Below, in pieces: positions 1 to 64,000 of a DNA stretch of 64,000 nucleotides. The stretch comes from Podarcis bocagei (Eukaryota). Under the pieces are notes generated by a model that did not search any database, was not told where the DNA came from, and saw nothing but the letters and a program-made list of their open reading frames with translations. A program made the position numbers and the translations under genes. Positions within the stretch are counted from its first letter, which is position 1. The number at the start of each line of letters is the position of its first letter. The stretch lies in NCBI GenBank assembly GCA_964188305.1, contig OZ076890.1; one strand, given 5' to 3'.

Positions 1-1647
1 CATAACCTGTGTGGGGTTCCTTGGTAGATGAGTTAAGTGGAAATGGTTCTTCAAAGGCAGAAAGTATGGAAACTGTTCAGTTTGTGTCTGTCCTGAGTTT
101 TTATTTTCTGGATGTTCGGGAAGGAGATTTCTAGCTATGACAGCACTAAGTCTTGATGCTTGCCTTTCAAAATTGTATTATTTTTTTTAAATGTAAGCGT
201 TGTTGTAATTCAAAGTGATGCTTTTGTACTTCTTTTCTTTTTAAAAGAAGAATATTACGTGCATATTTTCCCAAGGAATAATCAGTAGCTTTAACCATGC
301 ACTTTCGCCTTTCGTGTCTGCATAGTACTTAGCAGCAGAAGTATTTGACAGTTATGTTAAAACAAAAAGCCAATGGGAATTTATCAACCATCTACTGAGT
401 TGCATCTTATCATGGTGGCCTGCTGTTTGAAATATGACTCCTGGTGTGTATTGTCTTCTTAGCCCTAGGATACAGTAATGAGATTGAGTGGTATCATGTG
501 TGAGCCCTCATGGATGATTGACAAAAGAGGTGATGTGACTCATCATTTATCAAGATATTATCATGGCTACCCTTTATAATTTATCCCTGCTGTCTGGGGA
601 GATGGTGAGGACAGCTCTGACTTTGTGATGTCAAAGTAATTAGTGTTTGTTTTTGGTTTCCAGCTGAACAAACTGGAAGCTAATGATCAGGTAAATTAAG
701 ATGGGAATGCATCAGTGTAGACAAAGGTGAGAGGACCTCTGGGAAGAGCTTATCAAAATTTCATCTTTTTTAAAAAACCATTGTGTTTTCTAATTGTTCT
801 CTTCTACTCATTTGCCATTAATAGATAGAATCTAAGGTTAGCTTTGCTATGCACGTTTACTCAGTAAATAGTGAGACCTTGCATCATTAGCTACTTTCTG
901 ACACTTGTATTTAGCTAAACTGTTAGAACTATCAAATTACAAACACATTCTAAGACTCAAAAATTGTATACTGGTTGCATATGTGGCATGTTTATGATTT
1001 TAGATAAATGTGTGTGTTACAAGTTGGGTCTCCATATTTGGTTCATGCTGGTTTCAGGAGAAGGGGATAGAATACCTTCCCCTCCCCTGAAGCATTATGG
1101 TGGAAAAATTGTGTTCACCCGGCAATCCTGCTTACATAGCTAACTTTAATTGGGTTATCTAACATTGTTCTTACTTCAAGGTGTGCTTTAACGCCACATT
1201 ATCGTATAATTCCATGCGAGTGGGAATGGCAAATAAAACCTTGTGGTGTACCCTTGCCTCCTTATATGAGTGCTCTTGTTTAGGCTTCCTCAAGCAGGTA
1301 AGATCCTCCGTTTTCCCCCCTCACTGGCAGTCCTCACTGTTGTGGTTTTTTTGGTTTGTAATTGGGTTTTGCCCCCTTTGGTTTAAATAGCTTTTCTTTT
1401 CTGTATTTCTGGAGACCTCACAGCTCTTGTGAATAATACTGATACCCACTTCTTGTTTCTTAGAGGCTTTCTTTTTGCCCTGGTCCCATGGACACTTGTG
1501 ATCTGAGTTTGCTAATATAGTAGACAGAATGATATAGATGCCCTTATTTTAGAAAACTATTGTTTAATTTGCCTAGACAGCAAGGGATGTGCAAGGAGCC
1601 CCCCCCCATTTTTCAATATAAAATGACTAAATCCTCCTTTGTCTATA

Positions 1648-1962
1648 CAGTGGTACCTCGCAAGACGAATGCCTCGCAAGACGAGAAACGCGCAAGACGA
1701 AAGAGTTTTCCGTTTTTTGAGTAGTTCCGCAAGACGAATTTCCCTATGGGCTTGCTTCGCAAGACGAAACGTCTTGTGAGTTCTTGCGAGTTTGTTTCCT
1801 TTTTCTTAAAGCCGCTAATAGCCGCTAAGCCGTTAATAGCCGCTAAGCCGCTAATAGCTGCTAAGCTGCTAAGCCGCTAATAGCCGTGCTTCGCAAGACG
1901 AAAAAACCACAAGACGAAGAGACTCGCGAAACGGATTAATTTCGTCTTGCGAGGCACCACTG
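1648..1962. mobile_element. Non-autonomous Tc1/mariner-superfamily (pogo/Tigger-like) MITE, family A
   Basis: TA target duplication; TIR cagtggtacctcgcaagacgaa / ttcgtcttgcgaggcaccactg; repeated gcaagacgaa subterminal motif; (gccgctaa/gccgctaata)n core. Confidence 0.9.
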
Positions 1963-2039
1963 TAGCTCTGGTTAGTGGTTATAGAAGTTTCAGTTTGATA
2001 AGTTCTTGAATGTAGAGAATTGAGCATTGGTTAGTGAGT

Positions 2040-2782
2040 GATTACCTAGACTGAATGGATGGATTGGAGGTTGCCCCCATCTGATGGGTTGGGTACACAT
2101 CTTGGGGGTCCTTTTGGATCCATTGCTTACTCCTGATGTTCATGTAGTTTCAGTGGTTTGGAGTGTCTTACATCAGCTTCAGCCGTGCCCCTATCTGGTT
2201 AGGAATAGCCTGATTTCTGTTGTCCAGGCTCTGGTAACCACTTGGGTAGATGACTACAACGCATTATATATGAGAGCATTATATATGAGACTGTCTCTGA
2301 AGATGTTTGGAAACTTCAGCTGGTGCAGAATTCAGTGGCCAGGTTGCTAACTGGGGCAAGATAGTTTGAGCGTATAGTGCTAGTCCTGGTTTGACTGCAC
2401 TGGCTGCCAGTTAGCTTCCAGGCCCAATTCAGAGTGCTGGTTTTGACCTATATAAAGCCTTAAAAGGCTCAGTACCGCAATACCTCAAGGACCATCCCTC
2501 TCCATATGAGCCAACCTGGACCTTGCTCTCATCATCTGAGATGAGATGTGCCTACTCTGCAAGAAGTCCGGAGGGTGGCAACACGGGCATGGGCATTTTC
2601 TGTGGTGGCTCCCTTCTTGTGGAATGCTCTCCCTAGGGAGGCTTGCCTGGCGCTTTCACTACATATATGTTTAGGTGCCAGGAAAAAACATTTCCTCTGT
2701 AACCAGGCCTTTTAACTGTCTGTAGCTTTTTAGAAGTGGGTGGGATGTTTTTAATGTGTCCCCCCCCCATGGTTTTAATGTA
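2040..2782 (+). mobile_element. Degenerate L2-clade LINE 3' portion; its AT-rich tail resumes after the MITE at about 3600-3690
   Basis: Degraded KLQLVQN..ARLL, LHWLPV..AQFRVLVLTYKAL and APxLWNALP-like segments; boundaries approximate. Confidence 0.75.
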
Positions 2783-3598
2783 CCGTATTTTTCGCCCTAT
2801 AGGACACACTTTTCCCCCTCCAAAAATGAAGGGGAAATGTGTGTGCGTCCTATGGGGCGAATGCAGGCTTTCTCTGAAGCCTGGAGAGCGAGAGGGGTCG
2901 GTGCGCACCGACCCCTCTCGCTCTCCAGGCTTCAGGAAGCTATCCGCAAGCCTTGGGAGCTCCGTGGGAGTTCCCGTCGGGCTCCCAAGGCTTGTGGATA
3001 GCAGCCTCCAAACCTGACCTGGTTTGGAGGCTGGCGGTGGGGAAAGCAGCGCTTCTCCCCACCGCTAGCCCCACAAGCTCTTCCCGCTGTTCCCCGACCT
3101 GGTTTGGAGGCTGGCAGTGGGGAGAAGCACTGCTTTCCCCACCGCCAGCCCCACAAGCTTGGGGACAGTGGGGAGGCGGAGTGCGCCTTCCCGCTGTTCC
3201 CCGACCTGGTTTGGAGGCTGGCGGTGGGGAGAAGCGCTGCTAGCCCCACAAGCTCGGGGGACAGCGGGGAGGCGGAGCGCCGCTTTCCCGCTGTTCCCCG
3301 ACCTGGTTTGGAGGCTGGCGGTGGGAGCTGCCTGCATCCCGAAGCCTGGGGCGCGCTGAGCCACGCGCCCCGGGCTTCGGGAAGATATCCGCAAGCCTGG
3401 GGAGACCGGCGCGACTTCCCCGCCGGGCTCCCTAGGCTTGCGGATAGCAGCCTGTTCTGGGGGCTGGGGTCGGGGGAAGCTTGGGCTTCCCCTGCCCCAG
3501 CCCTGCACCTGGAGGGGGAAATAATTTCCCCCCCTTTATTCCCCCCCAAACTAGGTGTGCCCTATGGGCCAGTGCACCCTATGGGGCAAAAAATACGG
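2783..3598. mobile_element. Tc2-like (CCGTATTT-ended) non-autonomous DNA transposon with GC-rich repeat/palindrome core, nested in L2
   Basis: TA flanks; TIR ccgtatttttcgccctatagg / ccctatggggcaaaaaatacgg; about 4 internal copies of gacctggtttggaggctggcggtgggga; perfect 62-bp palindrome 2874-2935. Confidence 0.88.
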
Positions 3599-4099
3599 TA
3601 TATCTGTAGGATTTTTTGGTTGGTTTTAAGTTGCTTTAGGTTGCCCTGGGCAAGGTAAAGTGATGGACAAATTTAATAAAATAATAAAATAAATTGGTAA
3701 TTATAGTGTAACTAATTAAAACAATGCTTAGTGGTTGGACTTTGTCATGTTGTCAAAAAACCTTGTTATTTAATGTTTTGTATAAAGAAGGTTAAGAAGT
3801 CTGTATGGTCAGTGTAGTAAACAGAGAGAACATGTTAAGTGGTTGCTGAATCAGCATTGCCCTAAAATGGTTTACAGTGTAATTCTTTATATGTCTGCTT
3901 GGAAATAAGGACCAGATAGTTCAGTGGGACTTACTTCCAAGTAAGTTTGAATAGGATTGCAGCCCTACTCCTGTAGAAGGTTTTGATAATGATGAGGAAA
4001 AGAGCAAAAAGAAGAGGTGTTCTCTGGCTAGGAGTATAGGTACTGTTTTTGCTTGGCCATTGATTTCTTCACTTGGGTTTTTTAAAAAATATGTACTTA

Positions 4100-4102
<3 letters not shown>

Positions 4103-4133
<31 letters not shown>

Positions 4134-4489
4134 CTTTCGTAGATTTTCACGGGTACAGGAATGCAGGTTTTGGTGTCTTCGGGTGTCTTCCCGTGTAAGA
4201 GTTGGGGTGTCTAGGCCTAGACACCCCAACTCTTACACGGGAAGACACCCGAAGACACCAAAACCTGCATATATATATATATATATATATGCAGGTTTTG
4301 GTGTCTTCGGGTATCTTCCCGTGTAAGAGTTGGGGTGTCTAGGCGACGTTTCGACGAGGTCTCACTCGTCATCTTGAAGATGACGAGTGAGACCTCGTCG
4401 AAACGTCGCCTAGACACCCCAACTCTTACACGGGAAGATACCCGAAGACACCAAAACCTGCATTCCTGTACCCGTGAAAATCTACGAAA

Positions 4490-4546
<57 letters not shown>
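4103..4546. mobile_element. Penelope-like element terminal (pLTR) fragments in inverted/fold-back arrangement within (TA)n
   Basis: Two perfect palindromes (4161-4270; 4289-4463), outer inverted repeat 4132-4160/4464-4492, three (TA)n tracts, hammerhead-type motif typical of PLE pLTRs. Confidence 0.75.
4374..4413 (+). ncRNA. Minimal type I hammerhead ribozyme motif, truncated at the fold-back axis and probably inactive in this copy
   Basis: (U)UGAAGA-U-GACGAG[UGAGAC]CUCGUC-GAAA-C-GUC: core boxes, 6-bp stem II, loopless ACGU stem III, GUC site ending 4407; C3 and stem I 5' strand replaced by the inverted arm. Confidence 0.65.
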
Positions 4547-4553
<7 letters not shown>

Positions 4554-4638
4554 CCACACACCAAGGAAGCACAATAATCAGATTATTTTACTTGGAGGAG
4601 TTTTTTTTGCATGAGATGAATCACTGGAAAAGTGAGTA

Positions 4639-5349
4639 CAGTGGTGCCTCGCAAGACGAAATTAATTCGTTCCGCAAGTTTTTTCTTCTTGCGAGTTTTT
4701 CGTCTTGCGATGCACGGTTTCCCATAGGAATGCATTGAAAATCAATTAATGCGTTCCTATGGAAACCGCCTTCAGACCAGGTCCGGGGACAGTCTGTCCC
4801 CCGACCTCTTCTGAAGGCTGGGGGGGGGGACAAGGGCTTTTCTTCCCACCCCCAGCATTTTACAAAACCCCGGGACAGCGGAGGACTTCTCCGCTGTCCG
4901 GGGCGATGTAAAAGCCCCTGGGAAGGCAGGCAGGGGGGACAAAGACTTTTACCCCCCGCCCGCCTTCAGAAGAGGTCCTGGACCTCTTCTGAAGGCGGGC
5001 GGGGGGCGAAAGTCTTTGCTCCCCCCCGCCTGCCTTCAACAGCCGTCCGTGATAGCGGGAAGCGCTTCCCTGCTATCCCGGACTGCTTTTAAAATGCTGG
5101 CGGTGGGGAGCAAAGCCTTTCGGCCCCCGCCGGCCTTCCTGGACCTCTTCTGAAGGCCGGAGAGGGGGAAAGGCTTTGCTCCCCACCACCAGCATTTAAA
5201 AGAGGTCCCTGGAGATTTCCCTATGGGCTTTCTTCTTGCGAAGCAAGCCCATAGGGAAATTCGTCTTGCGAAGCGCCTCCAAAACAGAAAACCCTTTCGT
5301 CTTGCGGGTTTTCCGTCTTGCGAGGTATTCGTCTTGCGGGGTACCACTG
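4639..5349. mobile_element. pogo/Tigger-like MITE, family A, long GC-rich variant, opposite orientation to 1648-1962
   Basis: TA flanks; cagtggtgcctcgcaagacgaa / ttcgtcttgcggggtaccactg; internal hairpin 4952-5006. Confidence 0.9.
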
Positions 5350-7530
5350 TACATGTGTTACGGGACCAATCGTTTTATATCTGCGCTGGTTTAGTGTGCT
5401 AAACCAACTAATAGCAATCAAACTTGGTGTTTTTAGTTGATGAGGCTTTATAAACAGCAAATTTATAAATAAACGTGACGATTTGAACATAAATTGTTTT
5501 TAAGAAGAAGAGAGCTTTATTTCTTCCAATGTCATGTTATCATTATTTAGTATCAATGTCAAATCCTTATACTGACTTTGATTTTAAATAAACCACCTTA
5601 TTGTGGTTTTTTTCTTTTCTTACTGTTACCTTCCATTGTCTCCCCCCCCACCTTTTTGGGGGGTGGTGGGAGTGGAGGCTTTGCTGAAAATAAGTAGAGT
5701 AGAATCCTTGGCAGAAATTTGTCTGGACTAATATGGCTAATCAGCGACATTATGTTTAATTGGGAGCCTGAGGTATAGTAGCTGGAGACTGAAGGGAGTT
5801 ATTTAGCATTAGCAGTAGCTCGTCTGGGAGTTGTGTACTAATCAAGGAGCTTGTGTGCTAGCTGTGGGGATGATGGGAATTATGACGATTATGACATGTT
5901 AGTACATGTCTGTGGGAGAAGTGGACAGGCAACGAGTTAATCAAGAAGTATATTAAATAGCTCCCATGCTGGTTTCTTACTACCCTCTGTACTGCCTATC
6001 AAGGTTTAAGATTGTAAGGAAAAAATACCTTCCCTATTTCTGAGTGTATCTTTGCAGGTAAAGTACCCAGCCAAAAGGAATGTAATTTTTTTTAGTACGT
6101 ACATTCTCTGAAAGTACACTGTCCAAGGAAAAATGTGACAATTTGAGGCTTGCTTCAAAATCAAGTCTGCCAACTAAACGTAACAAATGGGTGCCTTTCA
6201 AATACATGAATTACTTATTTAAAATAGAAAGTAGTAGTTTGGGTTCTGTTCTTGCATTTCTGCAAAGCTCTTTAATATTAAACACTTGGCATCTGAAGTC
6301 AAGCTGAAGCATTAATCTCATGCACCTTGCAGGAAAAAAAAAATTCTTCCCCTCTGTGGTGGAAGGTGGTCTATTTTGTGCACCAGGTAAACCCATTCTG
6401 CACCCAGCATGGCAGAATCATACATTTCATATCTGTCACGAAACTTTCTGTTAGAAATGTGCATATGTCTAGGAAGCAGAAGTAATAGTTTACTTTTTAA
6501 AAGGAATTGAAGCATTCCATAAATCCACAAGCAGATCGGATTATATCTGTAGGTAAACTTATCTTGGAGTTACTGTACAGATGAGCCACACATTTTTATT
6601 ATTATTGTAAGCGCTGCCAAATTTATTAAAAACTTCCTACCAAACTGCGACCTTCATGTATTAACTTAATTAAAGCAGTATCATGGATGCTACTCAAAAG
6701 TGTTAACCTGTAGGAGGTTGTTATTGAAATCCATTATCTATGGAGTCAGTATTAGTGGTCAGCAGCATCAGAAAGTAAAACTGCAAGTAAGGCCCTCCCA
6801 TGGGTGCTGTGAGCCCAGCAGGTTAAACTGTCAAAGCTTCTTAAAGGGACTGATAGCTAAACCCCCTGGAGTTGTAGGTAAACCAATCATTTGCCATCAG
6901 CAGGGAATATGACTTTATTTAGCAGGCAGGGGAAAAAATTAATTGCTAACAGGAAAGAGGATTTAGCTAGAACCATCATGTGTGCGGTACTAAAAATATG
7001 TTCATATCTATAACACACACACACACCTTTCTGTGTTCATACCTTTGTAAGTCTCCCCCTCAAATTTTATGCTTTTTGGAGGGCTTGTTTTCTGGGAAAT
7101 GAGGTTTCCACAAGGAAGACATGTGCAGTCCCGTAAGCATGCTTATGCTTGCATGGGTGACAGCATGTGAATGGGGCAGCCTGACTTGGATGACTGCAAT
7201 TTCTGCCAGTGCAGTGGCTGAAAAAGTGTTTCTGTGATTGCAGTAAATGCTTCTTGGATGTACAGTATTCATGATTTTTTTGGGGGTCACATTTTTACCC
7301 ACATGAGTACCGTCCAAGAACTATGGGACTACTCGCCCTTGAAGGAAACTACTTGTATGAACATGCGCTGAACAAAGAGAGAATGAACTAGAGTAAATTC
7401 TTAGCTTTGTAGATGGTATGCCTCTGCACGTTTGCAAAGGGGGCATAATAAAGTGCCTTTCATATAAATGAACTCTGCACATCATATACAAAACTGCAGT
7501 GAAAATGCCATTTTTATTAACAAGCACATA

Positions 7531-7791
7531 CCGTATTTTTCGCTCTATAAGACACACCAGACCACAAGACGCACCTAATTTTTGGAGGAGGAAAACAAGA
7601 AAAAAAAGATTCTGAATCTCAGAAGCCAGAACAGCAAGAGGGATCCCGCTGCACAGTGAAATAAGCAATCCCTCTTGCTGTTCTGGCTTCTGGGATAGCT
7701 GTGCAGCCTGCATTCGCTCCATAAGACGCACACACATTTCCCCTTACTTTTTAGGAGGGGAAAAGTGAGTCTTATAGAGCAAAAAATACGG
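7531..7791. mobile_element. Tc2-like (CCGTATTT-ended) MITE, short variant
   Basis: ta|ccgtatttttcgctctataagac ... gtcttatagagcaaaaaatacgg|ca; internal 25-bp perfect stem. Confidence 0.85.
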
Positions 7792-8544
7792 CAAGTTTCA
7801 TCAGTCCAAATAAATCATGTCAAAGATGACCCTGCGGCTCTCACTTCTAAATATATGGGAACCTGGCAACTGCAGAAAAGATAACCAAAGGTGACCCATA
7901 ATATAAAGGTTTCTAAGGGCTTAGAAGATCCAGAACATTTTTATACTGTATGTTGGGACTTTATCATTTATACCAATACAACTACTTCCAGGACTCCTTG
8001 TCAGAGCCAGTTCAGGAAATATGGATATCTTAATGCTTCTACTAACAGGTATTTCCTGACATCTTCTGATTTTGTTAACAAATTAAGATACAATGGATAC
8101 ATTTGTTGTTTTAATTTGTGTTTATATTTAATAAAAAAGGACAAACTTAAAAAGATGACTAAAAATATTATATTATGTGTACTTACTGGTTTCTATTGGC
8201 TACAGTTAAGTTTAAAAGGGATACACATCTGATACTGAAATTGAAGAGAACATGACTAATAAGGATAGAAACACTTGGCAGGGGAAGATGCAGAAGTACT
8301 GAACTTATGCCTGGATTCAAAATTGCAGATGAGAGCAATAAAGTAAAGCTTAATCCTGGTAACATGGAGCTCCTGCATGTAGATGGTTCTCTGGTTCAGG
8401 GAAATGCTGTTTAGCCAGTTCTTGGTCAAATCCTACTTCCTCTGAAGGAACAGGTTTGCAGCTTTTGGGATACTTCTTAATCCAGTCTTTTTTTGTCTGT
8501 CTCCTGCTGAGGTTCATAATGTCAAAACATGAGTATAAGTAGCA

Positions 8545-8720
8545 CCCTATAGGATCAGGCCAAAGGCCTATCTAGTTCAGCATCCTGTACTCACAGTGGC
8601 ATATGGGAAGCCTATATGTCCTATACGCATTCACACTCTTAACACTCTGAGAATCCCATCAACTGGTATTCTATGGCACACTGTTTCTGATAGTAGAGGG
8701 TAGAACATAGCTGTTAGGAT
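8545..8720 (-). mobile_element. Old CR1-type 3' end fragment
   Basis: ggatcaggccaaaggcctatctagttcagcatcctg motif, also present at about 33050; boundaries approximate. Confidence 0.5.
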
Positions 8721-10187
8721 TGGGCAACAGGCTACATGCCACTTCAGCTATGGGCACACTTTAAACCCAATGCTGCCACTCTCTCAGCTGACATATTTGT
8801 TTAGGTCACAGTGGCCCAGCTTTTCATGCCAAGTGGGCCGCAAGAGTACTCTGACATGGAAGCCAAGGGCCACAAACTGTCTTGTCACACGTTAAAGTGG
8901 GGAGGGGAAAAGCAAGGCAAAAATCTGAGCACTGCCTGCCTCCCCAGACTTTGTGCTGCCTTCCCAAAATTGGTAAGGTAAGGTAATGGGTTTTGGAAAG
9001 GAGCACAAGGCTCTGGCAGGTGTCCTAGAGTCCTCCCACCTCATTCCCAAAGCTGGAAGGACTCTAGGGCCCTATCAAAGCCCTCACGCCTCCTTCCCAA
9101 AGCCCAGGGTCTCTCTTATCAGGCTTTGGGAGGGCTGGGGTGTTTATCAGATGCTGCCAGCGCCATGCCTTGGACCACCCTGGTCTAGTTATTTTGATTT
9201 CAAACTTCTACAGTGCTGTGCACTTTACGCCTAAATATATTTTGATTTCGATCTGTCTGCCTCTGCAAAGCTTGGCAATCATACCTCCTTCCTTGGTTAA
9301 CAGCTGAAACAGTGGATTCAAAGATAATTTGCATTCAATTGATTTTTAATTCAGGACTTTGTTATGCCTTTGTATGTGAGAGAGTGAGAAGCAACATTAC
9401 AAAGGATTTACTCATTACCCTCATTTTATGGGACAAGCTAATTGTGGTTTGTCTTGCTGAGACGTATTATGCTGTTTGGGTCAATTGAGTGAATCCACTC
9501 TACACTGCAACATCATTCCTTGCTCTGTAATATTGATTTGAGCTGGGGGGAAAACCCAGAGGATTACTAGTTTGATGAGGTTTCTTTGTGTAAATTCTTA
9601 AAATCCCAGCTAATGTTCAAAACAGGCTGACTGTATAATTCATAAAGCACTGATGCACTTGATTTTTGGAGGGTGAAGGGTTTTTAGTGGAGGGATCAGT
9701 GCCTTAAGACCTCAAGATACAAAAGGTTGACGTACTCTGCATAACTGGGACAGTGGGTGATCTTAGGCACTCTTGAGGGATTTGTGAGCTCTGTTGTGTG
9801 TTTACTTTTAATTAGGCATTTGCATTTAAGTTAGTGGTAACTGCAGAATGGAAAGCATCTTCAGCTGTTTACAGTTATAGAAAGGGCTATATGAAAACAG
9901 TGCAGGTGGGTGGCTCTACGAGGGCAAAGAATGCAGCTGAACGGATTTTATTTCTTCTGCAGCAAGAAGGTAAGTAGAAGTATGCATGTGAATGCAGGGG
10001 TAATAAAAAGGCATACCCAGTTCTGTAAACATGTTGATGCTGACCTGAATTGACAGTCATGAGTGGCAGTGGTTGTCCTGGTTTCCTTATGCTATGACCA
10101 ACATAGGATTTGCATGGTTTTGTGGCCTTTCTGGGCACTATGATACTCATGGACTTGCTTATGAGTATCATGTTTTCCCACACATTA

Positions 10188-10530
10188 AAAGGTAAAGGGA
10201 CCCCTGACCATTAGGTCCAGTCGTGACCGACTCTGGGGTTGCGACGCTCATCTCGCTTTATTGGCCGAGGGAGCTGGGGTACAGCTTCCGGGTCATGTGG
10301 CCAGCATGACTAAGCCGCTTCTGGCGAACCAGAGCAGCACATGGAAACGCTGTTTACCTTCCCGCCGGAGCGGTACCTATTTATCTACTTGCACTTTGAC
10401 GTGCTTTCGAACTGCTAGGTTGGCAGGAGCAGCAACAGGAGCTCACCCCGTCGCAGGGATTCGAACCGCCAACCTTCTGATCGGCAAGTCCTAGGCTCTG
10501 TGGTTTAACCCACAGCGCCACCCACGTCCC
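10188..10530 (-). mobile_element. Sauria SINE (Squam1), full length, lacertid-type
   Basis: 13-bp TSD ttcccacacatta (10175-10187 / 10531-10543); tRNA-like head with GGTTCGAATCC B-box on minus strand; (ACCTTT) tail. Confidence 0.93.
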
Positions 10531-11229
10531 TTCCCACACATTAGGGCAGCCTTAATGGTCTGACTTTCTGGGTTTATTTGCTGTTGCTCTATGCTGTGTT
10601 GGATGAGGGTGGATATTTTTGTGATTAAGAGACTTGGTGCCAATCACCACCAAGTGACTCTTAATGTACACTCTTTAGTATTTTGATATTGTCTCAGGGG
10701 ATCTGTGGGACTGAATTGTATTTTAGTGTTCTATCTTTTCTACAAGCTACTTTGGGATTTCCTTTGCTTTAGGAAGCAATGCATAAATCTAATTAACTAA
10801 AGTTCACTGGCTACCTTACAGCACCAAAATGCTGCCTGCTCAGTAGACTAGAGGGAAGACCATTTCAAGGGAGCTACATGTGAACTGTAGCACACACCAC
10901 GAGATTGGCCTTGGCTTCTGTTTTGATTTGGCAAGTGTGCCAAAAGGGAAAAAGTGCCTTATTCTTTTCACTTTCCTTTTCCAAGCGTAGGTTTTTAAAA
11001 TTAAACTCATTACTTGGTTCCATTCCAGTTTGGTTTCTGATCTGCCTTGGTCACTTTGTGCTAGGGGAGGGAGTGCAGAGTACATCTTTGTATATTCCAG
11101 TTTGAAACAATCAGCCATGGTGTACTTCTGGCCAACTTGTTGGGGATGGGTGGTTGAGTGACTGCTTAGAGTGGCTCTGATCAGTGGAGAGCAGCTCCTA
11201 GAAGGTGGTGCTGGAGTTTCCTGATCTGT

Positions 11230-12200
11230 GACCTTTGACTGATGGGATTCTGAAGAGTCTGCTCTGTCCCCTATATGCTCTTTAACAGCTACATAAAACT
11301 GCTGAGTGAGGTTATCTGGATATTTTGGCATATGTTACCAAACTCTGTCTCTCGTTCCCTTCATCGAAACCCAGAAAGGCAGCAGATAGCTGTTTTGGAA
11401 TCAATGTTGGTGAATGAAGTAAAACATAATAATCTTGGAAGTGAAGATCACCCTTGCGTGGTACTCCTTTTGAAGCAACAGGTTCACAGTTTGGGAGACT
11501 TAGAATCATAGAATTACAAAGTTGGAAGGGACTCTGAGGATCATTTTGTCCAGTCCCCTGCAGTGCAGGAATATGCAGCTGTCCCATACAGGGATTGAAT
11601 CTGCAACCTTGGCGTTATCAGCACCGCTCTCTAACCAACTGAGCTATCCAGGCTGATTCTTGATATACATGTGACCAGGAGTTCTTTCAACCAACTTCAT
11701 TTAGTACACTAATTGTATTTTTCTTGGGAGTAGTATAACCAGTCATTTCTAGATTGGCGTACTGTAATGAGCTCAATGTGGGGCTTCCTTGAAAGATGTT
11801 CTGGAAACTTCAGTTGATGCAGAATGCTGTGGCCCCAGCTGTTGTCTGAGTTTACTAAGACAGGTCATATTGTGCCAGTTTCGTACCAGCTCTGCTGGCT
11901 GCCAATTTGCTCCTGGGTTCAATTCAAGGTGCTGGTTTTGGACTTTCAGTACCTAAATGATTTAAAGCTGGAATATTCCAGGAATTGCTTCTTCCCACAT
12001 GAACTTGCTTGCCTGTCACTCAGCTTCTTGCTGTACCTCCACCTATAGAAATTCAGTTGGTGGAGATGAGACACAGCTTATTTTTAAATTACGGTGCTCA
12101 GATTATAGAATGACTTACAGTCTAGTGTGTCTTGCCCCTTCATTGCCCACTTTTAAGTGTGCCCTGGAAGTCAGTTTTATTCAGCGGGCTTTTTAAAAAA
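11230..12200 (+). mobile_element. Degenerate L2-clade LINE (RT and C-terminal remnants), interrupted by a SINE
   Basis: MLFNSYIKLLSEVI resembles LFNIYMKPLGEVI; HIVPVSYQLCWLPICSWVQFKVLVL; boundaries approximate. Confidence 0.75.
11501..11654 (-). mobile_element. tRNA-Ile-derived SINE with CR1-type tail
   Basis: Minus strand AGCCTGGATAGCTCAGTTGGTTAGA...CTGATAACGCCAAGG... followed by CCCTTCCAAC...ATTCTATGATTCTA. Confidence 0.85.
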
Positions 12201-13223
12201 TGAAATCCATTTGAGTGGTTTGTGCTTTTGCTGTTTGTGTTTTACTGCTGCTTTTATTGTTCTTATTATTGGTATCTGATTTTGTCCGTATTTTAGTGTT
12301 AAGTTGTAATTTTCCTTTATTGTATAGAATGATGGAATGTTAACATAAATAAAATAATAAATGAAACTATTTGGTATAAATGCTATTCTGCTTTTTGTCT
12401 GATGTATGGAAGGAACAAACTGGCCAAAGATGTTCATACAAATGGAGTAGATGGGAAGAATGCTACTCTGAAAACTGTTGATGAGAGAGAGTTTGGTGGG
12501 GAGTCCAAGACTTATGTTCACACTCCTGCTTACTGTGCACTCACTGTGTTTTCAGTGCTGCATTTTTTATCTCTGTTTTCACAATGTTATCCAAGATGCA
12601 TAAGTATCCTGTACTTTGTTAATAAAATCCTGCTGTTTGATGCATTCTTTCTCAAACCAGAAGCTTCAGCTGGTTCCTTTCTAGCCAAGGTGTGAACACC
12701 TTTGTACAGGGCAAAAACATTACCACCCACCAATGCCCCCTGGTGTGTATAGAAACAGAATTGAATCTGATGCTAATGAAGCTGTGCTGATGTGAACAGT
12801 TGGGTTAGTGGAGGTGGGGAAGAGCTGTGAAACACACCAGAAAAAACTTCACTGCACTTTCAAGTTGATAAGTGAACATCTCTTAAGTATTCAGGAAAAT
12901 AGCTGCAAAACAGTCATGGAAGCAAACAGACATCTGCAGTCCTGTAGACTGATATAGCAGAGTTATAGCAAAGTTGACTTAATGTTGATAGTGCTTGCAG
13001 GAATCCATCACTGCTTAGTTTGCTTTTACATTTGTACATTGGCCTTTTCGATGACAACATCTTCAGTATGACTAGTTTATAGAACTAGTTCATAAGTTAT
13101 CTTTGTATAATTGAGGAAGTGAAAATAGTATACCTTTTTGGGCTGCCTATGTTTTGCTTAAAACCATGTACATATTCCCCAAATTCCCCAAATACTACTT
13201 CTACAGTTAGCTAACTAGTGGCG

Positions 13224-13225
<2 letters not shown>

Positions 13226-13283
<58 letters not shown>

Positions 13284-13296
13284 AAGAAAGAGAGAG
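13226..13296. repeat. Compound microsatellite (GT)n(GA)n
   Basis: Directly visible. Confidence 0.95.
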
Positions 13297-15383
13297 ATTG
13301 AATTGGTTTAGAAACTATGAATGCATCTTCAGGAGCGTCTTAGTTAAAATGACATTGTAGCACCTTTTGAATTCCAGATGAGAGGAAAATTATAGAAACA
13401 TCATTTGAATTTAGGTATGTCTCTGGGTGTAAAATAATCATAATATTTACACTAAGCCTGCAATTTACATAGGGGTTATGTTCTAGGGATTGCACCTAAA
13501 GCCCAAATTGTGTAAAGTCCTTGGTATAGTGGTACAGTGGTGAGTGGGATTGCCAAAATCCTTTTCCTCCAGACACCCACCTGCATTCTGCCCTCTTTTA
13601 AAATTTATTTACTTATTTATTTTAACAAGCACATAAAGCTGAATGCATTTAACTTAAATGTGTGTAAGCTGCAGGCTTACTGTAGATACCCTCAAAGCAC
13701 ATACCTGCTTAGCTGTCACTCATTTTCAGGGGAGTCAGGAAATATCACCTTGTGGCACGTTTCATGTTCCATGTATCTTCAATTAGAACTGCAACATTGT
13801 AATTAATCTTGGTATGCATGTTCAGGACAACGTTCTGCACCTGAGGTTTGAAAATCAGATTGACTTGTACATCCATTTTTTCCTAAACTCCAGAAGCACA
13901 ATAGATTCTATTGTGGCATCTGAAATGAGGCCTCTTGAACACAGTTCTTTAGTGTATTTGGATTTAATGAGAGTAGTTTGGTATACATGATAATTTTCCA
14001 ACTAAGCCATGGTGTCAGTTCATTGAAATCAGTGGGCATGGGAAATGCGTCTATTCTGACTAAAATTGATGTACTTTAATGTGTTAGGGTTTTAGAATTG
14101 TTTCACATGCACAGTATTTTGAGTGTGCTTAATATATGTCTAAAATCAGAATGGATAGATGTATTGCATTCTACCATCTAAATTCTCTGGCTATATTTCT
14201 TCCTAATTTTAAAGGTTTGAGCATATTACTTCAGAAGTATTTAAGTCTTCTGCCCTCCCTTAAATACCTTCTTGATCTTTGAGAATTGATCCTATTTCTA
14301 CCTGAGACTCGCAATTATTTTTAGTCTCATCTAAAGAACATGCTGTTAAATGTCATCTTAACTTCTTCATTAGTAGTTTGTTCCTCTAGTCTGTCTCAGA
14401 CAACTGCTATGAGGGGAAAACATCTATGATGCAGATGCCTGATTGTAGATAACCGTATAAATATTATTAAATATTATGCATTTAATAAAATAAATAGAAT
14501 ACCAGCCCCCTTTTCATTGCTAATTATTAAAAATGGCAGATGCTTCCTGAGCAATTTTTTTTGTCCTTTTAAAAGATTAGCTAAGTATCCTTAAACTATG
14601 CCAAAGTCTAACTCTTTGAGATACTTCCTCTAGAACATGTACTCCAAAAATAATTCTAAATTGTAGGCAAACTTTCTTTGGCCATTAGCTGTAGCCCCCA
14701 CCTTTTACAGAAAATCTGTTTGACAATTGTTCCTGTGAATAAGATAAGAATGAATTAGGGAATCTAAGCCTGCTTAAATAATTCTCAAGATTTTCTGGTT
14801 CACGTGTAGTGATATTGAACTCTTTAGTCATAGGCTTTAATTTGTTCATGGTGCTGACCTGATGCTGTGCAGGGACACTCACTGCATCCCTTCATTCAAT
14901 TCAGTCTAATTATCACCAACTTCCTGGGGAGCCTGCTTAGATGGAACTGGCCGTGAATGTTTGTTGTTAAGTAGTACGATATTAAGCTACCCTGGTTACA
15001 TTTAACAAAGTAGTTTTAGGCTTTGAATTTACATATAGATTATCAGCGTAGCCACATTCAGGTTTGCATTTCTTTGTATTATTTGTCAAAAGCCAAACCA
15101 CACTTGGCATAAAATGAAATTTAACTTCACGAGCCCTTGAATGTACCAACGAGCCCTTGTGTTCATTATACAGTATATATCCTCCTTCCCCTCCCTTTTC
15201 TCTTTTGTTTTGTGTCTGTGTGTCTGTGTGTCTGTGTTTATACTGTGTGCGATATATTTGAGCATACCTGTCTGCACGATGTGAATTATCTTTTTCATTT
15301 CCTAAAACAATAGTTAAAGGAGGTGGTAGTAAATGTATTTGCTGGCGCATATGTGTTAAAATGTGGACATTTTGTCTTTCCAG

Positions 15384-15497
15384 GTCCATGTGAAAATGGC
15401 GGATGAAGCAGTCTGTGTTGGCCCAGCTCCCACTAGTAAAAGCTACCTCAACATGGATGCTATCATGGAAGCCATTAAAAAAACCCGGGCCCAAGCT
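15384..15497 (+). CDS. PCCA: PCCA coding exon (human exon 5 equivalent), [38 protein letters not shown]
   Basis: tttccag acceptor and gtgagt donor; 114 nt, phase 0/0; peptide matches recalled vertebrate PCCA. Confidence 0.98.
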
Positions 15498-17407
15498 GTG
15501 AGTCTGAATGAGTCTCTCCTCTGCAGCTGTTTCATATATAGAAAGCAGAGAAGCTAGAGTTTGTATTTAAAGATAAAAAAAAGAAGCGAGGGGGAGAATG
15601 ATTGAATATGCTATTCCAGTTTAGTTCATGTCACATGAGTTAAATGTGGCCGAAATCGCTACTGGAAATCAAAGGCTTTTGTAGCATCTGGCAGTGCCGG
15701 TTGCTGATCCTGCAGGTGGCTGCTGGATTCAGCTTTCACACCAGGGAGCAGCTTCAGTTCATTTCCAAATTTGCTGGGGGTGGGGGTGGGAATCCCAATT
15801 AGTTTAGAGCACTAACCCTTTCTGTGCCGTAGCCTCTCTTTCTGGATGTCTTTTTTTATAAGACAGCAGTAATCTTGCTTAGTTTTATTTTATTATTTGG
15901 CCTGTGTGAGAATTTTTATCCACATGGTGAATATGATAAATGGTGCACTGAGTAATTATTTTTTAGTGTTTCATGTTGCTGACAAAACATGATCGACTAG
16001 GTGTGCAGCCTGTTTTCTTCTCTTCCCTCTGCCCCTCTATCCTTCAATAAGGTCAAAGAGTCAAAGTTTAACAAGAATGGTTGGCATTTTAAAAAAATGA
16101 TGACAATAATACTTTTTTCCTTGTTGCATCGGTGAATGCAAATGTGGTCTTCAGAACTGCTGAATGCGAAAGCATCTTTAAATAAAATTCGCTGGATGGG
16201 AGTCGGACAACACCAGCAATTACCCTGGAGTGTCTCAATTAGCATTATCATTTCTTTTGAAATGAATGTTTCAGTATGGTGCATTTGGAAAGGGGGAGGG
16301 AGGAGGAAAATGGCAAACAACATTAATTAGCTAACAGACACTGCAGATGTTTACATTGTTAGTTAAGAAGATTTAATAGAGATAGAAATAGTTCAGGCTT
16401 TCATCTTTAGCCTGCCACCTAGATTTCCTTAGCTACGCATTTACGAAAGATTACAAATTATGAAACTGAAGGTGTTCCCACTTTAATGTGTTCTGTAATT
16501 ACTCTATGTACCATGTGGTTGCATTATTTTGATACTGAGGCATTTTGTAAAAAAGGTTTCTACAACTCATTTGTGGTCTACTGGTTATTTTTTTTTAATA
16601 AAAAAATACTATATTCTGTGTTTGAAGTGGGATTTGTAGCAGAGCTGCTAACATTGAATACTGGCACTGTGGTTAACTTGAGGGCCAGAAAAATGTTTTT
16701 GAGAGAAGAGCTTGGAAGGTTAGAGAAATGTGAAAGGGTATGGAGAGAGGCGCTTACACACAGAGAAATGTAATAAGGAAGAGCTTCTAGAATCCTCTGG
16801 TGGGAATAGAAATGAAAATAAGTCAGAATGACCGTATCTGTGTAGCTGTCAGGCCTGGGTTTCTCACCCAGGTTGATACCTGTTAGATACTTTGGAAGGT
16901 GGTGCATAGATACCATGTTTTTAGCACTTGTATGTGAAATGTTAGCATGCCAGAAAATTGTGGCCTAGGAGCATATGATAACATTGCAGCCACCGGTGAT
17001 CTAGTTTATATGTGATTGTGAACATAGGGAACTCTGAACTGATAAACCATTGTTTTTTCTTTGTCTTGTTTAAAAACAAATACGCTGTACATTTAAATTA
17101 GGACTGAGAGTTGAGGAGTGCATGAAGTGGCTTATGCTGCGGTTTAGAGTAAGCTATGGATTTCCAGAGTTCGTCATATGATGGAGAATGGACTTATTCT
17201 AGCTCAGAAACTTTATTTCCTCACTAGCAAAACGGGTTCCAACAAAATGACTGCCATAAGGGGTGTTTTCTGCCGTATCTACTCATCTAGTATAAAGTAC
17301 AAGTAAACTTGCTGCTTTAAATTGTAATTACTGATGAGATGCTGTCAGCATCAAGCTTTCAGTTGTCTAAAGCAATGAAACCTACTCTTGGCTTTTATTT
17401 TTAAAAG

Positions 17408-17461
17408 GTCCATCCAGGATATGGATTCCTATCTGAAAACAAAGAATTTTCTGGCCGTCTG
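17408..17461 (+). CDS. PCCA: PCCA coding exon (exon 6 equivalent), VHPGYGFLSENKEFSGRL
   Basis: T-rich tract + aag acceptor, gtaagt donor; 54 nt; biotin carboxylase HPGYGFLSEN motif. Confidence 0.97.
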
Positions 17462-18685
17462 GTAAGTTTTTTAATGATGCATGTGTCTGAGCATGGTGTG
17501 GTGTATTGCTGTATATTGCCGCAGCCTTTGAAATAATTAATCAGCATGGTTAATGTATTAAAGTTTTAATCACAGATTAAAATTAATGCCATCAATGAAA
17601 ACTCCCTTTCCCCATCTTGAAGACCCTGCTCCTTTGTAGGCTACCATCTCTGCCTTCCATTTTCCTTATTTGATAGAAAGAAGCTTAGATTTTTTCCTTG
17701 CGGTGTATCTGAAACTGTGCCTGGATAACTTGACATTTGGGATGAAACTTTTGTAGCATACTCTCTAACAATGAAAACCAATGGAAACATGCATCAGTTA
17801 ATCCTTTTAACCTTTTCATTCAGTACTCATGGGCTGGTCTTGTTTGTTTCTTTGAAGCCACTTTGTCCCTTGTGGGTACTGCATATTTCTGTAAGGCAAC
17901 TGTTCTGAAATGTAAGCTATGAAATATGGACATCAGTGAATGACATTTATTTATTCACTTTGTTTCCTATTTGAAAAAGTGAAGAGAGTGCTTCCCTTAA
18001 AGAGCCTCATGGTAATACCCTCTATGGGCTTCTGGCTTCTGTTGTGCCTTAAATTTTATCACTTGCCTGTGTATTAATTGTGATTTTCAGTTATTCCTAT
18101 CTGCCTTGAAGAATTTTGTTCAGAAGCAACCCACAAATATTAAATGAATCTTGTACTTTGTACACATTGGATATTGTACACACTGATAGATTACTTAAGA
18201 GCCATAAATTACTTAATTTTTCAGCAGGCAATCCTTTTAGGAAGCCGTTTTTTTTAAAAAAAGCATCATTGTTGTAGCATGTATTGTATTAAATCACACT
18301 GTAATATCTGCAGATTACCAAAGATGTGTAATGTCTGCAAGTAGATCAAATTATCAAAATCCCACTGGTCTCACTAATTATGCTGGGATCCAATAGGCCT
18401 TTTTTTGGTTTCCCTTCTCACCTATCACCTCTTCCCTCAACTGCACTTGAAGGAAGGTCTTGGAGTGGGATTTGATGATCTACTAAGGACTGCAGTTGAC
18501 AAGTTGAGTCGTGTCAGGGGAAAAAAGTGGGATATAAATATATAATAAGAGTAAGTGAAAATTACTACCCCTCACTGCATATGCAGAAGAGTTTTCTGCT
18601 TACATATGGAGGAACTATTTGAATTCCAGTTGCTAACTGATGTGTGGGGATGTTGTAGTGTGGAAAGGGGGGGAAGATACTTGTA

Positions 18686-18927
18686 CAGTGGTACCTCAGG
18701 TTACATACACTTCAGGTTACATACGCTTCAGGTTACAGACTCCGCTAACCCAGAAATAGTGCTTCAGGTTAAGAACTTTGCTTCAGGATGAGAACAGAAA
18801 TCGTGCTCTGGCGGCGCGGCAGCAGCAGGAGACCCCATTAGCTAAAGTGGTGCTTCAGGTTAAGAACAGTTTCAGGTTAAGAACTCACCTCCGGAACGAA
18901 TTAAGTACTTAACCTGAGGTACCACTG
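18686..18927 (+). mobile_element. pogo/Tigger-like MITE, family B (242 bp)
   Basis: TA flanks; cagtggtacctcaggtta / taacctgaggtaccactg; 16-bp ggttacatacgcttca repeats. Confidence 0.92.
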
Positions 18928-19483
18928 TATACAAATGAAAAGGCACATAGCCCATTTTGGAAGCATTGATTTTAAATCAGGTTTCCAGTTTCGCAATTCA
19001 TGCTTTTCTTGTACAAGTGTGCCTACTAGTCAGTTGTTCTAACAAGGAAAGCATATTTGTCTGTAACTAAATAAAGCATTTACAGCAATATTATTTGGGA
19101 GTGTAATTCAAAACCTCTTGTCGTGAAGCCCACATGCCTTATGTAGTTTACAGTTGCTTACCCTTGTCTCTAAGAGATAACGGAATAGCAACAACAACAA
19201 AATAAGCTAAGCACTGGTGAGTTCATGCACACACCCTCCATGCCCCCGTGACTCATAATTTTTTACTCTAATTCAGTTCATTCAAATGCACATAAAATAC
19301 ACATTGTGTCTGTTGTTAAACCAGCACAGCCAGATGCTGCGCTGGTTGCGGTCCATGGTGGAGACGGTGGGGCTCTCAGGCCTACCGCCAGTGATATGTT
19401 GACTGCTGACTCTGGGTGGGCTGCCCAAGAGCCGTTGATGAGCAACTTGCCCATGTTACTCTTGATGATCAAGGGGTCCATTT

Positions 19484-19658
19484 CCACTTGAGGAAGCCTG
19501 AGATCAGCCTGGCCCTCTGGAGTGGCGAGTCGTGGCTGCACTCGGTGTAGAGGCCGAGCAGGCGTTCCAGCAGTGCCGCCACACCCAGGCCTCTCTCACT
19601 GCGGCGGTTCGGCTAAAAGCAGCTGCTCCAGGTTCTTCAGCTGCACTTTGGCTGGCAT
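19484..19658 (-). pseudogene. CDC42BPB: Frameshifted copy of CDC42BPB (MRCK-beta) first coding exon
   Basis: GCCACC-ATG; MPAKVQLKNLEQLLLAEP / frameshift near 19604 / RSERGLGVAALLERLLGLYTECSHDSPLQRARLISGFLKW versus recalled human [58 protein letters not shown]. Confidence 0.85.
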
Positions 19659-19850
19659 GGTGGCAGAGGAGGAGCAAGTGGGGTGGCTAGTTGAGTCCAC
19701 CAGGAAGAAGGGAAAGGCCATGATAAAGATGGTGAGGGAGCAGAATCCCGGTGGGCCTGGATGACTTGGAGCTGCACCTCTCGGCCTGTAGGCCATTGCC
19801 AATGTGTGAAGTATGAGTAGAAAATCAAGTAGAATTTCATTAGGTTCTAT

Positions 19851-20164
19851 AAAGGTAAAGGGACCCCTGACCATTAGGTCCAGCCGTGTCCGACTCTGGG
19901 GTTGCAGCGCTCATCTCGCTTTACTGGCTGAGGGAGCCGGCGTACAGCTTCCGGGTCATGTGGCCAGCATGACTAAGCCGCTTCTGGTGAACCAGAGCAG
20001 CGCATGGAAATGCTGTTTACCTTCCCGCCGGAGCGGTACCTATTTATCTACTTGCACTTTCGAACTGCTAGGTTGGCAGGAGCAGGGACCGAGCAACAGG
20101 AGCTCACCCTGTTGCGGGGATTCGAACCACCGACCTTCTGATTGGCAAGTCCTAGGCTCTGTGG
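19851..20164 (-). mobile_element. Sauria SINE, slightly 5'-truncated
   Basis: Near-identical to 10188-10530; lacks the first ~25 nt of the head. Confidence 0.92.
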
Positions 20165-20297
20165 GGGCATATATATTATAAATGATAATTTTTTAAAAGA
20201 TCTGTGTCATTTTAACGTGCCTGTCTTGTTGAAATGGAAGGTGCCATGTACTGAGTATGGTTATTTCTTTCTGTGTTGTGGCACTCTCTTAGGCATG

Positions 20298-20301
<4 letters not shown>

Positions 20302-20385
<84 letters not shown>
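20302..20385. repeat. Compound microsatellite (CT)n(CA)n(GA)n
   Basis: Directly visible. Confidence 0.95.
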
Positions 20386-21280
20386 TGACACTTGTGCTGT
20401 GTCATGTGACATTCAGTGCAGAGGCATTTTGCAGTAGCTCTGCTTATACTTGCTGGGAGAATAATTGTTTATTTCCTAGTGACAAAATGCTGTGTTTCTG
20501 GTAACTGGGAAAATGCAGTATCTTTACAACAGCAGCACCAGCCTGTGAGAAGGTATCTGAATCCTGTGCAAGAGCGAAAGAGAGAACTGCACATCTATTG
20601 TGTGGAAAGGCTGTAAAATAGATTTTTTAAAATGATGTACAAAGGTAGCTTTAAAAAAATGTATGGTTAGACCCAGCTTATGTGTTAGCATGTATGATTA
20701 GCTATACTGAGCTGTTACCTGTTGGCTTCAGGCTTTTCAGGGCACAGCTGGTGAAGGGTACGACCCTAGATGTAGATTTTCCAGCCTAAAAATGCCCCAA
20801 AACGTTTGTGTGACTTTATTATCTTTTGTCCTGTCCTGTAGTATTGTACTGTTTTTGCTTTCTTTTCAAAACCTTTCTGTTCCCTTGATCTTACAATTTT
20901 CTTGCCAGTTCCCTCTCCTGTCCTAGGTTCCAGTATTTCCCTCCTGTTTTCCTGTTCCGCTAATCTCAATATTTATCTCCCATGCTCCACTTCTGTTTCT
21001 CTGAGCCTGCCTTGATGTGACTTCATCTTGGGGGTGTTCTTTCCATCTCTTTACAAAGGTTACCTCCAACTCCAGTTTGTGGTTTTGCTCTAATTTCCAA
21101 GTTATCTTGCCCATTTCTTTCAGCAAGATGGCTGTGAAAGTTGAGGGGGAAATTCCAGATGGCAGACAAGCTGCTTACCCCTCCTATCCCTCACTGAAGA
21201 GGACCACAACACTCCGCTGTGGCCTCACTTCATAGTCTTTTGAAAGTCCCCGCAACAGTACTTTGCAAACGATGAATAAT

Positions 21281-21341
21281 AAAAAGGTAAAGGTAAAGGA
21301 CTCCTGGATGGTTAAGTCCAGTCAAAGATGAATGGGGTTGC
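21281..21341 (-). mobile_element. Sauria SINE 3'-end fragment
   Basis: aaaggtaaaggtaaaggac...gttaagtccagtc...ggggttgc. Confidence 0.65.
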
Positions 21342-21489
21342 AAAATTTATTGTTGTAGGTATGTTTATATCGCTATTGAATTATATTCCCAGTGTGTCTT
21401 TCAAAAAAGGAATTAAAAAAATTAAACTTTAAATACACACAGTAATCTAAAAGCCTCTGAATAATAAAAGCAGTCAGCAGAAGCCAAAT

Positions 21490-22250
21490 TTATTTTAAAA
21501 ACTGGAGAAAATAAAGTATTTGCCTAATATATAAAGGCATGTTTGTCTTTTGAGGCAGACGGATGCTAACAACTGAGTAACTTTGGACCCAAGTACCAAA
21601 AATGATTGCCTGTTTATGGAGATCCCCCCTGAGTGAAATCTCTCCTAGGTGAACCCCAGCTGTCCCCCACACTACTATAGTGTTGAGGTGCAATCTGATT
21701 ATTTGCTCAGGGTTCTGGCATATAGGGTGTATAATCACTATTATGCTGTCCTGTGTTCACAATGTGGATAACATGTTAAAAAATGTTTTATGGTTGAATT
21801 CATGTTTTACGATGTTAGCTCACCTTCTGGTGGAAAGGCAGGCTATACAACTATTGAAATAAATGTGCCAATACAACAATAAAGTAGGCATCCAATGAAC
21901 CTCTTTGAGGAGACCATTCCATAACTGGCTAGCCATCCACCTCACCTCAGATGGTAAGTATGACTTCCAAAGAATATGTTAATTTATGGGTAGGTACGTA
22001 TGGAGCTGGTTGTTCTTTTAAGTTTCCCGATTGTAAGATGCGAAGGGCTTTAATAATGAAAACCAGCACTTTGTGTTGGGCCCAGAAATGGATTTGAAGC
22101 CAGTGCAGTATGCATACTATCATTGCATACTAACTACTGATTTTACTGACTGCAATTTCCAGTCTTCAAAAACATTCCCATGTGTAGTGCATTAGAGTAG
22201 CCTAACCTGGAGGTTACTAGAACATGGATGACCTAAGGCAGACTATCTGG
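21490..22250 (-). mobile_element. Old L2-clade LINE 3' fragments
   Basis: aaaccagcactttg...tgggcccagaaa...gccagtgcag and acctggaggttactag are the reverse complements of the L2 motifs at 2.2-2.5 kb; boundaries approximate. Confidence 0.6.
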
Positions 22251-23860
22251 AAACATAAATTCACTGTCTCTACCACCCTTTGCTTACACTTCTGGTGTGC
22301 ATATGCCCCCAAAATATAGGAGGGTGCATTGTGTCAGAGGCAGAATATTAAAGAATAAAAACCCCTGGTTACCTTACCTTGGATATTGGCTGTAAAGTGC
22401 TGTTTAAATTGGCACAACTTGGGGCCTGATATGTAAAGGCTTTCATATTTGTACCTGTGATTAGTTTTGGAGGACATTATAGAGAACTTGCAAATCATTA
22501 AGAGAGCTTGAAATGCCTTACAGATGCCTAATATTGGACCATCCAGGTGGCTTAAAGATAATTTTGCTGCACATGAACAGCTGCTTTAGTCTGAAGGCTT
22601 CACCTGCCACAGTAATATTTGAGGTTGGGGGAGCAGAGAGTAGACAGTATTCTAGTCCAGCAAATGACCATGCTGTGCTGCTTATGTGAGTAGAGGTCCA
22701 GTGTACCTCTTAGCAAGGCTAATTTTGTCATGTGATCAGTCCAGCGTAGGGCCTTTGGATCTATGTTTCATAACGTGAAATGGTTAAGAGACTGCAATTG
22801 CTATTTAAAAGTAGCAGTGAAAATGCTGCAGAAAAATGAGGAAGTAACACGTCAGCACATATTCTTGTATTTAATGTGTTGGTAAATCATGCTCCAGATC
22901 ACATTTATTGTTTGAAAATGTGCTCCAGGCAAGCTAAAGTTACTTGATAATAGGCTGTGTTTTTACTTCTCTGCTGGTTTGCTGCATTTGAAAAGGGACC
23001 ATATTTTGGATTCTTAAGTTCGTTGTTGATATTGTTACTTATTGAATTTTGTATCACCTGCACCAAAGTTTCTATGTGTGTTACAGCATACAAAATAGGA
23101 AACCCAATTAAAAATCCCTACGTGCAATTGCATGAGAATGCCAATAGCCTACTCTTCCATTATGCATATGAAAAAAGGAACTTCCCCATCCAAATTAACA
23201 AAAATGAAAACCCCAAGAAACAGTATTAAAAGCTGTTGTCAAGAGGAAGAAGTTAACTCTAAACCTCTAAAAACTGTGCCACTGCTAAAATGTACAAAAC
23301 AAAGCCTGGGAAGAAAGAATATATTTTTCTTTCTGTTGCTGAAAAGATTGCACAAAAGACACCAGGCGAGCGTCTCTCGGGGGGACCGTTTCATAGGCTG
23401 GAGGCCAGATATAGTCAGGTTTTGCTGCTTCAAAACGTAATTTCAAAATAGATTTCTTTCTTGGGACTTATGTTGGCAAAACAGATATAATGAACATATT
23501 TGAAGAAAGAGTGATAATTTCTCAGGGTGCACTTGGTTGGATTCACCTATCTGTTCAGGGCTCTGGAAGGTAATGTGCAGAAGTGGTGTACTGGTTTGCT
23601 TACCTGTCTTTGTTAGTTCAGCCCTTATTAACTCATCGCTAATGTCAGTTTTTCATTTAAAAAGAATATTCTACTTGCTAACGAAATAAGAAAAGTTATT
23701 TATGTAGGGTGCAACTTAACCAAATGATAACCTAATTCTAATGGGTCTGTCGTTGCATGATGCTGAGCTTTGTTTCTTTCTAAAGTTAGTGGGAAATTGG
23801 AAAGGATACACCCAGTTGCCTTTTAGCAGAGTTTGCCATTTGAAAGAATTTTCTGACAAC

Positions 23861-23980
23861 AACAACTTGTTTGACTTACTAGTCACTTACTACAAAAAAT
23901 ATCTTCAGCGACATACAAAAAACAACTTATTTGACTTACTAGTCACTTACTACAGAAAATATCTTCAGCGACATACAAAA
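23861..23980. repeat. Tandem duplication, 2 x 60 bp, 2 mismatches
   Basis: aacaacttgtttgacttactagtcacttactacaaaaaatatcttcagcgacatacaaaa repeated head-to-tail. Confidence 0.95.
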
Positions 23981-25956
23981 AGCTTCCAAGCCCAAATAAG
24001 TAAATTAGAATAAAAAAGTGAATCTCCTTTCTTAATGGAAAAAAGGAGGTGTGAAGTTGAATGCTTTGATCTTTAACAGAAGATAGATTTTACTCCCAAG
24101 CAAATGGTTTTCCCACTAGGCTGTCCCAGAGCTGGCATTAGCTGGCAATTTCCCTAAATATAAAACAATGAAACAAAAGCATTTGTTCATGTTGTCGTGA
24201 AGCTATTATGTTGCGGTTTGGCTGCCAAACTTGGCAATTTTGCAATCATTATTCCACTCTGGGCTCACTTCCTAGCAATCTGGTGGGTTTTCGGGGTTTG
24301 GATTACAAGATTGGTGACAATATCCATGGCCAAATTTGTTCTAATGCAGACGGGATTAGTTTTATTCTTGGATATTCATTTGTATGTCGTAAGGTGAATA
24401 TTGTGTCAAGTAACATTATATGTTAGTAAGATTTTTAATTTCTGTAGGAAAAAATGACAGCTTTCATGTGTTTACTTTTTAGCTTTAAGTATTAGGACTA
24501 TGTAAGATGAATTTCTTGCATGCAAATCACTTTTCTGTGGGGGCCAAATGTGTAAATTGTATGTCAAGAACGCACAAACATGTTTGTTTCCCTGTTTTGT
24601 GTATCTAATTGAAACCTAATTTGGAACAGATGCAGAGGGCACAAATGGGAACTCGTGTGCCTTTTAAACTGTACATTGGCAAAGTAGATAAGGTCCTATA
24701 TTTTTAAATGGTGAAGTTCATGCGTGTTGCTTCTTCACTTCCGATTGAAATAACTGTAAAGAATGGTTATATATATATCACATAGCTGGATTTTCCTTGC
24801 TCTTTTTCATTATAATCCTGAACCTTATGTGGATTTTATGATTCACAACTTTGTCTTACGCATGTGGTTTAGAAGGTGTATAGCTAGATCCAAGAGGAGG
24901 GAGCAGAAATAAATAATTCAGAATGTTCTTTACTAATTGATCTCAATAGATGAGCGTTGTAGAGTTGAAAGCAAAGCTTAGTTTAACACAGAGAGGGTAA
25001 GTTCTTGTGAATGATACACACATAAACATGTCACTTTTTCATTATTAAATGATTCATAGAACAACACATGCTGGAAACAGTTGCCAATTAAGCATACTAA
25101 TTTTAGTAACTACTAATGTTCTGATCAATTTTAAAATATTGAACTATTGCAGGGTGGAAAATGTCAGTACAGCTGAGCTGGCTGCCCCTCCCCCCAAAAC
25201 AGTTTTCACTCCATTGAAGCTTTGTAAATTAAAGTTTATACCTAAATAACTGACTGAAGACTATGTTGATATATCCAGTGAGGTTCATCCAGTTGTCTCG
25301 GTTTATCCACTTATCTCAGAGGACGAAATCGAAATAATTTCCTTTTGTTTGTTTGTTTTCTAACTGGAAATGTGCTTTGGTTCCTTGGTACACAGGAGCA
25401 CCAAAAAAGGCCTGTGTGTCCTTGGGCTGAACAAGAGATGGGGAGGTGATATGTATTTATTTTCCCTTTCTCTTCAGGAATATTGCCTCTTTTGTACATC
25501 ATAACCCGTGGGCCATATATCCCCACTCGACATTTTCAGTGGGCTGTAGAGAGCCCTTGACAGTTGACACTTTTAAAAACTGACTTTTAAAAATCCCATA
25601 TTTTTACCTCATGTGGACTTGTAGTCTTGCCCCTATGCCTCTGGGCTACTTTTGAGTTATTTTTGCCCTCAAATCTGCTCAGCTTCCAATCAGTAGCCTT
25701 CAATGCTCACAGGGCTTTCAGAGCCCTTGTGAAAATTTCATGTGGCTGTTTCTGGGAGCTGCAGTGCTTTGGCTACCAATAGGAGCCATCATGACTAGTC
25801 ATTCATAAACTACTGAAAGTATCACTGTGTTAGCTCTCCTTCTCTGCTTATCAGATACAGAGTCCCCCTCCCCCCAAAAACTTCCAAAATATAAAAATCA
25901 TTCTGTTTTCAGGGGGCATCTCTGTTAAGGAAGGAATCCCTGCTCTTTATCTATTT

Positions 25957-26273
25957 CAGTGGTTCACAAACATTCTCCCCCCCACGGACCACAATTGTCT
26001 TGTAGCAGGTAATGTGCTTTGCTCGATGTAGCATGATTTTTAATTGCATTTTTATTCCTTCTTTTATTCCTTATACTGCATTTTGTTGTTTTATAATCTA
26101 TATTCCGTAGAATTCAAATTGTATTGCAGTAAAATATATTATATGAAATAAAAGAAGCAGTAAAAATATAATTTAAAAATGAATATGAATATTTAATGTT
26201 GTCATGCTGCAGGCCACCTAAATGAAGCTCACATACCACTGGTGGACCATAGACCACTGTTTGGGAACCCCTG
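25957..26273. mobile_element. Old hAT (Charlie-like) MITE
   Basis: cagtggttcacaaac ... gtttgggaacccctg termini; degenerate 8-bp flanks atctattt / ggctatct. Confidence 0.6.
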
Positions 26274-27741
26274 GGCTATCTGAATTCTTAGTACTCATTC
26301 CTTCTCTTTCTTTCCAGCACTGTAGTATATGTCACTTTCAAGAAAACATGTGGCTCAATCCAAAGTACGAAAATTTTAAAGCCAGTGATCATTGATCTGA
26401 GAAAGCATAGCTGCCCATGAAGTAAATGCTGTGTCATCAGTTGTTTTGAAACTTCTGTATATTTTCTGAAGTGTTTTTATTTGTAGCATGGAGGAGGGCT
26501 CTTAAATTGTTAGCTTTGTTCATTGTGACCTTTGAATAGAAATTTTAAACTAAAAAAAAAAAGGTATATGGAAATAAGCAAAATAAGCATAGAACATACT
26601 ATAAACTGGACAATGCCGTAAACATTGGGAAATGTTATTTCAGGTTACGAGAAGCATTCCTAGGTGTAATAGTCACAGTTTATACAGCCAGGTGATAATC
26701 TGGTGCTGCTATTAAATGCTGTTGAGTTGCTCAGCCATCTTAATAGCTCCTCTGTTATATTTTACCTATTTTGGCTTTTTAAAATGTGGACATTTCTATA
26801 GAAAAAAAAGTTAGTTAAACATAAGATATGGAATTATTAGTTAATGGAGATTAGTGACAGAAACATGAGTACAATGTGTTCATTAATGTAAATGTCATAA
26901 AATCAAGAAGATGTGGCCATATGGCCATAAAACAGATTAGAGGAATGGCTGGATATTGCCATTATTCCTTACTAGTAAAATTCCTTGCTTGCATGTAAAA
27001 AAGGGTGTTGCCTGTCCTTTATTGAAAGATAGTGTTCTGAGTTAGATGGACAGTTGACATGACCTAGCATGGCTGGTCTTAAATAGAAGCTCTCTTAAAA
27101 CTTAATTATGTGGTTTACATGAGAAGCGTCATTGGATCTGAACCTCCACTTTAATCAGTACCCAACAGTTCTCTTATGCTTTTTAGGTTAACCTTGAGCT
27201 TGACGAAAAGCTGCTGTGTAGCACTTCTATTATGCAGGCTCTTTGATATGGTGCTGAATTGTGGCTTTCAGTACACACAGGGTTAAGTGAAAAGGTTATA
27301 GTAATCTAGTGTGCATTTTCCCTTTTTTTTTAATGTGCTCATTAGCAGTGACAAGTCCAAGTTTTAGCCCATGTCAGTAATTTACATTTCATTGCTAAGT
27401 GACTGCTCTTGTTCAAGGGCTCTTTCTAAGGCTGTTGAACATACTTGTATTGGGAATAAACAGAGTAGAAGAATTGAAAGCCAAATATCCTGCCAGGCTT
27501 TTCAGTAGGTTCTGAAGTTTCCAGTAGATCACTGATTAGCAGTGCGTGGAGCCATACGAAAATAAAAAGATAATGCCTATAAAAATTATCACAGGTAGGC
27601 TGTCGTATTTTAAAACTCCTTTTGTTGCTACCTTTACTGTCATCCTCCCTAAATTCCTCTCTCCTGCCAGGCCTTCTCTCAATGTGAAACTACAGCATAT
27701 TTGAGACAAAGCAAGAGAACAATGCCTTGTGCACCAGGCTC

Positions 27742-27788
<47 letters not shown>

Positions 27789-29574
27789 ATACACCTCCCC
27801 AACTATTAAGCAAAGTCTGATTGTTATGAGGACTGAGGAAACAAAGGACTTGATGGGTTTTGCAGTGCTCTGGGATCAAATTATAAAGCTTTGAGATCCT
27901 GTGAATTCCTGCCTTGGGACTCACGTTTCCCATTCTTTGCGATGCGCACCAGCTTGTTGCAGCATTCTTAATTTGAAGGGATGCACGCGATGGAGAAGAC
28001 AAATGGCGGGACTAGAGGGGCAACATGGTGTAGTAATGGTGCTCTGAGCATGTCAGTTGCCAATCTCTATATAGACATTGCCAGCTGTGGCAAACATTCA
28101 CACAGTTTTGTCTGATAAGGGTTGCTGTCAAGCTGAACAACAGAGAATGTGTGTGTGTGTGTGTGTCTGTGTGTGTCTGTGTGTGTGTGTGTATAAAACC
28201 ATCATCATTCTAATATAGACATGCCTTTCACCCCAGTTCAGATATTAATGTCAGCCAGTTAAGTTTCCTTTCTTGCAAAAACAGGATCCAGGCTATTGCT
28301 ACTATAGTATATTGTCTGAACATGGAAAATATTCAAAGAGGAAAACAAGATTTAAGTTTAAAGAGAGCCAAGCGGGGATACTTCCACATCTTGAAGTTAG
28401 GCACCAAAAATGTATGGCAACTTTGTATGGCAAATGTATGGCAAGGAGATTGAGCCTCCTCTTTGGGTAAAATATATACATCAGAAGGTCAGTGAGGTGA
28501 CAGCAATGAATTGTTTCATTTCAGGTGGTTGTTAAAAGAACCATCACTTTAAGAACTGGTACATGAACTTACTTTTTTCCTCATCCCTCCTCTCTCCTTT
28601 TTCCTTCTGTCATGTTTTTAAGATTGTAAGTTATCAGGGGCTATCTTACTACTGATCTTTGTAAGCTGGGACCTTTTCAGCTAAAAAACAAGGTGGCATA
28701 CTTTAAACAAACTGATTTGTGTGTGTGTTAATCTAATTAAAAATTATGGTCATGACTGTTTTCATTGCATAAATTACAGCATTTGACAAAGGTACTAATT
28801 TGCTGGTTTATTCCCAATAATAGATAATATACAAAGTAAGACAGGCTAATTTTTTTGGCCTATTTTTTGGGAAAATATTTTTAAGAAATATTTTAGCTTT
28901 CAAATTGTACAGAGTGTTGCTTCTGCCTAAGGCTGTTCAGTTTAGTTTGAATCCAAGTGGTTACTTTACCTGCTTTACTGAAAGTGGCAAACCCTCTTCT
29001 GAAATGAGTGGGAACAGGAATGAGAACACTTATTATTAACTTTGTTACTGGCAGCTACACATTCCTCATATGACATTAGGAACTAAACTTCCTGGCAAGA
29101 CAGGAATTTGAACTTGGATCTACCAGTTGCAAAACCAATGTTTTAACCATTTAAAGCACATAAATTAGCAGTTAGATAGTCTGGTATAAAGTGTTGTTTC
29201 AGAAGTTGATATTTATCCTCCTGGCAGCAGATCACCAAGGTCTCAAGACTTTGGGCTTTGCTAGCTGATCTATTTTAACTGGAGAATGCCGGAGACTGAG
29301 TCAGGGACCTTCTCCATTCATCCTCCTGCTATTCATGTGGTTAATCTTGCCACTTTCAGACTTTGATTTGCTCTGTCTTCAGAACCATGATCTAGAGCAG
29401 GGTTACCTACCATCTTCTGCTAGGAACAAGTAGATACCTTGTTGAATTCCGAGTGCCATAATTAGAAGTGTATCCTGACCACATGGTAATTCATGCATAT
29501 CAAACGGCATGGGAGAATCATGTGGGTCCTTTCACATGTGAGTTGATGCCAAAATAAATTGGTTAGTTTTTAAA

Positions 29575-29730
29575 ATAGGAACATAGGAAGCTCAGTATTG
29601 TCTTTAGTGATTAGAAGTGGTTCACCAGGATTTCAGACAGGGATCTTTCCCAGCCCTACGAAGAGAGGCGGGATTGAATCTGGGGCCTTTTGAATATAAA
29701 GTACACGCTCTACTACTCAGTTACGGCCTC
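29575..29730 (-). mobile_element. Degenerate tRNA-derived SINE
   Basis: gggattgaatctggggcc...gctctactactcagttacggcc (reverse-complement A/B boxes) with aggaacataggaag tail. Confidence 0.5.
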
Positions 29731-31994
29731 TTTTCCCATTGTGTTAGCTTTGAAATTGTTAAACTTGAAGCACAAAAAACCTCAAGACTTTCTCTTAGAA
29801 AGCATATTGAGTTTTAAGACATAATAATGTTAACTTTTTACATGCATGAGGATATTTAGTTCATTATAATCTTTCACCATTGCTTGTGCCTGCAGCTGCA
29901 GGTGTGCAACATTTTTTAAATTTGCAAACAAAATGTTGTTGTTCAGAACAGGTTCCTTTACTGTGGTAGTACTCTGCTTTCGGCCACGGGCCAGCCAGAT
30001 GCCTTCAGAAGTTCACAAGCTTGGGCATGAAGATGGTGGCCTCAGAAGGGAGGCATGTCTTCCTCACTCAAAGGACCAAGCCGTAAAACGTGAACCATAG
30101 CTAATAGCTGTTAATAGATATGTTGTCTGCTGTTTTTGCCTAGCTGTCATGCACTTTGTAAATGTATGTCTGGCCAATACCATTCCAGACTGCAGCTCAT
30201 ATGACTGAATGATTCTCCAAACAAAAATCTCCTCCATATTTGAAAAAAAAGCTGTTACATGGAGACATCGAATCCTAAGTTAGCCTTCTCTTTTGCATTC
30301 TTGTTTGTTATTTCAAGGGCCCCCTCTTTCCCTGTATGGAACAGCGTTATGATGTGAGCCCCCCTCACTGGTGGTCTGGAGTGATGCAGCCCAGACACTC
30401 CTTTACTTCTTCAGTGAAAACTATATCTTGGTTCAATCCTCCCTTCTTTTAAAAAACAAGACCGTGACTTGTTTTTAAAAAGAACAAGTAATATACAAGT
30501 CACACATGTATATTAGGATCCATCTGTATATTGAGGCAAAATCCACCAAGCAATAGATTTACAAATATTACGTTGCTCTGATTTGAAGAGCAGAAAATAA
30601 TTTCTTTGAAACTTAACATGGTACAAAGCATGGCTTTTCCTACCTTCCTCTCTCTTTCCTTCTCCTGCCATTGGCCTTGCCTGACATAAAAAGTTAAATG
30701 TCTACCTGGAGTTATTTATCACTACGCTGGTGTCTTTATTTAAAATTCCTTTATTTTTAGTATTCTTAATCTGTGGTGCTGTACTTTTTGGTGAGGTGGG
30801 AATGTATATAAGCAGCAGTGAAGCAGAAAACTGTTACAGAGGTAGTTAGTTACCTACAATGTTGGCAGACAAGGGTGTAATCCAATTGAATAAAGCAGGA
30901 CTAACTGCCAAGTAAACATTCATAGGACCAAGGTTGAAAACTCAAAACATAAACTGAGGTAAAATTATGAATTAACTTGCTGTGATATGCAGTCAACTTT
31001 TGCTATTAATTTAGTGGCTTCTCACAGAATATGCTTAGTTATTGTGCTTTGTAAAGAGCTGAGCTTTGAGAATAGTGCACTCAATACCTGCATTAGTAAA
31101 TGATAATTCCTGATATGAATTGAAGCAAACAAATGTTCTTGGCAACTAATGAATTGTAGGTTTTACTGAGGCTTACATGCTAAATTCTAGTGTTGAAATT
31201 TAGGCTGTTGGTTATGACTGTTCATCTTCAGACTGGCATCATTTTGGCTTTATTTTGTTACTTAGAGCTAGACAAAACACTTCTTAATAGTCATTTCAGT
31301 GCTTGATAAACTTCAAGGTTCATTGCTTCTGTACATTTTTCAAATTATTAGCTTCTTAATGCATATGGCTTTAATTTACCCCCTACTGATATTCTTAAAT
31401 GGGTTTTCAAGAATTTTGAAAGTGGACTACTATAGTTATGCGTCCACTCTTGGCCCTGATTGCTGACACAGAATTTCTTAAGTAGTCTCCACAATTAACA
31501 GGATGGAAGTTCAAACAGTTCTACTGCAAAAGCTCAAGATTCCCTTGAAAACAGATTTGTATTTGGTTTCCTGTAGTGTGTTTGCTCCATTTATTTCTAA
31601 TGAGTTGCCAGAAGCTTCTGAGAGTGCTTCCTCTTCTGCAAAAAGACATTTAAGTGTGATTATCTACTAATGTCACAACATTTTTTTTCTGTTCTTAAAA
31701 GATGAATTCTGTATAAAATGTGGGAAATGTGTGTTATTTGAAAGGGGATTTATAATTTAAAAATCTATTTCTATCATACAAGCAGCACAAGACTTTTCTC
31801 CCCACCCCCTCCATTGAAAAAACAAACAAACCACAGTGCATTTTTAACAATCTTTTGCCAGTGTTTGTCAGAGATATTCCTTGTTTTACTTGCCCTGGAA
31901 ATTTAAAGGAAACCCTTTTCAATTATGAGCAGTTTTGCATATGTAATATGTAGATCCACAGCTGATTGAGCAACTTTATCCCATGAGTGCCCAT

Positions 31995-33000
31995 TAACCT
32001 TGAGGGAGGTCCCCAATGAAGTGCCACAAGACAGTCTTGCGCCCTCTACTGTTTAGCATCTTTATAAATGTCTTGGATGGAGGAGAGGGGGTGCTTAGCA
32101 GATGTGCAGATGAAGCTGCAAGGAGTAGCTTACACTATGAAAGAGAGAATGAGGATTGAAAATGAACTTGACTTGTTGGAAGTACTGACTTGGCAGTATT
32201 GAAACTACAAGACAAAATTCAACTGAGATAAATGTGTAAAATCCTGCATTTAGGTATCCGTAAACAGCATTTCCGTGCGCTGCTCTGGTTTCACCAGAAG
32301 CGGCTTAGTCATGCTGGCCACATGACCCAGAAGAACTGTCTGTGGACAAACACCGGCTCCCTTGGCCAGTAAAGCGAGATGAGCGCCGCAACCCCAGAGT
32401 CTGGACTTAACTGTCAGGGGTCTTTTACCTTTTTTTAACCAAAGGACACAAATGTGGAAGACCAGGTTTGGCAGAAGCACATGAGAATAGGATATATTTG
32501 TCTTAGCTGATTGTAAGCTGAACATGAGCTAGCAGTCTAATGTCGCTGCTACCCCCCCCCCCCCCGCAATCCACATTTTAAGGAGAGCAACAGGGGATAT
32601 GTATTCAGGGAGTGGCAACCAGGATGGTGAAAGGTCTGAAAATCACGTCCCATGAATAACAGGGGTGTGTTTAGCTTGGAGAAGAGAGTATTAAAGGAGA
32701 GACAAACAAGTGATACTGTACTCAAATTGCAGAAGGGGTGTCGTATGGAATAGGCTTGTACTTTATTGCTCCAGAAGGCAAAGCCAGTGGGTAGAAATCT
32801 CAAGGAAGAAGATTTCAGCTAAACATTAGGACAGATGTGCCAGTGGTAAGAATTGTTTGATGATGGAGCAAACAGGTCACGGGAGGTATTTAAGTAGAAA
32901 TGCTGTAGCTTCATCATGCATTGCAGACCATGCCCTGAGCATGGGTTGAACTGAATGATCTTAACGGTGCCTCCCAACCCTATAATTTGGTGGTTCTATA
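31995..33000 (+). mobile_element. Old CR1 LINE 3' portion (RT remnants and 3' UTR), interrupted by a Sauria SINE
   Basis: gtgccacaag...ctgtttagcatctttataaat; aaatcctgcatttagg; tttagcttggagaagag; ctaaacattagg; cctcccaacc...ttctat end. Confidence 0.8.
32251..32436 (+). mobile_element. Sauria SINE 3' half nested in CR1
   Basis: gtaaacagcatttccgtgcgctgctctgg...gtcaggggtcttttaccttt, reverse complement of the 10188 copy. Confidence 0.88.
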
Positions 33001-33036
33001 TTGTGGAAATAACCATTTTTGTGAAAACATCGATTC

Positions 33037-33172
33037 TAAGAGCCCTGCTGGATCAGGCCAATGGCCCATCTAGTCCAGCATCCTGTTCTCACAGTGGCCA
33101 ACCAGCAAGCAGGATTTGAGGACAAGAGCACTTTCTCCCCTCCTGTGGTTTCTAGCAACTGGTATTCAGAAG
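33037..33172 (-). mobile_element. CR1-type 3' end fragment
   Basis: ctgctggatcaggccaatggcccatctagtccagcatcctgttctcacagtggccaacc. Confidence 0.55.
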
Positions 33173-33599
33173 CCAGTTCCTGAGCTGCTACAAGAGGACC
33201 TCTGCTCAGGCTCCATTCACCTGTCTGTGAACTTTGCGAGAGAATCTCAAGTGTTCAAGTGGTGTTGCTGCTCTAGGGATGCCTTTTCTGGACAGTGACC
33301 AATGTGAGAAAGCGCCTGTGATTCCCTCCTGCAGAAAGATGCAAGTGGTGCACCAGGGAATGCCAGTTGATTGAACATGGCATCCATCAAGAGTGCCTGT
33401 GTACATGTTTTTTCTCCTAGGTTTCCTTGACCTGTTAGTTGAACTACTGACCAGCTGTTCACCCACGTCTTTTTCACTTACCAGAGGTTCATTGTCTTTA
33501 AAGCCTTGTCATTTTTCTCTTCTTCTTCTGACATTTTATTAATGATTGCCCTTATTAGTAGCTTCTTGTGCTGTTTATGCCCCAAAGTATTTATCAGTA

Positions 33600-33637
33600 T
33601 TACTACTACTACTACTTCTACTACTACTACTACTACT
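33600..33637. repeat. (TAC)n microsatellite
   Basis: Directly visible. Confidence 0.9.
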
Positions 33638-34527
33638 GAATTAATCAATTGCATTTATTTTCTGCCAAGGAGCTCATTGGAAGTAATCACTTCCAAAATA
33701 TCACTGATCAAAATACTAAATCATATTTCAAATGAAAGTTCTACTTCATAGAGCTAGGGGAACACGTCCCAGAATCACCAGAAAAGTTTTCTTCCTGTAC
33801 CTCCCATTACACTTTTGATAGAAGCTTAACAGCAAGTTGACAAAGATTTATTTGCAATTTTTTATCTGAAGCATATGGGCAAAGCTTCTGAAGAGGAGAT
33901 TGCAGGGCAGTCTCCATATATCTTTGCCAGGGCTTTTCTCAAGGTTGACATGTCATCTTCTGATGCTTGAGCTAATGAAGTATTCACTGGGCTGTGTTCT
34001 TACAAGCTCATTTTTCTTTCTTTCTTTAATTATTTTCTCTTGGTCGTCCTTGAGTTGGGTGCCTTCTACTGCACATAATTTAGCTCATAGACCAGCAGAT
34101 TAGGTGCTGTCTGCCTCACTGCCACTCTACCCACTGCTTTTAGTTTTCGTATGAGATGACTAAGGGTTGCCCTCTGTCACTCCTTGTCCTCTCCTCTCCT
34201 CCCCTCACCCACCTACTTAATTCACCATTGATTTTGCTACTAATCTGCCCCTCACCCTGAGGAAAGGGGTCCTTCCTTAGAGTAAGGTTGCCTAGGTACT
34301 GCCACTGGTTTGCCACCTCGGTGTGTCAATAATTTTACATCCATATGAGTATTTGTGTATTCCATTTTTGCCTGTGACTCACAGTACAGCTTTTTCCTGA
34401 AGATGCAATGGTCAACTTGACTGGGGATGCTTTCATTGGGCTGTTGGAGTTGTTCTCTCTCTCCTTCCCAATTAAAAACAGGGGGGTTGCTACGTTTTTA
34501 AGATAATGTACTTGTTCAGTGGAAGAA

Positions 34528-35130
34528 TTGTTGGCCTCTGTCTATCTCAAGAGACTATGGAGTACACCTCTGGGGGTGAAGTCAAACTGCTGCATTAGTA
34601 GCACCAAAGTGACCTGCCCGGGGCGCAAGCCTGGGCAGTGTGTATGGAGGTATTGGGCTGCCCAGATAACAAGACCTCTTTCTTAGCCTTGTGGATGTGG
34701 TCCAAAACAAAGCAGAGCAATACATTTGGCACTAGCTTGGCTGCAGGAGTTGCCAAAAGGAGGTGTACAAGACGCCATCCAACCCTCTTACGGACTCTAC
34801 TCCAGATTTGTGTAGGGTTTACTCCTTAGCCTTTTCTCCTCCTGATTATATCTTGCAAGGCAGGGGAGGTTTCAGATCCAAGCTTTTCACATCTTAAGTG
34901 GACTACCTTCTTTGGTGGACTAGCCCCATCTGCCCCTCACTTCCCTCTACCACACGTGCAGAAACCGCCTTCTTGACAATTGGACCCACTTTCTTGTTCG
35001 CTCAATCTGCCAGAGCCTGTCTTCACATGCAGGGCAAGGCTTTGAGACCCATCAGCTGCCGCCTTCTGGTTTAGCCAGCCAGTCAAAGCCATTCCCAGGG
35101 TGCGGCCGCTGTTGCATGCTGACGGGTTTA
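34528..35130 (-). mobile_element. RTE-derived non-autonomous (internally deleted, bipartite) element
   Basis: ttgttggcctctgtctatctcaagagactatgg resembles a reverse RTE 3' end with CAA tail, joined to a GC-richer 5'UTR-like block; no ORF. Confidence 0.55.
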
Positions 35131-36910
35131 AGGGGTATTATGGGATGGGTAGTACCTCTGGGGAGCCTTTGGGCCCCCCCCTGCACTTAGCTCTCAGTGG
35201 AAGAATAGCTTCTTATGAAATGGGAAAAGCCAGTTGCTCTGCAGAAAAGAATTGTATTTGGCTTAATTATAGCCTTTTTCTTGAGATGTACCAACAAAAA
35301 TGTTCAGGAAGGGCTATGTCATGGGCACCACCATTGCAGCAGAAAGTAATGATCTGAGTCAGACGTCAGAACTGAATCACTTGAGGTTGCTATATTGTCA
35401 CAAGATGAAAACTGAATGTAGAGTATCTGGCTTTAGCCATTCATAATGGATTTCCAGTGACAAACAGCATAGCAGGACAAAGTCATTAACCAAATGTTAC
35501 CCCAGTAGTTACTGATTTAGAAGCCGCTTTGTGTGCATTTGTACCTGCTGCTATCTTTGCAGTCAGGACCCAAGTTCCCTGAAGTTTTATGGAACGTACA
35601 ATTTTTTGTACAAGTATTGTAATATCAAACAATATTATCTACCACCGTGAATATTGTAAAAGAAGTCTGATCTAACCTTGCCTTAGTTTTTCATCCACAG
35701 AAATGAAAGTTGACTGCTCAAGAATAGAAGGAGAAAAATCTGGAAGATGGCATTGGTTAATATTTCCCATTTCCTTGGTGCATACCTGATTTCTTCTTTT
35801 TGTTCCTGTAATCAGGAGCTGTATCCATTTATTGAATACAATGGGACATTATGAAGAAGGAGATCCGAGCGGTTAAGCCTCTGCATTCTTGTCTCTTTCT
35901 ACTGATCAGTGGCCCTAAAAAGAGATGAGTTAACATAAACCTGAGTGGACTGTTTAACCTTTCTCTCAACCCCCCTCTTTCTGGAAATGTAGATGCAATA
36001 ACATTTACAGCTGAAAAGGTTCATTCTCAGTTTCTAATGTTTAAGGATGCAAATGAAGCATTTTGTCTCCTCTGTCGCCTGGAGGTGTTATGCACAGAAA
36101 ACAGAAAGAGGTTTCTAGGATTAGTTCCACAGATTTCTTTTATCATGTAAAAGCTTTGACTGATTTCAGTGCCAGGAACTGTAAGAAATGGTATATGGAA
36201 AACATCTATAGAAAATTCTTTACATGTTTCACTTTGTTTCTACCTAAACCACTAAGAAACCTATTACTTAACGAGTTCTTCTGAGGTCTGTAGTTTTTCC
36301 ATACTAATTTAGAAGGACTCATGTCTTGCATTTTTAAATCTGTCCTGGGAAAGAACAGTGCTCAGAATGACGCATGCAACGTACTGTATTTTTTAATCTC
36401 TCTTTTTGTTTCATGTTTTCATATCCTTTGTGGCTGCTTGTATATTCCACAGTCTGGAAAACTGCACAGCAGTATTATTTTACACTGCAAAATATTTACC
36501 TGCAGACTCTCGTAACCCAGGAACCTCTCCAGAGTTTCAGACAGTAGTCCTCCTTGGTCTTATCTGCAGCCGCCAAGGCTTGAAGCTGGGATCTTTTGCT
36601 TGTTTATTTTATATATTTATATATTTGCTGTACTCGACCTTTTAGTTTAACTTCTTACATGGTGGCGGTCAAAAAAATTAAAACAAATAGGCAGTACCAC
36701 TGCTCCGGCTTCAGTTTTGTGGTATTAATGGGTGAAGTTGTCATAGATGTATATTTAAGCATATTCTTTTCTACTAGTGAGGCAAACCTAGTTCCCAGCC
36801 CTCTTTGGGTTTGGAAGCTTTATTATCTGTCTGTACACAGTGTTGATTGGCTGGCAATTGTGGTAATTCCTCCCTCCTTTTTTGCCTAAACAGTTTTACA
36901 AATAGATAGT

Positions 36911-36914
<4 letters not shown>

Positions 36915-36959
<45 letters not shown>
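36915..36959. repeat. (GT)n microsatellite
   Basis: Directly visible. Confidence 0.95.
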
Positions 36960-36961
<2 letters not shown>

Positions 36962-37260
36962 AATGTCACCTTTATTTTCTGTGTTTATCCAGTCACTTGG
37001 CATCTTATTTGTTTTAAAATCACTATTTGCAAAATGTTATAACAGCAGTTTTAGAATGCAGGGGAGGAAAGTCTACAGGTTGGCAAAATGTCTGTGAATG
37101 TATGTTTGCTGAGAGTTAAGAAGCTACACATATTTGTTGCTGTTGTAGATTTGTATTCAGGAGCTCAAAGCTATGTATATTGTATTCCCCTTTCCTTTAT
37201 ATCTACACAACAGCCCTTGGAGGTAGCATCTTCCCCTCTTTTGGTTCCAAGCAATTAGTA

Positions 37261-37478
37261 CAGTGGAACCTTTGTTTTCAGATGCCTTGGTACTCAAACA
37301 TTTTGGCTCCCAAACACTGAAAACCTGGAAGTAAGTGTTCTGGTTTTCGAACGGTTTTTGGAACTCAAATGTCCTATGTGGTTGTCGGCTATTGTTTCCA
37401 GGGCGCTTGGTTTCTGAACGTTTCGGAAGTCAAACGGACTTCCGGAACGGATTACATTCGAGAACCAAGGTTCCGTTG
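37261..37478. mobile_element. Older pogo/Tigger-like MITE (family C)
   Basis: ta|cagtggaacctttgttttc ... gagaaccaaggttccgttg|ta. Confidence 0.78.
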
Positions 37479-38417
37479 TATTCAGACTCATATTGATTGC
37501 CTCCAACGTTGGAGACACAACATAACTATATTGGTTAGCAGCTGCTGAGAGCCTTATCCTCCATGATTTTTTTCTAATTCTCTTTTATAACTATCTAAGT
37601 TAGTGGTTGTCATTGCCTCCTGTGGGAGTGTATTTCATAGTTTAACTATCTGTTGTGTGGCATATATTTGTATCTTGCTTTTCCACAAAGGAGCTCAAAG
37701 TTGTGTATGTTTTCCTCTCCCCACCTGCGTTTATATTTGCAGCAGCCCTGTGAGGTAGGCTAGGTTAAGTTGCTATATGTAGCAGGCCTTGTTAACAGAT
37801 TGGGTGGCGAGGGGTCGAGAGGGCCCAATCAACACCCAATGTACCAGGCCCAGGAAATCGCTTTTGCATCCTTGTCCTAAACCATTTCCCAGAAACCTGC
37901 CTTGGTGTACATGCTGGTGCTAGAAGGATTGGAAACATATATTTTCACTGCATGTAGGATTACAGTTTTGATAGATCTCTACCAAAAGGGGTTTGCAATA
38001 TAAAGACACACAAAGAGACATCTGAGGGTGGTGGAGGAATTGACACCGTGTTAAACAGGGGAAGAATATGTAATTATTAAAGTCGCACAAAATTTGGTAT
38101 TGTTACAGTATAAGGTGGATTCCAAACCAGGGGTGGCATACTTTTTGACCATGTGGGTTATATCTTTATCATCCCCCCTACCCCTCAGGCCAACTTTGAC
38201 AGGTGGGCAGGAGGGGCCACATAGGAAAACCTGCTGGCAAAGCCGCAGGCAACAGGATTGAACTGTCCGCTCACCAGCAGATGAGCAGAGAGTTCAATCC
38301 TTCTCTTGGCAGGATTCTCTCTTGTCTTCATTGCTGCCATTTGAAAAGATCCCCATTTCTGGATTGGGGTTTTTGTGTGCACCTTACACATTTTCATCAT
38401 TCTTCTACAAGTTCCTT

Positions 38418-38618
38418 TCTTGTTGTTTAGTCGATTATTCATGTCTGACTCTTCGTGACCCCATGGACCAGAGCACGCCAGGCACTCCTGTCTTCCACTG
38501 CCTCCCGGAGTTTCGTCAAATTCATGTTGGTCGCTTCTATAACACTGTCTAACCATCTCATCCTCTGTTGTCCCCTTCTCCTTGTGCCCTCAATCTTACC
38601 CAACATCAGAGTTTTTTC
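38418..38618 (-). mobile_element. BovB (RTE) LINE 3' end, 5'-truncated
   Basis: 11-bp TSD acaagttcctt (38407-38417 / 38619-38629); gactcttcgtgaccccatggacc...aaccatctcatcctctg; (CAA)n tail on minus strand. Confidence 0.9.
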
Positions 38619-40021
38619 ACAAGTTCCTTACCTGTGGCTAGTTCAGCCTCCCATATAAGAAACCTGTTACATGTATGTTTTGCCTGCCCTACCGCCATCA
38701 CCATGGAAGGGGGCTAAAGTTTTGTATGAACATTCGCATTCATTACTGGATGGAAGGCTTCAGCATAAAGCTTATGCCACCTTTCTTTCATCATTGAATC
38801 CAGGTGGCTCCCAGTTCAGAAACTGACCATACCCAGGCCTGCTTAGCTTCAATGAGTTTGTGGTCTCATGCACTTTTAGACCATACTCTAGAACCTTGTT
38901 TTGGATGTGTGAGAATGAGCTATCATTTGAGTGGACCTTCTATAACTTCAAATGCAATGCTTCTTAGCATTTCATTTCACAAATTCAGTACTGAGTAATC
39001 AAGTTAAGGGATACGATGAGTTAAGACCAAGGAATATGCATGAATTTGTGAAATGCCCAAAAGTCATGAATGTTGTGACTCCTGGCAGCTTTCATATGCT
39101 TGCCTGTGGATGTTCTGTCTGGGACAGAGCAGATCAATAAACAGGATGTTGTTAATGTGGTCAGTGATTTTACTGTCTAACTAGTCAGCTGATTTTTGTT
39201 TTTTAAAAAGCTGCACAATTGATAAAAGAGCCTGACTGACATTATCTCACACAAACTATCCAACTTATAAGGTCTTGAATATATATATATATATATATAT
39301 AATAGCAGTGCTTTTCAAGCACAAAACAAAAACTCAAGTTCTCTGGAAAAAGAGAAAAGTGTGTGTTTGAGAGAGATTAAAAACAAATACAATGAAAGTG
39401 TGTTATAAGAAATGATAGTTTATAGTACTGGGATAATCTGGACATAAAGAATACCTCACTTTAAGACATTAGGCTGTTCTGAAGTGCAGTCTGTATGAGT
39501 ATGTTACTGTGATTCCCTAGCCTACAAAGATAATATCCATTTATGGCTTTTATTATATATGCAGTACCTAAATATTTTAAATGTCCATCCTGTGCGTCGT
39601 GAACACTTACAAAGAGTAAATTCATTTCCGTTTTGTGTGAGGCTTATGTTTTAAAGAATGCAGAATGAAATCCTGAAGTTAGTATACATTATTGAACATA
39701 TCTTTGTAAGCCACTTGTGGCTCCTTGACTCATGAGTTAACTGTTTTTTCTTACTCAGGGGATCTTGCAAATGTTCAGGCTGGAATACTTTATGGCTCTC
39801 CGCTATTTTTCTTTGGTCTGGCTTTGATTTATGCAAACAGTAATTATAGGAGCTTTGTGCCTGTGTTCCATATAGGCTTAACAAGCTCATACACATTTTA
39901 ATGTACTGACTCAAGCTAGGTTGCTTACATAAATTTAGGGTTTTCCCTAAACAAAATCTCAGCATAGTAAATATATATATATATGCGAGTAAAAAACCCT
40001 TTGCTTTCCTTCTCTCTTCAG

Positions 40022-40153
40022 GCATCAGAAGGTGTTGCTTTCATTGGACCAGACATGCATGCTATTCAAGCAATGGGGGACAAGATAGAAAGCAAACTCT
40101 TAGCCAAGAATGCAAAGGTCAACACTATACCTGGATTTGATGGGGTGGTCAAG
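40022..40153 (+). CDS. PCCA: PCCA coding exon (exon 7 equivalent), [44 protein letters not shown]
   Basis: Strong polypyrimidine tract + cag, gtaaga donor; 132 nt; FIGP...MGDK motif. Confidence 0.98.
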
Positions 40154-41852
40154 GTAAGAAACATTTCAAAGATGTTTTTCATTTTAAAAGAATGCTTTCT
40201 GAGGCTTATTATAAAATAGCAAAATCACCATCAACATCACCCTTGGGTTTGTGCAGTGATTGCTGGGTGTGCAGTGCCATTTTGGTTCATTCTTATAGTA
40301 CCCTGATGGAATCAGTGTTGTTAAGTCACTCAGTCAATGATGGGCAGTTTTTGCCTTTGCCTCAACTCTGTGTCACTAAGTGTAGTGGTTTGTTTCTCTT
40401 TCATTTAAATGGCCGCCATTCCCTCATATAAGAGAAAGTAACAGAGGCAGTCAGAACACCACTAGAGGAGTTAAAACTTCTCCTTGCCCTTAAGAATTTA
40501 GCTTTCCCCTATCTGAGTCTCACTGCCTTTGGTTCCGTTTCTTGCTTGGCTAAAATGTGGTGGGTTGTTGGAAGACTCATACACAGGCCTGGCACAGGAG
40601 TCTTGTTAGAATAAAGTTATAAACTCAAACTAAAAAGCAGCTGGTCCCTGGCGCTCCACCCCTCCCTCAGCTGGCTTAGCCCTCTGAGGCCTGGGGCAAG
40701 TGTACACGGCTGCCCGCCACGGGCCTGTTCAGATGGACTGCCTGTGAGTTGATCCAGGAATCAAAACGTATTGCCCAGGCTTGTGTAATAATATCCTCTT
40801 CACCATAAAGTTGCTCCAAACTGAAAGCCGCCTACCGTTTCCTTCTCTGGAGCTGGATTTTGGCAAAGGGAAAAAAATGTTTTCAAGGCTATCTCTCCTA
40901 TTTCCCAGTATATCATTGCAGTAATAATGTGAATAGACCACTGCTACTGAAGAGGCTTTTTATATTTCTTGGGAGATAATCAAATTGATCATGAGCACCT
41001 TTCCTTTTATTTGGTGCAATATTGGTTTGCCACGTTCTGATGGCAATATGTGTCTCGTTCCCCAATGTCTTGACTCCAAATGCCTTTGGTTATGTTGAGG
41101 AATGTGACCTGTTCCTAAGATATGTAGGTGTGATCTTTCTGGCCTTTGGTCTGTCACCATCTCTCAGCTTAACCCACCTTTATAGAATTGTGAGAATAAA
41201 AAGAGGTCAGTTGTTGGATATGGTCCAGAGCTGCTTTGAAGAATGCAGTAAATATGTGGTTTAAACCCTTGCAAGCAAAGCCTTAATGGTTTTTTGGATC
41301 ATAGACACATGCTCAAATATAATATAATTTTTTAATTTTCCAAAATGAAAACAATGTTTGATTTTAAGAGTAATATGCTAGTTATTTGTACTTTTCACAC
41401 ATGAGTACCAGATTTGGTTTACCAAATTATTGAAATGTCAGTGAATACATACTTGGGCTAGGATCCAAAGCGCCACACAACTTTGGGCTTCTTTTTCCTG
41501 GAACCACAGTTATCTATGCTGCATATCAAACCAGTCTTTGAATCTGAAGTTTCTTAAACAGCATATACTTAACTACATGGGGGCAGTATTTGAGGAGTGG
41601 GGGGGCATGGGAAGTCTATCATTCCACTAGTGGAATGCAAGTCTTTGAGTCTGCATCTTGAATCCCACAGAAGTTGAATATTTTATGGAAGGTTTATGCT
41701 TAATTGTTTTAGCATTCTGAGTAGGTGCTTGGAAACTTTTAAGGGTCAGAAATATACTGGGGAAAATGCAAAGTTTGTTTTTATTGCTACCCACTCCCCC
41801 AATATACACATATACTGTTTTAATGAATATATGACTTCCAGCACAGTCTGGC

Positions 41853-41915
41853 ACATGCTTACTGAGAAGTAAGCCCCACTGACTTCAATGGGACTTACTC
41901 ATAAGTAAGTGTGCA
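41853..41915. repeat. Short palindromic squamate repeat (MITE-like); related pieces at about 3920-3965, 46630-46746 and 47340-47395
   Basis: gcttactgagaagtaagccccactgacttcaatgggacttactcataagtaagt imperfect inverted repeat. Confidence 0.55.
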
Positions 41916-42109
41916 AAAGAAAGTGTTATGCTCTTTCTACCTGTGCTGCTTTCTCACCCTGGTGGATTGTGGCTAGTCATTGAAACAGCATCCTAAAAAG
42001 GCTTCTTATGGTCAGAGTAGGCAGTGGTACTGCTTGATGACATGTGCTTTTGGACAAGGAGAGTTATAATATTTGTTACTATTCTACAAAAGTGTGTTTG
42101 GCCTAAATA

Positions 42110-42351
42110 TAGTGGTACCTCGGGTTACAGACGCTTCAGGTTACAGACGCTTTAGGTTACAGACTCCGTTAACCCAGAAATAGTACCTCGGGTTAAGAAC
42201 TTTGCTTCAGGATGAGAACAGAAATTGTGCTCCGGCGGCGCAGCAGCAGCAGGAGGCCCCATTAGCTAAAGTGGTGCTTCAGGTTAAGAACAGTTTCAGG
42301 TTAAGAACGGACCTCCGGAACGAATTAAGTTCTTAACCCGAGGTACCACTG
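42110..42351 (+). mobile_element. pogo/Tigger-like MITE, family B (242 bp)
   Basis: TA flanks; first base C>T; near-identical to 18686-18927. Confidence 0.92.
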
Positions 42352-44003
42352 TACAGTAAAAGGGTTTGCTTAGTAGTTCCCCCTTTGCTTTGATGTTTTT
42401 GAAGGCAGCAAAATTGTAGGCCCTATCTTTAAAAGTATTGTGACTTGGGAGGTGGGGAAGGAGGGGTTGCATCTAACATAGTTGTGTCAGTTGTCCTGGG
42501 ATAATTTCCAGATTGCTTTCTTATGAGCCTGTAGCATGTACCAGTTACCCACTTGTTTGCAGGTAACTAAATGGGGGGGGGAAATGACCTGCTTTTGTTA
42601 CTTTTATTTTAAAATTCTCTTTAGCAAATATGTGCCTGAATTTGCAAGAGAAAAGAAATGTAAAAGTTTCCTCCTTGGCTCTAATCGAGGCACTTCATCA
42701 GTCATCACTCTTCTTGCATTTTATTCAAGAGGCTCTAATTGTCTGCATTTGGCAGGTTTAACACTTCCTGACAGAGAGACTATTAAGGGGAAGTATTCTC
42801 ACATAACTGTCACAGACAGGAACAAAGAACCTTCTGACTCAATGTGTGGAAACCACTAACATTCTTAAATGACCCTTTTCATACATTTTTTTATCCCTCT
42901 AAGCTAAAACTTGGAGCGTGTGGAGGTTGCAGGGTTGTGGAAAACAACAAGGTGTAATAAAACACTAAACATTAATTTTATTCCCTTTTTTTGGTATGTG
43001 GACTTATCTTTGGCTCTAAAACAATTGTTTGGAAAATCTCATTAACAGATGTGCCTGCTTGAAGTAAAAAAAAAAAGACTTAAAACTGATGTTGCTTTCA
43101 GGGCCGCTTTGAACTTAACAAGCACCGATTTGTGGAGCAGACTAGCTAATGAAAGGAAATTAAATTTTCTGACAACTTCCTGTACCAGCTTCCTTATTCT
43201 TCATTGGGCTCTTAGTAGGTACTATGAAGATTTTTGTTTTATTGTTTGGCAAAAAATGAGCCAGGTACGAACCCTCCAAAGCAATTTATTTTCCCTTTTT
43301 GGAGAGAGGGAGCTCTTGTCTAGTATTTTTCTTTAGAAAAAGAAAAAGGGGTGGGGAAGGCTTTGAATGCTTTAAAATATCAGTTTTCATTTTAATGTTC
43401 AGAGGTTAGCCCCCATGGATTCAGCCTCACACAGCAGCTGGGGGTTTCCAGACATACAATCTACTTAAACCTTTTAAATGTATGTTACAGAGGAGTGCAA
43501 ATATTAGCAAATTTGAATGGACTTTGAATTCCTATAACAACTTCCAGGGCTTAACATGTCGTATAGTAATGCATAATGGAAATACATTATTTGGGTGATG
43601 GGAAAGTTTACCAAATATATGGCATTCATTTTCTGAATGTCTTTTGTTCACTTGCTGCTGAGAAGCTGAACTGTAACCGAGGATGTTTTTCACTTATCCC
43701 TTACCTGGCTGCTTAAAAGAAGATAACATCCCCAAGAGTGTGTGTTTGTGTGTGTATATATATACATACACACGCACTACTGTGGTAGGTAGTGTATCTC
43801 TGAGGTCTGAATCAGGGGCTTTTTCTAGCCTTGCTATGTGATTATTTTTTAAACTGGAAATGTCAGGGATTAGGAAGTTCCACATGAAAAACATGTTGTG
43901 TGTCTATTCAACGAATTAACTAGTGGGTGATTTCAAAGAAATGTGCCATCCCAACGGCATAAGATGCTTTTGCTTATTCCATTTATGTGTACACATTTAT
44001 ATA

Positions 44004-44349
44004 GGTAAAGGTACCCCTGCCTGTACGGGCCAGTCTTGACAGACTCTAGGGTTGTGCGCTCATCTCACTCTAGAGGCCAGGAGCCAGCGCTGTCTGCAGA
44101 CACTTCCGGGTCACGTGGTCAGCGTGACAAGCTGCATCTGGCAAGCCAGCGCAGCACACGGAACGCCGTTTACCTTCCCGCTAGTAAGCGGTCCCTATTT
44201 ATCTACTTGCACCCGGGGGTGCTTTCGAACTGCTAGGTTGGCAGGCGCTGGGACCGAGCGACGGGAGCGCACCCCGCCGCGGGGATTCGAACCGCTGACC
44301 TTTCGATCGGCAAGTCCTAGGCGCTGAGGCTTTTACCCACAGCGTCACC
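44004..44349 (-). mobile_element. Sauria SINE, second subfamily, CpG-rich
   Basis: 13-bp TSD acacatttatata (43991-44003 / 44350-44362); diagnostic differences from the 10188 copy. Confidence 0.92.
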
Positions 44350-45166
44350 ACACATTTATATACCACTATATAACAAAGAGATATTGCTGTTTATCCTTCA
44401 TCATTATTTAGGCCATGCACACTGTTTGTATTGATACATAATACTCGCCATCCACATGTCAAAATCCAGTGTTTGAATAATTGTAAAGTATAATGTTAAA
44501 GTTACCAGAAAAAACTTTTTGAGTTTCTATCACTTAAAAATACAAAATTTATTGGCCTCTGTAATGAAGTGATTGTGTGTTTGAAGTGCTCTTCTGGAGT
44601 CTTAATATATGTTAAAAATTTCCGCTTCTGAAATTTAAAGAAAGGGTGGGAACTCAGCAAACACCTGTGTATACTGTGCTTTATTTAAATATTTCAGTGA
44701 ATTTTTAGAAGACTTGTGTTTGACTGTGAAGCTTAGCCAAACAATAGAGAATCAACTCCCCCTGCTGACTGTATCCAGGAAAACATGACACACGTGTACC
44801 TGAAAAGACAGGAATAAGCTGACAGATGATATGTTACAATGCTATGATATTGACTTCTCTGTGGAACCATCTAAATTCTATAATTTAAATTCTGGCAACT
44901 TGAGAAATCCTTCTGTAGTCCTGCTGACTTTTCCTGTCAGCTGATTCTTCGCTGCTTAGAGCCTGAGTATTATGCAGCGATGAGGTAAAATTTACATTCC
45001 ACTTATGGTATTAATTTTGCATTCCTCTGAATGAAGTGGGTCAGAAGGTTGTAAAATCAAACATTAAATGAATCGGAGGAGACAGTAGTGCAATATACGA
45101 CTGCCCTAGAGACACAGTGCAGTAGCTGATGGGATTAATGTTGGGTCTAATTTCCTGCTTTTACAG

Positions 45167-45203
45167 GATGCAGATGAAGCTGTCAGAATTGCAAGGGAAA
45201 TTG
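45167..45203 (+). CDS. PCCA: PCCA coding exon (exon 8 equivalent), DADEAVRIAREI(G)
   Basis: ttttacag acceptor, gtaagt donor; 37 nt, phase 0/1; not in the ORF track. Confidence 0.95.
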
Positions 45204-46045
45204 GTAAGTTCTTAAATTGGCTATAGTGAGATTTGTATGCCTTTCAGAAGATGCTGTTGACTAAATTAACTGTGTAATAAGTAGTCCCTGTGGGAAAAAA
45301 AATGATTTAAGTTTTAAAATTCTGTTGCCTTCAGGACTGGAAGAATCTGAGCATTAATGGTCTCTTTAATTCTTAATATTTTTGTGATATAGGCAGCATT
45401 TTAGAGGCTTAAATTGCAGACAGGGTGCAAGCTTTCGTAATCATAAATCTGATTAAATGAAGGGTAGCATTTTGTGAGTTTATATGAAGGGAAAAGAGTA
45501 ACTTTGTGCATAAGGTGCTAAGACATGGCTAATCTTTTATCAGGAGACTGATAGAATTGTGTTTATGCTGTTTGTTTTTGTAAATTAGGCTATGACCAGC
45601 AACCAATGAACCAGTGAAACATTGTAGTTTCACTCCCCAAACAGTAGAAGACCCCTCTGCCTCATATTATGCCCCTTCCAATCTTATCTGAGAAGCCACT
45701 TTTGAAACAGAGACATTTAAAAAATGGTGCAATTATAGGTGCAGCTCTTCAAGAGAAGTGAAATATTTCACTTTGGAGTTCCTGAGGTAGTTCTTTGGAT
45801 TATAGCCTATAATTTGGGAAATTTCATAACTTACGCACATTTTATTTTGTGAAATTGTAAGGTGGCCTGCGGAGTATGAACCTAATCAAACTTTGTCTTA
45901 CTCTTGGCCAGTGTTTTGTGTGGTGGACAGTGTGCTGGAAAGTAGACCAGGGAGGCTGGGTGAAACTGATATTTCAGTTTAGAAGCTTGTTTGAGCCTTG
46001 TGTGGTTAAGGATGAAGTATTTAAAAGAATGTATTTTTGGACTGG

Positions 46046-46101
46046 AGTGTAATATATGTCCAATTCAAACAAGTGTAATATATGTCCAATTCAAACAAGT
46101 G
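46046..46101. repeat. Perfect tandem duplication, 2 x 26 bp + 4 bp
   Basis: agtgtaatatatgtccaattcaaaca x2 followed by agtg. Confidence 0.95.
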
Positions 46102-48698
46102 ACTGTCATGTGAAGGCTTGTTTCAAATATCAAATAATCCAAACCATTCTAGCAAAGAACTACAACACCCTATGCCATTGCATCACATCCCCTTCGTCTG
46201 CTACTATAAGACCCAAATTGCTGCAGCCCTTATATGGTTGCATTTCATATAGCCAACCATTTAAGAGGTGCAAATCAAGCCAGTGCTTTTTGGAGAAGGA
46301 AATAATGTGAGAGTGAATTGAATATAGTGGACTGCTTCCCTTTTTCATATGCAGCAAGTTGTACCTTTCTCCCTTTTGTGTCTAAAAAAAGCCATTTCCG
46401 AGGGTTGCATTCTGATAAAGGGCAAGAGCTTGGAAGTCACCCAAGTTACCTTTTGTTAATTTCATTTATATTCCACTTTTCCTGAAGCAGCTCACAATTA
46501 ACTTTAGCATCATCAAAATACATAAGTTTTTAAAAATGTTAACAATTATATCAGTAAAGGCAAATAAGAGAAAACCAACAATTTAATAAACATAGGATAA
46601 ATTCAACATTACAGTTTAATAATCTAGACAGGGTTGTATCAAAAGTTAGACATACTCAGAGTAAGCCCATTGAAATTAATAGACATGGCAAACTTAGGTC
46701 CATTAATTTCAATGGGTCTAAGTTAAACTTAGCTGGAAGCAACCCTTAAAAATAGAAATTTGATTTACCTCTGTACTTTATGACAGGCAAAACAATAATA
46801 CCATCACAGGTATTAGTCTTGCTGTACTCCAAGAAGCCACAGCTTAAAAGCAGTTGAGAGATGCAAGGTATTCTCAGCAGGCTAGGTTCAAAGATGGCTC
46901 CCCCATCTCTCCTTCGGAGGAGACTTAAAGCAGCAGAAAGGAAATCGTAAGTCTTCTTGCCTCCAGCCTCCAAGGTGTGCCTCTTCATAGTTACAAGGGA
47001 CCCCGAGACTCCTCTTTTCCAACCCCCCCTGCTATGCAGGAATCATCACAGCTTAAGAATCCTTGACAGATGGCTATCTTACCTCTGTTTAGAAACTTCC
47101 AAAGAAGAAAAGAGACATAACATATATTTAATTGCCATACAACACGGGGGAAATGACCATTGATAGGTATATAAGGTTGTAATCGTAACCAACTGACATG
47201 GGAGCATGGGCCTAGCCAGGGTTTATGTTGTGAGGGGCAGAGTTGAGCTTATATGTGATGCAGTTGGTCAGTTAGTTAAGCATTTTTATGCATTTACTGG
47301 GGGGGGTAGCTGCCCCCCTGCTACATCCATGCATGGGACTAAGCACCACTGAATTCAAGTAGGACTTATTTATGAGTAGATATGGTTAGGGTTGTGCTGT
47401 AGGACATTACCTCTAGAGTCTTATCTCAGGAGTGGGAAGAAGGTAGATGAGTCTCTGGGTGGTTGCGGTAGATCACAAGGTTTTATGACTCCCTGTTGTA
47501 TGAAAAATGGGAGTAACCAAATGACTACTCCCCACTCATGCACACAAGTTATGATGCTGAAAATTAAGATAGCTGGGGAGAGGGTAGCCAAGAGTTAATT
47601 TCGTGTGTAGAAGAACTAGTTCAGGTACTCAAGACAAATTCCTATGCAAATAGCACTTTAAGTGTATATCTTTTGTACCTGGTGCTGGTTGCTGGATCTT
47701 GCGAGTCTGATAAAAAAAATAAAAAGGATCCTTCAAGCCTGAAGTACCTCCCTCTTCCATTGAATTCCATTTCATTTTGGGGGTCCAGTTCAAAGTTCTG
47801 GACTCAGTCTCTAAGGCCCTAAAATGTTACTGGAACCACAGTATTTTTAAAGCCTCCTTTACAGTATGAAGCTTCCTTCTCCTCTTCCTCCTTTTTAAAA
47901 ACCATAATCGTAAATAATTATTAGTAGTATTGTTATGCTGTCTTCCTACCACCTTTTTAGGATTACAAAGCATTCCAAGGTGGTTTACAAGTAAAAAAAT
48001 AATTAAAAAATGAAACCACACTAAAACACTATCGAAACCTAAGACTACAAGATCCTTCCCACACTGCTGCTGCTGGTCAGCTCTGTGGTTGAAGCAGGGG
48101 GGACAGTTCTTCCAAAGCAGGCTCTGAGGTCTTCTGTGTGATCTACTGAGCAACTAAAGTCTCTTTGATCTGTCTTTTCACCATCTGGGCTTTGGATCTT
48201 GGGGATTTGGGACAAGACTTTCCTAGGTATAGCTATGGAACATCATTCCCAAGGAGGCCTGCCTGACTAGTTCACCAATTGCTTTTTGATGAGGAGCAAA
48301 GGTGTGGCTTTTGGATTAAGTTAGTTGAAACAGTGCTACTGATTCTTTTCTTGGCTAGTTGGCCCTGTCATGTTCAGCGGTTCATTATATTTTTTATTTT
48401 TTTTGAGATTGTGAAAAAAAATATTCCCCCCCAAATATAGCTTTCTTTAGGACTTTTTGACTGGAAGGCGACATATCCATACTTTAAAGAATGTGCAGTA
48501 TTACCATTGTAGCTTTGATTTGCTGTTTATATTCACTTTTATTAATTTAATTTGATATACTGAAATTCAGAAGCTAGTTACCGTTAATGATAGTGTACTG
48601 GCAGTACCCTTCCCAACTAAGAGCTTTTTAATAAACCTATTGTTTTCTTCCCTGTTATTGGACATGTGGTCAGTTGTCATGTCTGTATGACTTACTGA

Positions 48699-48818
<120 letters not shown>

Positions 48819-49609
48819 TGAGACGCTGTCCAAAATATAGTTTTGATGAATACTGCTGTTTCCAAAACCCCATTAAACCACTGTGAGCTGACAGTCAAAC
48901 AGATATCAAACAGCAGATTGAAATGCAACAGTTTCTGCTCTTGTCCCTTGGCACGTCTTAGCAGTTTTTTTAAACATTGGGGTTATACACGTATTCATTT
49001 TGAATGTAAGTTGAATTAAAATAATGTCTTATAAGAAAAAAAGAGCCCAATGATTTGTCTGATTTCTGATTGCTAATATTTGAAGCATGTTCTCTCTCCT
49101 CTCTCCCACTGTCCCATTCATACCCTGAAAATCTGCTCCAGAGGCTTGGGGGCCCCTCTGTAGCAGATTTGGGGGAGGGTATGTGGGGAAAGGAATGGGA
49201 AGTTTGGTTGTGTGAGCGGGATGGATATACATACAACACTTAGCCTTTAGCAGCTTCAATGTAAAAAAGTGTATTTAACATTTTTTTAAGAGAGAGGGAG
49301 AGACATATAAATAGTGACAATCACATCTAGTGGTTGTGAATGCTGTAAAACGGTAAATAGGTATGAAGTGATCCAGATGGCTCAGTGGTGCTTCTGAGTC
49401 CTGTCCTTCCCGAAGCTTCACGGCCCCCAAAACAAGATTAGTCTGCAAAGTTTCTTATATAGCACATCAGGGTAAACAATACTTTAAAAAGTTCCGTGCA
49501 CATGTTTGCATACCCATGCTTGTCGTCGGAGTTGCTGTCTGGCTTGCAAGCATGGCTTTAACATTCATGGGGTAAAGAACTCTTAAGTCAGCAAGGCAAT
49601 ATTTAAATA

Positions 49610-49835
49610 CAGTGGTACCTCTGGTTAAGTACTTAATTCGTTCCGGAGGTCTGTTCTTAAGTTGAAACTGTTCTTAACCTGAAGCACCACTTTAGCTAAT
49701 GGGGCCTCCTGCTGCTGCCGCGCCGCTGGAGCACGATTTCTGTTCTCATCCTGAAGCAGAGTTCTTAACCTGAAGCACTATTTCTGGGTTAGCGGAGTCT
49801 GTAACCTGAAGCATATGTAACCTGAGGTACCACTG
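49610..49835 (-). mobile_element. pogo/Tigger-like MITE, family B, reverse orientation (226 bp)
   Basis: TA flanks; one fewer 16-bp subterminal repeat. Confidence 0.92.
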
Positions 49836-50639
49836 TACTTTAGTTACCCATTGTTGATCATGACCCCCAATAACTTCAAAAGGCTAGAAAAGGCTAATCC
49901 TTCATCCTATGGGCTTGTTTGCATGCCACAGTAAACCTTAAGCTGTGTTTTATTGTGAATTTACCTCAAATTTGCTGTGGCTTCTTCCCCTGTGCAGTGT
50001 CAATGCAGCTGAAACAAACCATAGTGTAGCTTGTTGTGTTGTCCGACCTGAACTGTGGTTTGTTTGTTTGTTTGTTTGTTTCACCAACCCATGAGACTGA
50101 GATTAACCACTTCACCACATTGGCACTTTGTTCTTAGTTTATGTGCTGGACTATGACCTGGGAGATGAGAGTTCAAATTCCCAATCAGCCATGGAGCTCA
50201 CTAGGTGTTGATATGAATGTTAACATACCGGTAATAGTTTTACATGACCAAAGGCTTTAAAATGCTGGGGGAAGGGGACAGTGGATTGGGAATTCTCCAA
50301 ATAAAGACTACTGTAAACCAGGGTCAACAAATTTTAATTACACATGCTAATTTTCATTGACTGAAAGGCTCAGACACGCCCAAGATCAACAGCTAGGGAT
50401 GTTTGCCTTGTTTGTAGAAAGCCCCAGAGTTCCTATTCACTGTTTATCTCTGTTTTGTGCCAGATGTTCATCTCACTGGTTCTTTAGTGGCTTTGCATTT
50501 GCATCATTTCCTCACTCGGCAGACCGCACAGTACAGTAGGACAGAGCAATTTAGCATCCCAAGAAGGAAAAAGGAAGCCACTTTTAAATTGGTTCCTAAA
50601 TAATTTAGTGGGATCTCCTCATTTTACGTATTCACAGGT

Positions 50640-51010
50640 TTTTTTTTTAAAAAAATAATTTTATTTTGACAAAGTAATAATCATAAATAAATAAGAATAA
50701 AAATGTGTACCCCACCACCGAGACCATTCCATTGTAACTAATCCAGTCTCCCAAAATTTCAACACCTACCTCTTGTAATGGTTTGACCCCTTTCCGTTTT
50801 AACAGTACAAATTCTACAAACACCCTCCATATCTCCTCAAAATCATTTCTCCTGCATATTCCCCGTCTTACCTTAATGACACATGTTAATTTATCATTAC
50901 TAGCTATATCTCACACCTCTTTATACCATTCTTCCATTTTATCTTCTGTTGCCCCTTCCACTTCCTAGTTTATAATAATCCATGCAGCTGTCAATAAATT
51001 TGTGAGCAAG
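50640..51010 (-). mobile_element. L1/Tx1-type LINE ORF2 C-terminal fragment
   Basis: Minus-strand remnant NLLTAA...KWK...MEEWYKEV...NDKLTC; poly-T at left edge. Confidence 0.6.
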
Positions 51011-51151
51011 TCCTTCATAGCCTGTGAACCTTCCACCCCAATGCCACCTCAGGACTACATATTCATAGTTTTGATGGTGTGCAGAAGCTTAAGTGTGTGT
51101 GTGTGTGTGTGTGTTGTGCTTTATCTGCTTGGCTTGCTACCTTTTTAATTA

Positions 51152-51368
51152 CAGTGGTACTCTGGTTACAAACACTTTGGGTTACAGACTCCACTAACCT
51201 GGAAGTAGTACCTCGGGTTAAGAACTTTACCTCAGGATGAGAACAGAAATCGCGTGACAGCGGCAGTGGGAGGCCCCATTAGCTAAAGTGGTACCTCAGG
51301 TCAAGAATGGTTTCAGGTTAAGAACGGACCCCCAGAACGAATTAAGTTCGTAACCAGAGGTACCAGTG
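51152..51368 (+). mobile_element. pogo/Tigger-like MITE, family B, diverged (217 bp)
   Basis: ta|cagtggtac ... gaggtaccagtg|ta; same core as other family B copies. Confidence 0.88.
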
Positions 51369-53301
51369 TATGTTGTAATGTAAGCCATGTTGGACTTCGA
51401 AAAAGATGAAGTAAAAATATTTTCAATAAAGGTGTGGGATTTGTGATTGTGAGCTGTGTTCTGACGGAGACCCCGGCTTTGCCCAAGTGGGTGGAAAAAC
51501 CTATCACTGGCCGGAGCAAGTAGCAGAAAGCCTCCAAACAGGGATTTTGAGGTGGGGCTAAACAAAATCTGTTTTGGATTAACACTGCCCCTTAACACAG
51601 TTTATGCTTGAAGAGCTGCCATATTGGGTGGTTTATGCAGAGGGGCTGGGGCACATTCGCAGTCCCTGTCCCCAATGTCTTCATGCCTGTGTGTTGGTCT
51701 CAGACATTGGTGCTGGAGTTCTTAAGAAAGGGGTGTTTCTTCACCCTGGTTTTTTTTTTATTACCATTTTTATTTTTGCCTGGCTTCAGATAAGATGCCT
51801 ATCAGTTTCCTCTCAAGATCAGTTTCCATCATTATACAAATGTGGCAGTGTAACGCAGGCAAGAACATGAGCATTTAGTTGCACATATTTTTATTTTTCA
51901 GATGGTTAATCCCATTCATTTAAACCTTTTGAGGAAAACTGCTGTAAGGTGTCAGAGTAGGCATAAGGCAAGCTCTTTTCTCAATGCTACTATTCTTACT
52001 CGTTGTAATGCTGTGCCAAAATAGAAAATAATATTTGTAGATCATTTTTCAGCCATCCCTTTTTTGTTTCCCACTGTTGCACTGATAGGCAACAATAGGA
52101 TCCATTTATTATTTTTTCTTAACATACATGCACATCTGTCTTTATTCCTCTCTTCTTCTCCCCCACCCCCTAAAAAAACTTTTTGGCTTCTGTTCTCTCG
52201 TATTTTCATCTTCTCTTAAAATGTAAACAGTGAGGAAGGTGGTGATGCAGCTGTTGCAACCCCTATATAGTACAAGACATGACCCCGATTTGGGTCATGC
52301 CACACTACTTGTAGACCAGTACCTTAATGGAAATGTTAAACATCTTGATCCCATTGAGCAGCCATAACTGCCCTTGCCTTAGCTTACAGAAGCATCCTGT
52401 GCTCAGCAAGGCAGATGGAGTCCTCTGGTTATTCTATTTGTGCTTGCACCCCTCCCTCCACCCCAAAAGCAGAGTTGGGCCAGTTTAAGACTTTCTGAGG
52501 ACATAGAATGATGGAAAAATCGCTGTGGGGCTGTTGCAAGCTGTATTCCCTCCCTTCCCTTGACAAGTGCAGGCCAAGTTTAAAGAGGCAAATGGAGACA
52601 AACAGAACTGAAAATAAGTATTAAGACTTAGTTTTGGTTAAGCGCATACAACTAGGCTTCAAAGATTTATGGATTATATAATTAAGCATATTGATTTTAA
52701 CAAAACAACAAACAAAGCACTGTAATCAATAGTTTTAATTAACTCATGCATCAATTAACTAAAGCCACTTATACATGTTATCTAACAAAATGCTTATATA
52801 GAATGCCAAAGAATTAAATCACTTTCATTCTCACACTTTAAGTAGCACTGGATCTAATGATGCCAAATGTTTGTAAATAGGTATGATAAAGAGTTTTAAC
52901 AATTAACTCAAGTAACAGATAATTGGGTGATTGCCTCAGATGTTCTTAAATTGAAAATAAACTAAAATACAAGAATTGCCTCTAACATGCTGATAAATTT
53001 TAAAATAAAAAAGTCATCTGAAATGTTGCTTTTGTTACATATTTTCTTTTTTAAAAACCCTTGTTATAGATAGATTGGTAGGTTTCCCAAAAACTTTTTG
53101 TCACAGGATGTTGCCTGCGACACTAAACCATGAGTTACTGCTATGTGCATGAACTAGAATGAGCCCAAATGATGCTTTGGGCTTGTACCTTGCTCCCCTT
53201 TTCCTACACAGGTGGGAAAAGGACTTTAGCAAAGAATTTAGTTTCACTTTCCTCTAATGCTGAATTGTCTTTACATACAAACCAGAGATCATCATTTAAA
53301 A

Positions 53302-53395
53302 CACGGGTGTCAAACACAAGGCCCGCGGGCCGAATCCGGCCCGCCAGACCTCATCATGTGGCCCGTGTAGCCACCGCCGGCCGCCAGCCTTCACC
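53302..53395 (+). mobile_element. hAT MITE 5' fragment
   Basis: cacgggtgtcaaac...ggcccgcgggccgaatccggcccgcc subterminal GGCCC repeats; no matching right end seen. Confidence 0.55.
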
Positions 53396-53722
53396 TTTTA
53401 TTCTCGCTTTTTTTTTTTTTGACACAAGAAAGCCGCCTCTTATACCCTTCCTTTTTGCTTTAGGGAAGCATGTGGCTGCATGTGCCTAGAACAGGACTCT
53501 GGAGTAGATGGACCTTTGGTCTTATCTAATAGAACACCAGGTATGCCTACCAGGGATGCCTGTTGAACTTCTGAGACCAGATATCCACATATAGGTACAA
53601 AATTTGAATAAGATGGTGCAAACACAAGACCAAATTGTACTGTTAGTTATCATGTGGGATATTGATCATGACATGTCATTTTACAAGCATTTAATTGAAT
53701 GTGTGTACATTCCAACACTATA

Positions 53723-53964
53723 CAGTGGTACCTCGGGTTACATACGCTTCAGGTTACATACGCTTCAGGTTACAGATTCCGCTAACCTAGAAATAGTGCT
53801 TCAGGTTAAGAACTTTGCTTCAGGATGAGAACAGAAATTGTGCCCCGGCAGCGCGGTGGCAGCAGGAGGCCTCATTAGCTAAAGTGGTGCTTCAGGTTAA
53901 GAACAGTTTTAGGTTAAGAACGGACCTCCGGAACGAATTAAGTACTTAACCCCAGGTACCACTG
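53723..53964 (+). mobile_element. pogo/Tigger-like MITE, family B (242 bp)
   Basis: TA flanks, TIRs, near-identical to other family B copies. Confidence 0.92.
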
Positions 53965-54808
53965 TACTTACGTTATGTCTGTCTGGAGATCTTACAGGTT
54001 GGGTAAGCATGGCTGAATGAAAGAACGAAAGCCATTTAGATAATATTTTTGAGAGCGTCTGCAACTGTATGCCTTCTCAGAGTTTTATCTTTGTCAGAGG
54101 CCAGACTAACACAAGGAACACAGCCTTCTCTGTAGTGGCACCTCCACTGTGGTACTAACTATTGGTTTAATTTTTAGTAGCAAGTTAAAAAACACACTTC
54201 TTTTAACTGCCCTTTGAGGGAAGGTCCGGACATGTTGATTTCGTGAGCTGGCATAGATTCCTTTCCCCCACCCTCCAGTCTGCTGGACCTATTTTCTTTT
54301 CCTGTGGCTGTTTTTGTTTTTAAACTGCTATTTATTATGTTGTTAGTTGCCGTGCATGCTCAGTGGCGCCATATTTGATAGGATACAGCTCCTAAAACAA
54401 ACTGTACAATAACCGTTGGCAGATCTGAGTAACTTTGGTACAATATGTCAGAAACTTTCTTCACAACCATAAGGGCAAGAAGAAAAGCTAATTACCTTCC
54501 CTTCAGACACACAAACTGATTTTTGTAATTGGTATTGCACAGGGAGAGATACAGAAGATAGTGCTGATTATTTTTCCTGTTTTACTTCCTGTAAATATTT
54601 CATGTGCAGCTTCAAATTCTGTGTCAGAGGCTACTGCTATGTTTTCCTGATTTTGGGTGGGGTGGGTACTTGTTGGACAATACAGAAGGCTACAGAAAAC
54701 CTGCTGGACATGCAGACTAAGCATCCTCATGCAGACTAAGCATTTGACTAAAAATAAAATGAATAAATTTGTTTTTGTATTTATAAGTGTTCCATTTGTT
54801 TGCCTTAA

Positions 54809-54928
<120 letters not shown>

Positions 54929-56366
54929 TAATTAAGGTGATTTGAAAAGATGATTTGAAATTTGTGTTTCCTCTTATATTTTTCTCTCTTACTAATTCAG
55001 TTGACATGATTTTGTATGATAAGAGACAAAGATTTAGCTGAAGAACCATCATTTGGTTTTGTCTCTATAAGCCTCAATATGTGTAACTTAATCTGTGGAC
55101 AGTAATGAATTAATCTTCTCTGACGAGAAATCTATAATATGTGCCAATCTCCTAAAAGTTCTGTTTTTTTCTAGTCTAAAATACAGAGTCTGTACAATTT
55201 CTGTCATATGAATTTTGTTTTGATGCTTGGAATATAATTTGACAGCAGTTCAATAATTTCAAATAACAAAAAAACTCCACCCTGCAGTATGTATTGGCAG
55301 CTTAAAATAGATTAGAAAAAAATAGGTGAACCCACTAAGTGCTGACAAATACTACCATCGTAAGACATAACCCAAACGTTATTAGAACTGGGATATTACC
55401 GTGTTCTGCTGCGAAGCCCAGAATCCAAAGAACTGGGCAACACACAGCTATTGGGTCTTTCCTTCAGTAGCAGGTGTCCATGGAACAATTTGTCCAGTTA
55501 TAAAACAATGTGCTATAAAACATGAGAAAAAGCTAAATACATTCATTGGAATGGGAAAAATAGAATTTTCATTTTCTGACGCTTTTCTGAACTAAAATTG
55601 TTTTCATTGATTGGTTAGTTTTATTTGGAGGGGTTACGGATGTGTGTTTTAGCAGCCCCTCTCCCCTGATAACTTGACTATATAGGGTTGAAGGACCTCT
55701 CAGAGCATGGCATGTGTGTGTCTTTATGTCTGAGAAAGAATAAATAGGTGACTTCTTCTTTCCTCACAAGTGGAAGTGCAATCTGCTTGTGCGGTCGGAT
55801 ATTCTGTTGAAAGGAAAGTGGGTTGCCTGGCTAATTTTGGCTTTTTAAATATATATGTTCAACAACCTTTTTAGGCTGAAAATGCTGGATGTAGCTATAA
55901 TTTTACTAGAGATGTGAATCTTGCATAACTTTTTCTTGTTAGTAGTCATAGGATGCCCCAAGTGGAACAAGGTTGTAATGTTAGCACACCTTCTTTTAAA
56001 TATGTTTTTATTTCTTTGGTCAGAATTGCTCAATAGTAAATCAGGATACCAGAATAACTGGATTTATATGGTATTTATTGCTTTATCTTCAATGTGGATT
56101 TAAAAATATTTCCAAACCAGATTCACCCCCCCCAATCCTTAGAAACGCCTAATATTTTGTTTTGTTTAGTGTTCTGTGTGCTGTGAACATGATCCAGCAA
56201 CAATAGGGGTCCTTTTCAGTCTTTATATTTGGGAAATAACTCTTAAATCGAGTATGAGCCCTAGAATGTTGTTTTCATCCTCTCCAATTTTCCTCCTCAT
56301 TTAGCGAAAACGAGTGAACTGGGCTATGCCACATTTCCTTTGACTACTGGGTTGAAATCTTTAGTC

Positions 56367-56515
56367 TAGTCTTTCTCAAACTTGGGTCTCCAGCCAATGT
56401 TGAACCACAACTCCCATCATCCCTTACCACTGGCCCTGCTAGCTAGGGATGCTAGCTAGGGATGATGGGACTTGTAGTCCAGAAAGATCTGGGGACCCAA
56501 GTTTGAGAAACACTG
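56367..56515. mobile_element. Palindromic hAT-Charlie-like MITE
   Basis: tttctcaaacttgggtc / gacccaagtttgagaaa; acaactcccatcatccct / agggatgatgggacttgt; internal 13-bp tandem gctagctagggat. Confidence 0.75.
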
Positions 56516-57173
56516 CAGTCTTTCAGTAGACAGATCGAGGATGAGCAACGCAATGACAGCATTTTCAATGAATACTAAATAATAGTTTAGTGCAATGTGC
56601 ATGAGCTGAAAGGAGCCTGTACAAAGCACAGTGCCTTGCGTGTCCCCTTGCCCCACCCTCATCTTTTCCTGTGTTGCTGGGAGGAAGAATAAAGCAGGAT
56701 TCAGTTGGGCTTTTTTTTTTGGCTTGTACAACCAGTCATTGTGGTATAACATATAAACTCTAGTCAGTTGTATCTGCTAAAGTGAAATTGAATCCTGACT
56801 TACTCCTTTTTCTGGTCATGAGGAGGGTGTGCCTAACACTATACTCTGGCTCACAGAAGCTTGTGCATGTAACCTCACCATGTAACATTATGTGCGAACA
56901 CACTCAGTGTGTTCTGACAAATGCAGTGTGCCCCAATTAATTTGCTATGTGGTTTCTGAGGAGCCCAAGGCTTGTACAGATTTCTTCCTGGAACGCAACA
57001 ATGGAACAGAGTGTGAGAAGCTCTGAATAATGTGTGTTTATTACTGATCCTTTGCTTAAAACATCGTTTCTATAATTTTACGAATGCAATGGATTATTTC
57101 CATTGATGTTGGTGGCATTGGGATGGCGAGAGAAAAGCAATGCATTTATTTATTAACAGTGACCTTCTACTAG

Positions 57174-57269
<96 letters not shown>

Positions 57270-57439
57270 TAAGTGTGCACGCTTCTTAGGAGCATAACTT
57301 GTTTTATTTAATTCACAGAAGTATTTATACACCACCCTGTAGCAAAACATCAGGGTGCTATAGAACAACAGCAACAAATTTACAGGAGTACAAAGCAATT
57401 ATTAAAGTGACTAGCTACTCAGATAACTGTATAAAATGT

Positions 57440-58610
57440 CAGCATAAAAAAGTCTTCAAGAGATACCTGGATGTAAAAAGTGAGAATGCCTGTGAATCTC
57501 TGCTGGAAGAGTGTTGCACAACATGGACCAGTGACACTAATTGTCTGACCTCTTGTGTAGGCCAATCAGGCCTCTGTAAGATGCAGGACAACTAGCAATG
57601 CTCCTTCAGGTGATCTTGGTGATCGGGCTGTTATACAAGGACAGCTTAAGGTATCTTGGACCTAAGTTGTCCAGGCTTTGTATACTGACACAAAAACTTG
57701 GATATGGGCAGCCAGTGCAAATGTTTCAACAGAGGTGTCACAAGTTGTTGGCTTTCTGCCCCACTCAGCAGTCTAGCAGCGACATTCTGCATCAGCTGGA
57801 GCTTCCATACCAGCCCAAAGGGCCATCTCACATAGTGTGTTGCAGTAATCCAATCTTGAAGTTGCCAATGCATGGACTACAGTGGCAAAGTATTCCCATG
57901 TCTGGCATACCAGTCAAAGCTGATCCAAGGCTGTCTTCTAATTACAAAGATGTATCTAGGAGTAGCCTCAAGCTACATACCTGCTCCTTTAGAGGGAGTG
58001 TAGCCCCATCCAGAACAAGCAAACGGTCTATCTTCTGGACACAGGAACCACCTGCCTACAGAGCCTCTGTCTTCCCAAGCTTCAAACTCACTTTATTGGC
58101 TCTCATCCAGTCCACCACTGCATTTAGACACTGGTTCAGAGCTTGCACAGTCTCTCCTGGCTCAGATGAAGTAGAGTTGTGTGTCATCAGTCTACTGATG
58201 GCACTGTGTTCTAAAACACAGTGGCCACACATAGTGGCTTCATATAGATGTTAAAAAGTGTTGGAGACAAAATAGTGGCCTGTGGAACCCCATAGCACAG
58301 TTGCCAGCGATTTGAAGGGGACTCTTCCCAAAGCTTCTCTGTGAACTTGACTACTGTATTGGAGGCTATTGGGAGTATCCAGTACACATCCCACACAGGC
58401 AATCCAAGAGGATACAGTGGTCACTGGCATCAAAAGTCACTGTGAGATTGAGTAATACTAGCATGGTTGCACTCACCTGTTCCTTCCGATATGGGTCATC
58501 CGTCAGGGCTACCAAGACCAGTTCAGCTGCAAAATCAGGCCTTGACCTAGATTGAAATGCATCAAGATAATCAGTGTTGTCCAAGAACACTTAGACTTGC
58601 TCTGCCAACT
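57440..58610 (-). mobile_element. L2-clade LINE RT fragment, antisense to PCCA
   Basis: Minus-strand ORFs: LDAFQSRSRP...LVLLNLTVTFDASDH; YGVPQATILSPTLFNIYMKPL; KLQLMQNVAARLL...LKHLHWLPI. Confidence 0.88.
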
Positions 58611-61222
58611 TTATGCAGCATTAGTTTTTCATTGTTTAAAATATTGCTTACTGCAGAAGTAGAAGGGAAAAGAATATCAGTGTATTAACTACTAGCTTGG
58701 GATTCTTTCCTATTTCTCACCACAGAGACTATTAAACAGTAATTTCTAATTTGTTGCAATATTAATTTGGAATGACTCTTTGTTCCATGCAAAGTTCTTT
58801 GCTGTGAGGGTCATGGATTTCTGAAATCTGTTTCATTCAGATTTAAAAGGATTATGTGTGGCATTTCAAAATTTGAAATGCTGGACCGCCATCAGAAAAT
58901 TAGAAGAAAGTTAATTGTATGTACAGAATGACTCCAAGCCAATAACAGTACATAATATCTGTGCCATAGCTTTACACACATGCTGTATTTTGTAAATAAA
59001 TAAAATTGCCGGTTCAGATTTTATAATTCCCTAGAAATATATGAGAATTCAGATTTCAAGCAGACAGTGAACTGGACGTTCAAGGAGACACGCCCCCCCC
59101 CTCTTAGTGAGCACTTTGTGTCCTAGTGCAAGCATAATTTTGTACTGCTTGGATCCAGAGAAGCAAAACGTTTATTCTGCTCAGCCCTGAACTTTACTAT
59201 CCAGCAACCTCAAACATCAGGGGTCCTGTGAGATACAAGGAGGATGGATGGCAAAATTGGCTGACCCTTATTGCATGTGCCTCTGTGTAGTGATAGAGAA
59301 GGAGGTTTGTGGATTAGAGGTCCATTCCATATGTCACCACAAGCCACAGTCATGAGAGCCTAACAAGTTTACTATAATTTTTTGTTTTGTTTTTGATTAG
59401 CGAGGGCTTCAGTGGGACAAAGGTATTGTGAAAACTGCAGATCCTCCTAAAATATGTTCCGCTCCCTTATCCCACTGCTGTCTTCCTCCACTCATTCTCC
59501 CTCCACCTTCCCTAGTGTGTCTTATTTTCTTAGACGGTGAATTGGCACGCTGGTTTTATTTATCATTATTCCTGTACAGCACCCAGCTCCTTGTAGGAGC
59601 TTAATAATCACAGATTTTCATTACATTTTAAGCACAGGAAATGCCTTCTGTTGCACAGCTCTCTTCTTATTCTCTGGCTCCCTTGCCATTGAGATTATTA
59701 CATTTCTTTGATTTACCACTCTAATATAAGAAGTATAATAAAATACTTGTGGTGTTTGCTTCAAAGTGGACTGGATGAGAATAGATGAAGGGGAAAAAGT
59801 GAGAGATGTTGGCTTGATAGGAAAACCTTCATTTTGTGCCCAAAAAATGACACTAACAGAAATACACTGGGCGATTTATTTTTTTTTGAAGCATTCTTAA
59901 TATTTGATAAAATATTTGTTTTTCAGTACTATGTTGAGGCTTCTTTTGCTTCTTGGAGATGAGAATGGAGACAGGTTTCGGTTTTTCAAATTAACAATTT
60001 TTGCCATATTTTACTTTTTCAAAATTCTGCATGCTCTTGTATGCTTGTATTACTTCACAGAGTGAAGGTGGGAGCAACCTATGCCATGCTTTGATAGGTA
60101 AAAGTAGTAAAACTTTTACAGTTGAAATACCAAAACAGTACAGAGAAGCACTGCTAGAATATATATATATTTCTGAATTGGCAAGCCTCTGGAAGATGAT
60201 ATATTTAGTACCCTGTAGTGAGGAAACTTGCTGGTTGGGCGAACAGTCTTAAGAGGGAATCCCAAGAGGGTTCGACAACTGCACTCGAGGGCAGAAGAAA
60301 CAGCTGTGTCCACGAAGGGGAGGGAAGAGAGCCCTGCTGTGTGGAACAGATGAATCAAAGTAAGAAAAACAGAAAATTAAAAGTTTCAGCTTTAGGGTAA
60401 AGTTGAGAGAATAGTTTAAGATGCAAGCTGTTACTGTCATTGTATGTCATATTCAGAGTAACAGGCTAAAGTTGAAATGTTAACACAGTTCAGTTTGGAA
60501 CGGCAAGGTTCTCATTTCAAGATTTTCAGTCATCCATCCATCCAGCCCTCTGTCTATTGCCTCAGTTCTCTGAGAAAACACACATGTTGTGAACAAATAG
60601 ATAACACCACTGCAATTTGGAGATGGTGTGGAATTGCATTAAAAAGTTGAATTCTTGTAATGGTATTGCTTCTCCACACACACACACAAAACTTGAGGAC
60701 CCTAGCAACTGTCCTTGCTGGCAAATCAGGGACTGGAGCTCTTTGTCTGAAATAGAACTGGAAGCAAGCCCCTCTTCTATCCAAAAAGTTGGCATTTAGA
60801 GTGTGAAAGAATAATTGCTGCCTGGCCTCAAGGGAATGCTCTACGCGTATCTCCTCTGAGCACCTGAAATTCTCAGCAGTTCAAATCACACCAAATGCAG
60901 AGAAATAGCAGAATTAACTGTCCCCAGTGGACATTGACAGGAAGGAGACAAGGCCAGAGCAGTGAATTGTAGAGATGCAGCGGACAGCCCCCCTCTGGGC
61001 AGCATGTGGAATGTGGGAATGGCAATCTGAGAGGGCTTTCTCTGTGGCAGCCCCTAAATGGTGGAATTCCCCTGTAGACATGTCTTAACACCACCATTGT
61101 ATAGCTTTTATTGTATGCTGAAGGTGCACGCTTTTGATGTTCTGCTCTTTTGATTGTAAATTATTTTAATACTGTACTTTTATATTGTTGTAACCTGCCT
61201 TTATAATGAAGGATGAGGAAGA

Positions 61223-61228
<6 letters not shown>

Positions 61229-61269
<41 letters not shown>

Positions 61270-61292
61270 GTAGTAGTAGTAGTAGTAGTAGA
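61229..61292. repeat. Compound microsatellite (TAA)n(TAG)n after an L2 3' remnant (about 61020-61200)
   Basis: Directly visible; gggctttctctgtggcagcccctaaatggtggaattccc upstream. Confidence 0.85.
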
Positions 61293-61605
61293 AATGAAGT
61301 CCATATTTCTCCCATACAGCATCCTTGCATATTGGTTAAGTAGACCAAAAAACCTAATATTTTCGTGATTGGTAGAAGTGTTCCATATTTTCTAAATGAC
61401 CTTGAGAAATGTGGCTTATGTAAGGGGTATTCTTTCAATATTTCAAAATAAGGGACAGCTGTGATCAGCTAGTGTTTAAATTACATTACCGAATTGGACA
61501 CAGATTTTGAAATATGTGAACTTAGAATGTTTAATTTTAGCATTAATTTTGTTGGTTGATTATTAAAAGTCAGGGTTTTTTAAAACGTAATTCCCAAGCA
61601 TGTAG

Positions 61606-61908
<303 letters not shown>

Positions 61909-62462
61909 TGAGAAGGAGGAGAGGTACACTATTTTTAGAATATGGGTGGATGAAAAATTGTATTTTTATGCTAAAAACTTTTCAAGTTTCTTGAAAACCC
62001 CATAGCAGAGCAACACTAAGATAGCATTTTATTCCCAGTGCTGATTTCCTCACTTGAGTTTGTGGTTGTGATATGTTGTGCTGGACAGTGGTGATTTTGA
62101 GTTAGACCTTGAACAGAGAAGTTTACTTGATCTGGTGAATGTGCACTCGTGCTTGTCAGTCATCATACTGTTTATAGGGAAACAAGGCATGTAGTTTGAC
62201 CTTGGCATGCCTTGGCAAGGGATACATTTCAGCTAAAATCTTAAAACTCTTTGAACACGTAAAATGTGGACCGGAGTAGTGTTGCAGCAGAAATGTTATG
62301 TAAGAAGTTACAGTGACTGAAGTGATGGTTGGGGGTATCATACAGTAGCAAATTTACCCATGAAAATAATTTTAATTGCCTCCAAATATCTGCAGCCTTC
62401 ATCATGTAGAAACAATATGGCAGCACAGAACTCAACATTGCTTCTGGAAAACATTCAAAATA

Positions 62463-62683
62463 CAGTGGTACCTTGGGTTACAGAGGTTTCAGGTTACGCG
62501 ATTTCAGGTTGTGCACCGCACTGAACCCAGAAGTACCAGAACAGGTTGCTTCCGGGTTTCGGTGCTCGCGCATGTCCAGAAGCGCTGAATTACGACCCGC
62601 AACCCACGCGTGCACAGATGCGGCGCTGTGGGTTGCGAACGTGCCTCCTGCACGGATCACGTTCCCAACCCGAGGTTCCACTG
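62463..62683. mobile_element. pogo/Tigger-like MITE, family D (221 bp)
   Basis: ta|cagtggtaccttgggtt ... aacccgaggttccactg|ta; core differs from family B. Confidence 0.88.
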
Positions 62684-63826
62684 TAATTCTTACAACAAGA
62701 TAGTATCATCTCTTGTGAAAAGAGAGCAGAATGCAAGACTGGGCACATGGATGCAGATGCTGGCTCACAGTTGCTCATTCATTCCTTTGTGCCAGACAGA
62801 GTATGGCTCCTGTTGAAGACCTTTTTGTGTTGTGCCTTTGGAATTTCTCAACCCCCCCCCCACCGCATCTAAATGGTCTTAACATTTTGGGATCATGAAA
62901 ACAGTGTAATCAAGGTAGCAAATGAGCAATGGAGAGACGCATAGAATAAAATATTTTCCTCTGAAGAGTGCCATGAGCTGAGCTGCCATTAAATAAAAAG
63001 ATAGTCTAAAGTAGGTTTTTGAAAGAAGCCTCTAAATGCGGTCAAATACAGCCTTTCAAAACTCAGTTTGGTGGATGCAGATATTTCCAGGTATAGTGCA
63101 AAAGCAGCAAATGAAGGAGCTGTCTAGCAATCTTGAGCTCCCCAGAACATGGATGTTAGAGAAGGCAGCAGCAGCGTGTCATTTAAAAATTGACTGTAAA
63201 CACAAACACATCTGCAGATTCTCCTGGCTCTAGAGTTAAATTTGGAGGAAAAAAGCTTTATGAGAATTACTAAGTTTGGCTCTTAATTAAAAAGGGAGAA
63301 AAGCTTAGATGGCTAGTTACAAGTCTGCTAATAGGCATCAAAGTTTGAGGGTTGGGGAAAAGTGACAGATCAATTGGGAAAACTGTAGATGAGGCCAATA
63401 AAATTACTACTCACCAGCTTCAAACTGAAACACTAATTAGAGACAATACACAGCCAAGATAGAGGAATTAGAGAAATGCACCTAACAAACATTTTAATTA
63501 AAGCTTAGTGCATTTCCGATAAAGTTGGAAAGAACAGATCTGACTGAATAGTGTTTAAACAGGCTTTCTAAAGTTTCCAACGACAGGGTTTCTCCATCTG
63601 GAAAGTTTTTGCAGCACCCTCGGTGATTGCACATGAAAAACACGAATTGTAAGCAAGACACTGAGCTGAATATATCAGAGGACTCTGGTTGATTTGCACA
63701 ATGCGCTAAGCCAAACATTGGCTTATCAAGACCTGAAGAGGAGCTCTCGGACACTTTGCTCTTCCCTGATCTGTTTTGCTGCTGCTCTGCACTGAGCTCT
63801 GTATGTAAGACAGGGACACTGCAGTA

Positions 63827-64000
63827 CAGTGGTACCTCGGGTTACATACGCTTCAGGTTACATACGCTTCAGGTTACAGACTCCACTAACCCAGAAATAT
63901 TACCTCGGGTTAAGAACTTTGCTTCAGGATGAGAACAGAAATTGTGCTCCGGCGGCGTGTCAGCAGCAGGAGGCCCCATTAGCTAAAGTGGTGTTTCAGG
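63827..64000 (+). mobile_element. pogo/Tigger-like MITE, family B, cut by the window end
   Basis: ta|cagtggtacctcgggttacatacgcttcagg... Confidence 0.9.

Follow-up and report, generated by a model that had tools for sequence, protein, structure and literature searches.

A lizard PCCA intron contains a decayed copy of CDC42BPB exon 1 that belongs to a small family of dispersed chimeric repeats

In the window, by which we mean the whole 64,000-nt stretch of Podarcis bocagei DNA that was analyzed, positions 19167 to 19740 (minus strand) are one old, decayed copy within a small family of dispersed chimeric repeats. At its 5′ end the unit carries a copy of the first exon of CDC42BPB (MRCK-beta), and where the parental exon ends it runs on into foreign sequence. 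We lean, with reserve, toward an origin in which CDC42BPB exon 1 was spliced to another RNA and the chimera was then retroposed several times.

Identity and host gene of the exon 1 copy

The GC-rich island described in the first-pass annotation is present (55 to 63% GC over 19300-19800 versus 31 to 43% farther out, e.g., at 17000-18700), as is the minus-strand GCCACC-ATG that had been placed at 19658 (19664-19656, with the ATG at 19658-19656). In the first minus-strand frame the translation is MPAKVQLKNLEQLLLAEPPQ, ended after 20 codons by the stop at 19598-19596; the next reads (PNR)RSERGLGVAALLERLLGLYTECSHDSPLQRARLISGFLKW, followed by KWTP and a stop, four codons on. Together, positions 19740 to 19484 (minus) comprise about 81 nt of 5′ untranslated region (5′ UTR), the GCCACC-ATG, and CDC42BPB exon 1 in full, at 59 codons. 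In the coding part (Met1 to Trp59; 19484..19658, minus), the loss of 2 nt between 19604 and 19603 destroys the frame: the parental CCG CGG CGC reads CCG C-- CGC in the window, and a TGA is put in frame at 19598-19596. This is the single frameshift that had been noticed near 19604, and in a multiple alignment the 59 codons align to the squamate parents with one 2-nt gap.

The attribution to CDC42BPB exon 1 is borne out by PDB, protein-index, and DNA matches. In the PDB, the second piece of the reading frame (19484-19606) matched MRCK chains only, with E values of 2.9e-4 for MRCK-beta (residues 20-58) and 0.37 for MRCK-alpha; the first piece matched CDC42BPB only, collinearly (residues 1-18 to 1-18), with an E value of 1.1, which is weak alone. 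The best true match in a set of 1.84 billion representative proteins was a squamate exon 1 read-through protein (P0002; 63% identity, E = 1.8e-7). At the DNA level, positions 19739-19484 of the window matched the exon 1 contig that encodes this protein (L001) at 190 of 261 positions (E = 3e-41), and a further squamate contig (L003) was 78.7% identical to the window over 188 nt; nucleotide identity between the coding copy and its squamate parents is 77 to 79%. When the copy was read through with an X at the frame break, 38 to 40 of its 58 residues matched those of squamates, 36 those of one sauropsid-type sequence, 33 to 34 those of birds, 27 those of mammals, and 21 to 23 those of fish, and it has the squamate-type residues PRR, GLYTEC, DSPL, and RL[VI]S. 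These sequence comparisons confirm the fragment as a pseudogene copy of the host lineage's own CDC42BPB exon 1, beta rather than alpha. The LYTECSH motif, which had been called identical, is so in comparison with human; the squamate parents, however, have LYTECSR, and the H is a secondary CGC-to-CAC change.

Many MRCK-beta "proteins" in the databases (P0002, P0004-P0006, P0008-P0012, and others) consist of exon 1 plus translated intron (...DFLEW|GE..., from TGG G|GTGAG). The same was noted at positions 10001-28594 of the Naja naja locus (L002; CM019148.1). These read-through mis-annotations usefully marked the exon boundary.

The copy had been placed antisense in a PCCA intron, and the surrounding exons agree. 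Upstream, 17408..17455 (plus) encodes VHPGYGFLSENKEF, which corresponds to human PCCA residues 139-157 (E = 1.6e-3); 61741-61896 (plus) corresponds to residues 305-356 (E = 1e-23), and collinear plus-strand exons with similarity to PCCA lie at about 48.7, 54.8, and 57.2 kb. With PCCA exons on the plus strand on either side, the minus-strand fragment is intronic and antisense. A true first exon brought here by an assembly error was considered and rejected: PCCA exons flank the copy on the other strand, the 64,000-nt window contains no other MRCK exon, a contig from a related organism carries the same 2-nt deletion, and a separate parental contig and mRNA reads differ from the copy at many sites.

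The intron holds other repeats as well. Three tRNA-related SINE copies were found, one of which (19851..20164, minus) adjoins the upstream side of the exon 1 copy, outside the repeat unit; the others are at 10188-10503 (95 and 72% in two blocks) and 44187-44329. By its appearance the SINE may be of the squamate "Sauria" type. On the other side, and outside the fragment, lies a MITE of about 246 nt (18684-18929) with 25-nt terminal inverted repeats (TACAGTGGTACCTCAGGTTACATAC). Its further copies are at 42108-42353, 53721-53966, 51161-51370, and 63825-64000 and, inverted, at 49601-49828, making six in the window at 84 to 95% identity; this MITE family is fairly young and abundant. A compound (CT)n(CA)n(GA)n microsatellite at 20294-20394 forms a long hairpin, and the Rfam microRNA matches there were discarded as subthreshold, low-complexity artifacts. 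A repeat search also returned inverted arms of 87 to 143 nt at 4074-4550.

The exon boundary and the repeat unit

In all three parental loci, likeness to the copy extends through TGG and breaks off a single base short of the conserved G|GTGAG splice donor. Where the parents read TGG-G|GTGAGGA, the window reads TGG-AAATGGACC; none of the six donor letters is kept, compared with about 80% of the neighboring letters, and the end point at 19484 is common to the comparisons with L001, with L002 from Naja naja, and with the third squamate contig, L003. The species' own transcripts end their match at the same base: at 19484 parental mRNA reads part from the window and go on with GCGAAACCATTTACTCAGCT, which encodes A-K-P-F-T-Q-L, the start of exon 2. 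As these reads leave at the exon 1/exon 2 junction, the likeness of the copy ends at the species' own splice junction. The statement that similarity halts at the end of parental exon 1 is thereby upheld by three parental loci and by own-species mRNA.

Neither exon 2 (AKPFTQL...) nor the parental intron follows the exon 1 end, and no MRCK match lies downstream of it. A degraded exon 2, suggested by a weak D..IIK likeness seen by eye, was rejected when 19281-19490 gave no MRCK match. What is fused to the exon end is foreign sequence (19394..19483, minus) with no protein or PDB match. It resembles neither exon 2 nor the intron start of three other squamates, a comparison that rests on these three and on the universally conserved donor, and its junction with the exon is common to paralogues.

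Upstream of the start codon, the annotation had counted about 140 nt of UTR-like sequence. About 81 nt of this (19659-19739) proved homologous to the CDC42BPB 5′ UTR, and the rest is not demonstrably so. The proximal 5′ UTR copy (19659..19740, minus) ends in GCCACC, aligns to snake exon 1 loci (L001, 371-450; L002, 9918-10000), and marks where the repeated unit ends on its 5′ side: over 19671-19740 the contigs of paralogues match at 84%, and past 19740 they no longer agree. The GC-rich 60 nt next to it (19741..19800, minus) is single copy at 80% likeness or more and has no likeness to the 5′ regions of L001 to L003; it may be further parental 5′ UTR or target DNA.

Contigs and reads of public runs were placed on 18950-19850 at 80% likeness, both for the source species (organism A) and for a related organism (organism E). 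The interval is complete in organism A runs, in which one contig is identical to the window, and is present in four related organisms at shares of 31-letter words from 0.78 to 0.38, which by our estimate correspond roughly to 1 to 3% divergence. The flanks at 18950-19166 and 19756-19850 drew a single contig only, and every part of 19167-19755 drew extra contigs, 80 to 95% alike, in both A and E. Copy counting, which the first-pass annotation had named as a check, therefore speaks against a single capture: the block 19167-19755 is multicopy between single-copy flanks. In all of this, word depth is not copy number, and contig counts were taken as lower bounds.

About 5 contigs lie over 19512 and 2 to 4 over 19601-19740; pieces at 19436-19557 and 19454-19543 straddle the exon end at 19484, and variants at 19467-19474 appear in three contigs of organism A and two of organism E. 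At least three A contigs and at least two E contigs run through from the exon end into the foreign sequence, at 15 to 20% divergence. At least five joints (19393>19506, 19354>19618, 19393>19618, 19345>19517, and 19231>19475) connect MRCK with downstream coordinates, keeping order and strand, while being silent on the sequence between their sides. Taken together, the junction-crossing contigs and the collinear joints indicate that the chimeric junction is ancestral to a small dispersed family. Of the earlier proposal, a duplication by an RNA intermediate or exon capture that kept only the 5′ exon, the absence of exon 2 stands; the exon was not captured at the PCCA site, as paralogues share the junction.

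Beyond the sequence fused to the exon, the unit continues as a mosaic of unequal abundance. A 41-nt segment (19353..19393, minus) ends in GTCTCCACC-ATGG and provides a second Kozak-like start, CCACC-ATGG, at 19361-19353; its word depth is 14 times the single-copy level in A and 22 times in E, far above that of the exon copy, and its other copies run on differently (CCCACT...) after the ATGG. For the further part of the unit at 19270..19352 (minus), paralogous pieces were seen at 19278-19354 and 19220-19326. Over 19313-19383, three organism A single-cell RNA reads agree with the window before departing from it, so the 41-nt segment has an expressed relative, and 19313-19352 is similar to an RNA expressed in the same species. 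The most abundant part of the family is the 3′-terminal 71-nt segment (19199..19269, minus), to which 16 contigs of A and 20 of E align at about 85% identity, starting or stopping exactly at 19199 and 19269. A T-rich, (TTG)n-like low-complexity tail (19167..19198, minus) closes the unit and has similar sequence in other copies: in both species the unaligned ends before 19199 and 19184 are rich in A when read on the plus strand, and depth left of 19167 is single copy. Across the unit, copies are most abundant over the 3′-terminal 71 nt and least so toward the 5′ end.

For the partner (19167-19483), searches of the PDB, a 5.8-billion protein index, Pfam, and Rfam returned no match. It gave no fold signal, no self-match within the window explains it, and it has no likeness, by nucleotide or translated comparison, to the 10 kb upstream or the 28 kb of intron 1 of the Naja gene or to two other squamate contigs. 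An exact look-up of four open reading frames of the block found them in no other assembly.

Decay, age, and expression

The copy has changed without regard to its coding sequence. Its nonsynonymous divergence (dN) from squamate parents is 0.17 to 0.19, about 8-fold the value between real orthologues (0.023, with dN/dS of 0.04 to 0.06), and its changes at otherwise invariant sites are spread 5/11/10 over the three codon positions, with no excess at the third. The dN/dS comparison with the parental exon that had been suggested thus returned a neutral pattern. CpG positions have changed in 10 of 25 cases (40%) versus 16 of 129 (12%) for other positions, and the CpG count is down from 17 to 19 to 9. 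Judged by these substitutions, the copy is neutrally decaying, methylated DNA that formerly belonged to a CpG island.

In organism E, one 957-nt contig covers all of 18950-19850 without gaps, with 24 differences in 901 nt (about 2.7%) and the same 2-nt deletion; because this orthologue shares the frameshift, the insertion predates the split between A and E. A separate, 848-nt parental contig of organism E matches exactly 19484-19664, with 34 differences and an additional CC behind 19603 that restores the frame. The copy and its own-lineage parent are therefore about 19% diverged (34 of 181 nt plus 2 indels; 81% identical), and the copy and its paralogues 15 to 20%. Set against the 2.7% between A and E, the parental divergence of about 19% makes the family many times older than the A-E split.

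Single-cell RNA reads of organism A were placed at 19477-19600, mostly below 90% likeness (as were 21 of all 24 reads placed) and with variants as in the parental contig. One loose end of these reads is the exon 2 start described above; the other is GCTGCTGCTGGACGGGCCGCGGCGCAAC (LLLDGPRRN), on the gene strand. Their loose ends and variants mark the reads as parental mRNA cross-mapping onto the copy, and no read in this data set is 99% or more like the copy itself. The copy encodes nothing.

A 329-nt contig (19240-19568; 97.6% identical) was found in a small organism E run (X15) that is only guessed to be RNA. It may reflect transcription, targeted capture, or PCCA pre-mRNA. Five more small organism E runs (three studies in all) contain a small share of 18950-19850.

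Origin of the chimera and comparison with known systems

The reading that we favor, if by no wide measure, is that CDC42BPB exon 1 was spliced to another RNA and that the chimera was retroposed several times. Exon 1 would have been spliced, in cis or in trans, onto a partner, with a retroelement or an alternative terminal exon of intron 1 as the probable candidates; reverse transcription of the chimera and several insertions would have come next, one of them antisense in the PCCA intron. Neutral decay would have followed, bringing the frameshift, the premature stop, CpG loss, and changes at invariant positions. An RNA route is favored because the junction lies within one base of the donor, where a random DNA breakpoint would fall with a chance of about 1 to 2% over 250 nt, and because the unit contains no promoter or intron DNA and is most abundant at its 3′ end; 5′-truncated retroposed copies would give such a gradient. 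That no donor letters are kept argues against a DNA copy running into the intron. Between the two routes that the first-pass annotation had left side by side, the splice-donor junction makes RNA no more than probable.

Two observations count against this route. The low-complexity tail is T-rich, not A-rich, on the sense strand, and copy number along the unit is nonmonotonic, with a peak at 19353-19393 that could reflect a mosaic of several sources. In addition, the unit has no A-run on its 3′ side, and the best direct matches between its flanks, sought as target site duplications (TSDs), were at or below shuffle level; the poly(A) tail and TSD reported as lacking are indeed not seen, and a copy about 19% diverged could have lost both to decay.

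An alternative that seems unlikely, though it has features of the unit on its side, is that the exon was cargo of a nonautonomous DNA transposon, a Pack-hAT or Helitron, which copied the CpG island 5′ end together with other host pieces and whose own ends were lost or decayed. A multicopy family with a mosaic-like interior and a terminal segment commoner than the cargo is what such an element would present, and animal Pack-TIR elements are mostly hAT, including a multicopy 5′ UTR capture (PMC8277862). Terminal inverted repeats (TIRs) with an 8-bp TSD bracketing the block, however, numbered 0, versus chance expectations from shuffles of 0.07 (strict) and 1.3 (relaxed), and the ends defined by depth lack inverted likeness (score of 6 versus a shuffle mean of 7.6). 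For a Helitron, the 3′ end region contains no CTRR-T and gives no hairpin signal, and no Helitron termini were found. Transposon cargo also sits poorly with a piece that ends within one base of the donor, includes no intron start or promoter, and is followed by single-copy flank straight after the 5′ UTR piece.

Improbable, in our judgment, is a segmental or ectopic duplication at the DNA level with repair patching and no mobile element, in which only coincidence would have placed the break at the exon end. Such an event would account for a patchwork of unequal copy numbers and for the lack of any transposition hallmark, but the unit is only about 570 nt long, lies between single-copy flanks in each of two species, and breaks at the exon end, where the same chance of about 1 to 2% over 250 nt applies, with several dispersed copies keeping that junction. 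A functional element, be it an antisense promoter or first exon of a noncoding RNA in PCCA or a selected small open reading frame, is very improbable: the 329-nt contig at 19240-19568 in the organism E run guessed to be RNA, the intact GCCACC-ATG, and retention of the copy in at least five related organisms could be cited for it, but PCCA intronic pre-mRNA would yield such a contig too, retention at 1 to 3% divergence is expected of neutral DNA, none of the source-species RNA reads is 99% or more alike (21 of 24 fall below 90%), and the open reading frame ends after 20 codons amid neutral substitutions and CpG decay.

If exon 1 was indeed spliced to a partner RNA and retroposed, the closest match in mechanism would be the first-exon/LINE-1 chimeras of humans. 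According to a 2025 preprint, most human mRNA/LINE-1 chimeras take the first exon or exons in sense orientation, with splice donor and acceptor sites at a share of the junctions, and one chimeric sequence, RAP1GDS1/L1PA2, is known from two independent insertions (10.1101/2025.02.02.635956). Like these, the lizard unit comprises a first exon and its 5′ UTR, in sense, joined at the donor, with no later exons and with the junction at more than one site. Unlike them, it has a partner that no search marked as a LINE, and it has no open reading frame, poly(A), or TSD; moreover, the lizard copies are old, at about 15 to 20% divergence, and their sense-strand tail is T-rich and (TTG)n-like.

Other known systems share some of these features. 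Pack-TIR elements in animals are mostly hAT and rarely multicopy, and include a 5′ UTR capture in a frog (PMC8277862, Tan et al. 2021). They resemble the lizard unit in carrying a gene 5′ fragment at several loci, in their mosaic interior, and in having a terminal segment that is commoner; the lizard unit differs in that it has neither TIRs nor an 8-bp TSD and stops at an exon boundary. Chimeras made by template switching (U6/L1 and tripartite; PMC2104539) likewise join unrelated RNA-derived pieces head to tail in one orientation, but they mostly have a complete small RNA as their 5′ partner, and their junctions lie off splice donors, whereas the lizard unit contains a first exon joined at the donor. 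With classical processed pseudogenes the copy has in common that it is intron-free, disabled, neutral, and inside an unrelated intron; in contrast to them, it consists of exon 1 only rather than the 3′ part, without exon 2, poly(A), or TSD.

The first-pass annotation had called the fragment unusual on the ground that retrocopies normally keep their 3′ ends. It is true that only the 5′ exon was kept, but first-exon-only chimeras are already a described class, and the copy in the PCCA intron is a real but ordinary member of it. Its value is that of a clean example, in which the break at the splice donor is confirmed by the species' own mRNA and the junction recurs in several copies. For annotation, an intact Kozak-ATG with remnants of a CpG island can mislead gene finders and attract cross-mapping reads.

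The partner parts are themselves repeated (up to about 20 contigs), are most abundant toward the 3′ end, and have no reverse transcriptase match. A broader conjecture, and a rather doubtful one, is that lizard first exons are joined by splicing to mobile RNAs, non-L1 retroelements or others, and amplified as small families; if true, this would be the reptile counterpart of the human first-exon/LINE-1 chimeras. The family described here indicates that, in a reptile genome, fragments made up of a first exon alone can multiply into a family, with RNA as the probable route.
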